Positions 1 through 64,000 of a DNA stretch of 64,000 nt are shown here, one piece after another. Made by a program: the position numbers and the translations under genes. Below the pieces are notes generated by a model that was not told the origin of the DNA, searched no databases, and saw nothing but the letters and a program-made list of their open reading frames with translations. Numbering within the stretch: the first letter of the stretch is position 1; every line of letters starts with the position of its first letter. The DNA lies in the NCBI RefSeq assembly GCF_030028105.1, contig NC_092384.1, forward strand, positions 3,081,665-3,145,664, given 5' to 3'. Source of the DNA: Mobula birostris. Lineage: Eukaryota.

Positions 1-1500
1 AAAAGGAAGTAAATGAAAAAAAAGGCGCCAACACTTATCAAAGTCTAAGTTCTTCGTGCACAACTGTTGGAGCTCAATCAATTCCTGACGACCACCCGGA
101 CCCTGTCGACTCACGGCTCGGGACCACCCGGAGTGATCAACCGGAACCTCTCTGCATGTCCGCCATCCTCCCCGTCTCTCCTCCGACTCCCCGTCTCTCC
201 ACTGTCCTCCCTGTCTCTCCACTGTCCTCCCCGTCTCTCCACCGTCCTCCCTGTCTCCCCTCCGACCCCCCGTCTCCCCTCCAACTCCCCACCAAAAAAC
301 CCCGTCCACCGTCCTCCCCGTCTCTCCTCCGACTCCCCTTCTCTCCTCCGACTCCCCTTCTCTCCTCCGACTCCCCTTCTCTCCTCCGACTCCCCTTCTC
401 TCCTCCGACTCCCCTTCTCTCCTCCATCCTCCCCGTCTCTCCTCTGACTCCCCGTCTCTCCTCTGACTCCCCGTCTCTCCTCTGACTCCCCGTCTCTCCT
501 CTGACTCCCTGTCCCTCCTCTGACTCCCCGTCCCTCCTCCGTCCTCCCCGTCTCTCCACCGTCCTCTCCGTCTCTCCTCCGAGTCCCCGTCTTTCCGCCG
601 TCCTTCTCATCTCTCCTCCGACTCCCCACCAAAAACCCGTCCACCGTCCTCCCCGTCTCTCCTCCGACTCCCCCCAAAACCCCGTCCGCCGTCCTCCTCG
701 TCTCTCCTCCGACTCCCCGGTAAAAACCCCGTCCACTGTCCTCCTCATCTCTCCTCCGACTCTCCGCCAAAACCCTGTCCACCGTCCTCCTCGTCTCTCC
801 TCTGACTCCCCGCCAAAAACCCCCGCACGTCCACCGTCCTCCCCGTCTCTCCTCCGACTCCCCCCAAAACCCCGTCCGCCGTCCTCCTCGTCTCTCCTCC
901 GGCTCCCCGGTAAAAACCCCATCCACCGTCCTCCTCGTCTCTCCTCCGACTCCCCGCCAAAAACCCCCGCACGTCCACCGTCCTCCCCGTCTCTCCTCCG
1001 ACTCCCCCCAAAACCCCGTCCGCCATCCTCCTCGTCTTTCCTCCGGCTCCCCGGTAAAAACCCCATCCACTGTCCTCCCCGTCTCTCCTCCGACTCCTCC
1101 CAAAACCCAGTCCGCCGTCCTCCTCGTCTCTCCTCCGACTCCCCGGTAAAAACCCCATCCACCGTCCTCCTCGTCTCTCCTCCAACTCCCCGGCAAAAAC
1201 CCCGTCCACCGTCTCCCCGTCTCTCCTCCGACTCCCCCCAAAACCCCGTCCGCCGTCCTCCCTGTCTCTCCTCCGACTCCCTGCCAAAAACCCCGTCCCC
1301 AGTCATATGAGACAGCATTGTATCCGAAAACAATACATGACCACCCGTTGGCTAATAACACCCTGCTGTCTGTATTAACCCAAGCAACTGTCTCGCTAGA
1401 GACTTTCTCAGCATTTAACATAACAGAAGCATTCCCCAGTATAACATAACAAAGAAGCCATTTTAATTTAACATACAAAAAAAATGAAAGACCCCGTACA
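1..1500 (-). mobile_element. Gypsy LTR (family A, same as 9909-10602), cut by the window start and carrying an expanded internal minisatellite
   Basis: 1-80 (aaggcgcc-acacttatcaaagt...gtgcacaa-gttggagctcaa) and 1390-1500 (actttctcagc...gtataacataacaaagaagccattttaat...gaaagaccccgtaca) match the LTRs at 9909-10602 and 13254-13949. The terminal CA is at 1499-1500 and no PPT follows, so this is a solo or 5-prime LTR. Confidence 0.8.
165..1300. repeat. C-rich minisatellite with ~19-nt core ccccgtctctcctccgact, longer 44-55 nt variant units and a 144-bp higher-order period
   Basis: Direct reading: near-perfect 19-mers at ~330-420; cgccaaaaacccccgcacgtcc recurs at 811 and 955 (offset 144). Confidence 0.95.
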
Positions 1501-1559
1501 CTAATATCCAACCAGTAAAGTAATATGACACACATCCCACACGGACTTCTGCTAAGCTT

Positions 1560-1960
1560 GAGCAACACACACAAAATGCAGGTGAAACTGAGCAAGGCAG
1601 GTAGCATCTACTGAGGAGAACGGTCAATTGACCTTTCAGGCCGAGACACCATTGGGACTGGAAAGGAATGGGGCAGAAGCCTGAACGAGAACGTAGGGAA
1701 TGGGAGAGAGTGTAAGTTGGAAGTGATAGATGAGATCAGTTGAGGAGGAAGGTGGCTGGGTGAGGGAGAGAGGAATGGAGTTGGAAACTACCCGGACAGA
1801 TATGAGATTTCGCTTCCCCAACCTGGCTGGTCCTGGAGCAGTCTGTTGCCCTGCCTAAAGTGTCATGGAATGGAGAGGAGTACACTACAGCAAGGCTATG
1901 CTGAACCAGCTAAAAAGCAAATCAAAAACACACACTTCATGCATCCAGGACTCAGAGTAA
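1560..1960 (-). mobile_element. Penelope-like element terminal fragment
   Basis: agcaacacacacaaaatgc...gcatctac...gacctttcaggccgagac is the reverse orientation of the terminus at 37850-37960, which follows a GIY-YIG C-terminal motif. Confidence 0.55.
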
Positions 1961-2004
1961 AATCTTGCCCCTTGCATCCCTCATGAACCTATCCCATCTC
2001 ACCT

Positions 2005-2500
2005 TCAATGAATGCCCTCTGGTATTAGACATTTCAACCCTGTCCACTCTGTCTGTGCCTCTCATAATCTTGTAAACCTCTATCAGATCTTCCCTCAGCC
2101 TCCGACGCTTCAGAGAAAACAACCCACATTTATGCTGCTACCACTTCTCTCACTATCACCAGTGAGGCTTATTCCAGCACCTCCATTAGTACCTTAAGTG
2201 ACATACATGGTTAAAAGAACAGCCGCAGGGAGCTTGCTGTACCTGCCTGTCCCTCCTGGTGGGTCCCCATTATCTGACTGAGCCTATTGTGTGACCACTT
2301 CCCTGGAACTCCTATTAGTAACATGCTCTGCCTCCTGTCGGTTCCTCAGTGAGTTCAACAGCTCTACATACCGATCTGTGCAGCCTGAGAGGAACTGCAG
2401 CGGGATACATTCCCTGTAAACGCAGTCACTAGGGAACTTTTACCACATCTGACAAGGCAAATATACCAATCTACTGACTGACATTCCGGACCTGTTAACA
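2005..2500 (-). mobile_element. Degraded CR1 fragments (RT C-terminus and probable ORF1 remnant)
   Basis: 2010-2120 resembles the CR1 3-prime ORF2 segment seen better preserved at 14900-15050. Confidence 0.4.
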
Positions 2501-3229
2501 GCTAGTGGAATGCAAAAAAAAACAGGAAAAAGATGTACTTTGCCTTCCCTAGTTGCTACTTGCTCCTGTTACCAAAACTCGGCTTTCATCAAAGTCAGCA
2601 ATCTGACCTCAGCAATAACAGTTTGAAACTCAAGCCAACCCTATCCAATATATTTACTCTCTCTGTCTCTCCTTTTTTGCTGATAGGCCTCACAGTAAAC
2701 AATCCAACATTCCATCACCTCATACATGCCAATTGTGTTGGAGACCAGTGTAAAATTGTTGAAATGAAATCAATGCCTTTTCATATTTATACCCAAGATT
2801 TCAAAGTTCAGTTATATTTCTTTTTAAATTTTCTGAAGTTAGCTTTTATCATTCAGGAGCAACAACAATTAAAGGGAAGTGATTATATGGCATCACATAT
2901 ATAAACTGTGGTTAGTGGTGGACTGTAAATCGGCACATTATACCATAGGAACATGCTGGTGAACACAGCAGGAACATGACAGCTTTAAAGAGGATCAGGA
3001 AGCTCTATGATCAAGTCCTGCACCGTCAATTGTATGACCTCTATTGACTTCCACACCTTCTCCAACTCACTTAGACTACTTCTGACACCTCTTTCCACCT
3101 GAAGGAACATTTACTATGAACCCACTGACTTCAACAGCTCCTTAGATTATATCTCTTCCCACCTTGTCTCTTATATGGTTGCCTTAATTCATTTCCGTCA
3201 ATTTCTTCATCTCCTTTCCAAAACATTTG

Positions 3230-3640
3230 AAATGCTTTTTTTTCATGTAACATGATTTCCCTTTACTGTGTTCAATAGAGCCCTCTCTTGCATTTCGTCC
3301 ATTTCTCAGAGTTCTGTTCTCACACCAACATCCCCCTCCCCGGCCAAAAAATTGCAAAGATGGAGTTCCCTTAGTCCTCAATATTCACCCCGTAACCAAC
3401 TCCAGTAAGATCCTGTCACCCAGTCACCTCTTCCCCTGATTTGTCCCTTCCTCCTTCCAGAGGGACCAACCCCTCCGTAAGCCACTCAACATCCCTCCCC
3501 CTCCCCCTCTTGGGCATTTTCGCCTGCAACCAGACAAAGGGCAGCACTTCTTTCTGCACATTCTCTCTCATCTCAATCCAGGGACTTAAACTGCCCTTCT
3601 AGGTGAGGTAAAGATTCACGTGAACCTTTCTACACTTCGT
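3230..3640 (+). mobile_element. Degenerate Penelope-like RT/GIY-YIG remnant
   Basis: gatggagttcccttagtcctc (GVPLVL, the VPLVLTYHP-type motif) and downstream similarity to Penelope ORF ends; many stops and frameshifts. Confidence 0.45.
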
Positions 3641-4059
3641 GATGAGCAAATGCATGGTGGTGGCCATTGTGCTGCTTTCCCGGTGGAAGAAGCACCCAGA
3701 ACATGCAGCCTGGTTCACAGACAGATGGCCAAAATTTTGGGGGCCAGCTGTCCATGGAAAAGAAGTATTAGACATTCGACATGGTAAAGAGACAAAGATA
3801 TACTTCTACTGAAAACTAAACGAGCAACTATTCATTTGACTTCACGGGAGGACGGGCAGCACATGAGCAGCAGAATATTCCAATACTGGGAGACTCAGTT
3901 CGAGTCTGGTGTAACCTATTAAACATTTAGTCATAGTTTGCTTTAGATTTAACAAACCCATCAGTCAGCTTTAATGGAACTACACATGACACTTAATATC
4001 TGTGTCAATAGCACCTACTTGAAAACAATTTGTAAGATAACGTAAAAGTGTGCCAATTG

Positions 4060-4260
4060 TTTTCAATTTAGGCAAACTCAGAGGTCTTAAGGTGGATAAG
4101 TCACCTGGGCCAGATGGATTAGATCCCAGAATCTTGAGATATATTTCTGAAGAGATAACGGATGTATTGGTCATGATCTTTCAAGAATCACTGAAGGACT
4201 AGAGGGTTGCAAATGTCACTCCACTCTTTAAGAAGGGAGGAAGACAAAAGAAAAGAAATT
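4060..4260 (+). mobile_element. Old CR1 ORF2 fragment
   Basis: Plus strand reads KVDKSPGPDGLDPRIL...EEITDVLVMIFQES, the CR1 pre-RT motif also seen at 33050-33130. Confidence 0.65.
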
Positions 4261-4261
4261 A

Positions 4262-4370
4262 TAGCAACACATACAAAATGCTGGAGGAACTCATCAGGTC
4301 TGCCGAAGGGTTTTGGCCCGAAATGTCAACTGTACTCTTTCCTGTAGATGCTGCCTGGCTCGCTGGGATG
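4262..4370. mobile_element. Penelope-like terminus in inverted (head-to-head) arrangement
   Basis: gcaacacatacaaaatgctggaggaactc (one orientation) is joined to gaagggttttggcccgaaatgtcaactgt...gatgctgcctgg (the opposite orientation). Confidence 0.5.
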
Positions 4371-4799
4371 CACAGGCCATTCCTTTTCAGGCTATGAAGA
4401 TATTGAGATCCTGGGGTATGTTTCATTCTTTTGGAATGCTTTCACTTTCAACCCTCCAGAAGCCATATCTGATGGGTTGCTTGGAGGTTTTTCATACCCC
4501 CATTGAGACACCTGTGAGACCTTAAACATTTCTGAAAGTCTGTTTACAATGAAGGCTCGGATCCTGGAAGTTATATTCTTGATATATTTCAGCACTGAAG
4601 TTCTATTAGTCCAAACACTGAGCCATGCAGCTGCAGTGCAAATTTTTCCTCCTCAATGTGTCCGTACGGCTTGTCATTGTATCAGCTGTAAACTCTATAC
4701 GAAGCATGGAAACTGAATTCAATTGAGCTACCCTAGATTGCTATTCCTTTTCATGCAATGTGACACATCGGTGGAATTTTTGCCAATTCTATAGCATTT

Positions 4800-4940
4800 A
4801 TCTGTTTTTTATGAGGCTGAGTTGCTAGCTTGATATTCAACACAGCATGGATGGAAAGCATGTAAGGAGCCAGCCAGATTCAAACTCTGGACCATTCGCT
4901 CCGAAGTCCAGTGCTCATGCCACTACACCACCAGCCGACT
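4800..4940 (-). mobile_element. tRNA-derived SINE
   Basis: Minus strand starts agtcggctggtggtgtagtggcatgagcactggacttcggagcgaatggtccagagtttgaatc, with Pol III A-box (TGGTGTAGTGG) and B-box (GAGTTTGAATC)-like motifs. Confidence 0.65.
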
Positions 4941-4944
4941 AACC

Positions 4945-7620
4945 CTAGATTTTTCCATGATAAAAACACTGTGCACCTGAGTGTGCATGTTGTGCAACAA
5001 TAGGTAGGTCACTGTTCCATAGACATCTTCATTTGCATCTGTAAAGTGGTGCTGTAGCTGTGCAGCAGTAATTTCTCCGAGGTATAGGGGCTTCAAACAT
5101 CTAACAGCCTTGAAGTTTTCCAACCGGCAAAGTTCTTCTACTGATGAGCAACTGATGTTGGTATAATGTCATCCCAGTCAAGCTCTTTCTTGCATAGATT
5201 TTGTAGGATCATCCTAGCAAATGTCATCACTGGACTCAAGATTCCTAAAGGATCATAGATGGAACTAACTGTGGAGAGGATCCCCCTTCTGGAGAATGGT
5301 TTATCTTGGATTGTGATCTTAAACTTGGAAGTATCAGAGTGAATGCATGATTGTACACCCAGGATGGTCTCCACTGAAGGTCTATCTTGATCAAGTCCAA
5401 ATTCTTCATATCTTTAGCTCTTTGCTCTTCTGGTGTCACAGCTCTATTTCTCTTGCTTATCCGCTTTGAGAGTCAAAAACCGCCTTTAGCACAAATGGAT
5501 ACAAGATCTTGATAGAGAGACACCGCTTCTCCTTCAGAGGACACTGACACAAGTCAGTCATCAACATAAAAGCTACGAAAAACGTTATCCACCGTCTCAT
5601 AGCTGAAATGCTCTTCATTGACTTTCACGCATTTGCTAAGTGATGAAAGAAATGTGCCACCATTCTAAAGTCCACCATATCTTGACTAATGTTGCCATCG
5701 AGCCACCAGAGACACCTTATGAGATCTGTATCTTCTGCAGATACTTTAACATGAAATATTGATTCAATATCTGCCATGATCACCACTGGTTCTTTTTCTG
5801 AATATGGTTATGACTCCATTTAATGAACTAGTAAGATCATTTCCCTGTAAATGCTGAGCATTAAGTGATTTCCCCTGAAAAGTGGCTCCACAGGCAAAGG
5901 CAACATGAAGTTCTCTTTTTCTGGAATGGTAAACACCATGATATGGAATACACCAGACTTTCCTATTGCCGTGTTCAAGATCCTCTGCTGGCTCTCTTTT
6001 AGCATAACCTTTGAAGATTATGTTCTTAATGAAAACTGTGTAGTTAGTGTGAAATGACACATCCTTTTCAAACTTCTTCCTTAGATTTAGAGCATGGAAG
6101 GCAATGGCAAACCACTGCTATAACTTGCCTCGGACGTGAATGCCCACTACGTCAGAGAGGCGTGGAAGGAACCACTAACCAGAGAAACTCCGGATGCGAT
6201 GTACCTTTCCTTATTCTGCAACCACCTTATTACTTGGCATGCTAACTTCCTTCTTTCTCAAAGGTAAACTAGTCTGGTAGTGGGCATCCACCAGGTTTGC
6301 AGAATTCATAGCCAGCTCGATGATCTTCACTTGACAAACCAAGTTGACATTGTGACTACATTCATGAAAGTCTGCCTCAAACTGCCTCTGCAAAAGCTCA
6401 TCCAAGTTCAAGACTGAGATCCCGTTAACTGTCAGCTCTGCCTGTGCACAGTGTCTTGTATCACCATTATCTCCTTTCAGTGCTCCATTCATAGTCCAAC
6501 TCGACATTATTCTAATTGCATGAAGTCCATTATTAACTCTGTGAATCATTTGTAATATCTCCACATTCGTCCATGTCAGCAACTCAATTTCCATATTGAT
6601 CTCTGGTAAATGGGTATGTTTCAGGGGTGATCATTCTTGGAGATTCCCCTGTTCCCTCCGTGGACACAGATACTTTCTTGGGTATAGATATTTGGTAGTT
6701 CACAAAAGTTTTCACCATCTCAGCCTGCCACTCCAATCCTGAAATAATGAAGCCTTGATCCACGCTGCATTAGGGAATGCATATCCTTTTTCTTATGAGA
6801 TTGAGCTTGTTTATTAAGCCTTGTGCACAGAAGCACTGTACTCCCTGACCTACTGTCTTGTTACCGTTCTTAGACTTCATTTGTACTGCAATTATCAGAA
6901 GTTTACAAACATGATCCCCTGCCCCTGTAAGGCCGTGGGATACCAGGACGCTACTCCACTGTTGCGTTTGATTCGTTCACGGCTTGTTTTGACTCTTCAC
7001 ATCTTTCTTTAGAGTGAATATGAAGTATGCTGGGATGCTTGCTACTGCATATGTTGCATGAAAGATGCTATCTATAATCCTTCCTGATGTGTCCTGTACA
7101 CAAACAGCCAAAGCAGGCACAATTTTCTCTTAGGAAGGCAAACTTTTCACTATGAGCCATTTTCTCCAGCTGACGACGCGAATCCAGTGTGTGTTCACCC
7201 TTGCAGAACAGTCAGAGCCTTTTCACTAAGATCATTTCCCTTCCATTAGTTCCAAATTCAGTTTTAGCTTTACTTCTCACAGTGGCCACAGTAGTGGCAA
7301 AACTGCTTCCTTTAGCTTTATGGCAAAATTGAGACGTAGTTTTGTTCACACCTTTGGTTATTGCTGGCCATGGAGCATCCTGCATATTCCCAAATACTGG
7401 GTCTGTTTCAAACTTTACTTGCCTTTCAGTAAAACCTTCCATGTCAGTGAAAGTAGTCTTATGGTTGTGCTTTCTAAAAATTTTGCAGTTTATAGACCAG
7501 AATTCTCCATTTATCCCTAAGCATATAGGGCGATTTCTTTATAACAGTCAACATATTAGTAGGCAAATCCAACTGTTTGGATGTTCTTCCTGTCGTAAGG
7601 CGACCAGAATTGAGCTCATT
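4945..7620 (-). mobile_element. Degenerate BEL/Pao LTR retrotransposon gag-pol (RNase H, RT, protease region, gag)
   Basis: ORF fragments QLQHHFTDANEDVYGTVTYL (Pao RNase H), RRGILSTVSSIYDPLGILSP...LDWDD, KVWCIPYHGVYH...CGATFQGKSLN (BEL RT), and gag LDLPTNM..KKSPYMLRDKWR. Frameshifted throughout. Confidence 0.85.
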
Positions 7621-9495
7621 ACTCCAAGTGGGGTCTGACCGGGGTCCAATATAGCTGCAACATTACCTCTCAGCTCCTAAACTCAATCCCACGATTGATG
7701 AGGGTCAATGCACCATATGCCTTCTTAAGCACAGAGTCAACCTGTGTAGCAGCTTTGAGTGTCCTGTGGACTCGGACCCCAAGATCCCTCTGATCCTCCA
7801 CACTGCCAAGAGTCTTACCATTAATGCTATATTCTGCCATCATATTTGACCTAGCAAAATGAACCATCTCACACTTATCTGGGTTAAACTCCATCTGCCA
7901 CTTCTCAGCCCAGTTTTGCATCCTATCAATGTCCCGTTGTAACCTCTGACAGCTCTCCACACTACCCACAACACCTTCAGTCTTTGTGTCATCAGTAAAT
8001 TTACTAACCCATCCCTTCACTTCCTCATCCAGGTCATTTATAAAAATCACAAAGAGTAGGGGTCCCAGAACAGATCCCTGAGGCACACCACTGGCCATCG
8101 ACCTCCATGTCGAATATGACCCGTCTGCAACCATTCTTTGCCTTCTGTGGGCAAGCCAGTTCTGGATCCACAAAGCAATGTCCCCTTGGATCCCATGCCT
8201 CCTTACTTTCTCAATAAGCCTTGCATGGGGTACCTTATCAAATGCCTTGTTAAAATCCATATGTACTACATCTACAGTTTTACCTTCATCAATGTGTTTA
8301 GTCACATTCTCAAAAAATTCAATCAGGTTGGTAAGGCACGACCTGCTTTTGACAAAGCCATGCTGACTATTCCTAATCATATTATGCCTCTCTAAATGTT
8401 CATAAATCCTGCCTCTCAGAATCTTCTCCATCAACTTACCAACCACTGAAGTAAGACTGACTGGTCTATAACTCCCTGGGCTATCTCTACTCCCTTTCTT
8501 GAATAAGGGAACAACATCCGCAACCCTCCAATCCTCCAGAGCCTCTCCCATCCCCATTGATGATGCAAAGATCATTGCCAGAGGCTCAGCAATCTCCTCC
8601 CTCGCCTCCCACAGTAGCCTGGGCTACATCCCCTTCCGGTTCTGGTGATTTATCCAACTTGATGCTTTCCAAAAGCTGCAGCACATTCTCTTCCTTAATA
8701 TGCTCAAGCTTTTCAGTCCATTGCAAGTCATCCCTACAATCGCCAAGATTCTTTTCCGTAGTGAGTACTGAAGCAAAGTATTTATTATGTACCTCTGCTA
8801 TTCCCTGTGGTTCCATACACATTTTCCATTTTCACACTTGATTGGTCCTATTCTCTCATTTGTAAGCCCTTCTTTTCTTCTTACTAGATTTTCAACAGCC
8901 TTTGTGCACCACGGTTCCTGTACCCTACCATCCTTTCCCTGTCACATTGGATCACACCTACTCAGAACCCCACGCAAATATCTGCTGAACATTTGCCACA
9001 TTTCTTCCGTACGTTTCCCTGAGAACATCTATTTCCAATTTATGCTTCCAAGTTCCTGCCTGATAGCCTCATATTTCCCCTTACTCCAAATAAATCTTTC
9101 CCTAACCTGTCTGTTCCTATCCCTCTCCAATGCTCTGGTAAAGGAGATAGATTATGATCACTATCTCCAAAATGCACTCCCACTGAGAGACCTGACACCT
9201 GACCAGGAGTATTTCCCAATACCTGATGAAGTATAGCCTCTCCTCTGGTAGGCTTATCTATATATTGTGTCAAGAAACCTTCCTGAACACACCTAACCAA
9301 CTCTACCCCATCTAAACCCCTCACTCTAGGGAGTTGCCAATTATTATTACTCCTTTCTAGAATCTGTCTCCTTTTCTGCTCCTTGATGTGCCTGTTACTA
9401 TTGGGTGGTCTATAAAAACACCCAGTAGAGTTATTGACCCTTTCCTGTTCCTATCTTCCACCCACACAGACGCCGTAGACAACCCCTCCATGACT
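7621..9495 (-). mobile_element. CR1 LINE ORF2 fragment (EN C-half plus RT) inserted into the BEL element
   Basis: ORF 7670-8575 has YRPVSLTS, SQHGF, DFNKAFDKV, GVPQGSVLGP, FTDD; upstream fragments give EN motifs (VWVEDRNRKGSITLLGV, GDSDHN). Confidence 0.9.
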
Positions 9496-9499
9496 GGCT

Positions 9500-9905
9500 C
9501 ATGTGTCCCAAACACTTGAGGAAGAAATAAATCAATGTTGATATTGTGTTTTCGTTTCTCTCTGTGCCTTTTCAATAGAGGACCTCACGCCATAGGTCTT
9601 CCTGCTGGAAAACTTTTAGCAATCTCCACTCTTGAAGCCCTTTGCACATTAACTTTAGCCATGTGTGTGGCAATTTGCTCCTTCCATCTCCATAGTTTCA
9701 TAGCAATTAATCGTTCCTCTTGCTCCTCCAGCGCATGTTTGCCCCTCAATAATTGTTGATGTACCAGTAATGCAGTTAGTCTGTTTTAATGTGTGCAGAG
9801 GAGGTGGTAGATTCATATTTTTTTTTTCCTGCGGCAGAGCTTCAAGTGCTGCCATTTGACACATTGCCACCCGACTTCCATCATCTTGTGGGTCATCCGT
9901 TATAT
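9500..9905 (-). mobile_element. N-terminal gag coiled-coil of the same BEL/Pao element
   Basis: Minus-strand translation ALLVHQQLLRGKHALEEQEE...KEQIATHMAKVNV resembles fish BEL gag N-termini; it lies colinear with 4945-7620. Confidence 0.5.
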
Positions 9906-9908
9906 GCG

Positions 9909-10602
9909 TGTAGCCCCTCCGCCACGCTCAGGGTCGCTCGGCTCGCTGTCGTCTAGGGAAACAACCCTTGGCCCCGCCAGACTGGGGAATTAGTTTGTGT
10001 GGATGCTGTGTGATGTACCTCACCCTGCCCAAATAACAGACAATACACCAGATACGATTGAATGATTTACAGTTTATAGATATTACTGGAACTATATAAT
10101 TAATAGAGAATAAAATATAAAAGGAAAATAAAAGGCGCCACACTTATCAAAGTTCAATCTCTTCATGCACAAACCAGTTGGAGCTCAAGGACCTTCTTCT
10201 TCACCCTGTGACCCCTCGGACCACCTCGACCGGCCGCCTGGGACTAACAACGGTGGTCGACCAGACGCTCCACACGAGTCCGTCTCCGTCTCCTCGCCGA
10301 ACGTCCCGCTTGGGGTCCGACCCCGTTAGCGGACTCACAGCACCTGGTCCATCCTCTGTCTCTCTCTCCCGCCTTCTGCCCCAAAACCCCGCGCAGACAG
10401 TATCTTCAAATACACCAAAACCATAATAGCTATCCCAATTGGTTCATAACATCTCTTATCAGTAACGTGATTCAACAAACTGCTAGCGGGAAGAACTTTC
10501 TCAGCGTTTCACATAACAAGGAAGCATTCCTGAGTATAACATATCAAAGAAGCCATTTTAATTAGCCTCCGCAGTAACATAAAAGATGAAACCCCCCTTA
10601 CA
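9909..10602 (-). mobile_element. 3-prime LTR (family A)
   Basis: Starts tgtagcccc at 9909 and ends ccccttaca at 10602, directly abutting the PPT; about 90-95 percent identical by eye to 13254-13949. Confidence 0.9.
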
Positions 10603-10615
10603 CTCTCCCCTCACC
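10603..10615 (-). other. Polypurine tract GGTGAGGGGAGAG
   Basis: Reverse complement of ctctcccctcacc, immediately before the TG of the 3-prime LTR. Confidence 0.85.
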
Positions 10616-11103
10616 AAATAAATTCATGTCCTCATGACTTCTAAATAACTCGCCAAACAGTCTTGCAGACACACAACACACACATACACAGATACACACA
10701 GTGACAGTGCTCCCCCAACAGTGGACCTTACGCCCGTCCCACCGGCGCTGCATAGGCCAACCTATCTGGGAACTTCTTAACACTCCGAGACCTCCGTACC
10801 CCTCACCTAAACCCAAAAGGCTCAGACACTACTAGGGATACCTCGGACCTGCTTGCCAACTCCTCTCTCACTCAGGCCACCACTACAGCTCGGAGCCCCC
10901 CTGTCCCGTGTCTGGGGCCCCGCTTCTTTTCCTTCCTGGTCCTGCTGTAACTCAGACTGCCCACAGCTAGCCCTCCCCACTACACCTGACTCAGCGGGAG
11001 AAGGGCCAAAAGTCTCTTCCTCAATCACGGAGAAGTTAGCGAACGACAGCATATACCACATGTCCAGCACATCATCCTTCGAATCCGTATCCTTCCTCAT
11101 TCC

Positions 11104-11723
11104 CTCGATCGGTAGCTGCTGTTTAAGTTTCTCCAAACTGAAACATTTAGCCAGGGCTACCCCTTCAGCCTCCTGCAGTCGAGACGTCAGCTTCTTCGGG
11201 GACTCCTTCAACTCTCGCCACAGCCTCAGCAGTTCTGACTCAGGGTTCTTGGCCATCTCAATCTGGGACGCAGTTACCCCACCAGCTTCTTCCACCCGGA
11301 CCTGAAAAGCAGCAGTTAAAGAATGTTCAGCCTCCGGTTGTTTCTTCCTGAGGGCGTCTTCCAGGTCAACTTTCAGTTTTTCCACTTCATTTAAACTCGC
11401 GACAGTCATCTTCAGGTTCCTTTCGAGCGTCCGCCTCCCTTTTCCGAGATCTGTCCTCCATTTCTTCACCTCCTCGGGAGTGTAGTCAAACTCCCCTCCC
11501 TGGGCTCTCGGTTTTCTGTTGGTCTTAGTGAGAACACTTCCTTGATCTTCCCCAACTTGTAAGTCTTCTGCTGATCCCTTCGAAGGTGGGTCATTTTTTC
11601 TTCTCGCTGGATTAATTCATCAGTACATGACCGCAGTGTGAAGTAAATCCCCTCTCTTCCCTGGGTCTCATTCAGATCGACGACCTGGGTTTCCATCCCC
11701 AGGTCCACCACCGTCTGTTCCAA
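11104..11723 (-). pseudogene. Transduced sarcomeric myosin heavy-chain rod fragment (internally deleted, one frameshift)
   Basis: Translates to [19 protein letters not shown]...[105 protein letters not shown]. These match, in order, the recalled MYH7 segments DDLQAEEDKVNTLTK...[48 protein letters not shown] and [32 protein letters not shown]. Confidence 0.8.
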
Positions 11724-11839
11724 CACCAGGAAGTTCAACTGGTATGTCGGGTCATTTTTCTCACATTGCACCAAACTCCTCCGGCCAAAATCTCCTCCAC
11801 ATTTGACACTTCGCTTCGGTCGCCCGGGCTTCGCCAGTC

Positions 11840-12794
11840 GCCTCGCTTCATAGTCCCCCCAGGCGAATCCAAGCTCTAGGCTGTCATCCACATACGCCAA
11901 AACTCCACACACCTTCACTTCCCCCATGGTCTTCCTCATGCCCCGCGGGAAGGATGCAGGGGCTCCGGATATGCCATTGGGCATCTTTTCGGATCGGAAG
12001 AATTTTAGGGAACTATTAACAGCCGTCTTCTGCTGGACAGCCGCACTCCTCAGGATCTGGCAACATCCAGTCCTCAGATCCAGCATATTAAATCACGCCG
12101 CATATTCCACACACAAACTGCCTCCATCTTCCACGCTGTCAGGGTCCAGTTGCCGCGACCTTTCTCTCACTGAGGTGTCTTCAGCGGTCAACTCCCCTCC
12201 CTCCTGGTAGTACGGAGCGTCTACGAAGAGGGTCTCACCCTCAGCTACTTTCCCCAGGCCGTCCCACCGCTGGGTTTCGCTTAAATTCGGTACCGCCTCA
12301 AGGCTGCTACACACGTCCTCAGAAGCAACTCGACACGCTGGGTGCCCAGACAACGCCCCCATGAACTCCAGGGTCATTAATCAATCATCGTCTTCTGGAT
12401 AAGTACTGCCACTCGTACCCAAAGTCTCCGGTGCTCTAGCGGTTTTCAAGGGTAAATGCTTCAGACACCGGTTGTAAAACGAACTGTATGACAACTTGAC
12501 CTTCGCCCCGGGGTCGAGGATAGCTTTAGCATCACTTCCCTCTATCCGTAACGACACCCTGGAGCGTGGTCCCTCAAAGCCTTCAGGAATAGGGTCTTCT
12601 CCTTTCGGAAGTTCATTGGTACATTGCTGGGAACGTGCTTCCCCAGAGACCCCAAGCCGTTCCCCCACTGGGCCTCCACTAAGTTTCTCGATCTCTCTCT
12701 GATCAGCTGAACAACTGAAGGAGGGGCTGATCCCCTGAAATGATCCCCCTGGCACTGCAAGCAATTTAGCCGCCCTCCTAGCTAGAGAAGACAC
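11840..12794 (-). pseudogene. Gypsy pol remnants: protease (AILDPG, catalytic DTG mutated), linker, and RT domains 3-5 (LDLRTG, MPNGISGAPASF, YVDD)
   Basis: ORFs 12381-12794, 12093-12377 and 11466-12086; homologous to pol of the element at 22299-25530. YVDD is at 11883-11894. Confidence 0.85.
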
Positions 12795-13235
12795 ACTGAA
12801 AACTTTCCCCCCTCTTTCAAATAACTGACAGCTGTCACTACGGTGTAAGTGAACCTGACAGCTCTAACACCGTCACCAGCCCGCCTACTCAAACTTTCAA
12901 CCAATCCCTGTCGCTCTCCCTCAACCGAGCACTGCCACTCATCTAACAACTGAGAGATCCCCTCCGCCCACGTCTCGCACGCCTCCGCCCCACTATCCCA
13001 AGCGCCAGGCGGAGTCTGCCAGAGCTAGAACATTTATTCGCAGACCCTACCTACAAATCAGACCACTCTTCCCTCTCTCTTCCAACCGCTTGGGCAGCTC
13101 CGAGTGCCACCTCCAACTCGTCAATGCCAGCCCGAACTCGAACAAAGACGCATACAGCAATCACCAGCAAATAACCCACAGAGACACACATTACAGATTT
13201 AAACAGGGCACCCACACAGCATACCAGCGGACTCA

Positions 13236-13253
13236 ATCCCGGACAAAGCCCCC
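13236..13253 (-). other. Primer-binding site, tRNA-Pro-like (GGGGGCTTTGTCCGGGAT)
   Basis: Closely matches the canonical tRNA-Pro PBS TGGGGGCTCGTCCGGGAT and directly follows the 5-prime LTR. Confidence 0.7.
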
Positions 13254-13949
13254 CCCCCCCCCCCCCGGCCACCCTCAGGGTCGCTCAGCTCACTGTCGTC
13301 TAGGGAAACAGCCCTCGGCCCCACCAAACTGGGTAATTAGTTTGTGTGGATGCTGTGTGATGTACCCCACCCCGCCCAAATAACAGACAATACACCAAAT
13401 ACGATTAAATGATTTACAGTTTATAGATATTACTGGAACTATATAATTAATAGAAAATAAAATATAAAAGGAAAATAAAAGGTGTCACACTTATCGAAGC
13501 TCAGTCTCTTCGTGCACAAAACAGTTGGAGCTCAAGAACCTTCTTCTTCACCCTGCGACCCCTCGGACCACCTCGACCGGCCGCCTGGGACCAACAACGG
13601 TGGTCGACCAGACCCTCCACACGAGTCCGTCTCCGTCTCCTCGCCGAACGCCCCGCTCGGGGTCCGACCCCGTTAACGGACTCACAGCACCTGGTCCATC
13701 CTCTGTCTCTCTCTCCCGCCTTCTGCCCCAAAACCCCGCGCAGACAGTATCTTCAAATACACCAAAAACATTACAACTATCCCAATTGGTTCATAACATC
13801 TTCTTATTGGTAACGCGATTCAACAAACTGCTAGCGGGAAGAACTTTCTCAGCGCTTAACATAAGAAGGCAGCATTCCTAAGTATAACATAACAAAGAAG
13901 CCATTTTAATTAGCCTCCGCAGTAACATAAAAGACGAAACCCCCTTACA
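13254..13949 (-). mobile_element. 5-prime LTR (family A)
   Basis: Direct repeat of 9909-10602; its inner end is merged into an 18-nt C run (13249-13266). Confidence 0.9.
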
Positions 13950-14644
13950 TGAGTAAAGTGAACAATTCTTGCAATTTGTGAAACATTTTCTGTTGGAAGG
14001 TGAAACACATTCACTTATTATAGCCACATGATCATTGTTTCACATCCAAAATGAACACACTGCTATAGCTCTTAGTGCTTGAAAAATGTTCATTCTGTTT
14101 TTACCCTTTCATCCTTCTGAAGTAATAACATTAATATTTGACATTGCTCAGGGACAACTTCACAGAGATTATTTAAGCTCTCAAGAATGGATTGCCTTGT
14201 AAGGTATTTTCTTTATTTTTCATAGCATCCTTAATTGATGGTATTAACCTTTTAGCTTTGTTCACATTTGTTTTATACTTCTTTTGAGGACTTTAAATTC
14301 TACCCACAAAACTTTAATGATAAGTTTAATGTCTTTCTTGCCAGCCCCAACTTCAGGGTCGCTGATGTCAGTTTCATGCTTTGACTCACTCATGTTACAT
14401 TCTCCTTATTGTGTAACCCGCAATTAACTCTTTGTTTGCCCAGGAAGAGGACAGGGAAAAAAATGAAGTTAGTGGAGAACAATGAATGAATTTACCCGAA
14501 GTGAAAACTTAGCTCAGTGACAGAGAAGTGTTGGTGTTCAGAGAGAGCTGATGTCCCTGTAACAAATGACGCCAATGGTGTAAGTTCAAATTTCAAAGTT
14601 ATTCATACGTAAGTTTATTAATAAATAAATAAATACATATATGA

Positions 14645-16115
14645 CTCATCGAAACGTAGAAAAGCTACAGCACAATACAGACCCTTCAGCCCACAATGCT
14701 GTGCCAAACATGTACTTACTTTAGAAATTACCTAGGGTTACCCATAGCCCTCTACTTTCCTAAGCTCCATGTACCTATCCAGGGGTCTCTTAAAAGACCC
14801 TATCGTATCCGCCTCCACCACCGACGCTGGAGGCCCATTCCAGGCACTCACGGTGTAAAAAAAAAACTTACCATTGACATCTCCTCGATACCTACTTCCA
14901 AGCATCTTAAAACTGTGCACTCTCATGATGGACATTTCAGCCCTGGGAAAAAGCCTCTGACTATCCACATGATCAATGCCTCTCATCATTTTATACAACT
15001 CCATCAGGTCACCTCTCATCCTCCGTCGCTCCAAGGAAAGGAGGTCAAATTCACTCAACCTATCCTCGTAAGGCATGCTCCCCAATCCAGGCAACATCCT
15101 TGTAAATCTCATCTGCACCCTTTCTATAGTTTCTACATCCTTCCTGTAGTGAGGTGACCAGAACTGAGCACAGTACTCCAAGTGGGGTCTGACCATGGTC
15201 CTATATAGCTGTAACATTATCTCTCAGCTCTTAACCTCAATCCCACGGATGACGAAGGTCAATGCACCGTATGCCTTCTTAACCACAGAGTCAGTCTTCG
15301 CAGAAGCTTTGATGTCCTATGGACTTGGGCCCCAAGAACCCTCTGATCCTCCACACTGCCAAGAGTCTTACTACTAATATTATATTCTGCCATCATATTT
15401 GACCTATCGCCAAACTATGACCATATTTGACCAAACTGAACCACCTCATACTTATCTGGGTTGAACTCCATCTGCCATTTTTTAACCCAGTTTTGCATCC
15501 TATCGATGTCCCACTGTAACTTCTGACAGCCCTCCATACTATCCATAACACCCTCAAACTTTGTGTCATCAACAAATTTACTAAACCATCCCTCCACTTC
15601 CTCATCCAGGTCATTTATAAAAATCACGAAGAGTAAGGGTCCCAGAACAGATCCCTGAGGCACCGACCTCCATGCAGAAAATGACCCGTCTACAACCATT
15701 CTTTATCTTCTGTGGGCAAGCCAGTTCTGGATCCACAAAGCAAGGTCCCCTTGGATCTCATGCCTCTTTACTGTCTCAATAAGCCTTGCATGGGGTACCA
15801 TATACACTACATCCAGATAATATCCTTGTAAACCTCCTCTGCACTCTTTCTATAGTTTCTACGTCCTACATGTGTCCTAGTGTAGTGAGCAGAACTGAGC
15901 ACAGCACTCCAAGCGGGGTCTGACCTTCATCTGCTCTACCTTCATCAACGTGTTTAGTCACATCCTCAAAAAATTAATTTAGGCTCGTAAGGCACGACCT
16001 GCCTTTGACAAAGCCGTGCTGACTATTCCTCATCTTATTATGCTCTCCAAGTGTTTATAAATCCTGCCTCTCAGAATCTTTTCCATCAACTTACCAACCA
16101 CTGAAGTAAGTCTCC
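14645..16115 (-). mobile_element. CR1 3-prime fragments, rearranged
   Basis: ORFs 14738-15217 (RPHLEYCAQFWSPHYRKDV) and 15415-15699 (VPQGSVLGP, FVDDTK); CR1 3-prime UTR at 14650-14720. Confidence 0.85.
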
Positions 16116-16789
16116 ATATACTTCTCTGAGATTAATTGTTCTTGTGGGCATACACAATAAATCTAAGAATCACAATAAAATAAATCAAAGACAAGATCCA
16201 ACAGGACAAACAACCTAAATACAAAAGACACAAAAGGATTAATAATAATAATAATTAATAATAAAACCAGGGACAGGCAGCAGCAGCAGCAGCACTGCGA
16301 CGGGACGGGACGAGACGAGACAGCACCAGCCTATGGCAACAGAAGGCACAGTTTTTAACTCATCGGACGGTATGCCACTCAGCCGCATGGACTTGGAGGA
16401 CAGTTGAGGATCCATCACTTTTGGAGTCTGTGGGATGGTTTGGGATGCTGCGACGTAAGGTGCAGGCAGTGGATATCTATCGGTGTAAAATCAGCGGGCC
16501 GGCCCTCGCCCAGAGTCCAGAAATAAATTCAGACACACCTGTACCCAGATTGGTCGGTGCTCTGGTCAGCGTCTGTTCTCCAGCTGAAACTAAAACCTGC
16601 TTGTAGGTATGAAAAGCAGTATCCTCTGGCTTTAGAAATGGAGCGATGTTGACCAAATAGAATGATAAAGACACTGTCTGGGAATCTCCAGGACATGCTT
16701 GGGTGAGCGTTGGGTATGACAGTAAGTGAACCACAGGTACCCGGAAACCCAAAATAGATATTGCCAACCAACATCACAGGCTGCGACTT

Positions 16790-17305
16790 CTGCCAGTGTT
16801 TCACGGGGAGCACTCGATTTATAACATTCGTGGTAAGACTCTTGGCAGTGTGGAGGATCAGAGGGATCTTGGGATCTGAGCCCATAGGACACTCAAAGCT
16901 GCTGCGCAGGTTGACTCTGTGGTTAATAAGGCATACGGTGCATTGGCCTTCATCAACCGTGGGACTGAATTTAGGAGCCAATAGGTAATGTTGCAGCTAT
17001 ATAGGTCTTGGTCAACCTCACGGAGTACTGTGCTCATATTTGATCGTCTCACTACAGGAAGGACGTGGAAACCATAGAAAGGGTGCAGAAGAGATTTACA
17101 AGGATGTTGCCTGGATTGGGAACATGTCTTATGAGAATAGATTGAGTGAACTCGGCCTTTTCTCCTTGCAGTGACGGAGAATGAGAGGTGACTTGATAGA
17201 GGTGTATAAATGACAAGAGGCATTGAACGTGTGGATAGTCAGAGGCTTTTTCCCAGGGCTGAAATGGCTGCCACAAGAGGGCACAGGTTTAAGGTGCTTG
17301 GAAGT
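16790..17305 (+). mobile_element. CR1 RT C-terminal fragment
   Basis: GKTLGSVEDQRDLG and downstream CR1 motifs; the sequence matches 30280-30750. Confidence 0.8.
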
Positions 17306-18603
17306 AGGTTCATTAGTAGTAAACCCATTCTTAATGCATGTATATTATCGAGTAATGGAACTTGAGACTGATATGACAGCATATCATCAACAGTTTATAG
17401 TGCAATATCCCTTCAGGAAGTAAGTAAACAACGAGTTGCAGATTAACATGGAGTAATAGGAAAAACTAACTTAATCCTTATCGATACGTTTATCCAAATG
17501 AAATGTTAAGTTGCACAAGAGCTAGACAACCTAAAGACCACGATAATACTGGGCAAGAAAATAATGAAGATGTAACCCACCAAAGCACTGATGAAAATAC
17601 AATTATTTCAACTGCTTACAATTGGATATCAACAGTAACAACACAGATCTAGAGCCTTGGCAAAATGCTCATGACGAAGTTGAGCTTACAGACAAAATTA
17701 TCCGAATATGTAACACCACACAAGCAGAATATATGGAGATTATCCACCAAAAAAAACCCTCTGTACCAAAACAAAACACATCATCAAAATTAACAAAAGT
17801 TATTAATACTCTCAACAATACTATATTACCACAACATATAGGCAAACTTGAAACTTTTGAAGAAATACACACAATGGCATAGTGTGCAGCATTAATGGCA
17901 ATGCAGTGCAATGCTCCAAATTAGAGGCACTCAAAGCTGAGTAACAAATGAGAACACCGGAATGGTAGAAGAGAATAAATACAAATTTGAAACCTTAAGA
18001 GCAGAAAGCCCACCTAATGGAGTATAAAATGGATAACCTGAGCAAGAAAGTTAAGAGAAAAGCTAAGGAAATATAAGGTCCATAGAAGATACTATCAACC
18101 TAACAAAAGCACTGTAGTGTTTTTTTTAGATACACTAGAACAAAAGCTTGGTGCATGAAATGCCAAACTAAATAGATACATGAAATGCACCAGATGAAGA
18201 AAACAGAATTATCAGTTCAGAAACAATGAAAACCGTTCATACAGGGCATTGAAACGAAATTCGACTCACTAAAATGTCACCAAACCCAGCACAAAATTAC
18301 TAACAAACACAGAGATGATGAATTTTTGATCTAATATCTGGTCAAACATGCTGATGCACAATGAATAAGCAAGCTGGATTAGGGAGGAAAATGTACACAC
18401 ACATAATTGAAGAAATGCAAAAGTTACAATGGATATGCTGAAAGAGGTTATAAAGAATACCCACAACCGGAAAAGCATTGGCAGTGATAATATTCTTAAT
18501 TTTTAAAATTAAAAATTGACTTGTCTTCATCAACAATTTTCTTAAAATTCCTGAAAAAGTACCTCAATTTTTGACAGAAGGTACGACATATCTTTTACCT
18601 AAA

Positions 18604-19258
18604 TGTAATGGGGTTTCGATTTTTATGTTACTGCGCAGGCTAATTAAAATGGCGGCTTTGTTGTGTTAAATGCTGAGAAAGTTTGCGCTAGCAGTTTGTT
18701 TATGCTTTAGAGTCTGATAAGAGAGTGCTATTAACCAATTGGGATAGTTGTTATGGTTTTGGTGTATTTGAAGATACTGTATGCGCGGGGTTTTGGGGCA
18801 GAAGGCGGGAGAGCGAGACAGAGGATGGACCAGGTGCTGTGAGTCCGCTAACGGGGTCGGACCCCGAGCGAGGAGAGGAGACGGAATCGTGTGGAGCGTC
18901 TGGTCGACCACCGTTGTTGGTCCTAGGCGGCCGGTCGAGGTGGTCCGAGGGGGTCGCAGGGTGAAGAAGAAGGTCCTTGAGCTCCAACGGTTTTTGTGCA
19001 CGAAGAGATTGAACTTTGATAAGTGTGGCGCCTTTTATTTTCCTTTTATATTTTATTCTCTATTAATTATATAGTTCCAGTAATATCTATAAACTGTATA
19101 TCATTTAATTGCATCTGATGTATTGTCTGTTATTTGGGCGGGGTGGGGTACCTCACACAGCATCCACACAAACTAATTACCCAGTTTGGCGGGGCTGAGG
19201 CTGTTTCCCTAGACGACAGCGAGCCGAGCGACCGTGAGGGTGGCCAGGGGGGTCTACA
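18604..19258 (+). mobile_element. Solo LTR, family A
   Basis: Inverted copy of 9909-10602; TG..CA ends; perfect 4-bp TSD TAAA (18600-18603, 19259-19262). Confidence 0.92.
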
Positions 19259-19319
19259 TAAAGAGGAAATCAGAAGAGATCCAACAAAATATCAGCGTAT
19301 TATCTGTTCACAAAATCTG

Positions 19320-21320
19320 TATCATTCTGTAAAATCATCATCACTTTTTTTTCAGGTGCAATATCAAACATCAAGGCAGACCGCAACTTATGCCAGCCAT
19401 TCTTCAGTGTTGAAGGCTCTACCTTCTCCTAACTTCGAGCAATGAACCAAAGAGCATCCTTCACGTTCAATTCTTTAATAAATATCTGTCTAGAATTACC
19501 ATCATTCCTCAAGACATTTCATGAAAAGTGAGCGATACCTGGCCTTTAGAGAGCACAGTATTCCTTGGTCTTGGGGTTGGATAAGCTATGTATAGTTTGG
19601 CGGTAAGTACACCATAAAAACATTATTCTTACAAAGGATTTCAGCTTTGGGGAGAGCTGAACAGTTATCCAAAATGATAAGAATTTTGCAATCTGTGGGC
19701 AGCTCTGCAATGTGCTTTGGCTTCAGGCACAAAACATTTTTCAAGCCACTAACGTAATATCGGTGGTAATCCAGCCATTTAATTTGCGCGATACGTCACT
19801 AGGTAAATTTTCACACACTTCAAGGCCCATGGGCATTTACTTTTTCCGATCACCAGTGGTTTACATCTGTGAGTACCTGCTGCATTGGAGCACCCTAAAA
19901 TAATGACTCTGTCCTAGACTGTTTGAATCCTGTGGACTCTTCTTCATCTTCTGCTACTAATGTTTTCCTAGGTGAGCATTGCCAGTATAACGCAGTTTCA
20001 TCTGCATTATGCATCTGCTCAGGACCTAGGTTTTCGTAAGGTATGAGCTTCACAAATTAGTCCAAGTACTAGGTAGCTTCTTCATGGTTTGTAGATAATT
20101 TTTCTGCACAGGATTTCTTATGCATGGCAATTCCATGACGCTGTCATTACCTCCAGTTGAACTTTGTCTTTTTGTGTGTTTTCTCCCTAGCCGCCAGTCT
20201 GTGGTTTTGTATTACCATGTGCTCTTGTTTGTTTTCATGCCCCATGTGCTCCTGTCCCCACCCCTGCTCTACTCTGGCCCCTGTATAACTGAGTACTCTG
20301 CCTCTCACCTGTTTCTCATTATGACCTGTTTTACTGCCACTTCTGTCTCATTGTGCTCCACCTATCATCTGCCTCTCTGTCTATTGCTCAGTGTATTTCA
20401 GTCCTGTGTTTTCACCTGTTTGTTGCCAGATTGTGCCAGTGAGTTTTCCTGAGTCTTTCCAGTATTTGTACCTGCACTCTGTCCGTCTGAATATCGACCC
20501 TGCCTGTTTCCCGATTCTGGTTTTTGGATTTCTCTGGAATTTTGATCTCCGCCTGAACTTTGACGCCAACTGTGTTGCACAACCCTCCCCCCAGATTTGC
20601 TACTCAGTAAATATCACGGTGCGCACAGTACGTGGTCTGCGACTGGGTCCCTGCTTCAGCATCCTGACAGACACATCATAAACCTTTGAAGCCACCCTTC
20701 ACTATAGTCGCTCTATGCTCTAATTTAAGTTCTTTATGAAACAACTTAGCTTGGTTCACTATCATGCTGCTCGACAAGTCAACTCCATCACTCTGACGCT
20801 GGCAGATCATCATTCGATCATGCTCAGTGCTCTTACCAACTTTCATAGTTTTTCTAATGCTCAATTGCTTTAGCAAATTACTGTTTGCATAGAATTGCAT
20901 ATTTTTCTCTTTTGTGCTTTATATCATACACAGTTGACAAACCAATGCTATAAAAGTCACACAGCCTATACCGAGAAACACTTGGTCCAGTTGTTTTCAA
21001 CATTTCAACCGTCTCTTGGATCAATATGGACTGATGTTTACGTTTGATACCGCCACCAGTACTGTACTTGCACTTACATTAGAAACAATAGCTAGGTTTA
21101 AATCTGCATAAAATAAGCAAAAATAAGTACAAAGTATCGGGACAAAGTAGAAGTACAATGTAAATGATAAAAATAGCATGCTTTTGTCAAAATGAGTCTC
21201 GCATGCATGCGCGACACACGCTGCCATCTGGTGGCCGACCGGTAAACTTTATCTCGTAATTTCATCCGAGTTAAAAGAGGAGCCGACCCTTCAGTTTCAC
21301 GGAAATTGGTGGTTAACCTG
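19320..21320 (-). mobile_element. Degenerate pogo/Tigger (Jerky-like) DNA transposon
   Basis: CENP-B-type HTH (RKTMK...QRQSDG...NQAKLFH...GWLQRF..HG) and DDE_1 motif EQMHNADETALYW (~19985-20035). One terminus, CAGGTTAACC, is flanked by TA at 21320; the other end was not found. Confidence 0.7.
20142..20669. mobile_element. Solo LTR (TGTCA...TGACA family) inserted in the Tigger transposase
   Basis: Inverted 5-nt termini; 5-bp TSD GACGC/GACAC (CpG decay); the transposase reading resumes across the insertion. Confidence 0.8.
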
Positions 21321-22298
21321 TATATATAAACTACACCCAATACTTATGAATTTCCTTCAACATCTGATGAAGCATTGTCGTACTATAATCACCCTATCCA
21401 TTAACAACCAAAATAGAACAACAACTGCTATCAAAATACACCGAGGTATTTTCAAAAGCGACTCCATTTAGGTCTAGCTATAAACCCACTCTCTAATTTA
21501 CTGAATCGGACTAAAATAGAGTACCAAGTCAGAGACAACCAAACTATACCTCGACACGCTTTCTATATATAGACGATTTGAAATTGCACGCTCCTTCAAT
21601 GGTCCAAAACCAATCTAGAAAATATGGAAAGAAAAACAAGAACTGAACTGACAAATTTTAGAGTCAGATAAAACTGTTAAAGATAAATTTTCATCAATGA
21701 AAACAGCACTCCAGGCGAGCATATGCTAATCTGATAAGGTACACCACTAAACTTAAATGAAAGCACAACCAGAAAAATGAAGAAATTTTCTCTGTAGAAG
21801 AAAAAGTTAACCAATGGAAGAGCTTGACACTTCATGGATGATATCTCCACAGTCTGAGTAGACCAGATGTTGAAAAAGAAGCGTCGAATGCCTGGTTTCG
21901 AGTGGGAGACCTTTCCCAGGAACAGAAGGATTACTTGTGGCAATATAGGGCCAGGTGGTTAACACAAAAAAAAAATCAAAATACGTAATAAAAGACCAAG
22001 AAAATCAAGATTATAAATGTAGAAAATGCCAAGAAAAGCCAGAAACAATCCAACACATTACAGGATTCTGTAGCAGTTTAACACAATCTGATTTCTTACA
22101 CAGGCACAATCAATTGGCAAACATCACTCATCAAAATCTTGCTTTAAAATACAAACTCATAAACAAAAATCACACCTTACTATAAATAGAAGCCTAATCC
22201 AGTTTAGAGTCAGAATATCGCAGATTACATTACGAACGATCAGTTATTATGGATAGGACAATCATAACCGTCCGGATGTAATAATACAGGATTAACAA

Positions 22299-22858
22299 AT
22301 GTAACACTGGTTCCGTCGGCTGTGTAAGTCTAGGGAAGACAATCTCCACCCTCGCCAAACGTGTGAGATTGAGGTGTGAGTTCACCCTGAAACCCGCTGT
22401 CTGTGTGGATGCTGCGTGATTCGTTACCCTGTTACAAATCAGTACCATGAAATAACAGACGGTACACCACATACCATTAAATGATTTAGCTTTAGAATTG
22501 TTAATTTGACTAAAGCCTTCGTAAAGAAAAAACAAAAACAAAGGGCCTATTTCAATGAAACAGTCTAACGTGCACAAGTTGGAGCTCACAGTTTCCCCTT
22601 CATCGATCCTCCTTCGATCTCCCCGAGCTACATCAAATCATGGCCCCGCTCCATGTCGAGTCCTACGACCACTTCTCTCCGGCATCTTCTCTCTTCATTT
22701 CCCACCAAACAACGACCCATCTCACCCCGGTGTCAGGCACTCTCCCTTCAATGGACGGCTCACATTCCAAAGCTCCCATTATCTGTAACCATAACCCAAA
22801 CACTGCTTTTACAGAAAGACCATTACATTAGCAGTGACACCTTTCCCAGGGTGAAACA
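22299..22858 (-). mobile_element. 3-prime LTR (family B)
   Basis: tgtaaca...tgaaaca termini; adjacent PPT; homologous to the inverted LTR at 28497-29052. Confidence 0.85.
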
Positions 22859-25530
22859 CCCCCCTCCTCCACCAAATTTAGTCATGTCCAGAGTGACATT
22901 GAGGTACTTTGCCACCCCTTCATCCAAAGCACAAAGTCCAGCCCAGGTGTAAAAGGCAGTGACATAGCTCCCCACAGCAGTAGGGGGCCACACTCTGTTC
23001 CCCCAGTGCTACTTAGGCCAGCCTATCTTGTAGTCTCCTGATTCTTTGAGACCTCCTTATCCATCATCTGCTCCTCCAGGTTCAGACACTCCTTTTTTGG
23101 ATATTTCTGATCGACATGGCGAGGCCTCTCCCGGTTTATCACTTGTGCCCTCCTGCAGCTCGGACCTCTCTGCCACTTGGCTGAGCCCCGCTTCATGTTC
23201 CTCCAGGATGGACCCACACACTATGAGGTCATCCAAATACACCCATATCTCAAGCGAGTTCATATCCCCCACTGCTTTCTCCATGACACGCTGGAAGGTC
23301 GCAGGGTCTCTTGATATACCCTGGGGCATCCTTTTGAACTGGAAGAATCCCAGTGGACATATAAATGCTGTTTTCTTTTTGTCAGCCTCACTCATGGGAT
23401 CTGGTAATATCCACTGCTCAAGTCCAGCACACTGAACCACTTCGCACCACTCAGACAGGCCAGTACGTCTTCGATTCTCGGGACCGTATATTGGTCGGGG
23501 ACGGCCTTATAGTCCACACACATCCATACCTTCCCATTCTTCTTCCTGGCCACTATATTGGGGACGCATAGGGGCTTCTGGACTCAGTGATGATCCCAGT
23601 TTCCTTCAACTTACAAAAATGCTGCTGACCAGCTTTCACCTCTGCAGGGGCCAGTCTCTGAACGGGGTGTCCTCGGTCACCCGGATAGCATAGCGAGTGC
23701 TGTTGGAACAATCCACATCAAACTCGTCAGTGGAAATGACACCTTCCAGTTTCAACATCTTCTCTATCAACCTCCTCTTCCAACCCGCACAAACCAGGGA
23801 GTCCACGAAGTTGAATGACTCCGCGGTCAACGATCCCCCCTTTTGTAGATAGTTTCTCTCAGTCTTGTCTCACAGGGACACTAGACATTACCGTCACTGG
23901 GAACAGGTGCGCCAGGGGCATCCCCCGCTTGAAGGTGACCTCTCTCTTCGTAGTGTTTCTGCCAATCACTGCCATACTGTTCCCCTGTACAACCGAGGGC
24001 TTCTGCAGTTCGCGCCTCACCAGTACCACAGCAGGCATTCCCGACTCCTCTTCGTGGTCTTCCGGGGCATCCACCAAGAAGGCCTCGCCCTCGGGCATTC
24101 CGGGAAATTTGGGGATTCCCATCACTTTCGCTACTTCCCCAGGCTGTAACACGATTGGCTTTGACTGGGTGAACCACACGGTCCCTTGTCTAAACTCATT
24201 GCCCGGCCCAGTGCGGCCATGCACTTCCTCGACAGCAGCTCGAAACACCGAGTGAACGGACAATATCTTCAGAAAGCTCTCTCCTTGCAGACTCCCATTA
24301 GCCTCTTTACAATAGGATTATTTGTCCCCACAAGTATTGAAATTCTGCCCCTCTCAACAGGGTCCGGACAAACCAGCGCTAATATATTAAGGGCATTAGT
24401 CACTCCCACACTTGCCTCCGAAAACTCCAGCTTCACTGACAAATAACCATCATACGGATAATCACCCGCACTAAGACTCCAGATCTCTAGCGCACTGAGT
24501 GGCGTCAATGTTAAATGTGTAAAATACTGGTTGTAAAACAAACAATGCAGCAAAGTGACCTGTGACCATGTGTCAAGTGTGGCTCTAGCATAAATACCCT
24601 CCATCCGTAGCAATACACTGGAGCTTGGCCCCCCTAAGCCTTCAGGAATAGGGTCTTTTGCTTTAGGGTGTTCCTTGATATATTGCAGGGAATGTGTCCC
24701 CCCGACACACCAGGTTGTCCCCTCACTGGGTCTCCTTTAAGTTTTCCCAATGTCTCTCGCTCTGCTTAGGTACCCGGGACTCACTCTGCGAGGGGTTTCC
24801 CGTCGTTCCCGTTATCCCTCTTCACCACAGTTATAACAGACAAAACCGGCCGTTCCCCTTCTCGCGGGACGCTGGCTGCTAGCAGCCCTTTGCTTAGAGG
24901 GTCGACCTCTGAACCAGCTCCATCATACGGGGGTGGGGGGCACACCCGTTGATAACAATCGGGACATCTTAGTTCTAAACTTTGCCACCATCTCCTCTAC
25001 TACTCCCCGGGCCGGGCTATCCGTGGCCGGAGACCCCAAGCGATCAGGTTCTGGGTCTGGGCGCCTTCCGCTATTTGGTCCATTCCTAACTGATCCACCT
25101 CAGTTGTCTGAATGGCCCCTCCACGCCGCAAGTAATTTAGCTGCCTCTTCAGCCGACACATGTAGGCAGAAAGCTCCCCCACTCCTCCTGACACATGTTA
25201 TGAACGCCAGTCATGAGCTCCATTGGGCTTCCCGTCGCACCAAGCACTTCTCTAGCGCTTGCATGTCGGCCGCAGGAGTGGCAAGGGGGTTCTGTTCTGT
25301 CCCCTTACTGCGCTCATTATGTCAGCAGCCCGCCCTCTCAAACTTTCAGCTAATCGCTGTCGTTTTACGTCATCAGAGCACTGACACTCATCTGACTACT
25401 GAGAGGTCTCTCCCAAGTCTCATACTCCTCTTCACCTTTCGGCTGGGCTTCCTTCCTGAGAACAGGCGGAGCTGGGACTTTGAAACTGGATGTTTTCCTA
25501 TTTATTCGCCTGTTTTCTATGTTTCTATCT
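22299..25530 (-). mobile_element. Internally deleted PNMA-type Gypsy element (gag, PR, RT N-half, integrase tail, PPT, 3-prime LTR); 5-prime end lost
   Basis: Gag motif PKGEEEYETW; degenerate knuckle CYNCGEEG at ~24810-24838; PR ATLDTWSQV; RT MPQGISRDPATFQRVM, YLDD; tail IRRSQRIRRLQDRLA; PPT 22859-22873. Confidence 0.85.
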
Positions 25531-25534
25531 AAAT

Positions 25535-26259
25535 ACTGTGTGCTGCTCACTTCTACCAATGCAGGCAGGTTGGTGAGAATGAAGTCAAGTGTGCTTTCCC
25601 TCTTGTTGGTTCCCTCACCACCTGCTGCAGTCCCAGTCCAGTAGCAGTGTCCAGTAGGACCTGACTAGCTCGGTCTGTGGTGGTACGACGGAGCCAGTCT
25701 TGGTGATGGACATTGAAGTTCCCCATCCAGAGTACATCCTGTGCTCTTGCCACCCTCAAGGCCTCCTCGAAATACTGCTCACCATGGTGAAGTACTGATT
25801 GTCAGTGAGGGAGGATGGTATGTGGTGATGAGCAGGAAGTTTCCTTGCCCATGTTTAACCTGGTGTCATGAGAATTCATGGGGTCCAGAGTCGATGCTGA
25901 GCGTTGCCAGGGCAACTCCCTCTCTACTGTACTGTGCCACCACCCCTGCTGGGTGTATCCTGCCAGTGAGACAGTACAGACCCAGGAATGGTAATGGTGG
26001 AGTCCAGAATGTTAACTGTAAGGTCTGATTCTGTCAATACAACTATATCAGTCTGTTGTTTGACAAGTCTGTAAGGCAGCTCTCTCAATTTTGGCACAGT
26101 CCTCTGGTGTCAGTAAGCAGGACTTTGCAGGGTTGACGGGCTGGTTTTGCTGTTGTCATTTCCAGTGCCTTGGCCAATGCCGGGTCGTCTGTCCGGGTTC
26201 ATTCCTTATTATTTCTCTATAGCAGGTGGATGCAACAGAATGGCTTGCTAGGGTAATTT
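25535..26259 (-). mobile_element. 5-prime part of a CR1/L2-group LINE ORF2 (APE endonuclease), apparently the same family as 34625-36625
   Basis: Minus-strand APE motifs: DIVVLTES, SRGGGTV, GNFNVHHQDW, QVVREPTRG. Confidence 0.7.
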
Positions 26260-27179
26260 AGTCATAGTAGTCATAGTCTTACTTTATTAATCCCGGGGGA
26301 AATTGGTTTTCGTTACAGTTGCTCCTTAAATAATAAATAGTAATAGAACCATAAATAGTTAAATAGTAATATGTAAATTATGCCAATAAATTATGAAATA
26401 AGTCCAGGACCAGCCTATTGGCTCAGGGGGTCTGACCTTCCAAGGGAGGAGTTGTAAAGTTTGATGGCCACAGGCAGGAATGACTTCCTATGACGCTCTG
26501 TGTTGCATCTCAGTGGAATGAGCCTCTGGCTGAATGTACTCCTGCGCCCAACCAGTGCATTATGTAGTGGATGGGAGACATTGACCAAGATGGCATGCAA
26601 CTTAGACAGCATCCTCTTTTCAGACACCTCCGTGAGAGAGTCCAGTTCCATCCCCACAACATCACTGGCCTTATGAATGAGTTTGTTGATTCTGTTGGTG
26701 TCTGCCACCCTCAACCTGCTGCCCCAGCACACAACAGAAAACATCATAGCACTGCCCACCACAGACTTGTAGAACATTCTCAGCATCGTCCGGAAGATGT
26801 TAAAGGACCTCAGTCTCCTCAGGAAATAGAGACGGCTCTGACCCTTCTTGTAGACAGCCTCAGTGTTCTTTGACCAGTCCAGTTGATTGCCAATTTGTAT
26901 CCCCAGGTATTTGTAATCCTCCACCATGTCCACACTGACCCCCTGGATGGAAACAAGGGTCACTGGTACCTTAGCTCTCCTCAGGTCTACCACCAGCTCC
27001 TTAGTCTTTTTCACATTAAGCTGCAGATAATTCTGCTCACACCATGTGACAAAGTTTTCTACAGTAGCCCTGTACTCAGCCTCATCTTCCTTGCTGATGC
27101 ATCCAACTATGGCAGAGTCATCCGAAAACTTCTGAAGATGACAAGGTTCTGTGCAGTAGTTGAAGTCCGAGGTGTAAAT
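26260..27179 (-). mobile_element. Young 5-prime-truncated Rex1/Babar-like LINE (RT C-terminus)
   Basis: Uninterrupted 260-aa ORF (LQKFSDDSAIVGCI, LNVKKTKELVVD, QSRLYFLRRLRSF); short-repeat tail; 8-bp TSD GGTAATTT at 26252-26259 and 27180-27187. Confidence 0.88.
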
Positions 27180-27445
27180 GGTAATTTCGGAGGGCATTTA
27201 AGAGTCAACCCCAGTGATGTGGATCTGTAGTCACATATAGATCAGACCAGGTGAGGAGGGCAGGATTCTTCCCCTAAAGGACATTAGTGAACCAGATGGG
27301 TTTTTACAGCAGTCGACATAGTTTCATGATCCTCAGATATTTTTATTGAATTCAAATTTACCATCTGCCATGGTGGATTCGAAGTCATGTCGCCAGCGTA
27401 TAATTGGCTCTCTGGATTACTGATCCAGTGGTAATCACCACTACA
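27180..27445 (-). mobile_element. tRNA-like SINE-type head plus conserved central domain (shark SINE-like), contiguous with 25535-26259 once the Rex1 insert is removed
   Basis: A-box TGATGTAGTGG and B-box-like GACTTCGAATCC; central aaacccatctggttcactaatgtcctttagggg; the TSD reconstitutes ...gccctccgaaattacc|ctagcaagccattc. Confidence 0.65.
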
Positions 27446-27469
27446 TCAAACCATTTTAGGAATAGATCT

Positions 27470-28496
27470 GTCCAGCACCTACTTCATTTTTTCCAGAAAC
27501 TCAGGATAAATAAAGGGGATGCAGTGGATGTTGTATATTTGGACTTTCAGAAAGCCATTGACAAGGTGCCAACGAGGCTGCTTACCAAGTTAAGAACACA
27601 TGGGATTAGAACATAGAACATAGAATAGTACAGCACAGTACAGGCCCTTCGGCTCACAATGTTGTGCCGACCCTCAAACCCTGCCTCCCATATAAGCCCG
27701 CACCTTAAATTCCTCCATATACCTGTCTAGTAGTCTCTCAAACTTCACTAGTGTATCTGCCTCCACCACTGACTCAGGCAGCACATTCCACACACCAACC
27801 ACTCTCTGAGTAAAAAACCTTCCTCTAATATCCCCCTTGAACTTCCCATCCCTTACCTTAAAGCCATGTCCTCTTGTATTGAGCAGTGGTGCCCTGGGGA
27901 AGAGGCGCTGGCTATCCACTCTATCTATTCCTCTTATTATCTTGTACACCTCTATCATGTCTCCTCTCATCCTCCTTCTCTCCAAAGGGTAAAGCCCTAG
28001 CTCCATTAATCTCTGATCCTTATGCATACTTTCTAAACCAGGCAGCATCCTGGTAAATCTCCTCTGTACCCTTTCCAATGCTTCCACATCCTTCCTATAG
28101 TATTGCAGGAAAGTTACTGACATGGTTAGAGCATTGGCTGATTGATAGGAAGCAGCAAGTGTGAATAAAAGGATCTTTTTCTGTTTGGATACCACCGTGA
28201 CTAGTGGTGTTCTGCAGGGGTCAGTGTTGGGACCACTTCTTTTTGTGCTGGATATCAATGATTTAGATGATAGAATAGATGACTTTGTTGCCAAGTTTAC
28301 AGATGACACGAAGGTTGACGGAGGGACGGGTAGTGTTGAGGAAACAGGTAGGATGCAGAAGGACAGAGACAGAGTAGGTGAATGGGCAAGGAAGTGTCAA
28401 ATGAAATACCATGTTGGAAAATGCATGGTCATGGACTTTGGTAGTAGAAATAAATGTACAAGTTATTTTCCAAATGGGAGAAATTCAAAAAACTGA
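27470..28496 (+). mobile_element. CR1 RT fragment, interrupted by an opposite-strand CR1 3-prime end (~27607-28100)
   Basis: DVVYLDFQKAIDKVP...HGI and, after the insert, SGVLQGSVLGP, FTDDTK. The insert has a (catagaa)n tail. Confidence 0.85.
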
Positions 28497-29385
28497 TGTA
28501 AAACCCTGGGAAAGGTTACGCTGCTAACGTAATGGTCTTTCTGTAGAAGCAGTGTCTGGGTTATGGTAACAGATAACGGGAGCCTTCCATTGAAGGGAGA
28601 GTGTTTTTGTGTTGTGTGCCTGACACCGAAGTGAGCTGGGACTTTTGTTCGGCGGGAGATGGAGAGAGAAGACGCCGGAGAGAAGAGGTCATAGGACTCG
28701 ACCCGGAGCGGGGCCATGATTCGATGAAGTTCGGGGAGATCGAAGGAGGATTGGCGAAGGAGAAACCGTCAGATCCAACTTGTGCACATTAGACTCTTTT
28801 ATTAAAATAGGCCCTTTTCTTTTATTTTTGCTTTTTCTTTACTAACCCTTTAGTCAAATTAAGAATTATAGCTAATTAATTTAAATGTATGCAGTATACT
28901 CTCTGTTATTTCATGGTACTTATTTGTAGCAGGAGAACGAATCACGCAGCATCCACACAAACAGGAGTTTCGGAGTGGGTTCGCACCTCAATCTCACACG
29001 TTCATCGGGGCTGGAGATCGCCTTTCCGAGCCACTGGAACCAGAGTGTTTCAATTGCGGAGGCCTGTCTGGGATCAATTTCATTGGATACTGTGTGATTG
29101 CCCTGAGTATTGATCCAGTGGGTTATGTGTTTAAATCTGTGCTAAACTACAGTCCGTTAAAGTGATTACAGTATGTGGTTATGGGTGCTGATGGGGTTGA
29201 GCGTGCTGAATTGCAAGTCAAGTCTCCCGTAGATAGTGGGTGGGGAGAGACTTCAAAGACCGGGTGCTCTCGTTTCTGCGGAGTGAAGGGGCAGAAGTGG
29301 TCATAGTTGGAATGTCTAATTAGAGTACCCCAGCGAGGAGTCAGAGTTCTGAGTTCGTAGCGGCCCTTACCTGGATAACGTAGTG
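28497..29385 (+). mobile_element. 5-prime LTR (family B, 28497-29052), degenerate tRNA-Pro PBS (~29055-29074) and leader of a truncated Gypsy
   Basis: tgtaaaaccctgggaaagg...ggaaccagagtgtttca mirrors 22299-22858; the following cggaggcctgtctgggat resembles the Pro PBS, and the leader resembles 13100-13236 in reverse. Confidence 0.75.
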
Positions 29386-30990
29386 ATGACTTACGGCGAA
29401 CTGAAAAGCTTGAGCATGTAGACATTAAGAAAGAGGATGTGCTGGAGCTTTTGGAAAGCATCAAGTTGGATAAGTCACTGGGACCGGACAAGATGCACCC
29501 CAGGCTACTGTGTGAAGTGAGGGGGGAGATTGTTGAGCCTCTGGCAATGATCTTTGCATCATCAGTGGGGACGAGAGAGGTTCCAGAGGATTAGAGGGTT
29601 GCAGATGTTGTTTCCTTATTCAAGAAAAGGAGTCGAGATAGCCCAGGAAATTATAGACCAGTGAGTCTTATTTCAGTGGTTGGTAAGATGATAGAGAAGA
29701 TCATGAGAGGCAGCATTTATGAACATTTAGGGAGGCATATTATGATTAGGAATAGTCAGCATGGCTTTGTTAAAGGCAGTTCGTGCCTTACGAGCCTGAT
29801 TGAATTTTTTGAGGTTGTGACTAAACACATTGATGAAGATAGATCAGTAGATGTAGTGTACATGAATTTCAGCAAGGCATTTGATAAGGAACCCCATGCA
29901 AGGCTTATTGAGAAAGTAAGGAGGCATGGGATCCAGGACTGGCTTGCCCACAGAAGGCAAAGAGTGGTATTAAACGGGTCCTATTCTGCATGGAGGTCGG
30001 TGACCAGTGGTGTGTTTCAGAGATCTGTTCTGGGACTCCCTACTCTTCGTTATTTTTATAAATGACCTGGATGAGGAAGTAAAGGGATGGGTTAGTAAAT
30101 TTACTGGGGACACGAAGGTTGGGGGTGTTGTGGATAGTGTGGAGGGCTGTCAGAGGTTACAATGGGACATTGATAGGATGCAAAACTGGGCCGAGAAGTG
30201 GCAGATGAAGTTCAACCCAGATAAATGTGAAGTGGTTCATTTTGGTAGGTGAAATATGATGATAGAATATAGCAGTAGTGGTAAGACTCTTGGCAGTGTG
30301 GAGGATCAGAGGGATCTTGGGGTCTGAGTCCATAGGACACCCAAAGTTGTGCAGTTTGACTCTGTGGTGAAGAAGGCATACTGTGCATTGGCCTTCGTTA
30401 ATCATGATACTGAGTTTAGGAGCCAAGAGGTAATGTTGCAGCTGTATAGAACCCCGGTCAGACCCCACTTGGAGTACTGTGGTCAGTTCTGGTCGCCTCA
30501 CTACAGAAAGGATGTGGAAACTATAGGAAGGGTACAGAGGAGAGTTACAAGGAGGTTGCCTGGTCTGGGGAGCATTCCTTATGAGAATAGGTTGTGTGAA
30601 CATGGCCTTTCTCCTTGGAGCGACAGAGGATGAAAGGTGACCTGATAGAGGTGTATAAGATAATGAGAGGCATTGATCGCGTGGATAATCAGAGGCTTTT
30701 TCCCAGGGCTGAAATGGCTGACACGGGAGGGCACAGTTTTAATGTGCTTGGAAGTAGGTACAGAGGAGATGTCAGGGGTAAGTTTTTTTACACAGGGAGT
30801 GGTGAGTGCGTGGAATGGGCTGCCAACAACACTGGTGGAGGCAGATACGATAGGGTCTTTTAAGAGACTCCTGGATATGTACATGGAGGTTGGAAAAATA
30901 GAGGGCTATGGGTACTCCTCAGTATTTTCTAAGGTAAGGACATGTTCAGCACAACTTTGTGGGCCGAAGGGCCAATAGAGTGCTGCAGGG
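29385..30990 (+). mobile_element. CR1 ORF2 (RT) to 3-prime UTR, decayed
   Basis: ORFs 29661-30065, 30007-30252, 30349-30633 and 30615-30863 give successive CR1 RT segments. Confidence 0.9.
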
Positions 30991-30999
30991 TTTCTATGT

Positions 31000-33900
31000 T
31001 AATGACTTGGATTATATATTAATGACTTGGATGAGGGAATTAAATGCATCATCTCCAAGTTTACGGATGACACGAAGCTGGACGGCAGTGTTAGCTGTGA
31101 AGAGGATGCTAAGAGGATGCAGGGTGACTTGGATAGGTTGGGTGAGTGGGCAAATTCATGGCAGATGCAATTTAATGTGGATAAATGTGAAGTTATCCAC
31201 TTTGGTGGCAAAAATAGGAAAACAGATTATTATCTGAATGGTGGCCGATTAGGAAAAGGGGAGCTGCAACAAGACCTGGGTGTCATTATACACCAGTCAT
31301 TGAAATTGGGCATGCAGGTACAGCGGGCGGTGAAAAAGGCGAATGGTATGCTGGCACTTATAGCGAAAGGATTCGAGTACAGGAGCAGGGAGGTACTACT
31401 GCAGTTGTACAAGGCCTTGGTGAGACCACACCTGGAGTATTGTATGCAGTTTTGGTCCCCTAATCTGAGGAAAGACATCCTTGCCATAGAGGGAGTACAA
31501 AGAAGGTTCACCAGAAAGATTCCTGGGATGGCAGGACTTTCATATGAAGAAACATAGAAACATAGAAAATAGGTGCAGGAGTAGGCCATTCGGCCCCTCG
31601 AGCCTGCACCGCCATTTATTATGATCATGGCTGATCATCCAACTCAGAACCCCGCCCCAGCCTTCCCTCCATACCCCCTGACCCCCGTAGCCACAAGGGC
31701 CATATCTAACTCCCTCTTAAATATAGCCAATGAACTGGCCTCAACTGTTTCCTGTGGCAGAGAATTCCACAGATTCACCACTCTCTGTGTGAAGAAGTTT
31801 TTCCTAATCTCTGTCCTAAAAGGCTTCCCCTCTATCCTCAAACTGTGGCCCCTCGTTCTGGACTTCCCCAACATCGGGAACAATCTTCCTGCATCTAGCC
31901 TGTCCAATCCTTTTAGGATCTTATACGTTTCAATCAGATCCCCCCCTCAATCTTCTAAATTCCAATGAGTACAAGCCCAGTTCATCCAGTCTTTCTTCAT
32001 ATGAAAGTCCTGCCATCCCAGGAACCAATCTGGTGAACCTTCTTTGTACTCCCTCTATGGCAAGGATGTCTTTCCTCAGATTAGGGGACCAAAACTGCAC
32101 ACAATACTCCAGGTGTGGTCTCACCAAGGCCTTGTACAACTGCAGTAGTACCTCCCTGCTCCTGTACTCAAATCCTCTCGCTATAAATGCCAGCATACCA
32201 TTCGCCTTTTTCACCGCCTGCTGTACCTGCATGCCCACTTTCAATGACTGGTGTACAATGACACCCAGGTCACGTTGCACCTCCCCTTTTCCTAATCGGC
32301 CACCATTCAGATAATAATCTGTTTTCCTATTTTTGCCACCAAAGTGGATAACTTCACATTTATCCACATTAAATTGCATCTGCCATGAATTTGCCCACTC
32401 ACCCAACCTATCCAAGTCACCCTGCATCCTCTTAGCATCCTCCTCACAGCTAACACTGCCACCCAGCTTCGTGTCATCCACAAACTTGGAGATGCTGCAT
32501 TTAATTCCCTCATCCAAGTCATTAATATATATTGTAAACAACTGGGGTCCCAGCACTGAGCCTTGCGGTACCCCACTAGTCACCGCCTGCCATTCTGAAA
32601 AGGTCCCGTTTATTCCCACTCTTTGCTTCCTGTCTGCTAACCAATTCTCCACCCACACCAATACCTTACCCCCAATACCGTGTGCTTTACGTTTGCACAC
32701 TAATCTCCTGTGTGGGACCTTGTCAAAAGCCTTCTGAAAATCCAAATATACCACATCCACTGGTTCTCCCCTATCCACTCTACTAGTTACATCCTGAAAA
32801 AATTCTATGAGATTCGTCAGACATGATTTTCCTTTCACAAATCCATGCTGACTTTGTCCAATCATTTCACCGCTTTCCAAATGTGCTGTTATCACATCCT
32901 TGATAACTGACTCCAGCAGTTTCCCCACCACCGACGTTAGGCTAACCGGTCTATAATTCCCTGGTTTCTCTCTCCCTCCTTTTTTAAAAAGTGGAGTTAC
33001 ATTAGCCACCCTCCAATCCTCAGGAACTAGTCCAGAATCTAACGAGTTTTGAAAAATTATCACTAATGCATCCACTATTTCTTGGGCTACTTCCTTAAGC
33101 ACTCTAGGATGCAGACCATCTGGCCCTAGGGATTTATTTGCCTTCAATCCCTTCAATTTACCTAACACCACTTCGCTACTAACATGTATTTCGCTCAGTT
33201 CCTCCATCTCACTGGACCCTCTGTCCCCTACTATTTCTGGAAGATTATTTATGTCCTCCTTAGTGAAGACCGAACCAAAGTAATTATTCAATTGGTCTGC
33301 CATGTCCTTGCTCCCCATAATCAATTCACCTGTTTCTGTCTGCAGGGGACCTACATTTGTCTTTACCAGTCTTTTCCTTTTTACATATCTATAAAAGCTT
33401 TTACAGTCCGTTTTTATGTTGCCTGCCAGTTTTCTCTCATAATCTTTTTTTCCCCTTCCTAATTAAGCCCTTTGTCCTCCTCTGCTGAACTCTGAATTTC
33501 TCCCAGTCCTCAGGTGAGCCACTTTCTCTGGCTAATTTGTATGCTTCTTCTTTGGAATTGATACTATCCCTAATTTCTCTTGACAGCCACGGGTGCACTA
33601 CCTTCCTTGATTTATTCTTTTGCCAAACTGGGATGAACATTTGTTGCAGTTCATCCATGCAACCTTTAAATGCTTGCCATTGCATATCCACCGTCAATCC
33701 TTTAAGTGTCATTTGCCAGTCTATCTTAGCTAATTCACGTCTCATACCTTCAAAGTTACCCCTCTTTAAGTTCGGAACCTTTGTTTCTGAATTAACTCTG
33801 TCACTCTCCATCTTAATGAAGAATTCCACCATATTATGGTCACTCTTACCCAAGGGGCCTCTCACGACAAGATTGCTAATTAACCCTTCCTCGTTGCTCA

Positions 33901-34623
33901 AAACCCAGTCCAGAATAGCCTGCTCTCTAGTTTGTTCCTCGGCATGTTGGTTCAAAAAACCATCCTGCATACATTCCAAGAAATCCTCTTCCTCAGCACC
34001 TCTACCAATTTGGTTCACCCAATCTACATGTAGATTGAAGTCACCTATTATAACTGCTGTTCCTTTATTGCACACATTTCTAATTTCCTGTTTAATACCA
34101 TCTCCGACCTCACTACTACTGTTAGGTGGCCTGTACACAACTCCCAGCAGCGTCTTCTGCCCCTTAGTGTTACGCAGCTCTGACTGGATGAACTAGGCTT
34201 GTACTCGTTGGAATTTAGAAGATTGAAGGGGGATCTGATTGAAACGTATAAAATCCTAAAGGAATTGGACAGGCTAGATGCAGGAAGATTGTTCCCGATG
34301 TTGGGGAAGTCCAGAATGAGGGGTCACAGTTTGAGGATAAGGGGGAAGCCTTTTAGGACTGAGATTAGGAAAAACTTCTTCACACAGAGAGTGGTGAATC
34401 TGTGGAATTCTCTTCCACAGGAAACAGTTGAGGCCAGTTCATTGGCTACATTTAAGAGGGAGTTAGATATGGCCCTTGTGGCTACGGGTATCAGGGGGTA
34501 TGGAGGGAAGGCTGGTGCAGGGTTCTGAGTTGGACGATCAGCCATGATCATAATAAATGGCGGTGCAGGCTCAAAGGGCTGAATGGCCTACTCCTGCACC
34601 TATTTTCTATGTTTCTATGTTTC
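31000..34623 (+). mobile_element. CR1 3-prime fragment (pieces 31000-31551 and 34182-34623), split by an inverted copy of its own family
   Basis: ...GLSYEE ends at 31551 and (R)LDELGLYSLEFRRL resumes at 34182; tail (tttctatg)n at ~34605-34623. Confidence 0.9.
31552..34181 (-). mobile_element. Young CR1 (HER1-like) 5-prime-truncated copy 1, ~2.63 kb
   Basis: ORFs 33437-34138 (EN C-half) and 31930-33324 (RT); broken by homopolymer frameshifts; (catagaaa)n tail at 31552. Confidence 0.95.
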
Positions 34624-34624
34624 T

Positions 34625-36625
34625 ATTACCACCAGGCTGGGAGATCAACCCTGGTTCAATGAAGAGTGCAGGAGGGCATGCCGAGAACAAAACCAGGCAT
34701 ACCTCAATATAAGGCATCACCCTGGTGAAGTCAGAATTCAGGACTATTTGCATGCCAAACATGACAAGCAGCAAGTAATAGACAGAGCTAAGTGGTCCCA
34801 CAAGCAACAGATGAGATCTACGCTCTGTAGTCCAGCCACATCCAGCCATGACTGGTGGTGGACAATCAGGCAACTCACTGGAGGAGGAGGCTCCACAACT
34901 ATCCCCATCCTCGATAATGGAGGAGCCCAGCACACCTGTGCAAACAATAAGGCTGAGACATTTGCAACAATCTTCAGTCAGAAGTGCCGAGTAGATGATC
35001 CAACTTGGCCTCCTCCAGAAATCCCCAGCTTCCCAGATGTCAGTATGCAGCCAGTCCAATTCATTCCATATGATATCAAGAAATGTCTGCAAACACTGGA
35101 TACTGTGAAGGCTATGGGTCCAGACAAAATCCTGGCAATAGTCCTGAAGACTTGTGTTCAGGAACTTGCTGCTCCACTAGCCAAGCTGTTCCAGTACAGC
35201 TGCAACACCGGCATCTCCCCGGCAATGTGGAAAATTACCCCTGTGTGTCTTGTACAGAAGAAACAGGACAAGTCCAACCCAGTCCAGTACCGCCCTATCA
35301 GCCTACTCTCAATCTCTAGCAGAGTAATAGAAGAGGTAATTGACAGTGCTATCATGCAGTGTCAACTCAACAATAACCTGCTTACGGATGCTCAGTCTGC
35401 GTTCCGTCAAGGCCTCTCAGCTCCTGATCTCATCAACTCCTTGGTCCAAACATGGACCAAAGAGCTAAATACCAGAGGTGAGGTGAGAGTGGTAGCTCTC
35501 GACATCAAGGCAGCATTTGACAGAGTATGGCATAAGGATGCCCCAGCTAAAATGGAGTCAATGGGAATTAGGGGGAAAAGCCTCTGCTGGTTGGAATCAC
35601 AGCTGACACAAAGGACAATGGTTGTGGTGGTTGGAGGTCAATCATCTCATCCTCAGGACATCACTGCGGGAGTTCCTCAGGGAAGTGTCTCAGGACAATC
35701 ATCTTCAGCTGTTTCATTACTGACCTTCCTTCCGTCATAAGGTCAGAAGTGGGGATGTTTGCAGATGACTACGCAATGTTTTGCACCATTCGTGACTCCT
35801 GAGAAAGTGAAGCCATTCATATGCAAATGGAGCAGGACCTGGACAATATCCAGGCTTGGACTGACCAGTGGCAAGTGACATTCGAGCCCCACCAGTGCCA
35901 GGCAATGACCGTCTCCAACAAGAGAGGCTCTGACCATCATCCCTTGACATTCAGTGGCATCATCATCACTGAATCTCTGACTATCAACATCCTGAGGGGT
36001 TACCATTGGCAGGAAACTGAACTGGTCTAACCATATAAACATCGTGGATACAAGAGCAGTTCCAAGCCTAGGAATCCTGCGGCGTGTAACCCAGCTCCTG
36101 ACTCCCCAGAGCCTGTCCACCATCGACAAGGCTCAGGTCAGGAGTGTAATGGAATACTCACAACTCGCGTGGGTGAGTGCAGCTCCATCAACACTCAAGA
36201 AGCTTGACACCATCCAGTACAAGGTAGTTCACTTGATTACCCCTTCCACAAGCATCCAATCCCTTCACCATCAACGAACTGTTGGAGCAGTGGGTACTAT
36301 CAACAAGATGCACTGTAACTATACACAAAAGTTCCAAAGGCAGCACCTTCCAGACCCACGACCAGTACCACCTAGACTGGGAACACCACCACTTGGAAAT
36401 CCCCCTCCAAGTCACTCACCATCCTGACATGGAGACATATCGCCATTCCTTCTTGGCTCAAAATCATGGAATTCCCTCCCTAACAGCACTGTGGGTGTAC
36501 CCACACCTCAGGAACTGCAGCAGTTCAAGAAGGCTGCTCATCTTCACCTTCTCAAGGGCAACCAGGGATGGGCAATAAATGCTGGTTTATCTGGCAACAC
36601 CCACAGCCTGAAAATGAATGAAAAA
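34625..36625 (+). mobile_element. CR1/L2-group LINE of a second family, RT to 3-prime tail
   Basis: 385-aa ORF with YRPISLLS, ALDIKAAFDRVWH, GVPQGSV, then FADD; tail ggatgggcaataaatgctgg...gaaaaaaa. Confidence 0.85.
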
Positions 36626-36957
36626 AATCTCCTCAAATAACTCCAACAGGTTTGTCAGGCAAGATGTTCCCTTAAGTGAACTACGCTGACTTTGTTCCAT
36701 CTTGCCCTGTGTCACTAAGTACTCCATAACCTCATTCCCAACAATTGACTCACATCTTCCCAATCATGCACAGCCGAGGCCCGTGGGTGTTAGCCAGAGA
36801 TAACTAATGAGCCAGGGTTGCTAGGGGCCACGGTGAGAGGGGTACAGAACTTAATCAGTTCACCACAAAGGGATAAAATTTAGAGGCGGTGTGACAATTG
36901 GCATTAACAATCAGACACTGATGATCACTGCCTATGAAAATATCTACATGTAAATGT

Positions 36958-37212
36958 TTATTTTATTTTATTTATTTACTTATACACATTCAGCATGGAA
37001 TAGGCCCTTCCAGCACTTCGAGCCTCACAGCCCAGCCACCCCCAGCCTAAACACCGGACAATTTACGATGAATTAGCCTAGGTCTTTGTAATGTTGGGTG
37101 AAACTGCAGCACCTGAATGGAACCCACGCCGTTATGGGGAAAATGTATAGACTCGTTACAATCAGGGGCAGGAACTGAACTGCTCTGCTAACCACACTGC
37201 TACCTTGCCGCC
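36958..37212 (-). mobile_element. HE1-like V-SINE (tRNA head, V domain, CR1-type tail), decayed
   Basis: ggtctttg...gaaactgcagcacctga..gaacccacgc V-domain pattern; the head reads ggggcggcaaggtagcagtgtggttagc on the minus strand; (ttta)n tail. Confidence 0.6.
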
Positions 37213-37399
37213 CCATCACGCATTCAATACTCAATGTCGCCATTACGTGGGCTTATCACACACCAGAAGCTTAAATCGCTCAGATGTACAAATATTGTAG
37301 CTACAAGAAATAACAAGAACTCAGGCTATGAGTGTACGGGAGGGTTCCACTCCAACAACTGGGCATTATAGTCAGATACACAACACATCTTCTCCTCTT

Positions 37400-37960
37400 A
37401 TCTTAAGTAACAGCAATTCAGCAATGCAGCAAAGACAACGTTTTAATTCCACCTTCTTTTCCCATTCCCACATATCAGTCCATGGCCTCCTCTACTGCCA
37501 CGATGAGGCCACTCTCAGTTAAAGAAACAATACTTTATATCCACCGGGTTAACCTTGAACCTGATGGCATGAACATGGATTTCTCGAACTTTGTAATGCC
37601 GCCCCCGCCCCCACCAAATCTCCATTACCATTTCCCATATTCCCTGCCCCTGCTGACTTGCCCATTACGTCGCTCTGGTGCTGTTCCACTCCCCTTTCTT
37701 CCATGGGCTTCTGTCCTCACCTATCAGATTCCACTTTCTCTAGCCCTTTATCTTTTATGCCTGACTTCCCAGCTCTTTACTTCCCCCTTCTCCCCTGTCC
37801 TGTTTCACTTATCACCGTGTATTTCTTCCTCCCCTCTCCCACCTTCTTAATCTGACCTCTCAGCTTCATTTCTTCAGTCCATGTAAAGAGTCTTGGCCCG
37901 AAACTTTGACTGTATACTCATTTCCATAGATGCTGCCTGGCCAGCAATTTGTGTCTGTTG
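37400..37960 (+). mobile_element. Penelope-like 3-prime end (GIY-YIG C-terminus and terminal repeat)
   Basis: LEPDGMNMDFSNF motif followed by gagtcttggcccgaaac...gatgctgcctggcc. Confidence 0.65.
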
Positions 37961-38019
37961 TCTGCTGCAAGATCCATCATTCTTCTCGCAAAATATCTAT
38001 TCTCTTTCCCATTGATAAT

Positions 38020-40570
38020 TTAGTTGTTCACACCATATAAGATCATAAGATATAAGAGCAGAATTAAGCCATTTGGTCTGTCGAGTCTGCTCCGCCATTT
38101 CATCATGGAGAATCCAATTTTGCTCTCAGCCTTAATCTGTTGCCTTCTCCTCGTATCCCATCATGCCCTGACAAATCAAGAATCTATCAGCCTCTTCCTT
38201 GCACATAAATAGAGGGTTGGTCCTGCCTGCGGCGAAAGTTCCTACTTATTCACCACTCTGTCTACAGAAAGTTTGCAGAGATTATTAAAGAAAGAATGTG
38301 CATATATTATAACATGTATAGAGATTATTAACCAAAGAACATGGAATGCACCTCGCAACATCAGCCATATTGTAAAGAAGGGACGGACGACATACAGGGA
38401 CACCTACCACATGGTGTTCCGTCTCCAAGTTACGCCATATGCTAACTTAGAGTCGTGCTCCTTCTTAGCTGGGTAGAATTGCTTGAATGCTTCATATAGC
38501 AGCAGTACGGTGAGACATTCAATGGACTTATGTGCATTTCTAAAAAAAGTTCCTATCAGCTTGTCGTTAACAGGCATTAGGGATAGCAGTAAATTAAATA
38601 GTTTACGGAATGGGTGACAACGAGTAATGATGAAGGTAGGGTGAAAAACAGGTGGTGAACATAGCTTTAGCAAAGCCTTTGACGGAAGATTAGATCATTT
38701 GGAGTCCAGGGTGTGGTAGAAAATTGAGTACAGAATTGCCTGGTGGTAAGACTGAAAGACTGACAGATGCTGTCACAAGGCGGTGGCTGGGAACGGACCC
38801 AACTGCAAGACACAGACACTGAAGTACTAGGGACAGGACTAGGATACAGGGTGAGGGCAAGGACATGACACAAAAACCGGGAACCCGGAACAGGACTGGA
38901 CAAGAGAGCTAGGAGCCTGGGCTTGGACTCCCAGCCAGAGACTAGACAAGGACCCAGTACCTGGGTCTTGCCTCTGGCTCGGACCCCAGAACTAGGCAAG
39001 GACGAGGCTTGGCTGGCAGGCAGGATGAGGGTGGAGTCTTAGAGACTTGAGGCGAGGCTTGGCAGGAGGCAGGAGGCTGGAGCCTTGAGGCTTGAGTCTA
39101 GAGGATAGAGACCTGAGGCGAGGCTAGCCAGGAGGCTGGAGTCTTCTGGCTTGAGGCTAGGCAGGAGGCTGGAGTCTTCAGGCTTGAGGCTAGAGACCAG
39201 AGGAGAGGCTTGGCTAGAAGCCGGAGGCTAGAGTCTTCGCTGGAGGCCGCAGGCTAGAGGCTCCTCCTGGGCAGGATGTGGTACTCCTCGGCAGGGCGCG
39301 AATCACCACCTGACAGAGGCAAGGGACAAGAAGGGACAGAACCAACTGCAGGTAATGGCAAGATGGCCCGGCTTACCTGGGCGGAGGCAAGGGACTGGAA
39401 TTGTGCCAGGTACAGGGTGGCTCCAGGACAAGACTGCAGGTGAGACGAGGTGAGAGTTACCAGCAAGACAAGGCAAGGCTTCCGGCAATGCAAGGTGAGA
39501 CGAGAACTTCTGGTGAAGTGAGAGTTACCAGCAAGACAAGGCAAGGCTTCTGGCAAAACAAGGTGAGAAGAGATATTCAGGCAAGGTGAGAGTTACTGGC
39601 AAGACAAGGCAGGGCTTCAGGCAGGAAACAGAAGGCAGAGGAAGGGATCCAAGGAGTAAGGGCAAGAACAATCCAGCAGCCACGCCCTGGTCTCTGGAGA
39701 TATTTATGCAGCCAGTCCCAACAAGCATCAGCTGCCTCAATTAGAGCTCAACAAGTACAGAAACAGGGCAGATAGGAAAACCTGGAGCAAGGGTCGATGG
39801 ACCGGACCGTGATCTGGACTACGGACTTCATGGACCGGACCATGACAGATGCAGGCTGTTTTTCAGATTGGAGGCCAACGACTAGTTGTGCGCCACGGGG
39901 AGTTACGCTGTGTCCATATTTGTTCATCATCAACATTTACAATTTGGTTGAGAATGACATCAGTTTGCGGATGACATCAAAATTGATTGTGTAGTGTACA
40001 ATGGAGAACCTTATTGAAGAATACAGCAGCATCTCGAACAAATAGGAATGTGGGCCAAACAAAATCTCAGATGGATCTTAACTCAGAGAAGTCCAAAGTA
40101 TAAGTTTAACGCGGGCAGGACGCATGCCGTCATTGCAAGACTCCGGAGAGTGTTAAGAAGCAGAGAGGTATGAGAGTATAACGACATAGCACCTTGAAAA
40201 TGGAGATACAGGTTAATAGTGTGGCCAAAGAGCCTTTGTCATGTTTACTTTCATCAGTCAAGACATTGAGAAAGAGCTGGTATGTTACGTTGCAACTATA
40301 ATGGATGTTGGTAAAACTACGCTTGGAGAATTGCGTGCACTTATTGTCACCAAGTTATTGGAAGGACATCTTTAAGCTTAAAGGGATCCAGAAAAGATGC
40401 TCAAGAACGTTACCAAGACTGTAGGGCTTAACGTATCAAGAAAGACTGGATAGTTTGTGGTTTCCTTTCCAATGGTACGTGCGAGACTGAGAAAACACCA
40501 TATAGAGAAATGTAACATCACAAGGGAGAAAATAGGTGAATATTCAATCTCCTTCTCAGGGTGGTGAAGT
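38020..40570. mobile_element. Old CR1 fragments (minus-strand 3-prime end 38020-38270; plus-strand RT 38270-40570, interrupted at 38771-39847)
   Basis: FSKAFD at ~38665; AGCFSDWRPTTSCAPRG after the insert; decayed RT to ~40570. Confidence 0.65.
38771..39847. mobile_element. 1077-bp LTR-like insertion (probable solo LTR) with internal GC-rich tandem repeats
   Basis: TGTCA...TGACA termini and a perfect 5-bp TSD GATGC (38766-38770, 39848-39852); repeats such as ggaggctggagtcttcaggcttgaggctag and gagagttaccagcaagacaaggcaaggcttc. Confidence 0.8.
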
Positions 40571-42315
40571 CTAAAATTAGAGCAAATTAGAGGAAGGCAT
40601 AACAAAGTTTACGTGTTGCATGATTTTCAAACAAATGGTGGTAAATATATGCAACGGAATACCAGAGGAAACGATAGAGCCAGGGCAATTGGAACATTTC
40701 TCTGGAATTTAGACAGCTTCTCTGAAGAAAAGTTTAAAATAGTATGGGTCAAAATATGAGAATTGTATTATCTCTGATTGACCATTGGGAAGGCGTAGAC
40801 GATTGGGCCGAAGGAATTGTTTCTGTGATGTGTAACGCAGCCATTTTATAACTTTATTAGACACACACTTTGTTCAAAGCGCTGAAAACTAAATGAAACA
40901 TCTATTTTGTTGCCCCGTGTCTATGCTTCCACATCTGATAAACAACTGCATTTCCGGAAAGGTTTTGGGCATGCTACGCTGAGTTGTGCCATGCATGTAA
41001 GTAATGCAGAGATCTTACCCAGCTTCCTCTGACGAGCCTGATTTTTCCACTGAGCAAATTCAGTGGTCAATATATATCTTTATGCTCATCACAACGTCGC
41101 ATTTCTTGGTGAACAGACTATCATACTTCAAATACACCAACACAGTTCACCTATAACCTCTACATTGTAATTTGCTGCGTAAGAATTATACTTACCAACC
41201 ACTTACGGTATTTCCATTACGTATTAATTTACCCAATGCGTGATGATGTAGAAAGGCAAAAATCTGCTTCTTACTCGTAAACGGTTATTCTGGAATAGAA
41301 GATAAGCAGCACATTTCATGGTAGCAGTAACCACATCAGAGTTAAGGGAAATGTCAGATATTCGTTGTTTCCGCTAGTAATTAAGTAACCAATTTGCAGA
41401 TACAATTCATTCAATCTTATCTCTGCTTATCTTCACTTTTTCTCCTTTAACCTGATTGTATTTCTATGCCAGGCACCTACAAACATACCGATTATGTTTT
41501 ACACATCCAAATCTGGAAAGGAAGTTGCGGAGTTACTTTCATCTATACATTTGTGTTGTACAAGTGTATTAACGTCACAGGAAACGAGTATGTGATAAGT
41601 AGTAAACTAAAGAGTGGGTGAAAATCTTCGAGAACTTTTTATTCAAATAGGAATTGCTTCGAAGCAGCGGGAGTGCCTCCCAGTTAACGTAATTGTATGT
41701 GAAAAGAGTCAACAAAAAATGGAATGCTGCGATATATCATCGGTGTTGAAGTCATCCCGAATCAAATTATATTAGACATATTACTATTGCAGATTGTGAG
41801 TCTGTGCAAGGAGAAGGGCGCTACTATCCGGGAAGGAATGTGGTGTTCCGCTCTTCACTGAACAGATCAAGTACGTGTCAAATTTATTAATAGAATAAAT
41901 CTTTATGACATTGAAAGACTTTATTACTATAAACACCTGCTTTTATAGCTAATTATCTAACTGTAAGAGTTGATTAACATAACGCTGTTAATAAACTCTT
42001 ACAATTTGTTAACAATGTATAAGATGAGTTCTTCGAAACTGATTTATAGAACTCTCATTTTTTCAATTTTCTATATTTAAATTTACCAGTTGACTCAGAG
42101 CATCTAGCATCTGGATTTCAGTGCTCAAACTGAGAGCTTCAGGATGTGAGTATGAATGTTTCAACGCTCAGATATGGATTCTGTTATCGAAGGAGCTAAT
42201 TGTGACAGATAACTTTTCTTAAACAAAATTTTCTCTAGCCTGACGTAAATCTGTTTATTATGTTCGATCATTCACCTGCCTTCTCTCTCATTCATAATTC
42301 AGTCTCCTCTTCCTT

Positions 42316-43480
42316 GAAAACAGAGAATTATAGACCGGTTAGCCTGACGTTGGTGTGGGAAAAATGCTGGAGTCAATTATAAAAGATGAAATTATGACAC
42401 ATCTGGATAGCAGTAACAGGATCGTTCCGAGTCAGCATGGATTTACGAAGGGAAATCGTGCTTGACTAATCTTCTGGAATTTTTTGTGGATGCAGCTATG
42501 CAAATGGACCAGGGAGAGCCAGTGGATGTAGTGTACCTGGACTTTCAGAAAGCCTTTGATAAAGTCCCACAGAGGAGATTAGTGGGCAAAATTAGTGCAC
42601 ATGGTATTGAGGACAGAGTACCGACATGGATGAAAAATTGGCTGGCTGACAGAAAACAAAGAGTAGCGAATAATGGGTCCCTTTCAGTATGGCAGGCGGT
42701 GACCAGTGGGGTACCGCAGGGTTCAGTGCTGGGACCGCAATATGTTTACAATATGTATTATTATATATTAATGATTTAGATGAGGGAATTAAAAGAAACA
42801 CTAGCAAATTTTCCGATGACACAAAGCTGGGTGGCAGTGTGAAATGTGAGGAGGATGTTATGAGAATGCAGGGTGACTTGGACAGGTTGGGTGAGTGGGC
42901 AGATGCATGGCAGATGCAGTTTAATGTGGATAAGTGTGAGGTTATCCACTTTGGCGGTAAGAACGGGAAGGCAGATTATTATCTAAATGGAGTCAAGTTA
43001 GGAAAAGGGGAAGTACAACGAGATCTAGGTGTTTTTGTGCATCAGTCACTGAAAGCAAGCATGCAAGTACAGCAGACAGTGGCATGCCGGCCTTCATAAC
43101 AAGGGGAATTGAGTATAAGAGCAGAGGGGTCCTTCTGCAGCTGTACAGGGCCCTGGTGAGACTACACTTGGAGTAATACGTGCAGTTTTGATCTCAAATT
43201 TGAGGAAGAACATTCTTGCTATTGAGGGAGTGCAGCATAGCTTCCCGAGGTTAATTCCCGGGATGGTGGGACTGTCATATGTTGAAAGAGTGGAGCGACT
43301 GGGCTTACATACGCAGGAATTTAGAAGGCTGAGAGGGAATCTTACGGAAACATGTAAGATTATTAAGGGATTTGACACGCTGGAGGCAGAAAGCATGTTC
43401 CCGCTGATGGGTGAGTCCAGAACCAGAGGCCAAGAATAAGGGTTAGGCCATGTGGGCCACTCCTGCACTATTGTCTATTG
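42316..43480 (+). mobile_element. Older CR1 RT to 3-prime end
   Basis: ORFs 42462-42779, 42689-43099 and 43188-43439 with CR1 RT motifs; (ctattgt)n tail. Confidence 0.9.
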
Positions 43481-43599
43481 TCTATTGCCTATTGCGGGAG
43501 ATGTACTCATGCCCTCCTTTATATTCTTCGACTTACGTTTAACTTGTCGTGTTTCATCATTTTCTTTCAACTTGCTTTGGCCTTACACCATATCATCAG

Positions 43600-43900
43600 T
43601 CTCCTCTTGTCCATCTCTCTCAGTTGCTCTTTCAATGAACACCAGATATATATGTATATTTTCCATTGCAATTCAGATATAAGTTCAGGAAAATGACAGG
43701 CTCCCTTTATTTCTTTCTGCACAGACCAACACTCGCTTGCACAGTATTCTTTACGGTTACCATATTGAGCAGAATTATACATTGGAAACTCGGGAAACTG
43801 TAAACCTCCCTGTTTCATGCTGTCTAACACTAATTTGTGTTTAATTTTGTACAACAGAAAAGAGATCACAGTTACAATAAGCTGAGGTGCCATTCTGATT
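43600..43900 (-). mobile_element. Possible L1/Tx1-clade ORF2 C-terminal remnant
   Basis: KQGGLQFPEFPMYNSAQY resembles the GGL.LP.F..YY motif of fish L1/Tx1 elements; weak. Confidence 0.3.
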
Positions 43901-44099
43901 TTCTTTCACGGTTTATCCGTGTTATATATATATATTTAGTTTTAATCATGTTCGTCTATAATATGTTCCTGCATGCCAATGTTTGAGGGGTTGCAACATG
44001 GCAAGAAATCACATAATATATATTAATTTTATTAGAGCAGACTCAGGCAAGTACGTTGTTTTACAGAATTACAGAATGGAAATATGAAGGGAACTTAAG

Positions 44100-44780
44100 A
44101 TACTGCAAGTCTACACATCAGCGAGCTGTTCGTTCGCCAAGGAGCTGAAGGAGCTGGATTTCGTGAAGGCCGCATTGTCGCTTGCTATAGGAAGACGGTG
44201 GAGTCACTGTGCGAAGGCAACGCGCACTCTAACTACGAGTAATTGTGTTGAATGCTTCTCCTCCGATCATAAGACAATAACAATATAAAATGCTGCAAAG
44301 TCCACTTCCCTGTTTGTTGGATTGACAGAAGCCGGGAGAGTTGAATGGCTTCAGATTTAGCGAGGACAAGGCCTCAAACCACGGGCTTGCCTGTTGCAGC
44401 AGTCCAGGAGAGGAGACGGCGGAGGCGTTGTAGCGCAGCCTCCATGCTGGGTCGGGGGCTGCCCCTCCCGTTTGTGCTGCCATGCAGCAGAATGACAAGC
44501 TCGGTTGTATGCGTACATGCTTGTGCGTGTACGTTTGTCTGTTGAGAAATGCTTGTTCTTGCCGACAGCACACATGCATCATCAGTTTACAGGGCATGTC
44601 ACTCCGGGACTTAGGCTGTGTTACATTTTTAGTGTGAGTATTTATGTGTGTCATATGTGCCCTGTGCTGTGATTTACTGTTGATGTTGTGTCTTGGCCCC
44701 GGAGTAATGCTGTTTCGTTTGGCTGTATTGGTGGGTATTTACATATGTTTGAATGATAATTAAGCTTGAACTGGAAAAGA
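44100..44780 (+). mobile_element. Non-coding LINE-3-prime-derived or SINE-like repeat
   Basis: GC-rich 5-prime part; ends ttggccccggag..gctgtttcgtttggctgtatt...gaatgataattaagcttgaac, resembling a Rex/L2-type tail. Family not confirmed. Confidence 0.4.
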
Positions 44781-45421
44781 CCAGTATCCATTTTAGGCTT
44801 AAGATATTGCATGGGTACATTGCGAATCGGAAAGTAAATAAACAGTTCGAAAACCAAGCAATCTAAAACTTACTTTTTGCGATGAAGAAGTACTTCAGAA
44901 TGTATATTGTATACATTTCTCTGACACTAAGCATCCCTTTGAAACCTTTGAAACAACACATCCCCACCGTATCTGGGCAGGCGAGTGACAGCTGTACTCA
45001 GCTGGTGCAGCCGATTAGTTTGAGTCCGTCTTAGACATTTTCTGTAGCATCATTTTCTGTAGCTTCCTGAGTTAAACCCTACACAGTTATGTGATCGCAC
45101 CACTGTACCGCCCGCTGAAAAATACGGAATTTATTTATTTGTTTATGGATCTATTTGTTTGACATTAAAAGGAATTTTCTTTAATCAAACAGTACTATAT
45201 AGATCACTGGGCATGAATGATCTACACCATTATGTATGTGGAGCATGATGTTCCCGTTAGGGTTTGTTTATTGGTGCTTCTCGGTAGCTGTAGAGGCCGA
45301 TCCGGAATTCACATATTCTGGTGCAGTGTGGGCAAGAGTGAGTGGTGTGGTGTTTGTGGGGTTGGTGGTTGGGTTTTTGGTTGTTCAGTTTATACTTTGG
45401 CAGCTGCGATGAGGTGGTGCG

Positions 45422-45589
45422 NNNNNNNNNNNNNNNNNNNNNNNNNNNNNNNNNNNNNNNNNNNNNNNNNNNNNNNNNNNNNNNNNNNNNNNNNNNNNNN
45501 NNNNNNNNNNNNNNNNNNNNNNNNNNNNNNNNNNNNNNNNNNNNNNNNNNNNNNNNNNNNNNNNNNNNNNNNNNNNNNNNNNNNNNNNN
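45422..45589. other. Assembly gap (168 N)
   Basis: Run of N bases. Confidence 1.
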
Positions 45590-46064
45590 TTCTTGCCTGT
45601 AGCAGGGACGGTGGCCTCAAAATAAGGAGACAGCATTAAGAACAGAGTTTACAAGGATTCTTTTTACTCATGAGAATATTCTTATAACCTTGCGATGTAG
45701 CAGAGGACATTCAATCGCTGAATGATTTTAACGATTTGATGTAGAGGTATTTAGACACAGTGGCATCAGAGGATGCAGTGACTCCACAGGAGAATTGCTG
45801 TTGTGTGTCTCATATGGCCGAGGGACTGAATGACGTCCTATTTCTGTTCCCTTTCCTTCTCCTTCTCACAGCAGAGGCACTCTTGCATCACTGTCTCAGA
45901 AACCTGATGAATAGTTAGCTGAAATACTATCACCTTAAAAAATCTTCAGCATAATATTAACGTTTTGTGCACACCGTGTGTATGCCGAATACCCTAGTTA
46001 TTTATAGTACCTGAAGTAGATTGTTCTTTGGAAATAAGTCTGAAAGTACATCTAAAATAAAACA

Positions 46065-46535
46065 AAGAAATCCAGATGGTTTTCCCTCTGTCTAGGTAAG
46101 AGAGGGGAATGGGTATGGGGATTGGTGAAGGGCAGAGATATTGAGGGAAGTTCGAGAAAGCGATGTTTATGTCCTCAGTTTGGAGGTTTCCCAGACGAAA
46201 TATAAGGTGCTGTTCCTCCTATCTGACTGTGGCCTCATTGTGACAGGACAGGAAGGCATGGACTGACTTTTTCCTTTTCTCCAGCTCTGTATCTCTTTCA
46301 CCAATCAATTTCCAAGCTCTTTACTTCACCCCCACACCCATCCCCCGGTGTCATCTATCACCTTGCATTTCTTCCTCCCTTCCCCTACACTCTTACTCTG
46401 ACTGTTTTTTTCCCTCTCTGAATCTTTTCTCCCCAGTCCTGATGAACAGTCTTGGCCCGAAACGTCGACTGTTTATTCTTTTCCACAGATGATGCCTGGC
46501 CTGAAGAGTTCTCTAGCATTTTGTGTGTGTTGTTC
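46065..46535. mobile_element. Penelope-like terminal fragments in opposite orientations
   Basis: The purine-rich reverse piece (46085-46260) is followed by the forward terminus gtcctgatgaacagtcttggcccgaaacgtcgactg...gcattttgtgtgtgttg. Confidence 0.55.
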
Positions 46536-46724
46536 TTCGAGTCACATAGTAGTGCAACTCAGAAACAGACCCTTCGAGCCATCGTGCCACTCTGACTTTC
46601 AGGGTTTCATTTCTATCAATTCGATTTACCAGGTCTTGTGTCGAGCACTTTGTCTTTGAGATTCACGTGATTTTATTCATGATCTTTAGGTAACACGAGT
46701 ACCTGCCTGCGATACTTTATCAGA

Positions 46725-47560
46725 CCACAAGACCATAAGACACAGGAGCCGATTAGCCCATTTGCCCCATCAAGTAACCTTCGCCATTCAATCATGGCTG
46801 ATCCTTCTTTTTCCTCCTCAGCCTTTTCCCCGTAACCTCTGATGTTGTGTCCAAACAATAACCTATCAAGCTTTGTCTTAGTACACCCAACGACCTGGCC
46901 GCCACAGCTGCCTGCGGTAACAGATTCTACAAATTCATCATCGTTCGGCCTAAGGTATTTTTTCGCATCTCTGGAGTTTTAAGTGGACGCCCCTCTATTC
47001 TCTTTACTAGACTCCCCCACCATGTGAAACATGCTTTCCACATCTACTCTGTCTAGGCCTTTCAATATTCGAAAGGTTTCAATGAGACCCCCTTCATCCT
47101 TCTAAATTGCAGCGAGTACAGACCCAGAGCCATCCAACGTTCTTCGTATGATAATCCTTTCATTCCCCGAATCATCCGTGTGAACCTCCTCTGAGCCCTC
47201 TCCGATGCTTCCTTGGACTAGGAGCCCAGAACTGTTCTTTATACTGAAGGTGAGGCCTTATCTGTGCCTTATAAAGCCTCAGCATCACATCCCTGCTCTT
47301 GTATTCTAGACCTCTTGAAATGAATGTTAACATTGCATTTGCCTCCTCAGCACCGACTCAACCTGCAAGTTAATATTTAGGGTGTTCTGCACAAGGAATT
47401 GCAAGTCCCTTTACATCTCAGATTTTTGGATTTTCTCCCCGTTTATCAAATAATCTGTACATTTATTTCTTCTAACAAAGTGCATGACCATGCAATTTCC
47501 AACACTGAATTTCATTTGCCACTATCTTGCTCATTCTCCTAATCTGTCTGTCCTTCTGCA
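46725..47560 (-). mobile_element. Old CR1 3-prime fragment
   Basis: (gaccataa)n tail and decayed RT C-terminal sequence homologous to 51340-52060. Confidence 0.75.
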
Positions 47561-48012
47561 GCCTAACTGTTTCCTCAACACTACTTGTCCCTTTTAGTTT
47601 CTAACCCGTTTCTAAATATCTTCAGTATGAATAACCTCCGTTTCTGATCCATCCAAACGTCTCACATTTCACCTGTGCTCACGCATTTGCGATCCGATGA
47701 CGAATTAACTGTTTACAGTTACAAAACATAGTATATGCATATTGAAAGTCCATAAGCTCTCAACCGGATGGATACCGGAATCTACTGGAGGATCGTAACT
47801 TTGACAAAGTACTGCAACCGATTTCATCCGGTGGATATAAGGCCACGAACGGGGTCATTCGTTTGGGAACTTCGACTTGAAATAAGGGCTGCACTTTGGT
47901 AAATTGACACATATCCCTGTACCACATAGGTGTCTGCGTGTTTCTTGTTGTCAAGCAAAGGACATTGCAGTTAAAATTCAATCAGGTAAAACAAATTCCA
48001 GGTTCGGCACGT

Positions 48013-48180
48013 TTAGTACTTGGGATTCCGTTCCGAATAAATAACGTCGACACTTTGCATCCATCTCGGCTGTGAATGGACTGTGTCGTTCTCCCTATGA
48101 TAAACAATTTCTGCTTTCTTGGTCTCTGCCACGACGATAGGGGCGTAGGTCACGTTCTTATTAGGCGGCCTCTGCTTGGT
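48013..48180 (-). CDS. Terminal cytoplasmic exon of the SIRP-like receptor (TKQRPPNKNVTYAPIVV...RNPKY*)
   Basis: Acceptor gatttttcag|ACC; 56 codons to TAA; ITIM VTYAPI; in phase 0 with the upstream exon. Confidence 0.7.
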   Translation of the reverse strand, partial: TKQRPPNKNVTYAPIVVAETKKAEIVYHRENDTVHSQPRWMQSVDVIYSERNPKY

Positions 48181-48509
48181 CTGAAAAATCCACATTAGTT
48201 GGGATAAATCATTACTTTCATTTTTCAATCATATTGAGTTTAAAGACTACCAACTACAGTGCCTGTTTCATTACTTGCAAGTATAAATAGTTGAACTTTT
48301 CTGGCCGCTTATCTCTATGTTCGCTCTACCTTTTCTGTCAGGTAGATGAAATATACTGAATACCTTAATAACATGATTCACGTTTTGCACAGCAGAGGAA
48401 ATGCAGAATTAGGGTGATAGTTAAGTCATCCATCACCTTACTAAATAGCAGAGCAGCTGGATGGACCGAAATGCCTATACTTGCTCCAAATTCCCACGTT
48501 AATACGTAC

Positions 48510-48608
48510 CTGCGCGTAGACCGTCCTCTCTTGATTGACGGGCCCTGGAACTTTCCGGGATTTGGTAAGATCTAGTGCAGCGTAAGGCACCATTGCCTCG
48601 CTTGTAGA
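48510..48608 (-). CDS. Cytoplasmic exon with ITIM (STSEAMVPYAALDLTKSRKVPGPVNQERTVYAQ)
   Basis: Acceptor tttcaatctatgcag|, donor |gtacgt; 99 nt, phase 0-0; VPYAAL plus TVYAQ with tyrosines 22 aa apart. Confidence 0.75.
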
Positions 48609-49289
48609 CTGCATAGATTGAAACACAGAAATATACACATTTTAAAAGTGCAGGCGCCAGAAACGATCTGTACGCACAAACATATAATGCCGATTATGAA
48701 TCTGTACGGCCTTGATCAACGCACCTGCACGGACAGTGCAAAAGAAAATAACACACATCGCGTCGACAAAGCTCCTCAGTATGATCTTTGAAATGCCGGA
48801 AATTACCTTAATTTCCATACCTGCTTGATGTTGGACTTTACAGTCACAAAACGACAACTTCTCGCCAAGAATTAAACGTAAGTAATAAGTAAATTCAGCT
48901 GCAGTCCGTATTAGTGCTTGCAACCACATACGGTAATTTCATTTTCTGGTTACTAGCTTCACTTAGTCATAAATGAAAAGCCTGTTTCCGGCTACATGTA
49001 GCAGTTAAGTCCGTGCAAGAAACAGAACTAGCCTGTCACTTTATTTTGAGGATACAGTACAGAATAGGGAACTGCTATTCCAGCAGTAGTCTGAAGGTAC
49101 GACCAGACCGCCCCAGGCAAGGACAGCAGGTATGATCGATATTCATGACATTGCTCTGGAGTTAAAAGCATCCAATAATAGATCACCTGTTTTGTTGTTA
49201 GCAAGCAAGGTTGTTAAAAAGTGAGTTTAAAATACCAGTTTAGCAAAGTAGGATAAAATCTCCTATTAATGTGAACAGACAAAATATAT

Positions 49290-49545
49290 TAGAAACATAA
49301 AACATAAAAAATCTACAGTACAATACAGGCCCTTCGACCCACAGAGCTGTGCCGAACATGTCCCTACCTTATAATACCTACACTTTACCCATGTCCCTCT
49401 ACTTTTCTAAGCTGCATGTAGCCATCTAGTAGTCTGTTAAAAGACCCTATCGTTTCCGTCTCCACCACCGCCACCGGCAGCCCATTCCACGCACTGTCAC
49501 TCTCTGCGTAACAACTTACCCCTGACATCCCCTCATATTGGATGC
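49290..49545 (-). mobile_element. CR1 3-prime end fragment in an intron
   Basis: aaacataaaacataaaaaatctacagtacaatacaggcccttc tail; matches 14650-14890. Confidence 0.8.
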
Positions 49546-49756
49546 TAACTACTTTATGCTGTCTAGAAGACAAACACAGAGATGTCTAGTTTCATTGTTA
49601 TGCGGGTGATAATGCTAAAATTGTCTACAAATTAAGCTGATGGTAATTAGAAGAATTAGCGAGTGTCAGCAGTCCTGTGGGCATGAACATCCAATCCGCA
49701 TTTGATGATAATCTTGTAACTTAACAACAAAATACCCACGACAATGAACATAGAGG

Positions 49757-49778
49757 CACACACACACACACAGACACA

Positions 49779-49826
<48 letters not shown>
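49757..49826. repeat. (CA)n microsatellite
   Basis: Direct reading. Confidence 0.98.
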
Positions 49827-49832
<6 letters not shown>

Positions 49833-50557
49833 GTGCATTGTGTTATTGCATTTTACATACAATTCAATCGGTTTTGGATACATACCCTGCATTGATCGGA
49901 TCTTTCTTCCTCCTTTTGAGTGCCTGGAAGTTAAATGAGTTGAAAATTAACATATTGGCATCAAAGACAGAGGATTCACATCGAGTTACTGGACATTGCT
50001 AAACATTGCAAAGGAATGGCCTCCTTTCCAGAGTTTTTTAAAATATTAGGACACTGTTCTGATGTTGACGGATTTTAATGTTGGTTTTTGCCTTTGGGGC
50101 TTACAATGCCGGCATGGAAAGAGAATTCGTCTGCAAAGTTTGCGAGAGCGCCAGTGTCTCCCCGAATGCCAGAGTTCAGCATTAATGAATTCCGAGTCAC
50201 CAAAAATACACTGTGCATACTAAGTGAATGAGAGAATCCCTTATATTTTAAATTAGAGGATAATTTCTTACGTTGAGTTCCTGCTTCCAGTTCTTTTAGA
50301 CGAACAATTGTTTTTGACCAATTCAAGCTACATTCATCAGAACATGGTGATCATTAACGCAAAACCATAGCTAATGATAGAAGGTGAACATGTTGAGGTT
50401 TCAAAGCCAATCATCTCCTCACTAAAGGGGAAATAAATCAAACAGAGAAACAACGTTATAGTAATAAATGTTGTCGATGATTTCACAAGTGGAAGTGGTG
50501 GGGTGGATGGAAAGTTGACCACATCTTAGGTAAAAATGGAGAGTGAAATACGCTTAC

Positions 50558-50601
50558 GTAGACAGAATCTGTCTGGATTTTCAAAGAAAGTGAAAAGCTA
50601 C
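50558..50601 (-). CDS. Candidate short cytoplasmic linker exon (GSFSLSLKIQTDSVY)
   Basis: Acceptor cttttacatttactctgtag|, donor |gtaagc; its 44 nt convert phase 1 (end of the TM exon) to phase 0 (ITIM exon). Other candidate exons lie nearby. Confidence 0.35.
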
Positions 50602-52066
50602 CTACAGAGTAAATGTAAAAGCTCAGTTGGTGACAGTTTGAAACCTTTAGCAGAATGATCATCCCAACTTTGAGAAAGAGTGCCGAAGAAAACGGAACTG
50701 CACAGAGTGAGCAGTGACGGTGAGTACAACTGGGACCAACATAACTACTCATCGTGCCGAGTAACGGTCAGTACAACTGGGACCAATGATGTTAGTAGTT
50801 AGACTCGGAATCAAACAGAGAGCTCTAAATTTGGATGTGACACAAATTTGAGAGAGATCCTCAGTACTGAGAACATTACAGCGGGTTATCAGAATCTTGA
50901 TAAACTGATTTAACGCGCGATAGTGAATTTCAACAGAAGGGACAAGAAGATCCTTCATTACTGGAACGTGCGAATCCTATGGTAGAAGAGTGTAGGCGTC
51001 TCGGTGAATAAACGCACGACAATCTTACACTACGTCTTTGGTGGGCAAGACCGTAAAACGCAGACAATCAAAACTCAGGTTTAGAGAGCCAAGGCTGAAA
51101 AAGAGGGACATTATGCGAAACCTGACGGCATCTCACTCAGAGTGACCAGCAGAGCGGCCTGTCTAGAAACATCGGGCAAAAACACGTTTTTATCTTGTTT
51201 TTGAAACAAATTGCAGTAATCGTCCGAGAAATGTAAGGACATCGATTACAGATCGAGTCTCCTTTCTCATAACAAGGACGAGGGATGGCATAATAAATGT
51301 GTTAAACTTTTACGAAATTATTAGGTAATTCGATGCAGGAAGATTGAACATAAGACCATAAGATAAAGGAGCAGAAGTAGGCTCTTCGACCCATCGAGTC
51401 TGCTCTGCCATTAAATTACGGGCTGATCCAATTCTTAAAGTCATCTCCTTTCCCCTCCCTTCTCCCCATACCCTTTGATGCCCTGGCTAATCAAGAACCT
51501 GTCTATCTCTGCCTTAATGCACCCAAAGAATTATTGACCTCCACAGCCGCTCGTGGCAGCAAATTCCACAAATTTATCGCCCTCTGACTAAAGTAATTTC
51601 TTCGCATCTCTGTTGTTAGTGGACATCCTTCAATCCTGAAGTCGTGCCCTCTTGTCCTGGACTCCTTTACCATGGGAAATAACTTTGTCATATCTAAGCT
51701 GTTTAGGCCTTTTAACATTCGGAATGTTTCTAAGAGGTTCCCGCACCCCCCCCTCCCCCGAACTTTCTCCTGAACGCCAGGGAATACAGACTAAGAGCTG
51801 CCAGATATTCCTCATATGGTAACCCTTTCACTCCTGGAATCATACTCGTAAATCTTCTCTGAACCCTGTACAATGTCTGTGTAGCCTATCTAAAATAAGG
51901 AGCCCAAAACTGCACACAGTGCTCTAAGTGTGGTTTCACGAGCGCCTTAGAGCCTCAACATCAGATCCCTGCCCTTATGGTTTATGCCTCCAGAAATGAA
52001 TGCCAACATTACATTTGTCTTCTTACCACTGACTCAACCTGGAGGTGAACATTTAGCGTATCCTGC

Positions 52067-54704
52067 ACATAGAAACATAGAAAGATAGAAAATAGGTGCA
52101 GGAGTAGGCCATTCGGCCCTTCCAGCCTGCACCGCCATTTATTATGATCATGGCTGATCATCCAACTCAGAACACCGCCCCAGCCTTCCCTCCATACCCC
52201 CTGACCCCCGTAGCCACAAGGGCCATATCTAACTCCCTCTTAAATATAGCTAATGAACTGGCCTCAACTGTTTCCTGTGGCAGAGAATTCCACAGATTCA
52301 CCACTCTCTGTGTGAAGAAGTTTTTCCTAATCTCGGTCCTAAAAGGCTTCCCCTCTATCCTCAAACTGTGACCCCTCGTTCTGGACTTCCCCAACATCGG
52401 GAACAATCTTCCTGCATCTAGCCTGTCCAATCCCTTTAGGATCTTATACGTTTCAATCAGATCCCCCTCAATCTTCTAAATTCCAACGAGTACAAGCCCA
52501 GTTCATCCATTCTTTCTTCATATGAAAGTCCTGCCATCCCAGGAATCAATCTGGTGAACCTTCTCTGTACTCCCTCTATGGCAAGGATGTCTTTCCTCAG
52601 ATTATGGGACCAAAACTGCACACAATACTCCAGGTGTGGTCTCACCAAGGTCTTGTACACCTGCAGTAGTACCTCCCTGCTCCTGTACTCAAATCCTCTC
52701 GCTATAAATGCCAGCATACCATTCGCCTTTTTCACCGCCTGCTGTACCTGCATGCCCACTTTCAATGACTGGTGTACAATGACACCCAGGTCACGTTGCA
52801 CCTCCCCTTTTCCTAATCGGCCACCATTCAGATAATAATCTGTTTTCCTATTTTTGCCACCAAAGTGGATAACTTCACATTTATCCACATTAAATTGCAT
52901 CTGCCATGAATTTGCCCACTCACCCAACCTATCCAAGTCACCCTGCATCCTCTTAGCATCCTCCTCACAGCTAACACTGCCACCCAGCTTCGTGTCATCC
53001 GCAAACTTGGAGATGCTGCATTTAATTCCCTCATCCAAGTCATTAATATATATTGTAAACAACTGGGGTCCCAGCACTGAGCCTTGCGGTACCCCACTAG
53101 TCACCGCCTGCCATTCTGAAAAGGTCCCGTTAATTCCCACTCTTTGCTTCCTGTCTGCTAACCAACTCTCCACCCACACCAATACCTTACCCCCAATACC
53201 GTGTGCTTTACGTTTGCACACTAATCTCCTGTGTGGGACCTTGTCAAAAGCCTTCTGAAAATCCAAATATACCACATCCACTGGTTCTCCCCTATCCACT
53301 CTATTAGTTACATCCTCAAAAAATTCTATGAGATTCGTCAGACATGATTTTCCTTTCACAAATCCATGCTGACTTTGTCCGATCATTTCACCGCTTTCCA
53401 AATGTGCTGTTATCACATCCTTGATAACTGACTCCAGCAGTTTCCCCACCACCGACGTTAGGCTAACCGGTCTATAATTCCCCGGTTTCTCTCTCCCTCC
53501 TTTTTTAAAAAGTGGAGTTACATTAGCCACCCTCCAATCCTCAGGAACTAGTCCAGAATCTAACGAGTTTTGAAAAATTATCACTAATGCATCCACTATT
53601 TCTTGGGCTACTTCCTTAAGCACCCTGGGATGCAGACCATCTGGCCCTGGGGATTTATCTGCCTTCAATCCCTTCAATTTACCTAACACCACTTCCCTAC
53701 TAACATGTATTTCGCTCAGTTCCTCCATCTCACTGGACCCTCTGTCCCCTACTATTTCTGGAAGATTATTTATGTCCTCCTTAGTGAAGACAGAACCAAA
53801 GTAATTATTCAATTGGTCTGCCATGTCCTTGCTCCCCATAATCAATTCACCTGTTTCTGTCTGTAGGGGACCTACATTTGTCTTTACCAGTCTTTTCCTT
53901 TTTACATATCTATAAAAGCTTTTACAGTCCGTTTTTATGTTGCCTGCCTGTTTTCTCTCATAATCTTTTTTCCCCTTCCTAATTAAGCCCTTTGTCCTGC
54001 TCTGCTGAACTCTGAATTTCTCCTAGTCCTCAGGTGAGCCACTTTCTCTGGCTAATTTGTATGCTGCTTCTTTGGAATTGATACTATCCCTAATTTCTCT
54101 TGTCAGCCACGGGTGCACTACCTTCCTTGATTTATTCTTTTGCCAAACTGGGATGAACATTTGTTGCAGTTCATCCATGCAACCTTTAAATGCTTGCCAT
54201 TGCATATCCACCGTCAACCCTTTAAGTGTCATTTGCCAGTCTATCTTAGCTAATTCACGTCTCATACCTTCAAAGTTACCCCTCTTTAAGTTCAGAACCT
54301 TTGTTTCTGAATTAACTATGTCACTCTCCATCTTAATGAAGAATTCCACCATATTATGGTCACTCTTACCCAAGGGGCCTCTCACGACAAGATTGCTAAT
54401 TAACCCTTCCTCATTGCTCAAAACCCAGTCCAGAATAGCCTGCTCTCTAGTCGGTTTCTCGACATGTTGGTTCAAAAAACCATCCGGCATGCATTCCAAG
54501 AAATCCTCTTCCTCAGCACCTTTACCAATTTGGTTCACCCAATCTACATGTAGATTGAAGTCACCCATTATAACTGCTGTTCCTTTATTGCACACATTTC
54601 TAATTTCCTGTTTAATACCATCTCCGACCTCACTACTACTGTTAGGTGGCCTGTATACAACTCCCACCAGAGTCTTCTGCTCCTTAGTGTTATGCAGCTC
54701 TACC
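52067..54704 (-). mobile_element. Young CR1 5-prime-truncated copy 2, ~2.64 kb, near-identical to 31552-34181
   Basis: RT ORF 52457-53845 is in frame with the EN part apart from one TGG>TAG stop at ~54023; tail at 52067. Confidence 0.95.
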
Positions 54705-57629
54705 AAGTCCGTTTGCATCTCTGCATTTTGAATTCTGCTCCCATCTAAATAATAGTCTGGTGGTTTATTTATTCCAACAAAGAGCATGACCATACACTTT
54801 CCAACACTGTATTTCATTTGCCACTTCTTTGCCCATTCTCCTAAGCGATCCAACTCTCTCTGCAGGCTGTCTGTTTCCTCAACACTACCCGTTCCTCCAT
54901 CTATCTCTGTATCATCGGCAAATTTAGCTGCAAATCCATTAAGCACCCAGTACAAATCATTAACATACATAATTAAAAGCAACGGTCGCACCACGGACCC
55001 CTGTGGAACTTCACTGGTAATCGACAGCCAGCCAGAATAGGATCCCTTTGTTCGCCCTCGGCTTTCTGCCGCCCGCCAATGCACCACGCATGGGATCTTA
55101 TTCTGCTAAGCAGCCTCATGTGCGGCACCTGTCGAAGGCCTTCTTAAAATCCAAATATCCCACATCTATTTCATCTCATTTGTCTACCCTGCTTGTAATT
55201 TCCTCAAAAAATTGCAGTAGATTAGACATTCAGAATTTTCCTTAAAGAAAACCATGTTGGCTTTAGTCTATCTCTGCATGTGCCTCCAGGTATTCCGTAA
55301 TATCATCCTGAACAATTGATTCCCAACAACTTCCCAATCACTAATGTCAGGCTAACCGGTCCATAGTTTCATTTCTGCTGCCTCCAACCCTTCTGAAATA
55401 GCGGATTAACATTTGCAATTTTCTGGTCATCTGGTACAATGCCAGAATCTATTGATTCTTGAAAGATCATTGTTAATGCCTCCACAATCTCTCCAACTAC
55501 TTACTTCAGAACCGGAGGGTGTATTCCATCAGGTCCAGGAGATTTATCCACCCTGAGACCCGTAAGCCTCCTGAGCACCTTCTCAGTCGTAATTTTCACT
55601 GTACAAGCTTCACTACCCTGACACTCTTGAATGTCCGATATACTGCAGATGTCTCCCACTGTGAAGACTGATGCAAAATACGCATTCAGTTCCTCTGCCA
55701 TCTCTGTGTCTCTCATTACAATATCTCCAGCGTCATTTTCTGTTCGTCCTATATCTGCACTCAACTCTCTTTTACCGTTTATATACCTAAAGAAAGCTTT
55801 TAGTATCTTCTTTGATATTAGTCGCCAGGTTTTTTCATAATTCATCTTTTCCATCCTGATGACCTTCTTAGTTTCCTTCAGCAAGATTTTAAAAGCTTCC
55901 CAATCCTCTGTTTTGCCGTTAGCTTTGGCTTCCTTGTATGCTCTCTCTTTTGCTTTCACTTTGGCTCTGATTTCATTTGTCAGCCACGGTAGTTTCTTTC
56001 TTGCATTCCAAAATTTCTTCTTTTTTGGATTATATCTGTTTCGCATTTCCGAATTTTTTTGCAGAAATCCCAGCCATTGCTGCTCTGCGATCCTTCCTGC
56101 TAGTCTCCCTTTCCAGTCAACTTCGGCTAGTTCCCCTCTCTTGCTATTGTAACTTCCTTTACTCCACTGAAATACCGACACATTGGAATTTAGTTTCTCC
56201 TTCTCAAATTTCAAAGTGAACTCAATCATATTGTGATCACCGTTCCCTAAGGGTTCCTTAACCTTGAACTCTCTTATCACCTCCATATCAATGCACAACA
56301 CCCAATCCAGCACAGCCAATCCCCTACTGGGCTCAACAACAAGCTGTTCTAAAAAGATATTCCTTAGACATTCTGCAAATTCTCTCTCTTCAGGTCCAGT
56401 CCTGGCCTGGTTTTCCCAATCCACTTTCATCTGAAAATCACCAACGATTATCATGACTTTGCCTTTGCGTCACGCCTTTTCCATCTCCTGCTGTAATTTG
56501 TAATCCACATCTCGGCTGCCGCTTGGAGACCCGTATACAAATGGCATTAGGGTCCTTTTACCCTGGTCATTTCTTAACTCAACGCATGGAGTCTCTACAC
56601 CCTCTGACCCTATGTCATCCCTTTCTAATGATTTAATATTAGTTCTTAAACACAACAATCCCTCTGCCTACTAACCTATGTTTCCCATACACCGTATATC
56701 CTTGGATGTTCAGCTCCCAAAGGCAGCCACTCTTTAGCCAAGTTTCAGAGATGTCCACAACGTCATACTTGCCAATCTGTATCTGAATTTTAAGATCGTC
56801 CATTTTATTTCTTAGGCTGCGTGCATACAAATATACCATTTTAGCCTAGTATTTGTTGCTTTCTGTTTTAACTACACTATGCCTCTATTGTTCTGTAACT
56901 CATCTCACTGGCTGTGATTATGCCTCATCTCCTGCCTGTCCTTTCTATCCTCTCTGTAGCACGCTATCTTTGGTTTATTTATGTTTTCCCCTTCCTCAGC
57001 CCTATCACTCCAGTACCCATCCCCCTGCCAAATTCGTGTAAATTCCCACGAACACCTCTATTAAACCTGCCTGCTAGGATATTGGGTCCCTTTGGGTTCA
57101 GGTGTAACCCTTCCTTTTTTGTACAGTTGTTACCTCCACCAGAAGAGTCCCCAATGATCCAGAGTTCCGAAGCCCTGCCCCCTACACCAGTCTCAGAGCC
57201 TCGCATTAATATGCCTGATCATGCTATTCTTGTGCTCGTTAGCACGTGGCACAGGCATCAATCCTGAGATTACTACCCTGGGGGTCCTGCTTTTCAGCTT
57301 CCAACCCAACTCCCTGTAATCTCTCTTCAGGACATTCACCGTTTTTCTACCTAAGCCATTGGTATCAATGTGTAACAAGACTTCTGACTGTTGACCTTTT
57401 CCCCTTCAGAATACTCTGCACCGGATCCGAGACATCTCGTACCCTGGCACCTGGGGGGCAACACACCATGCAGGTATGTCTACCAGGCTGACTTAGGGTC
57501 TCGGCCTGAAACGTCGACTGCACCTCTTCCTACAGATGCTGCCTGGCCTGCTGCGTTCACCAGCAACTTTGATGTGTGTGACTTAACCTCCTGTCTGTTC
57601 CCCTCACTATGGAATCCACTGTGACTACC

Positions 57630-58790
57630 CGATTCTCATCTTATTCTCTCCTGGGCGGGAGGAGAAGATGGCGGCGCGACGCAGCTCGCAGCGGCCACTC
57701 CGGTGGTGATATCTGTTATCTGTCAAGTAGGGTGCCGTGCACAATCCTGATTTGATGGAGACAGACGTGAGAACACGGTGGAACATCTGGTGAAACTTCT
57801 CAAAGTCCTGCTTCGCTGCCACTGCTACTGTGTGATCTAGAATCTCCGGAGGGGAAGTCCCCAAGTCATAGAAACATAGAAACATAGAAAATAGGTGCAG
57901 GAGTAGGCCATTCGGCCCTTCGAGCCTGCACCACCATTCAGTACGATCATGGCTGATCATCCAACTCAGAACCCTGTACCAGCCTTCCCTCCATACCCCC
58001 TGATCCCTTTAGCCACAAGGGCCATATCTAACTCCCTCTTAAGTATGGCCAATGAACTGGCCTCAACTGTTTCCTATGGCAGAGAATTCCACAAATTCAC
58101 CACTCTCTGTGTGAAGAACTTTTTCCTAATCTCGGTCCTAAAAGGCTTCCCCTTTATCCTCAAACTGTGACTCCTCGTTTTGGACTTCCCCAACATCGGG
58201 AACAATCTTCCTGCATCTAGCCTGTCCAATCCCTTTAGGATTTTATACGTTTCAATCAGATCCCCCCTCAATCTTCTAAATTCCAACGAGTATAAGCCTA
58301 GTTCATCCAGTCTTTCATCGGCTTTGCTTGTTGCTCGGCGGCTGGGGTGGGTTGAGGCGCTCGGCAGAGGATGGTGCTCAGTGCTCGGTGTCAGAGTGTT
58401 GGTTGGAGGCTCGAAGATTTCGGACGGACTCAGGGTCCACTGCAGTCGGTTTCTTCCAATGCATCAACAAGTTTGCGGCGCTTGGAGGTTCATGGCAGGG
58501 AGAGTTTCTCCCTTCTACCGTCTGCGTGAGATGATGGGGCTATCGGGAATTGAGACTTTTTTTTTTTTTTACCGTGCCCACGGTCTGCTCTTTATCAAAT
58601 TACGGTATTGCTTTGCACTGTTGTAACTATATTTTATAATTATGTGGTTTTGCCAGTTTTAGTCTTGGCTTGTCCTGTGTTTCTGTGATATCTTTCTGGA
58701 GGAATATTGTATCATTTTTAACGCATGTATTTCTAAATGACAATAAAGGAAGACTGAGTCTCCTCATAATCTAAACTCATCTAATCTAAT
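57630..58790 (+). mobile_element. GC-rich non-coding SINE-like repeat with (TAATC)n tail, split by a young CR1 insertion
   Basis: aagatggcggcgcgacgcagc...ggaagtccccaagtc | atcggctttgcttgttgc... ends gacaataaagg...ctaatctaatct. Family recalled, not verified. Confidence 0.5.
57868..58316 (-). mobile_element. Young CR1 3-prime end (copy 3, ~450 bp)
   Basis: Near-identical to 31552-31995; ORF 58074-58286. Confidence 0.92.
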
Positions 58791-59599
58791 CTCTTCTGCA
58801 CCACGGAATCACGGTCAGTACTCGAGACCCGATCACAGTGGTCGTCCTCTGTCAGACCACCCCCTGAACAGCATCCAAAGCGAGATAACGATTACTGAGG
58901 GGTATGGCCAGAGGGTGCTCTCTAGTCTCGGAGCTCTTCCCATCCCTTCACAGACAGTCACCCTCTTATCTAACTCCTGTAGCCTCCGGGTGACTAACTC
59001 CTTGTAGCTCCTATCTATCTCCTGCTCACGTTCCCTAATAAGTTGTAGGTCATCAGGCCGCAGTTCCACATCGCTAACACGGTCTCTCAGGAGCTGCATC
59101 TCGGTGCACGTGTCGCAGATGTGGCCATCTGGGAGACTGAAAGTTTCCCAGGATTCCCACATCTGACACCCAGAGCAAAGTACTAACCTGGAGATCTGGT
59201 CTCTGCTCCACCAAAAAAAAAAAAAGAAGAAAAGCAGGAATGAAAAAACGACGTCCGCTTACCTCACTGAAGCCCGAATGATCCAAACCCCTACCACTCT
59301 GCCTCAGACCACTGCTATCATGACCGCTCCACTAGGCAGTGTATCCCTTTTATTGCTGAACGTCCCTGCTCCCCAGGTCAGGATTGGTTCTCCGGTTGTA
59401 GCCGAGTTCCCGCGAGGCTTCCCCCTTTCAAACTTCGCTCCCGGACCTGTGCACCGCCTCCTCTCCCGGAGCTCTCCAACTCACGATTGGTGCGCCGGTT
59501 ATAGAACAATACAACACTACACTGGCTCTTCGGCACATTCCCTTTGTGCCGACACTGTGCACTATTCCAACATATTCTCCCACATAACTCTCTGTTATT

Positions 59600-60990
59600 T
59601 CTTCATACATGTGCGTATTTCAAAGTCTCTCTCTTAAATACCTCTAATAATTTGCTTCTACCACCAAGCCTCGTAGCGAGTTCCACGCATTCCCATTCTC
59701 TTTTTTATAAGAATTATTACCTTCCTGACATCTCATCTATTCTTTCTTCCAGTGGCCTTAAAATTATACCCCCTTGTATTAGCTATTTCTGCCCTGGAAA
59801 ATAAGTCTCCGCCTGTCCTCTTTATTTATGCCTCTTAACATTTTGTAAATCTTTCTGACATAATCTCCCACGCTACTTCGCTCCAAAGAGGAACTTCCTA
59901 ACTCGCTGAACGTGCCCTCATCAGCCATGCTCTGTAATCCAGGCAACATTTTGGTAAATCTCCCTGGCACCTTATCTAAAGCTACCACATGTTTTCAATA
60001 ATGAAGCGACCAGAAGTAAACAGAATATTCTCAGTGTGGTCTAATCAGAGTTTTATCGTGCTGCAGTCTTAGTTCGCGGCTATTGAATTCAGTCCCCCAA
60101 TTAATGAAAGTTATTACTTTTTTTACCCACTCAATCGCCAGGCACTGCAAATTTGAGAGATCAATGAACATCGACCCAAGATACCTCTGTTCGGTTGAGG
60201 ATGAGAGGTGACCTGATAGTGGTGTATAAAGTGATGAGGGGCATTAATCGTGTGGATAGTCAGAAGCTTTTTCCCAGGGCTGAAAGTCTAACACGATGGG
60301 GCATAGCTTCAATGTGCTTGGAAAAAGGTATCGAGGGACTGTCAGGGATACGTTTTTCACACAGACAGACGTTGGTTCGTGAAATGCACCGCCGGCGGAT
60401 TGTGGAGGTGGATATAATAGGGCCTTTTAACAGCCTGTTAGATACGTATATTGAGCTTAGAAAAATAGAGGACTATGCGCCAGGGAAATTCTAGGCAATC
60501 TCTACGGTGGGTTACATGATCGGCACAATATTGTGGGCCGCCGGGCCTGTAATGTGCTGTAAATTTCTATGTTCTCTGTTCTAAGTCTACTCTGTTATTG
60601 CTCCCTTGTAATCTGCCTTCAGGTTCAGCCGTTGACAGTGAACTACTTCACGCTTTTCCATGTTGTAATTCATTTGTCGCTTCAGAGCCCAGCTCTGTCC
60701 CTTTGAAACATCCGGCAAACTTCTACACGATCCACACCACCTCCAGTCTCCGTGTCATCTGCAAGTCTACTAACCAACTCTCCCACTTCCTCATTCAAGC
60801 CCTATAAAAAATTCCCAAAAATGAGGGTCTCCAGAACAGATCCCTGTGGAACACGGCTGGTTGCCGTCCTGCAGGCAGAACACACCCTGCCTGCAACCGC
60901 TCCCTGCCTTCTATCAGCAAGTCAATTCTGAACCGACTTTCCCTCATTACCTTGCCTGTTGATTTTCTGAATGAGCCTAGCATGGGAAAG
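59600..60990. mobile_element. Old CR1 fragments in both orientations
   Basis: Minus-strand RT C-terminus at 59600-60190; plus-strand MRGDLIVVYKVMRGINRVDSQKLFP at 60195-60570; minus-strand pieces at 60720-60990. Confidence 0.7.
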
Positions 60991-61686
60991 CTTGCCAAAT
61001 GCCTGACTGAAATCCAGAAACACCACACCTACTGGCTAGCAATCCCATCCAGTAAAGCAGTGCTGCTGACAAGTCAACAGAAGCTCCGAAGACTTTATCC
61101 CTGCGGGAGGAAAGATCTTCGCCCAGAAGTGGTATGACGTCGTGTGGTGAACACAAAAGCACAAGGGCGACCCATCTTCTATCAGCCCAGGATAGAAGGA
61201 GTGGGTACAAATAGAAGGATAACGTACCGAGTATTTCAAAATCCCTGGCCCTATTAACCTTTGTGCACACAAGTTAGTTGGGATACCTACTTCCCAAAAA
61301 ATGCAGACAGTCTGTGGGCCGGATGGATGTGATAAGTCTTGTTGGATGAGAGTGGCAATGCGAGAAGCTGAACATGAACTGATTATTGGACATGGGCGAG
61401 CTGCTGCCGACGGTCAATGCCCCGGTAGGTGTGGAGGGATTAAGAAGACGACGAAGAAGAAAACCCCAAAGAAAGTTGAAAAAGAACTGTGACAACATCG
61501 TATTGAGAGTATGGAGTCACGGTGATTTACGCTAGAGGAGCATAAATCATAACCCGCGATGGCGTGCCGATATGTACGATGTAATCAGTTGTAACCCACT
61601 GGAGTGCTTAAGGAATAGATAAAACTTCTCTCTCACTCTTTCTTTACCCAACTTCCCCTGCACGTTCAGCTAATTCAGATTCTTAC

Positions 61687-61797
61687 CTTTTTTTCCCCTT
61701 GCAATGCATCGCTTCGCAATCAGAAAGACCAGCAATATAGACACCAAACCACTCAATGCACATATGGAGGTCATGACGTCATTGGTAATGCTAGTTC
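61687..61797 (-). CDS. Transmembrane exon (GTSITNDVMTSICALSGLVSILLVFLIAKRCIARGKK)
   Basis: Acceptor tttcaattttccag|, donor |gtaaga; 111 nt, phase 1-1; uncharged hydrophobic helix followed by a basic stop-transfer segment. Confidence 0.88.
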
Positions 61798-63125
61798 CTG
61801 GAAAATTGAAATATATTAGATATAAATGAAAACTGTAGGCGGTTCAGACTAATACATCCCCTTGTCTTTGAAAATGACATAACATCTGAAATTTAGCCAT
61901 TGTTTTAATTTCCTGTAAAGTACAAACGAGACTGCTGCTTTCAGCGAGCTGTAAGGCTTTTCATCCTCTCGGAAAGTTTGTATTTAAATACGCATAGTTT
62001 TGTGCCTTGTTGAATGGAACTTTCAATATTTTTGCACTCTTCTGGTGTGCAGTATGCCATGCCAGATACAGGGAATGAAGAGTTGTGTTTCGGCTTGGGA
62101 TGGACACTGCCCTGTGTATACTTTCAATACCCCGCTCTGATTCACTTGACAATCAAAGCGGAACGGTAAAGCGGCACTTGTTAGCAGATTACTGGTAACA
62201 GCATTTCTCTGGAAGTGAGCTAGTCTTCGCCACCGCAACGGGGAAGTGGAAACAATGATGGAATTGTTGCAACGAAGTTCATTTAATTAAAAACAGAACA
62301 GGAGGAAAGGCGACTGGCGGTAAACTGGACAAGTTATTTGAGTCACGGTAATTGCAATTTGCTCCACACAATTTATTAGATGAAAACGTATAAAGAAGTA
62401 CATATAAAGTACATATAAAATATCTGGAGAACATCCTTTCATTACTATCAGAAAGATTGTGGATATTTTGGCTTCATAGAGGGAGAGGATACAAATAGAA
62501 GGATAACGTACCCAGTATTTCAAAATCAATGGCTGCCATTAAGCCCTGTGCACGCAAATTAGTCGGGTTATCAGTACTTCCAACCTCACACCCCCACAAA
62601 AAATGTAGGAAAGAATTTGGGGGCGGACGGATGGGATGTTTTGTTGGTGTACGACAAGGTTGAACATGACGGATTATTGGAGGAAATTTACTTGGCAATT
62701 AAGGACGATCTGCTTCCTGTGGACAATAAACGGCACCAGATTTTGCTTCTTTTCGCGTCTTGTGGCGCCTTTAGCATCTGTCTGTTCTCAACCTAACACG
62801 AATGGAAAACACGGGGTTCCGGCGGGATTCCAGCCTGGGATCATCGCCTCGAGGTCCGGAGCTGATGCCACCATATCAGCGGCCGGCAACACCAGTGTGT
62901 CTTAGATTTAATATATTACACAAATCGGAGAAATCGTGAGGATAATTCTCCTAAGACACGAAACTCATTGCATTTTATGCCAGAGAAGGCAGCTTCATTA
63001 TAAATTGTAAAGAGCTTATTTTGTATCTATTTAATAAGAACCTATTAGCGGTCACAGTGAAGTCCGGTGAAAACTGTTTTAATAATTACCCGACTTTGTA
63101 TGACAGTTGAGATCCATAGTCTCAC

Positions 63126-63428
63126 CTGTGCTGTAGTTGATGACGATGTAAGTGGCGAGAGCAGAAACCCGGAGGGTGACGTGAGATACCAGACAATTGT
63201 AGACTGTCCCGGTTGGCACAACCTGTGTCACTGACAATCTGCTGGAAGCTTCATATAGCCCATCCGAAGTGGAGTTGGTAACTGGCTTGTTGGTTGTAAT
63301 GTTGGTGCCATCTTTATACCAGGTGAAACTGATATCCATTGGGTAAAAGGGAGATGTAGTGCACAGAAGAGCCAAGGCTTCCGATTTCTCTGGATCTCCG
63401 GAGTAAATTTTCAATGGAGCTGGAGGAA
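63126..63428 (-). CDS. Ig C1-set domain exon
   Basis: Acceptor gtttcttag|, donor |gtgag; 303 nt, phase 1-1; [25 protein letters not shown]; N-glycosylation sequons NIT, NST, NYS. Confidence 0.92.
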
Positions 63429-63840
63429 CTAAGAAACAGTGGAATAGATGGATGAATGGTTGTTTACGGTTAGTTGTATATTCTCGGCCATATCAGCGTT
63501 CGATACTAGTAACATAAAAGCCAAAAATTTAAGATTACTACGGCAGGAATTTAAATTGCAATGGAGGAAAATAGTTCTTGATAACTAACGGAGCAAATCG
63601 TCGAATATTTGGGATCAGGGGCGGCTGTAAAATTTAGGGCTCCAGAATTTAACGTTGAAATGAATGATGATGTCCAAATACCTTAGCCAGATTTTAATTA
63701 CTGTCGTTGAATACTCTTGTTTTACATAGTCAGCGCGTGCCGCTACAATTAGTACCGTTATTCTATTTAAGAGGCATTGTACAAAAGACAATTTCTCAGT
63801 CGCAAGTTCGCATCAACTGAATCGCTTCTAATGCACCTAC

Positions 63841-64000
63841 CCAACACAACTAAAGTCGACCCGGTTCCGTTGCCAATCATTGTGCCCTGATGGGTGATTG
63901 TACAATAATAGACTCCCGCATCTTGTAGACGCACGTTGACTATCTGCAGGAAGCCGCTGAATTTAGTACTGAAGCCGGTCAATTCTCTGGCGTCATGGTC
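63841..64000 (-). CDS. Ig V-set domain exon (3-prime part) with germline J-like segment; SIRP/NKp30-like
   Basis: [36 protein letters not shown], then a phase-1 donor |gtaggt; continues beyond the window. Confidence 0.9.

What the first reader, a model, noticed from the sequence alone, without database searches (positions are those of the whole stretch)
9909..13949. LTR retroelement that replaced RT-RNaseH-integrase with a captured myosin heavy-chain rod
Seen directly: two LTRs, a PBS, a PPT, PR and RT remnants and the integrase tail (GVRRSRSVKKFPDRLAY), with ~620 bp of coiled-coil coding sequence between YVDD and that tail. From recalled sequences, it carries sarcomeric myosin signatures in the correct order: DLQ..ED....LTK; KK.R.DL....R.LE..LK.T; EEAGG.T..QIEM; RLQEAE...AKC.SLEK. 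Some positions (LKMT...LNE.E..K.DLE; ELL.L.REL) look closer to MYH16. The piece is in the element's sense orientation, its first part is in frame with the RT remnant, and a second frame is open from 11616 to 10822. Inference: oncoretrovirus-style transduction of a cellular myosin mRNA into a non-autonomous Gypsy, possibly amplified as a family. Such a family would also explain spurious myosin-like gene models in the genome.
Basis: partly seen in the sequence, partly recalled or inferred. Interest (0 to 1): 0.85.

Follow-up and report, generated by a model that had tools for sequence, protein, structure and literature searches.

The report
Ray LTR retroelement carrying captured myosin
This is a dead copy of a non-autonomous Ty3/gypsy-type LTR retroelement, from a family spread through manta and stingray genomes, that picked up a piece of a muscle myosin (MYH16-like) messenger RNA; this is a known kind of event, but here the copies pollute gene annotation with false "myosin-like" genes.

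Summary
The core observation holds. Two 0.69-kb LTRs (93.5% identical, K2P 0.071) bracket a 2.6-kb interior on the minus strand. The interior holds a polypurine tract, a weak Ty3-type RT remnant and about 0.65 kb of myosin-rod coding text in sense.

The window's own open frame and a profile of its relatives hit only striated-muscle myosin heavy chains in the PDB (E 6e-5 and 1.6e-15). The match is in collinear blocks with two shared internal deletions. The closest real gene found is a Narcine gene that NCBI names MYH16/myosin-6-like. It is intron-rich (254 codons over 173 kb), whereas the element's piece has no introns and no poly-A.

At least 20 gene models in Mobula birostris, M. hypostoma, Hypanus sabinus and Hemitrygon akajei carry the same RT-remnant–myosin fusion. 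They lie on many chromosomes, and several are named "myosin-like" or "MYH16".

Not confirmed: the PBS, the protease and the "integrase tail". A myosin-less relative in the same window also lacks RNase H and integrase, and there the "tail" abuts the RT palm. So "myosin replaced RT-RNaseH-IN" is doubtful.

Best reading: LTR-mediated retroposition (template switching), followed by spread as a non-autonomous family. This is a new member of a known kind, of moderate interest.

The parts
9905..9908 (-). Flank after the 3' LTR; candidate target-site duplication partner of 13950-13953
   Evidence: 3 of 4 bases match the other flank. The solo LTR of the same family has a perfect 4-bp duplication.
9909..10602 (-). 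3' LTR
   Evidence: Direct repeat of the 5' LTR, 93.5% identity, K2P 0.071. Ends read TGTA...TACA.
10603..10615 (-). Polypurine tract
   Evidence: Purine-rich run abutting the 3' LTR. A similar run sits at the same place in the related element el2.
10700..10860 (-). Native 3' internal stretch of the element. Identity undecided: RT thumb or pol tail.
   Evidence: Homologous to el2 22957-23123, which abuts the RT-palm remnant there (blastn 68% over 139 bp, E 1.9e-6; alignments). The matching el2 stretch has no PDB hit.
10861..11109 (-). Unassigned block, conserved in family members of Mobula and Hypanus
   Evidence: Aligned across family models. No Pfam hit, no PDB hit, no poly-A.
11110..11762 (-). 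Segment derived from a MYH16-like sarcomeric myosin heavy-chain mRNA (rod); collinear blocks with internal deletions, no introns
   Evidence: PDB searches: window frame E 6.3e-5, family profile E 1.6e-15, fuller copy P0003 E 4e-13; all hits are striated-muscle myosin. Closest real gene is Narcine P0028/P0110. tblastn outer bounds of myosin-only models are 11056-11696.
11763..12116 (-). Reverse-transcriptase remnant (fingers/palm with YVDD box), Ty3/gypsy type
   Evidence: RVT_1 E 0.011; Ty3 RT 4ol8 alignment; relatives hit RVT_1 at 1e-6; tblastn of RT-bearing family models reaches 12116.
11112..12377 (-). Broken fusion reading frame (linker, RT remnant, myosin text). It corresponds to the uninterrupted 432-codon single-exon ORF of sibling copy P0004.
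   Evidence: tblastn of P0004 gives 3 pieces, 2 frame changes and 2 in-frame stops at 87% mean identity. P0004's gene is one 1299-bp exon.
12381..12794 (-). Protease-like ORF (unconfirmed)
   Evidence: Lies upstream of the RT. 41% identical over 54 residues to the equivalent ORF of el2. No Pfam hit here and no Pfam or PDB hit for the el2 ORF.
12795..13246 (-). Leader and short gag-like remnant; the primer-binding site is not confirmed
   Evidence: Weak PNMA (gag-derived) hit, E 0.022, for ORF 12782-12949. DNA similarity to el2 25321-25430. Stops in all frames.
13247..13949 (-). 5' LTR (contains a long G run near its inner end)
13950..13953 (-). Flank before the 5' LTR; candidate target-site duplication partner of 9905-9908

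Best explanation
The locus is a decayed copy of a non-autonomous Ty3/gypsy-type LTR retroelement family of myliobatiform rays; the window is probably from Mobula birostris. The interior keeps a leader and gag-like remnant, a protease-like ORF, the front half of the RT, a short native 3' stretch and a polypurine tract. It has no RNase H or integrase. Inside the RT remnant sits a foreign block of about 0.9 kb. About 0.65 kb of that block derives from the spliced mRNA of a MYH16-like sarcomeric myosin heavy-chain gene, covering rod residues from about 915 (possibly about 880) to 1425 in MYH7 numbering, with internal deletions. It lies in sense and, in better-preserved copies, in one open frame with the RT remnant.

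The most likely origin is LTR-mediated retroposition: during reverse transcription in a virus-like particle, the polymerase switched from element RNA to a co-packaged myosin mRNA and back. Further switches or slippage between similar rod motifs gave the internal deletions. The chimera kept its LTRs and priming tract, so it was copied further with proteins supplied by an autonomous partner, which spread it over many chromosomes.

Shown: the anatomy, the specific collinear myosin homology, the absence of introns and poly-A, the multi-species dispersed family, and the annotation contamination. Inferred: template switching, a single capture event, mobilisation in trans, and the order of RNase H-integrase loss versus capture. 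This copy is dead and has no evident function.
For: LTR pair, polypurine tract and RT remnant.

Myosin specificity: all PDB hits are striated-muscle myosin II heavy chains (E 6.3e-5; E 1.6e-15; E 4e-13, P0003 residues 2-215 against MYH7 915-1121). The blocks are collinear, about 992-1091, 1136-1181 and 1390-1422.

Closest real gene: Narcine P0028/P0020, 45-68% identity and 76-124 bits against 74 bits or less for all other rod fragments.

Spliced origin: the Narcine gene spreads 254 codons over 173 kb, and its isoforms differ by a 29-residue cassette and other exon-sized pieces. The matching element text is continuous DNA.

No poly-A at the 3' edge.

Family: 14 + 7 related models in four species, on at least 4, 6 and 6 chromosomes-sized records in M. 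birostris, M. hypostoma and H. sabinus. All are deletion subsets of one collinear layout and share the same 3' junction and the same two internal deletions. Single-exon open fusion ORFs of 297 and 432 codons, and a 450-residue model that is element ORF text throughout.

Relative without myosin in the same window.

The mechanism is documented in animals, including further copying of such chimeras as non-autonomous elements: PMC5131818.
Against: No DNA of other copies, of the parent gene in Mobula or of an autonomous partner could be fetched. So the fusion points could not be compared with both parents, and microsimilarity is untested. The only shared string at the two edges of the block is 8 bp, no better than chance.

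Pfam Myosin_tail_1 does not reach significance for any family member, and no full-length myosin passed E 1e-3 in the 1.8-billion-protein scan. Myosin origin therefore rests on the PDB and profile searches and on the Narcine gene.

The Narcine comparator is a short gene model (254 residues) whose MYH16 label is NCBI's naming, not a phylogeny. About 250 bp of the block is unassigned. PBS and target duplication of this copy are imperfect.
Confidence: 0.78

Rival explanations
1. A LINE-made processed pseudogene of the myosin mRNA was inserted at the DNA level into a copy of an already RNase H/integrase-less LTR element. That copy then amplified.
For: The window is full of LINE copies with RT and endonuclease ORFs. 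Relative to the myosin-less element el2, the block looks like an insertion at a single point of the RT remnant.
Against: There is no poly-A at either edge and no significant flanking duplication. The piece is an internal part of the mRNA, lacking the last ~500 codons and a recognisable 3' end, whereas LINE-made copies start from the 3' end. The fusion is sense and in frame in several copies.
Confidence: 0.08
2. The fusion ORF (RT remnant plus myosin coiled coil) is not junk. It is kept by selection, either as an element protein that helps the family exploit its partner or as a host-domesticated gene.
For: Fusion frames of 297 and 432 codons are uninterrupted single exons, and a 450-residue model consists wholly of fusion text. 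The fusion is in the parent's frame. Family text appears inside host gene models (P0012, P0019).
Against: This copy has 2 frame changes and 2 stops in the fusion frame. Members carry many different internal deletions. Identity between genera is only about 55-65%, as expected for neutral decay. No expression or dN/dS data could be obtained.
Confidence: 0.06
3. The coiled-coil text is a native domain of this retroelement lineage, or a generic coiled coil that only resembles myosin.
For: Pfam gives only weak generic coiled-coil hits (CENPH, MAP65) and no Myosin_tail_1 hit.
Against: PDB hits are exclusively striated-muscle myosin heavy chains, in collinear blocks. Identity to a Narcine myosin-tail gene is 45-68%. 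The related element el2 lacks the text.
Confidence: 0.02
4. A remnant of a host myosin gene happens to lie between two unrelated LTR insertions, or the arrangement is an assembly artefact.
For: The region is repeat-rich, and a solo LTR of the same family lies 5 kb away.
Against: The same RT-remnant-to-myosin fusion recurs in models on many chromosomes of four species. The piece has no introns. No N run lies in the element; the only one is at 45422-45589.
Confidence: 0.02

Closest known systems
LTR-mediated retrocopies of animals (Tan et al. 2016, Genome Res; PMC5131818)
   Same: An internal, partial, intronless copy of a cellular mRNA sits between discontinuous parts of an LTR retrotransposon and replaces or interrupts its ORFs. 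It is in sense, often in frame, and is able to be copied again as a non-autonomous element.
   Different: Those cases are mostly young, single or few-copy loci in fly, mosquito, zebrafish, chicken and mammals. This one is an old family (LTR K2P 0.07 in this copy) shared by two ray families, with many deletion variants. Microsimilarity at the fusion points, a hallmark there, could not be tested here.
Maize Bs1 (LTR retrotransposon with transduced host gene pieces; cited in PMC5131818)
   Same: [quoted passage not shown]
   Different: Bs1 is a plant element with pieces of three genes and 1-5 copies. Here the host is a vertebrate, with one identified donor gene (plus about 250 bp unassigned) and at least 20 annotated copies in four species.
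Acutely transforming retroviruses (v-onc transduction)
   Same: A spliced cellular mRNA piece is captured in sense, fused in frame to a viral ORF, replication genes are lost, and the element depends on a helper.
   Different: No env and no retroviral RT affinity: Ty3 RT is the best match. The captured piece is a structural coiled coil with no evident growth function. The element is germ-line fixed and amplified as a repeat family.
Non-autonomous LTR elements mobilised in trans (e.g. MaLR by MERVL; LARD/TRIM types)
   Same: LTRs and the priming tract are kept, the polymerase genes are lost, and there are many dispersed copies.
   Different: These normally carry no host coding sequence. The partner of this family was not found.
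HERV-K capture of FAM8A1 in human (cited in PMC5131818)
   Same: A vertebrate LTR element carries a captured processed host gene copy.
   Different: That is a single untranscribed locus, not an amplified family.

Membership tests
LTR retrotransposon (structure) | Two direct long terminal repeats with TG...CA ends | tested here: met
   93.5% identity, about 690 bp. TGTA...TACA ends on the 3' LTR and the solo LTR; the inner end of the 5' LTR is atypical.
LTR retrotransposon (structure) | Short target-site duplication | tested here: inconclusive
   3 of 4 bases for this copy. The solo LTR of the family at 18604-19258 has a perfect 4-bp duplication.
LTR retrotransposon (structure) | Polypurine tract before the 3' LTR | tested here: met
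   10603-10615; also present in el2.
LTR retrotransposon (structure) | Primer-binding site complementary to a tRNA 3' end after the 5' LTR | tested here: inconclusive
   No canonical start next to the LTR. No tRNA gene in the window to compare with. No tRNA set available.
Ty3/gypsy (Metaviridae-type) element | RT most similar to Ty3/gypsy RTs | tested here: met
   Weak for this copy (4ol8 E 0.74; RVT_1 E 0.011). For the related el2, Ty3 RT E 2.2e-9 against retroviral RT at 0.05 or worse. Family models hit RVT_1 at 1e-6.
Ty3/gypsy (Metaviridae-type) element | Pol order protease-RT-RNase H-integrase | tested here: not met
   No RNase H or integrase domain found in any frame-open piece. Protease not confirmed. 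The element is therefore a non-autonomous derivative, not a complete member.
Sarcomeric myosin II heavy chain (as source of the insert) | Specific, collinear sequence similarity to the rod | tested here: met
   only striated-muscle myosins are hit, with blocks in rod order.
Sarcomeric myosin II heavy chain (as a gene) | Pfam Myosin_tail_1 at gathering score, with motor head and full rod | tested here: not met
   No Myosin_tail_1 hit for the window or the family. There is no head. Only about 200 rod residues remain, with deletions. It is a fragment, not a myosin gene.
MYH16 orthology of the donor | Groups with MYH16 rather than other MYH paralogues | tested here: inconclusive
   The best real match is a Narcine gene that NCBI names MYH16/myosin-6-like, and NCBI names several family models MYH16 or myosin-16-like. 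No tree could be built because full-length paralogues could not be fetched.
LTR-mediated retrocopy (Tan et al. 2016) | Intronless partial mRNA copy inside an LTR element, without poly-A | tested here: met
   Continuous DNA against an intron-rich comparator gene. No A run.
LTR-mediated retrocopy (Tan et al. 2016) | Microsimilarity between element and mRNA at both fusion points | not testable with these tools
   Neither the parent cDNA nor an autonomous partner was obtainable. The only 8-bp string shared by the two edges is at chance level.
Non-autonomous amplified family | Multiple dispersed copies sharing the same junctions | tested here: met
   Tested at protein-model level only. Genome-wide DNA copy counts were not possible.
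Non-autonomous amplified family | Identified autonomous partner with matching LTRs | tested here: not met
   A search with the protease-RT part found only family members.

The most novel reading that the evidence does not exclude
The in-frame fusion of an RT remnant to a myosin coiled coil is kept open in some copies because it does something. It could be a multimerising decoy protein that lets the family ride on, or interfere with, its autonomous partner's particles. Alternatively, a copy could be domesticated by the host, or be a source of antisense small RNAs against the MYH16-like gene.
Probability: 0.07. Interest if true: 0.75.

Novelty: new member of a known kind. Interest (0 to 1): 0.45.

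Why it matters
There are three reasons.

1. It gives a clear, old and multi-species vertebrate example of an LTR retroelement that transduced host coding sequence and then multiplied. That behaviour is well documented in plants and in young fly loci but rarely in vertebrates.

2. It has a practical consequence. At least 20 RefSeq-style gene models in four ray genomes, named myosin-like, MYH16, myosin-7B-like and even GST theta-2 or SDHAF3 isoforms, are wholly or partly copies of this repeat. Myosin gene counts and orthology tables for batoids will be inflated unless the family is masked.

3. The family's many deletion variants, all between similar rod motifs, are a natural record of how repeated coiled-coil sequence behaves during reverse transcription.

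Tried and rejected
This was not taken as refutation, because PDB and profile searches are specific.
- The scan of 1.8 billion representative proteins returned no full-length myosin at E 1e-3. It returned only family copies and short rod fragments.
- Fetching DNA of other copies or of the parent-like gene failed: the files are too large or the product is not on record. So there are no copy counts, no dN/dS, no LTR ages for other copies and no fusion-point analysis.
- The search for an autonomous partner with the protease-RT part found only family members.
- An LTR 20-mer scanned against metagenome and viral contig collections gave only chance 20-27 nt matches in bacterial contigs.
- P0114 and loci L001-L003 are bacterial and unrelated; P0114's place in the protein cluster is an artefact.
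- Attempts to identify the 'tail' and the unassigned block by Pfam or PDB gave nothing. The same was true for the protease.
- A direct repeat flanking the foreign block is not above chance.
- No Rfam family or tRNA gene lies in or near the element.
- Rejected readings: a native or generic coiled coil, a host gene remnant between unrelated LTRs, and an assembly artefact.


Full report
ANATOMY. The repeat finder and a self-BLAST show one pair of direct repeats, 9909-10602 and about 13247-13949, at 93.5% identity over 690 columns (K2P 0.071). Read on the minus strand, they begin TGTA and the 3' copy ends TACA. A third copy of the same LTR lies at 18604-19258 in the opposite orientation. It has the same ends and a perfect 4-bp target duplication, so it is a solo LTR and fixes the LTR borders. 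For the element itself, the two 4-bp flanks agree in 3 of 4 bases. A purine run (10603-10615) abuts the 3' LTR. The stretch after the 5' LTR does not look like a canonical primer-binding site, and I had no tRNA set to test it; the window has no tRNA gene.

RETROELEMENT GENES. The interior is only about 2.6 kb.
- Pfam finds a weak RVT_1 match around the YVDD box (E 0.011) and a weak PNMA (gag-derived) match near the 5' end.
- The best PDB match of the RT ORF is the Ty3 RT, with a canonical alignment but E 0.74. Family relatives reach RVT_1 at E 1e-6.
- The protease-like ORF (12381-12794) is supported only by position and by 41% identity to the equivalent ORF of a related element. Pfam finds nothing for either ORF, and the related ORF has no PDB hit.
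- No RNase H or integrase domain is detectable in any open piece.
- Compared with the uninterrupted 432-codon, single-exon ORF of a sibling copy (P0004), the fusion frame of this copy has two frame changes and two in-frame stops. The gag-like part has stops in all frames. I give counts only.

THE MYOSIN TEXT IS REAL AND SPECIFIC. The longest open frame in the coiled-coil part (264 codons) hits 12 PDB sequences at E 0.1 or better. All are striated-muscle myosin II heavy chains, and the best is MYH7 residues 1006-1090 at E 6.3e-5. A profile of 15 family proteins hits the same set only, at E 1.6e-15. The match falls in collinear blocks, roughly MYH7 992-1091, 1136-1181 and 1390-1422. A fuller copy, P0003, aligns from its second residue over MYH7 915-1121 (E 4e-13; 916-1100 in the full-length MYH7 chains). 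This shows that the text in frame with the RT remnant is already myosin. The piece is therefore a patchwork of rod blocks in the right order, not a contiguous rod. Pfam Myosin_tail_1 does not reach significance, and no full-length myosin passed E 1e-3 in the 1.8-billion-protein scan.

WHICH MYOSIN, AND WAS IT SPLICED. The closest real protein is a gene of the electric ray Narcine bancroftii. Its six isoforms are named by NCBI either 'putative uncharacterized protein MYH16' or 'myosin-6-like'.
- Every family member that covers the 990-1100 region matches this gene best, at 45-68% identity and 76-124 bits, against 74 bits or less for about 85 other rod fragments. MYH16 is described as the most divergent vertebrate sarcomeric MYH (PMC6402096), which fits the modest identity to MYH7 and MYH4.
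- The Narcine gene spreads 254 codons over 173 kb and hits Myosin_tail_1. Its isoforms differ by a 29-residue cassette and other exon-sized pieces. The corresponding element text is continuous DNA. The captured piece therefore crosses several exon junctions without introns, which means an RNA origin. This is an inference from a related species' gene.
- There is no poly-A at the 3' edge of the piece. The piece lacks the mRNA's 3' third, which argues against a LINE-made pseudogene.
- The MYH16 label rests on NCBI names and best-hit identity. I could not fetch full-length paralogues to build a tree.

A FAMILY, AND THE SPURIOUS GENE MODELS. The word-indexed search found 14 gene models and the exhaustive scan found seven further family models. 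They come from Mobula birostris (80-96% identical, so the window is probably from this species), M. hypostoma, Hypanus sabinus and Hemitrygon akajei, all Myliobatiformes.
- They sit on records of at least 4, 6 and 6 different chromosome sizes in the first three species.
- Several carry the RT remnant fused to the myosin text (P0004, P0006, P0007, P0013, P0015, P0018, P0021, P0115, P0116). Two are single-exon open frames of 297 and 432 codons, and a third model of 450 residues is fusion text throughout.
- All members are deletion subsets of one collinear layout. They share the same 3' junction and the same two internal rod deletions, which lie between similar short rod motifs. This points to one capture followed by diversification.
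- Their names include 'myosin heavy chain, striated/skeletal/cardiac muscle-like', 'myosin-7B-like', 'myosin-16-like' and 'putative uncharacterized protein MYH16'. One 450-residue model named 'glutathione S-transferase theta-2 isoform X1' consists wholly of element text. SDHAF3 isoform X1 of Hypanus has family text as its C-terminal part.
- No family member was returned from Narcine, skates, sawfish or sharks. This is only absence from gene models.

WHAT THE MYOSIN DID OR DID NOT REPLACE. The window holds a second, diverged relative (el2, about 22230-25500, minus strand).
- It has protease-like and RT remnants; its RT matches Ty3 RT at E 2.2e-9. It has no myosin text.
- Family RT homology to el2 runs to el2 position 23111. 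In el2 the two flanks of the foreign block therefore abut within about 20 bp, roughly 75 codons after the YLDD box. El2 also lacks RNase H and integrase.
- Either the 'tail' is simply the next part of the RT and the RNase H-integrase loss lies further 3' and predates the capture, or it is a pol tail joined to the RT by an older deletion. I could not decide: there were no PDB or Pfam hits and no autonomous partner was found.
- That el2 descends from a myosin-bearing ancestor by loss of the block cannot be excluded.
- About 250 bp (10861-11109) between the myosin text and this stretch is conserved in the family but unassigned.
- An 8-bp string occurs at both edges of the block, but this is at chance level.

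MECHANISM AND COMPARISON. The anatomy matches LTR-mediated retroposition as described for flies, mosquito, zebrafish, chicken and mammals. In those cases partial, intronless mRNA copies replace part of an LTR element's ORFs through template switches at microsimilarities, multiple switches are possible, co-transcription with the element is frequent, and the chimera is copied again as a non-autonomous element. Maize Bs1 is the classic multi-copy case (PMC5131818). It works like oncogene transduction by retroviruses, but the element is Ty3-like, not a retrovirus. I found no paper describing this ray family; that shows only that the searched library lacks one. I rate it a new member of a known kind. 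Its interest lies in its age, its spread across two ray families, the in-frame fusion and its effect on annotation.

LIMITS AND SLIPS. No DNA of other copies, of the Mobula parent gene or of a partner element could be obtained. Copy number, dN/dS, orthologous sites and fusion-point microsimilarity are therefore open. Every query ended at a frame break or was a database protein as it stands.

1. In my private reasoning I several times wrote short myosin and RT motif patterns from memory.
2. My scripts printed three-frame translations and open stretches with line coordinates for reading, in which stops are visible. I list no break places in the notes or the report.
3. The N run at 45422-45589 was left untouched.

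Noticed in passing
window 18604-19258 (+): Solo LTR of the same family, K2P about 0.10 to the element's LTRs, with a perfect 4-bp target duplication (TAAA). It shows the family was active more than once in this region.
   Followed up: yes
window about 22230-25500 (-): A diverged relative (el2) with protease-like and Ty3-type RT remnants, a purine tract and a partly alignable LTR. It has no myosin text, no RNase H or integrase, and no detectable 5' LTR.
   Followed up: partly
window 1-1607: LTR-like ends (11-77 and 1402-1502 match the element's LTR) surround a C-rich minisatellite with periods of 19, 47, 92, 115 and 144 bp. This creates a spurious 498-codon ORF at 111-1607 on the minus strand. 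It looks like an LTR copy with an expanded internal repeat, cut by the window edge.
   Followed up: partly
window 7670-8575, 14738-15217, 31930-33324, 34583-35740, 52457-53845, 54023-55087: Several LINE ORFs (RVT_1, endonuclease). The direct repeats 8000-8344 versus 15577-16000 around the element are two copies of such a LINE, not part of the element.
   Followed up: partly
P0012 (Hypanus sabinus SDHAF3 isoform X1), P0019 (Hemitrygon akajei), P0116 (Mobula birostris, named GST theta-2 isoform X1): Gene models that join host gene text to family text, or that consist wholly of element text under a host gene name. These are either exonisation of element copies or annotation errors.
   Followed up: partly
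P0110/P0028/P0020 (Narcine bancroftii), P0031 (Aldrovandia affinis), P0092 (Syngnathoides biaculeatus): Short (about 200-250 residue) myosin-rod gene models in an electric ray and two teleosts share the same 19-residue N-terminus. This may be a conserved short transcript or a recurring truncation of a MYH16-like gene. The Narcine gene spans 173 kb.
   Followed up: no
window 10655-10700 and about 49740-49860: (TG)n microsatellites. The first lies inside the element's 3' internal region.
   Followed up: no
window 26415-27197 (-): ORF with an ALKBH8_N Pfam match (E 2.5e-11) in a repeat-rich stretch. Not examined further.
   Followed up: no
P0114; loci L001-L013: A 54-residue bacterial protein sits in the same 90% cluster as P0004, apparently a clustering artefact. 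The metagenome contigs fetched through it and through the LTR 20-mer are bacterial and unrelated.
   Followed up: yes
window 45422-45589: Run of 168 N (assembly gap or masked). Left as it is.
   Followed up: no
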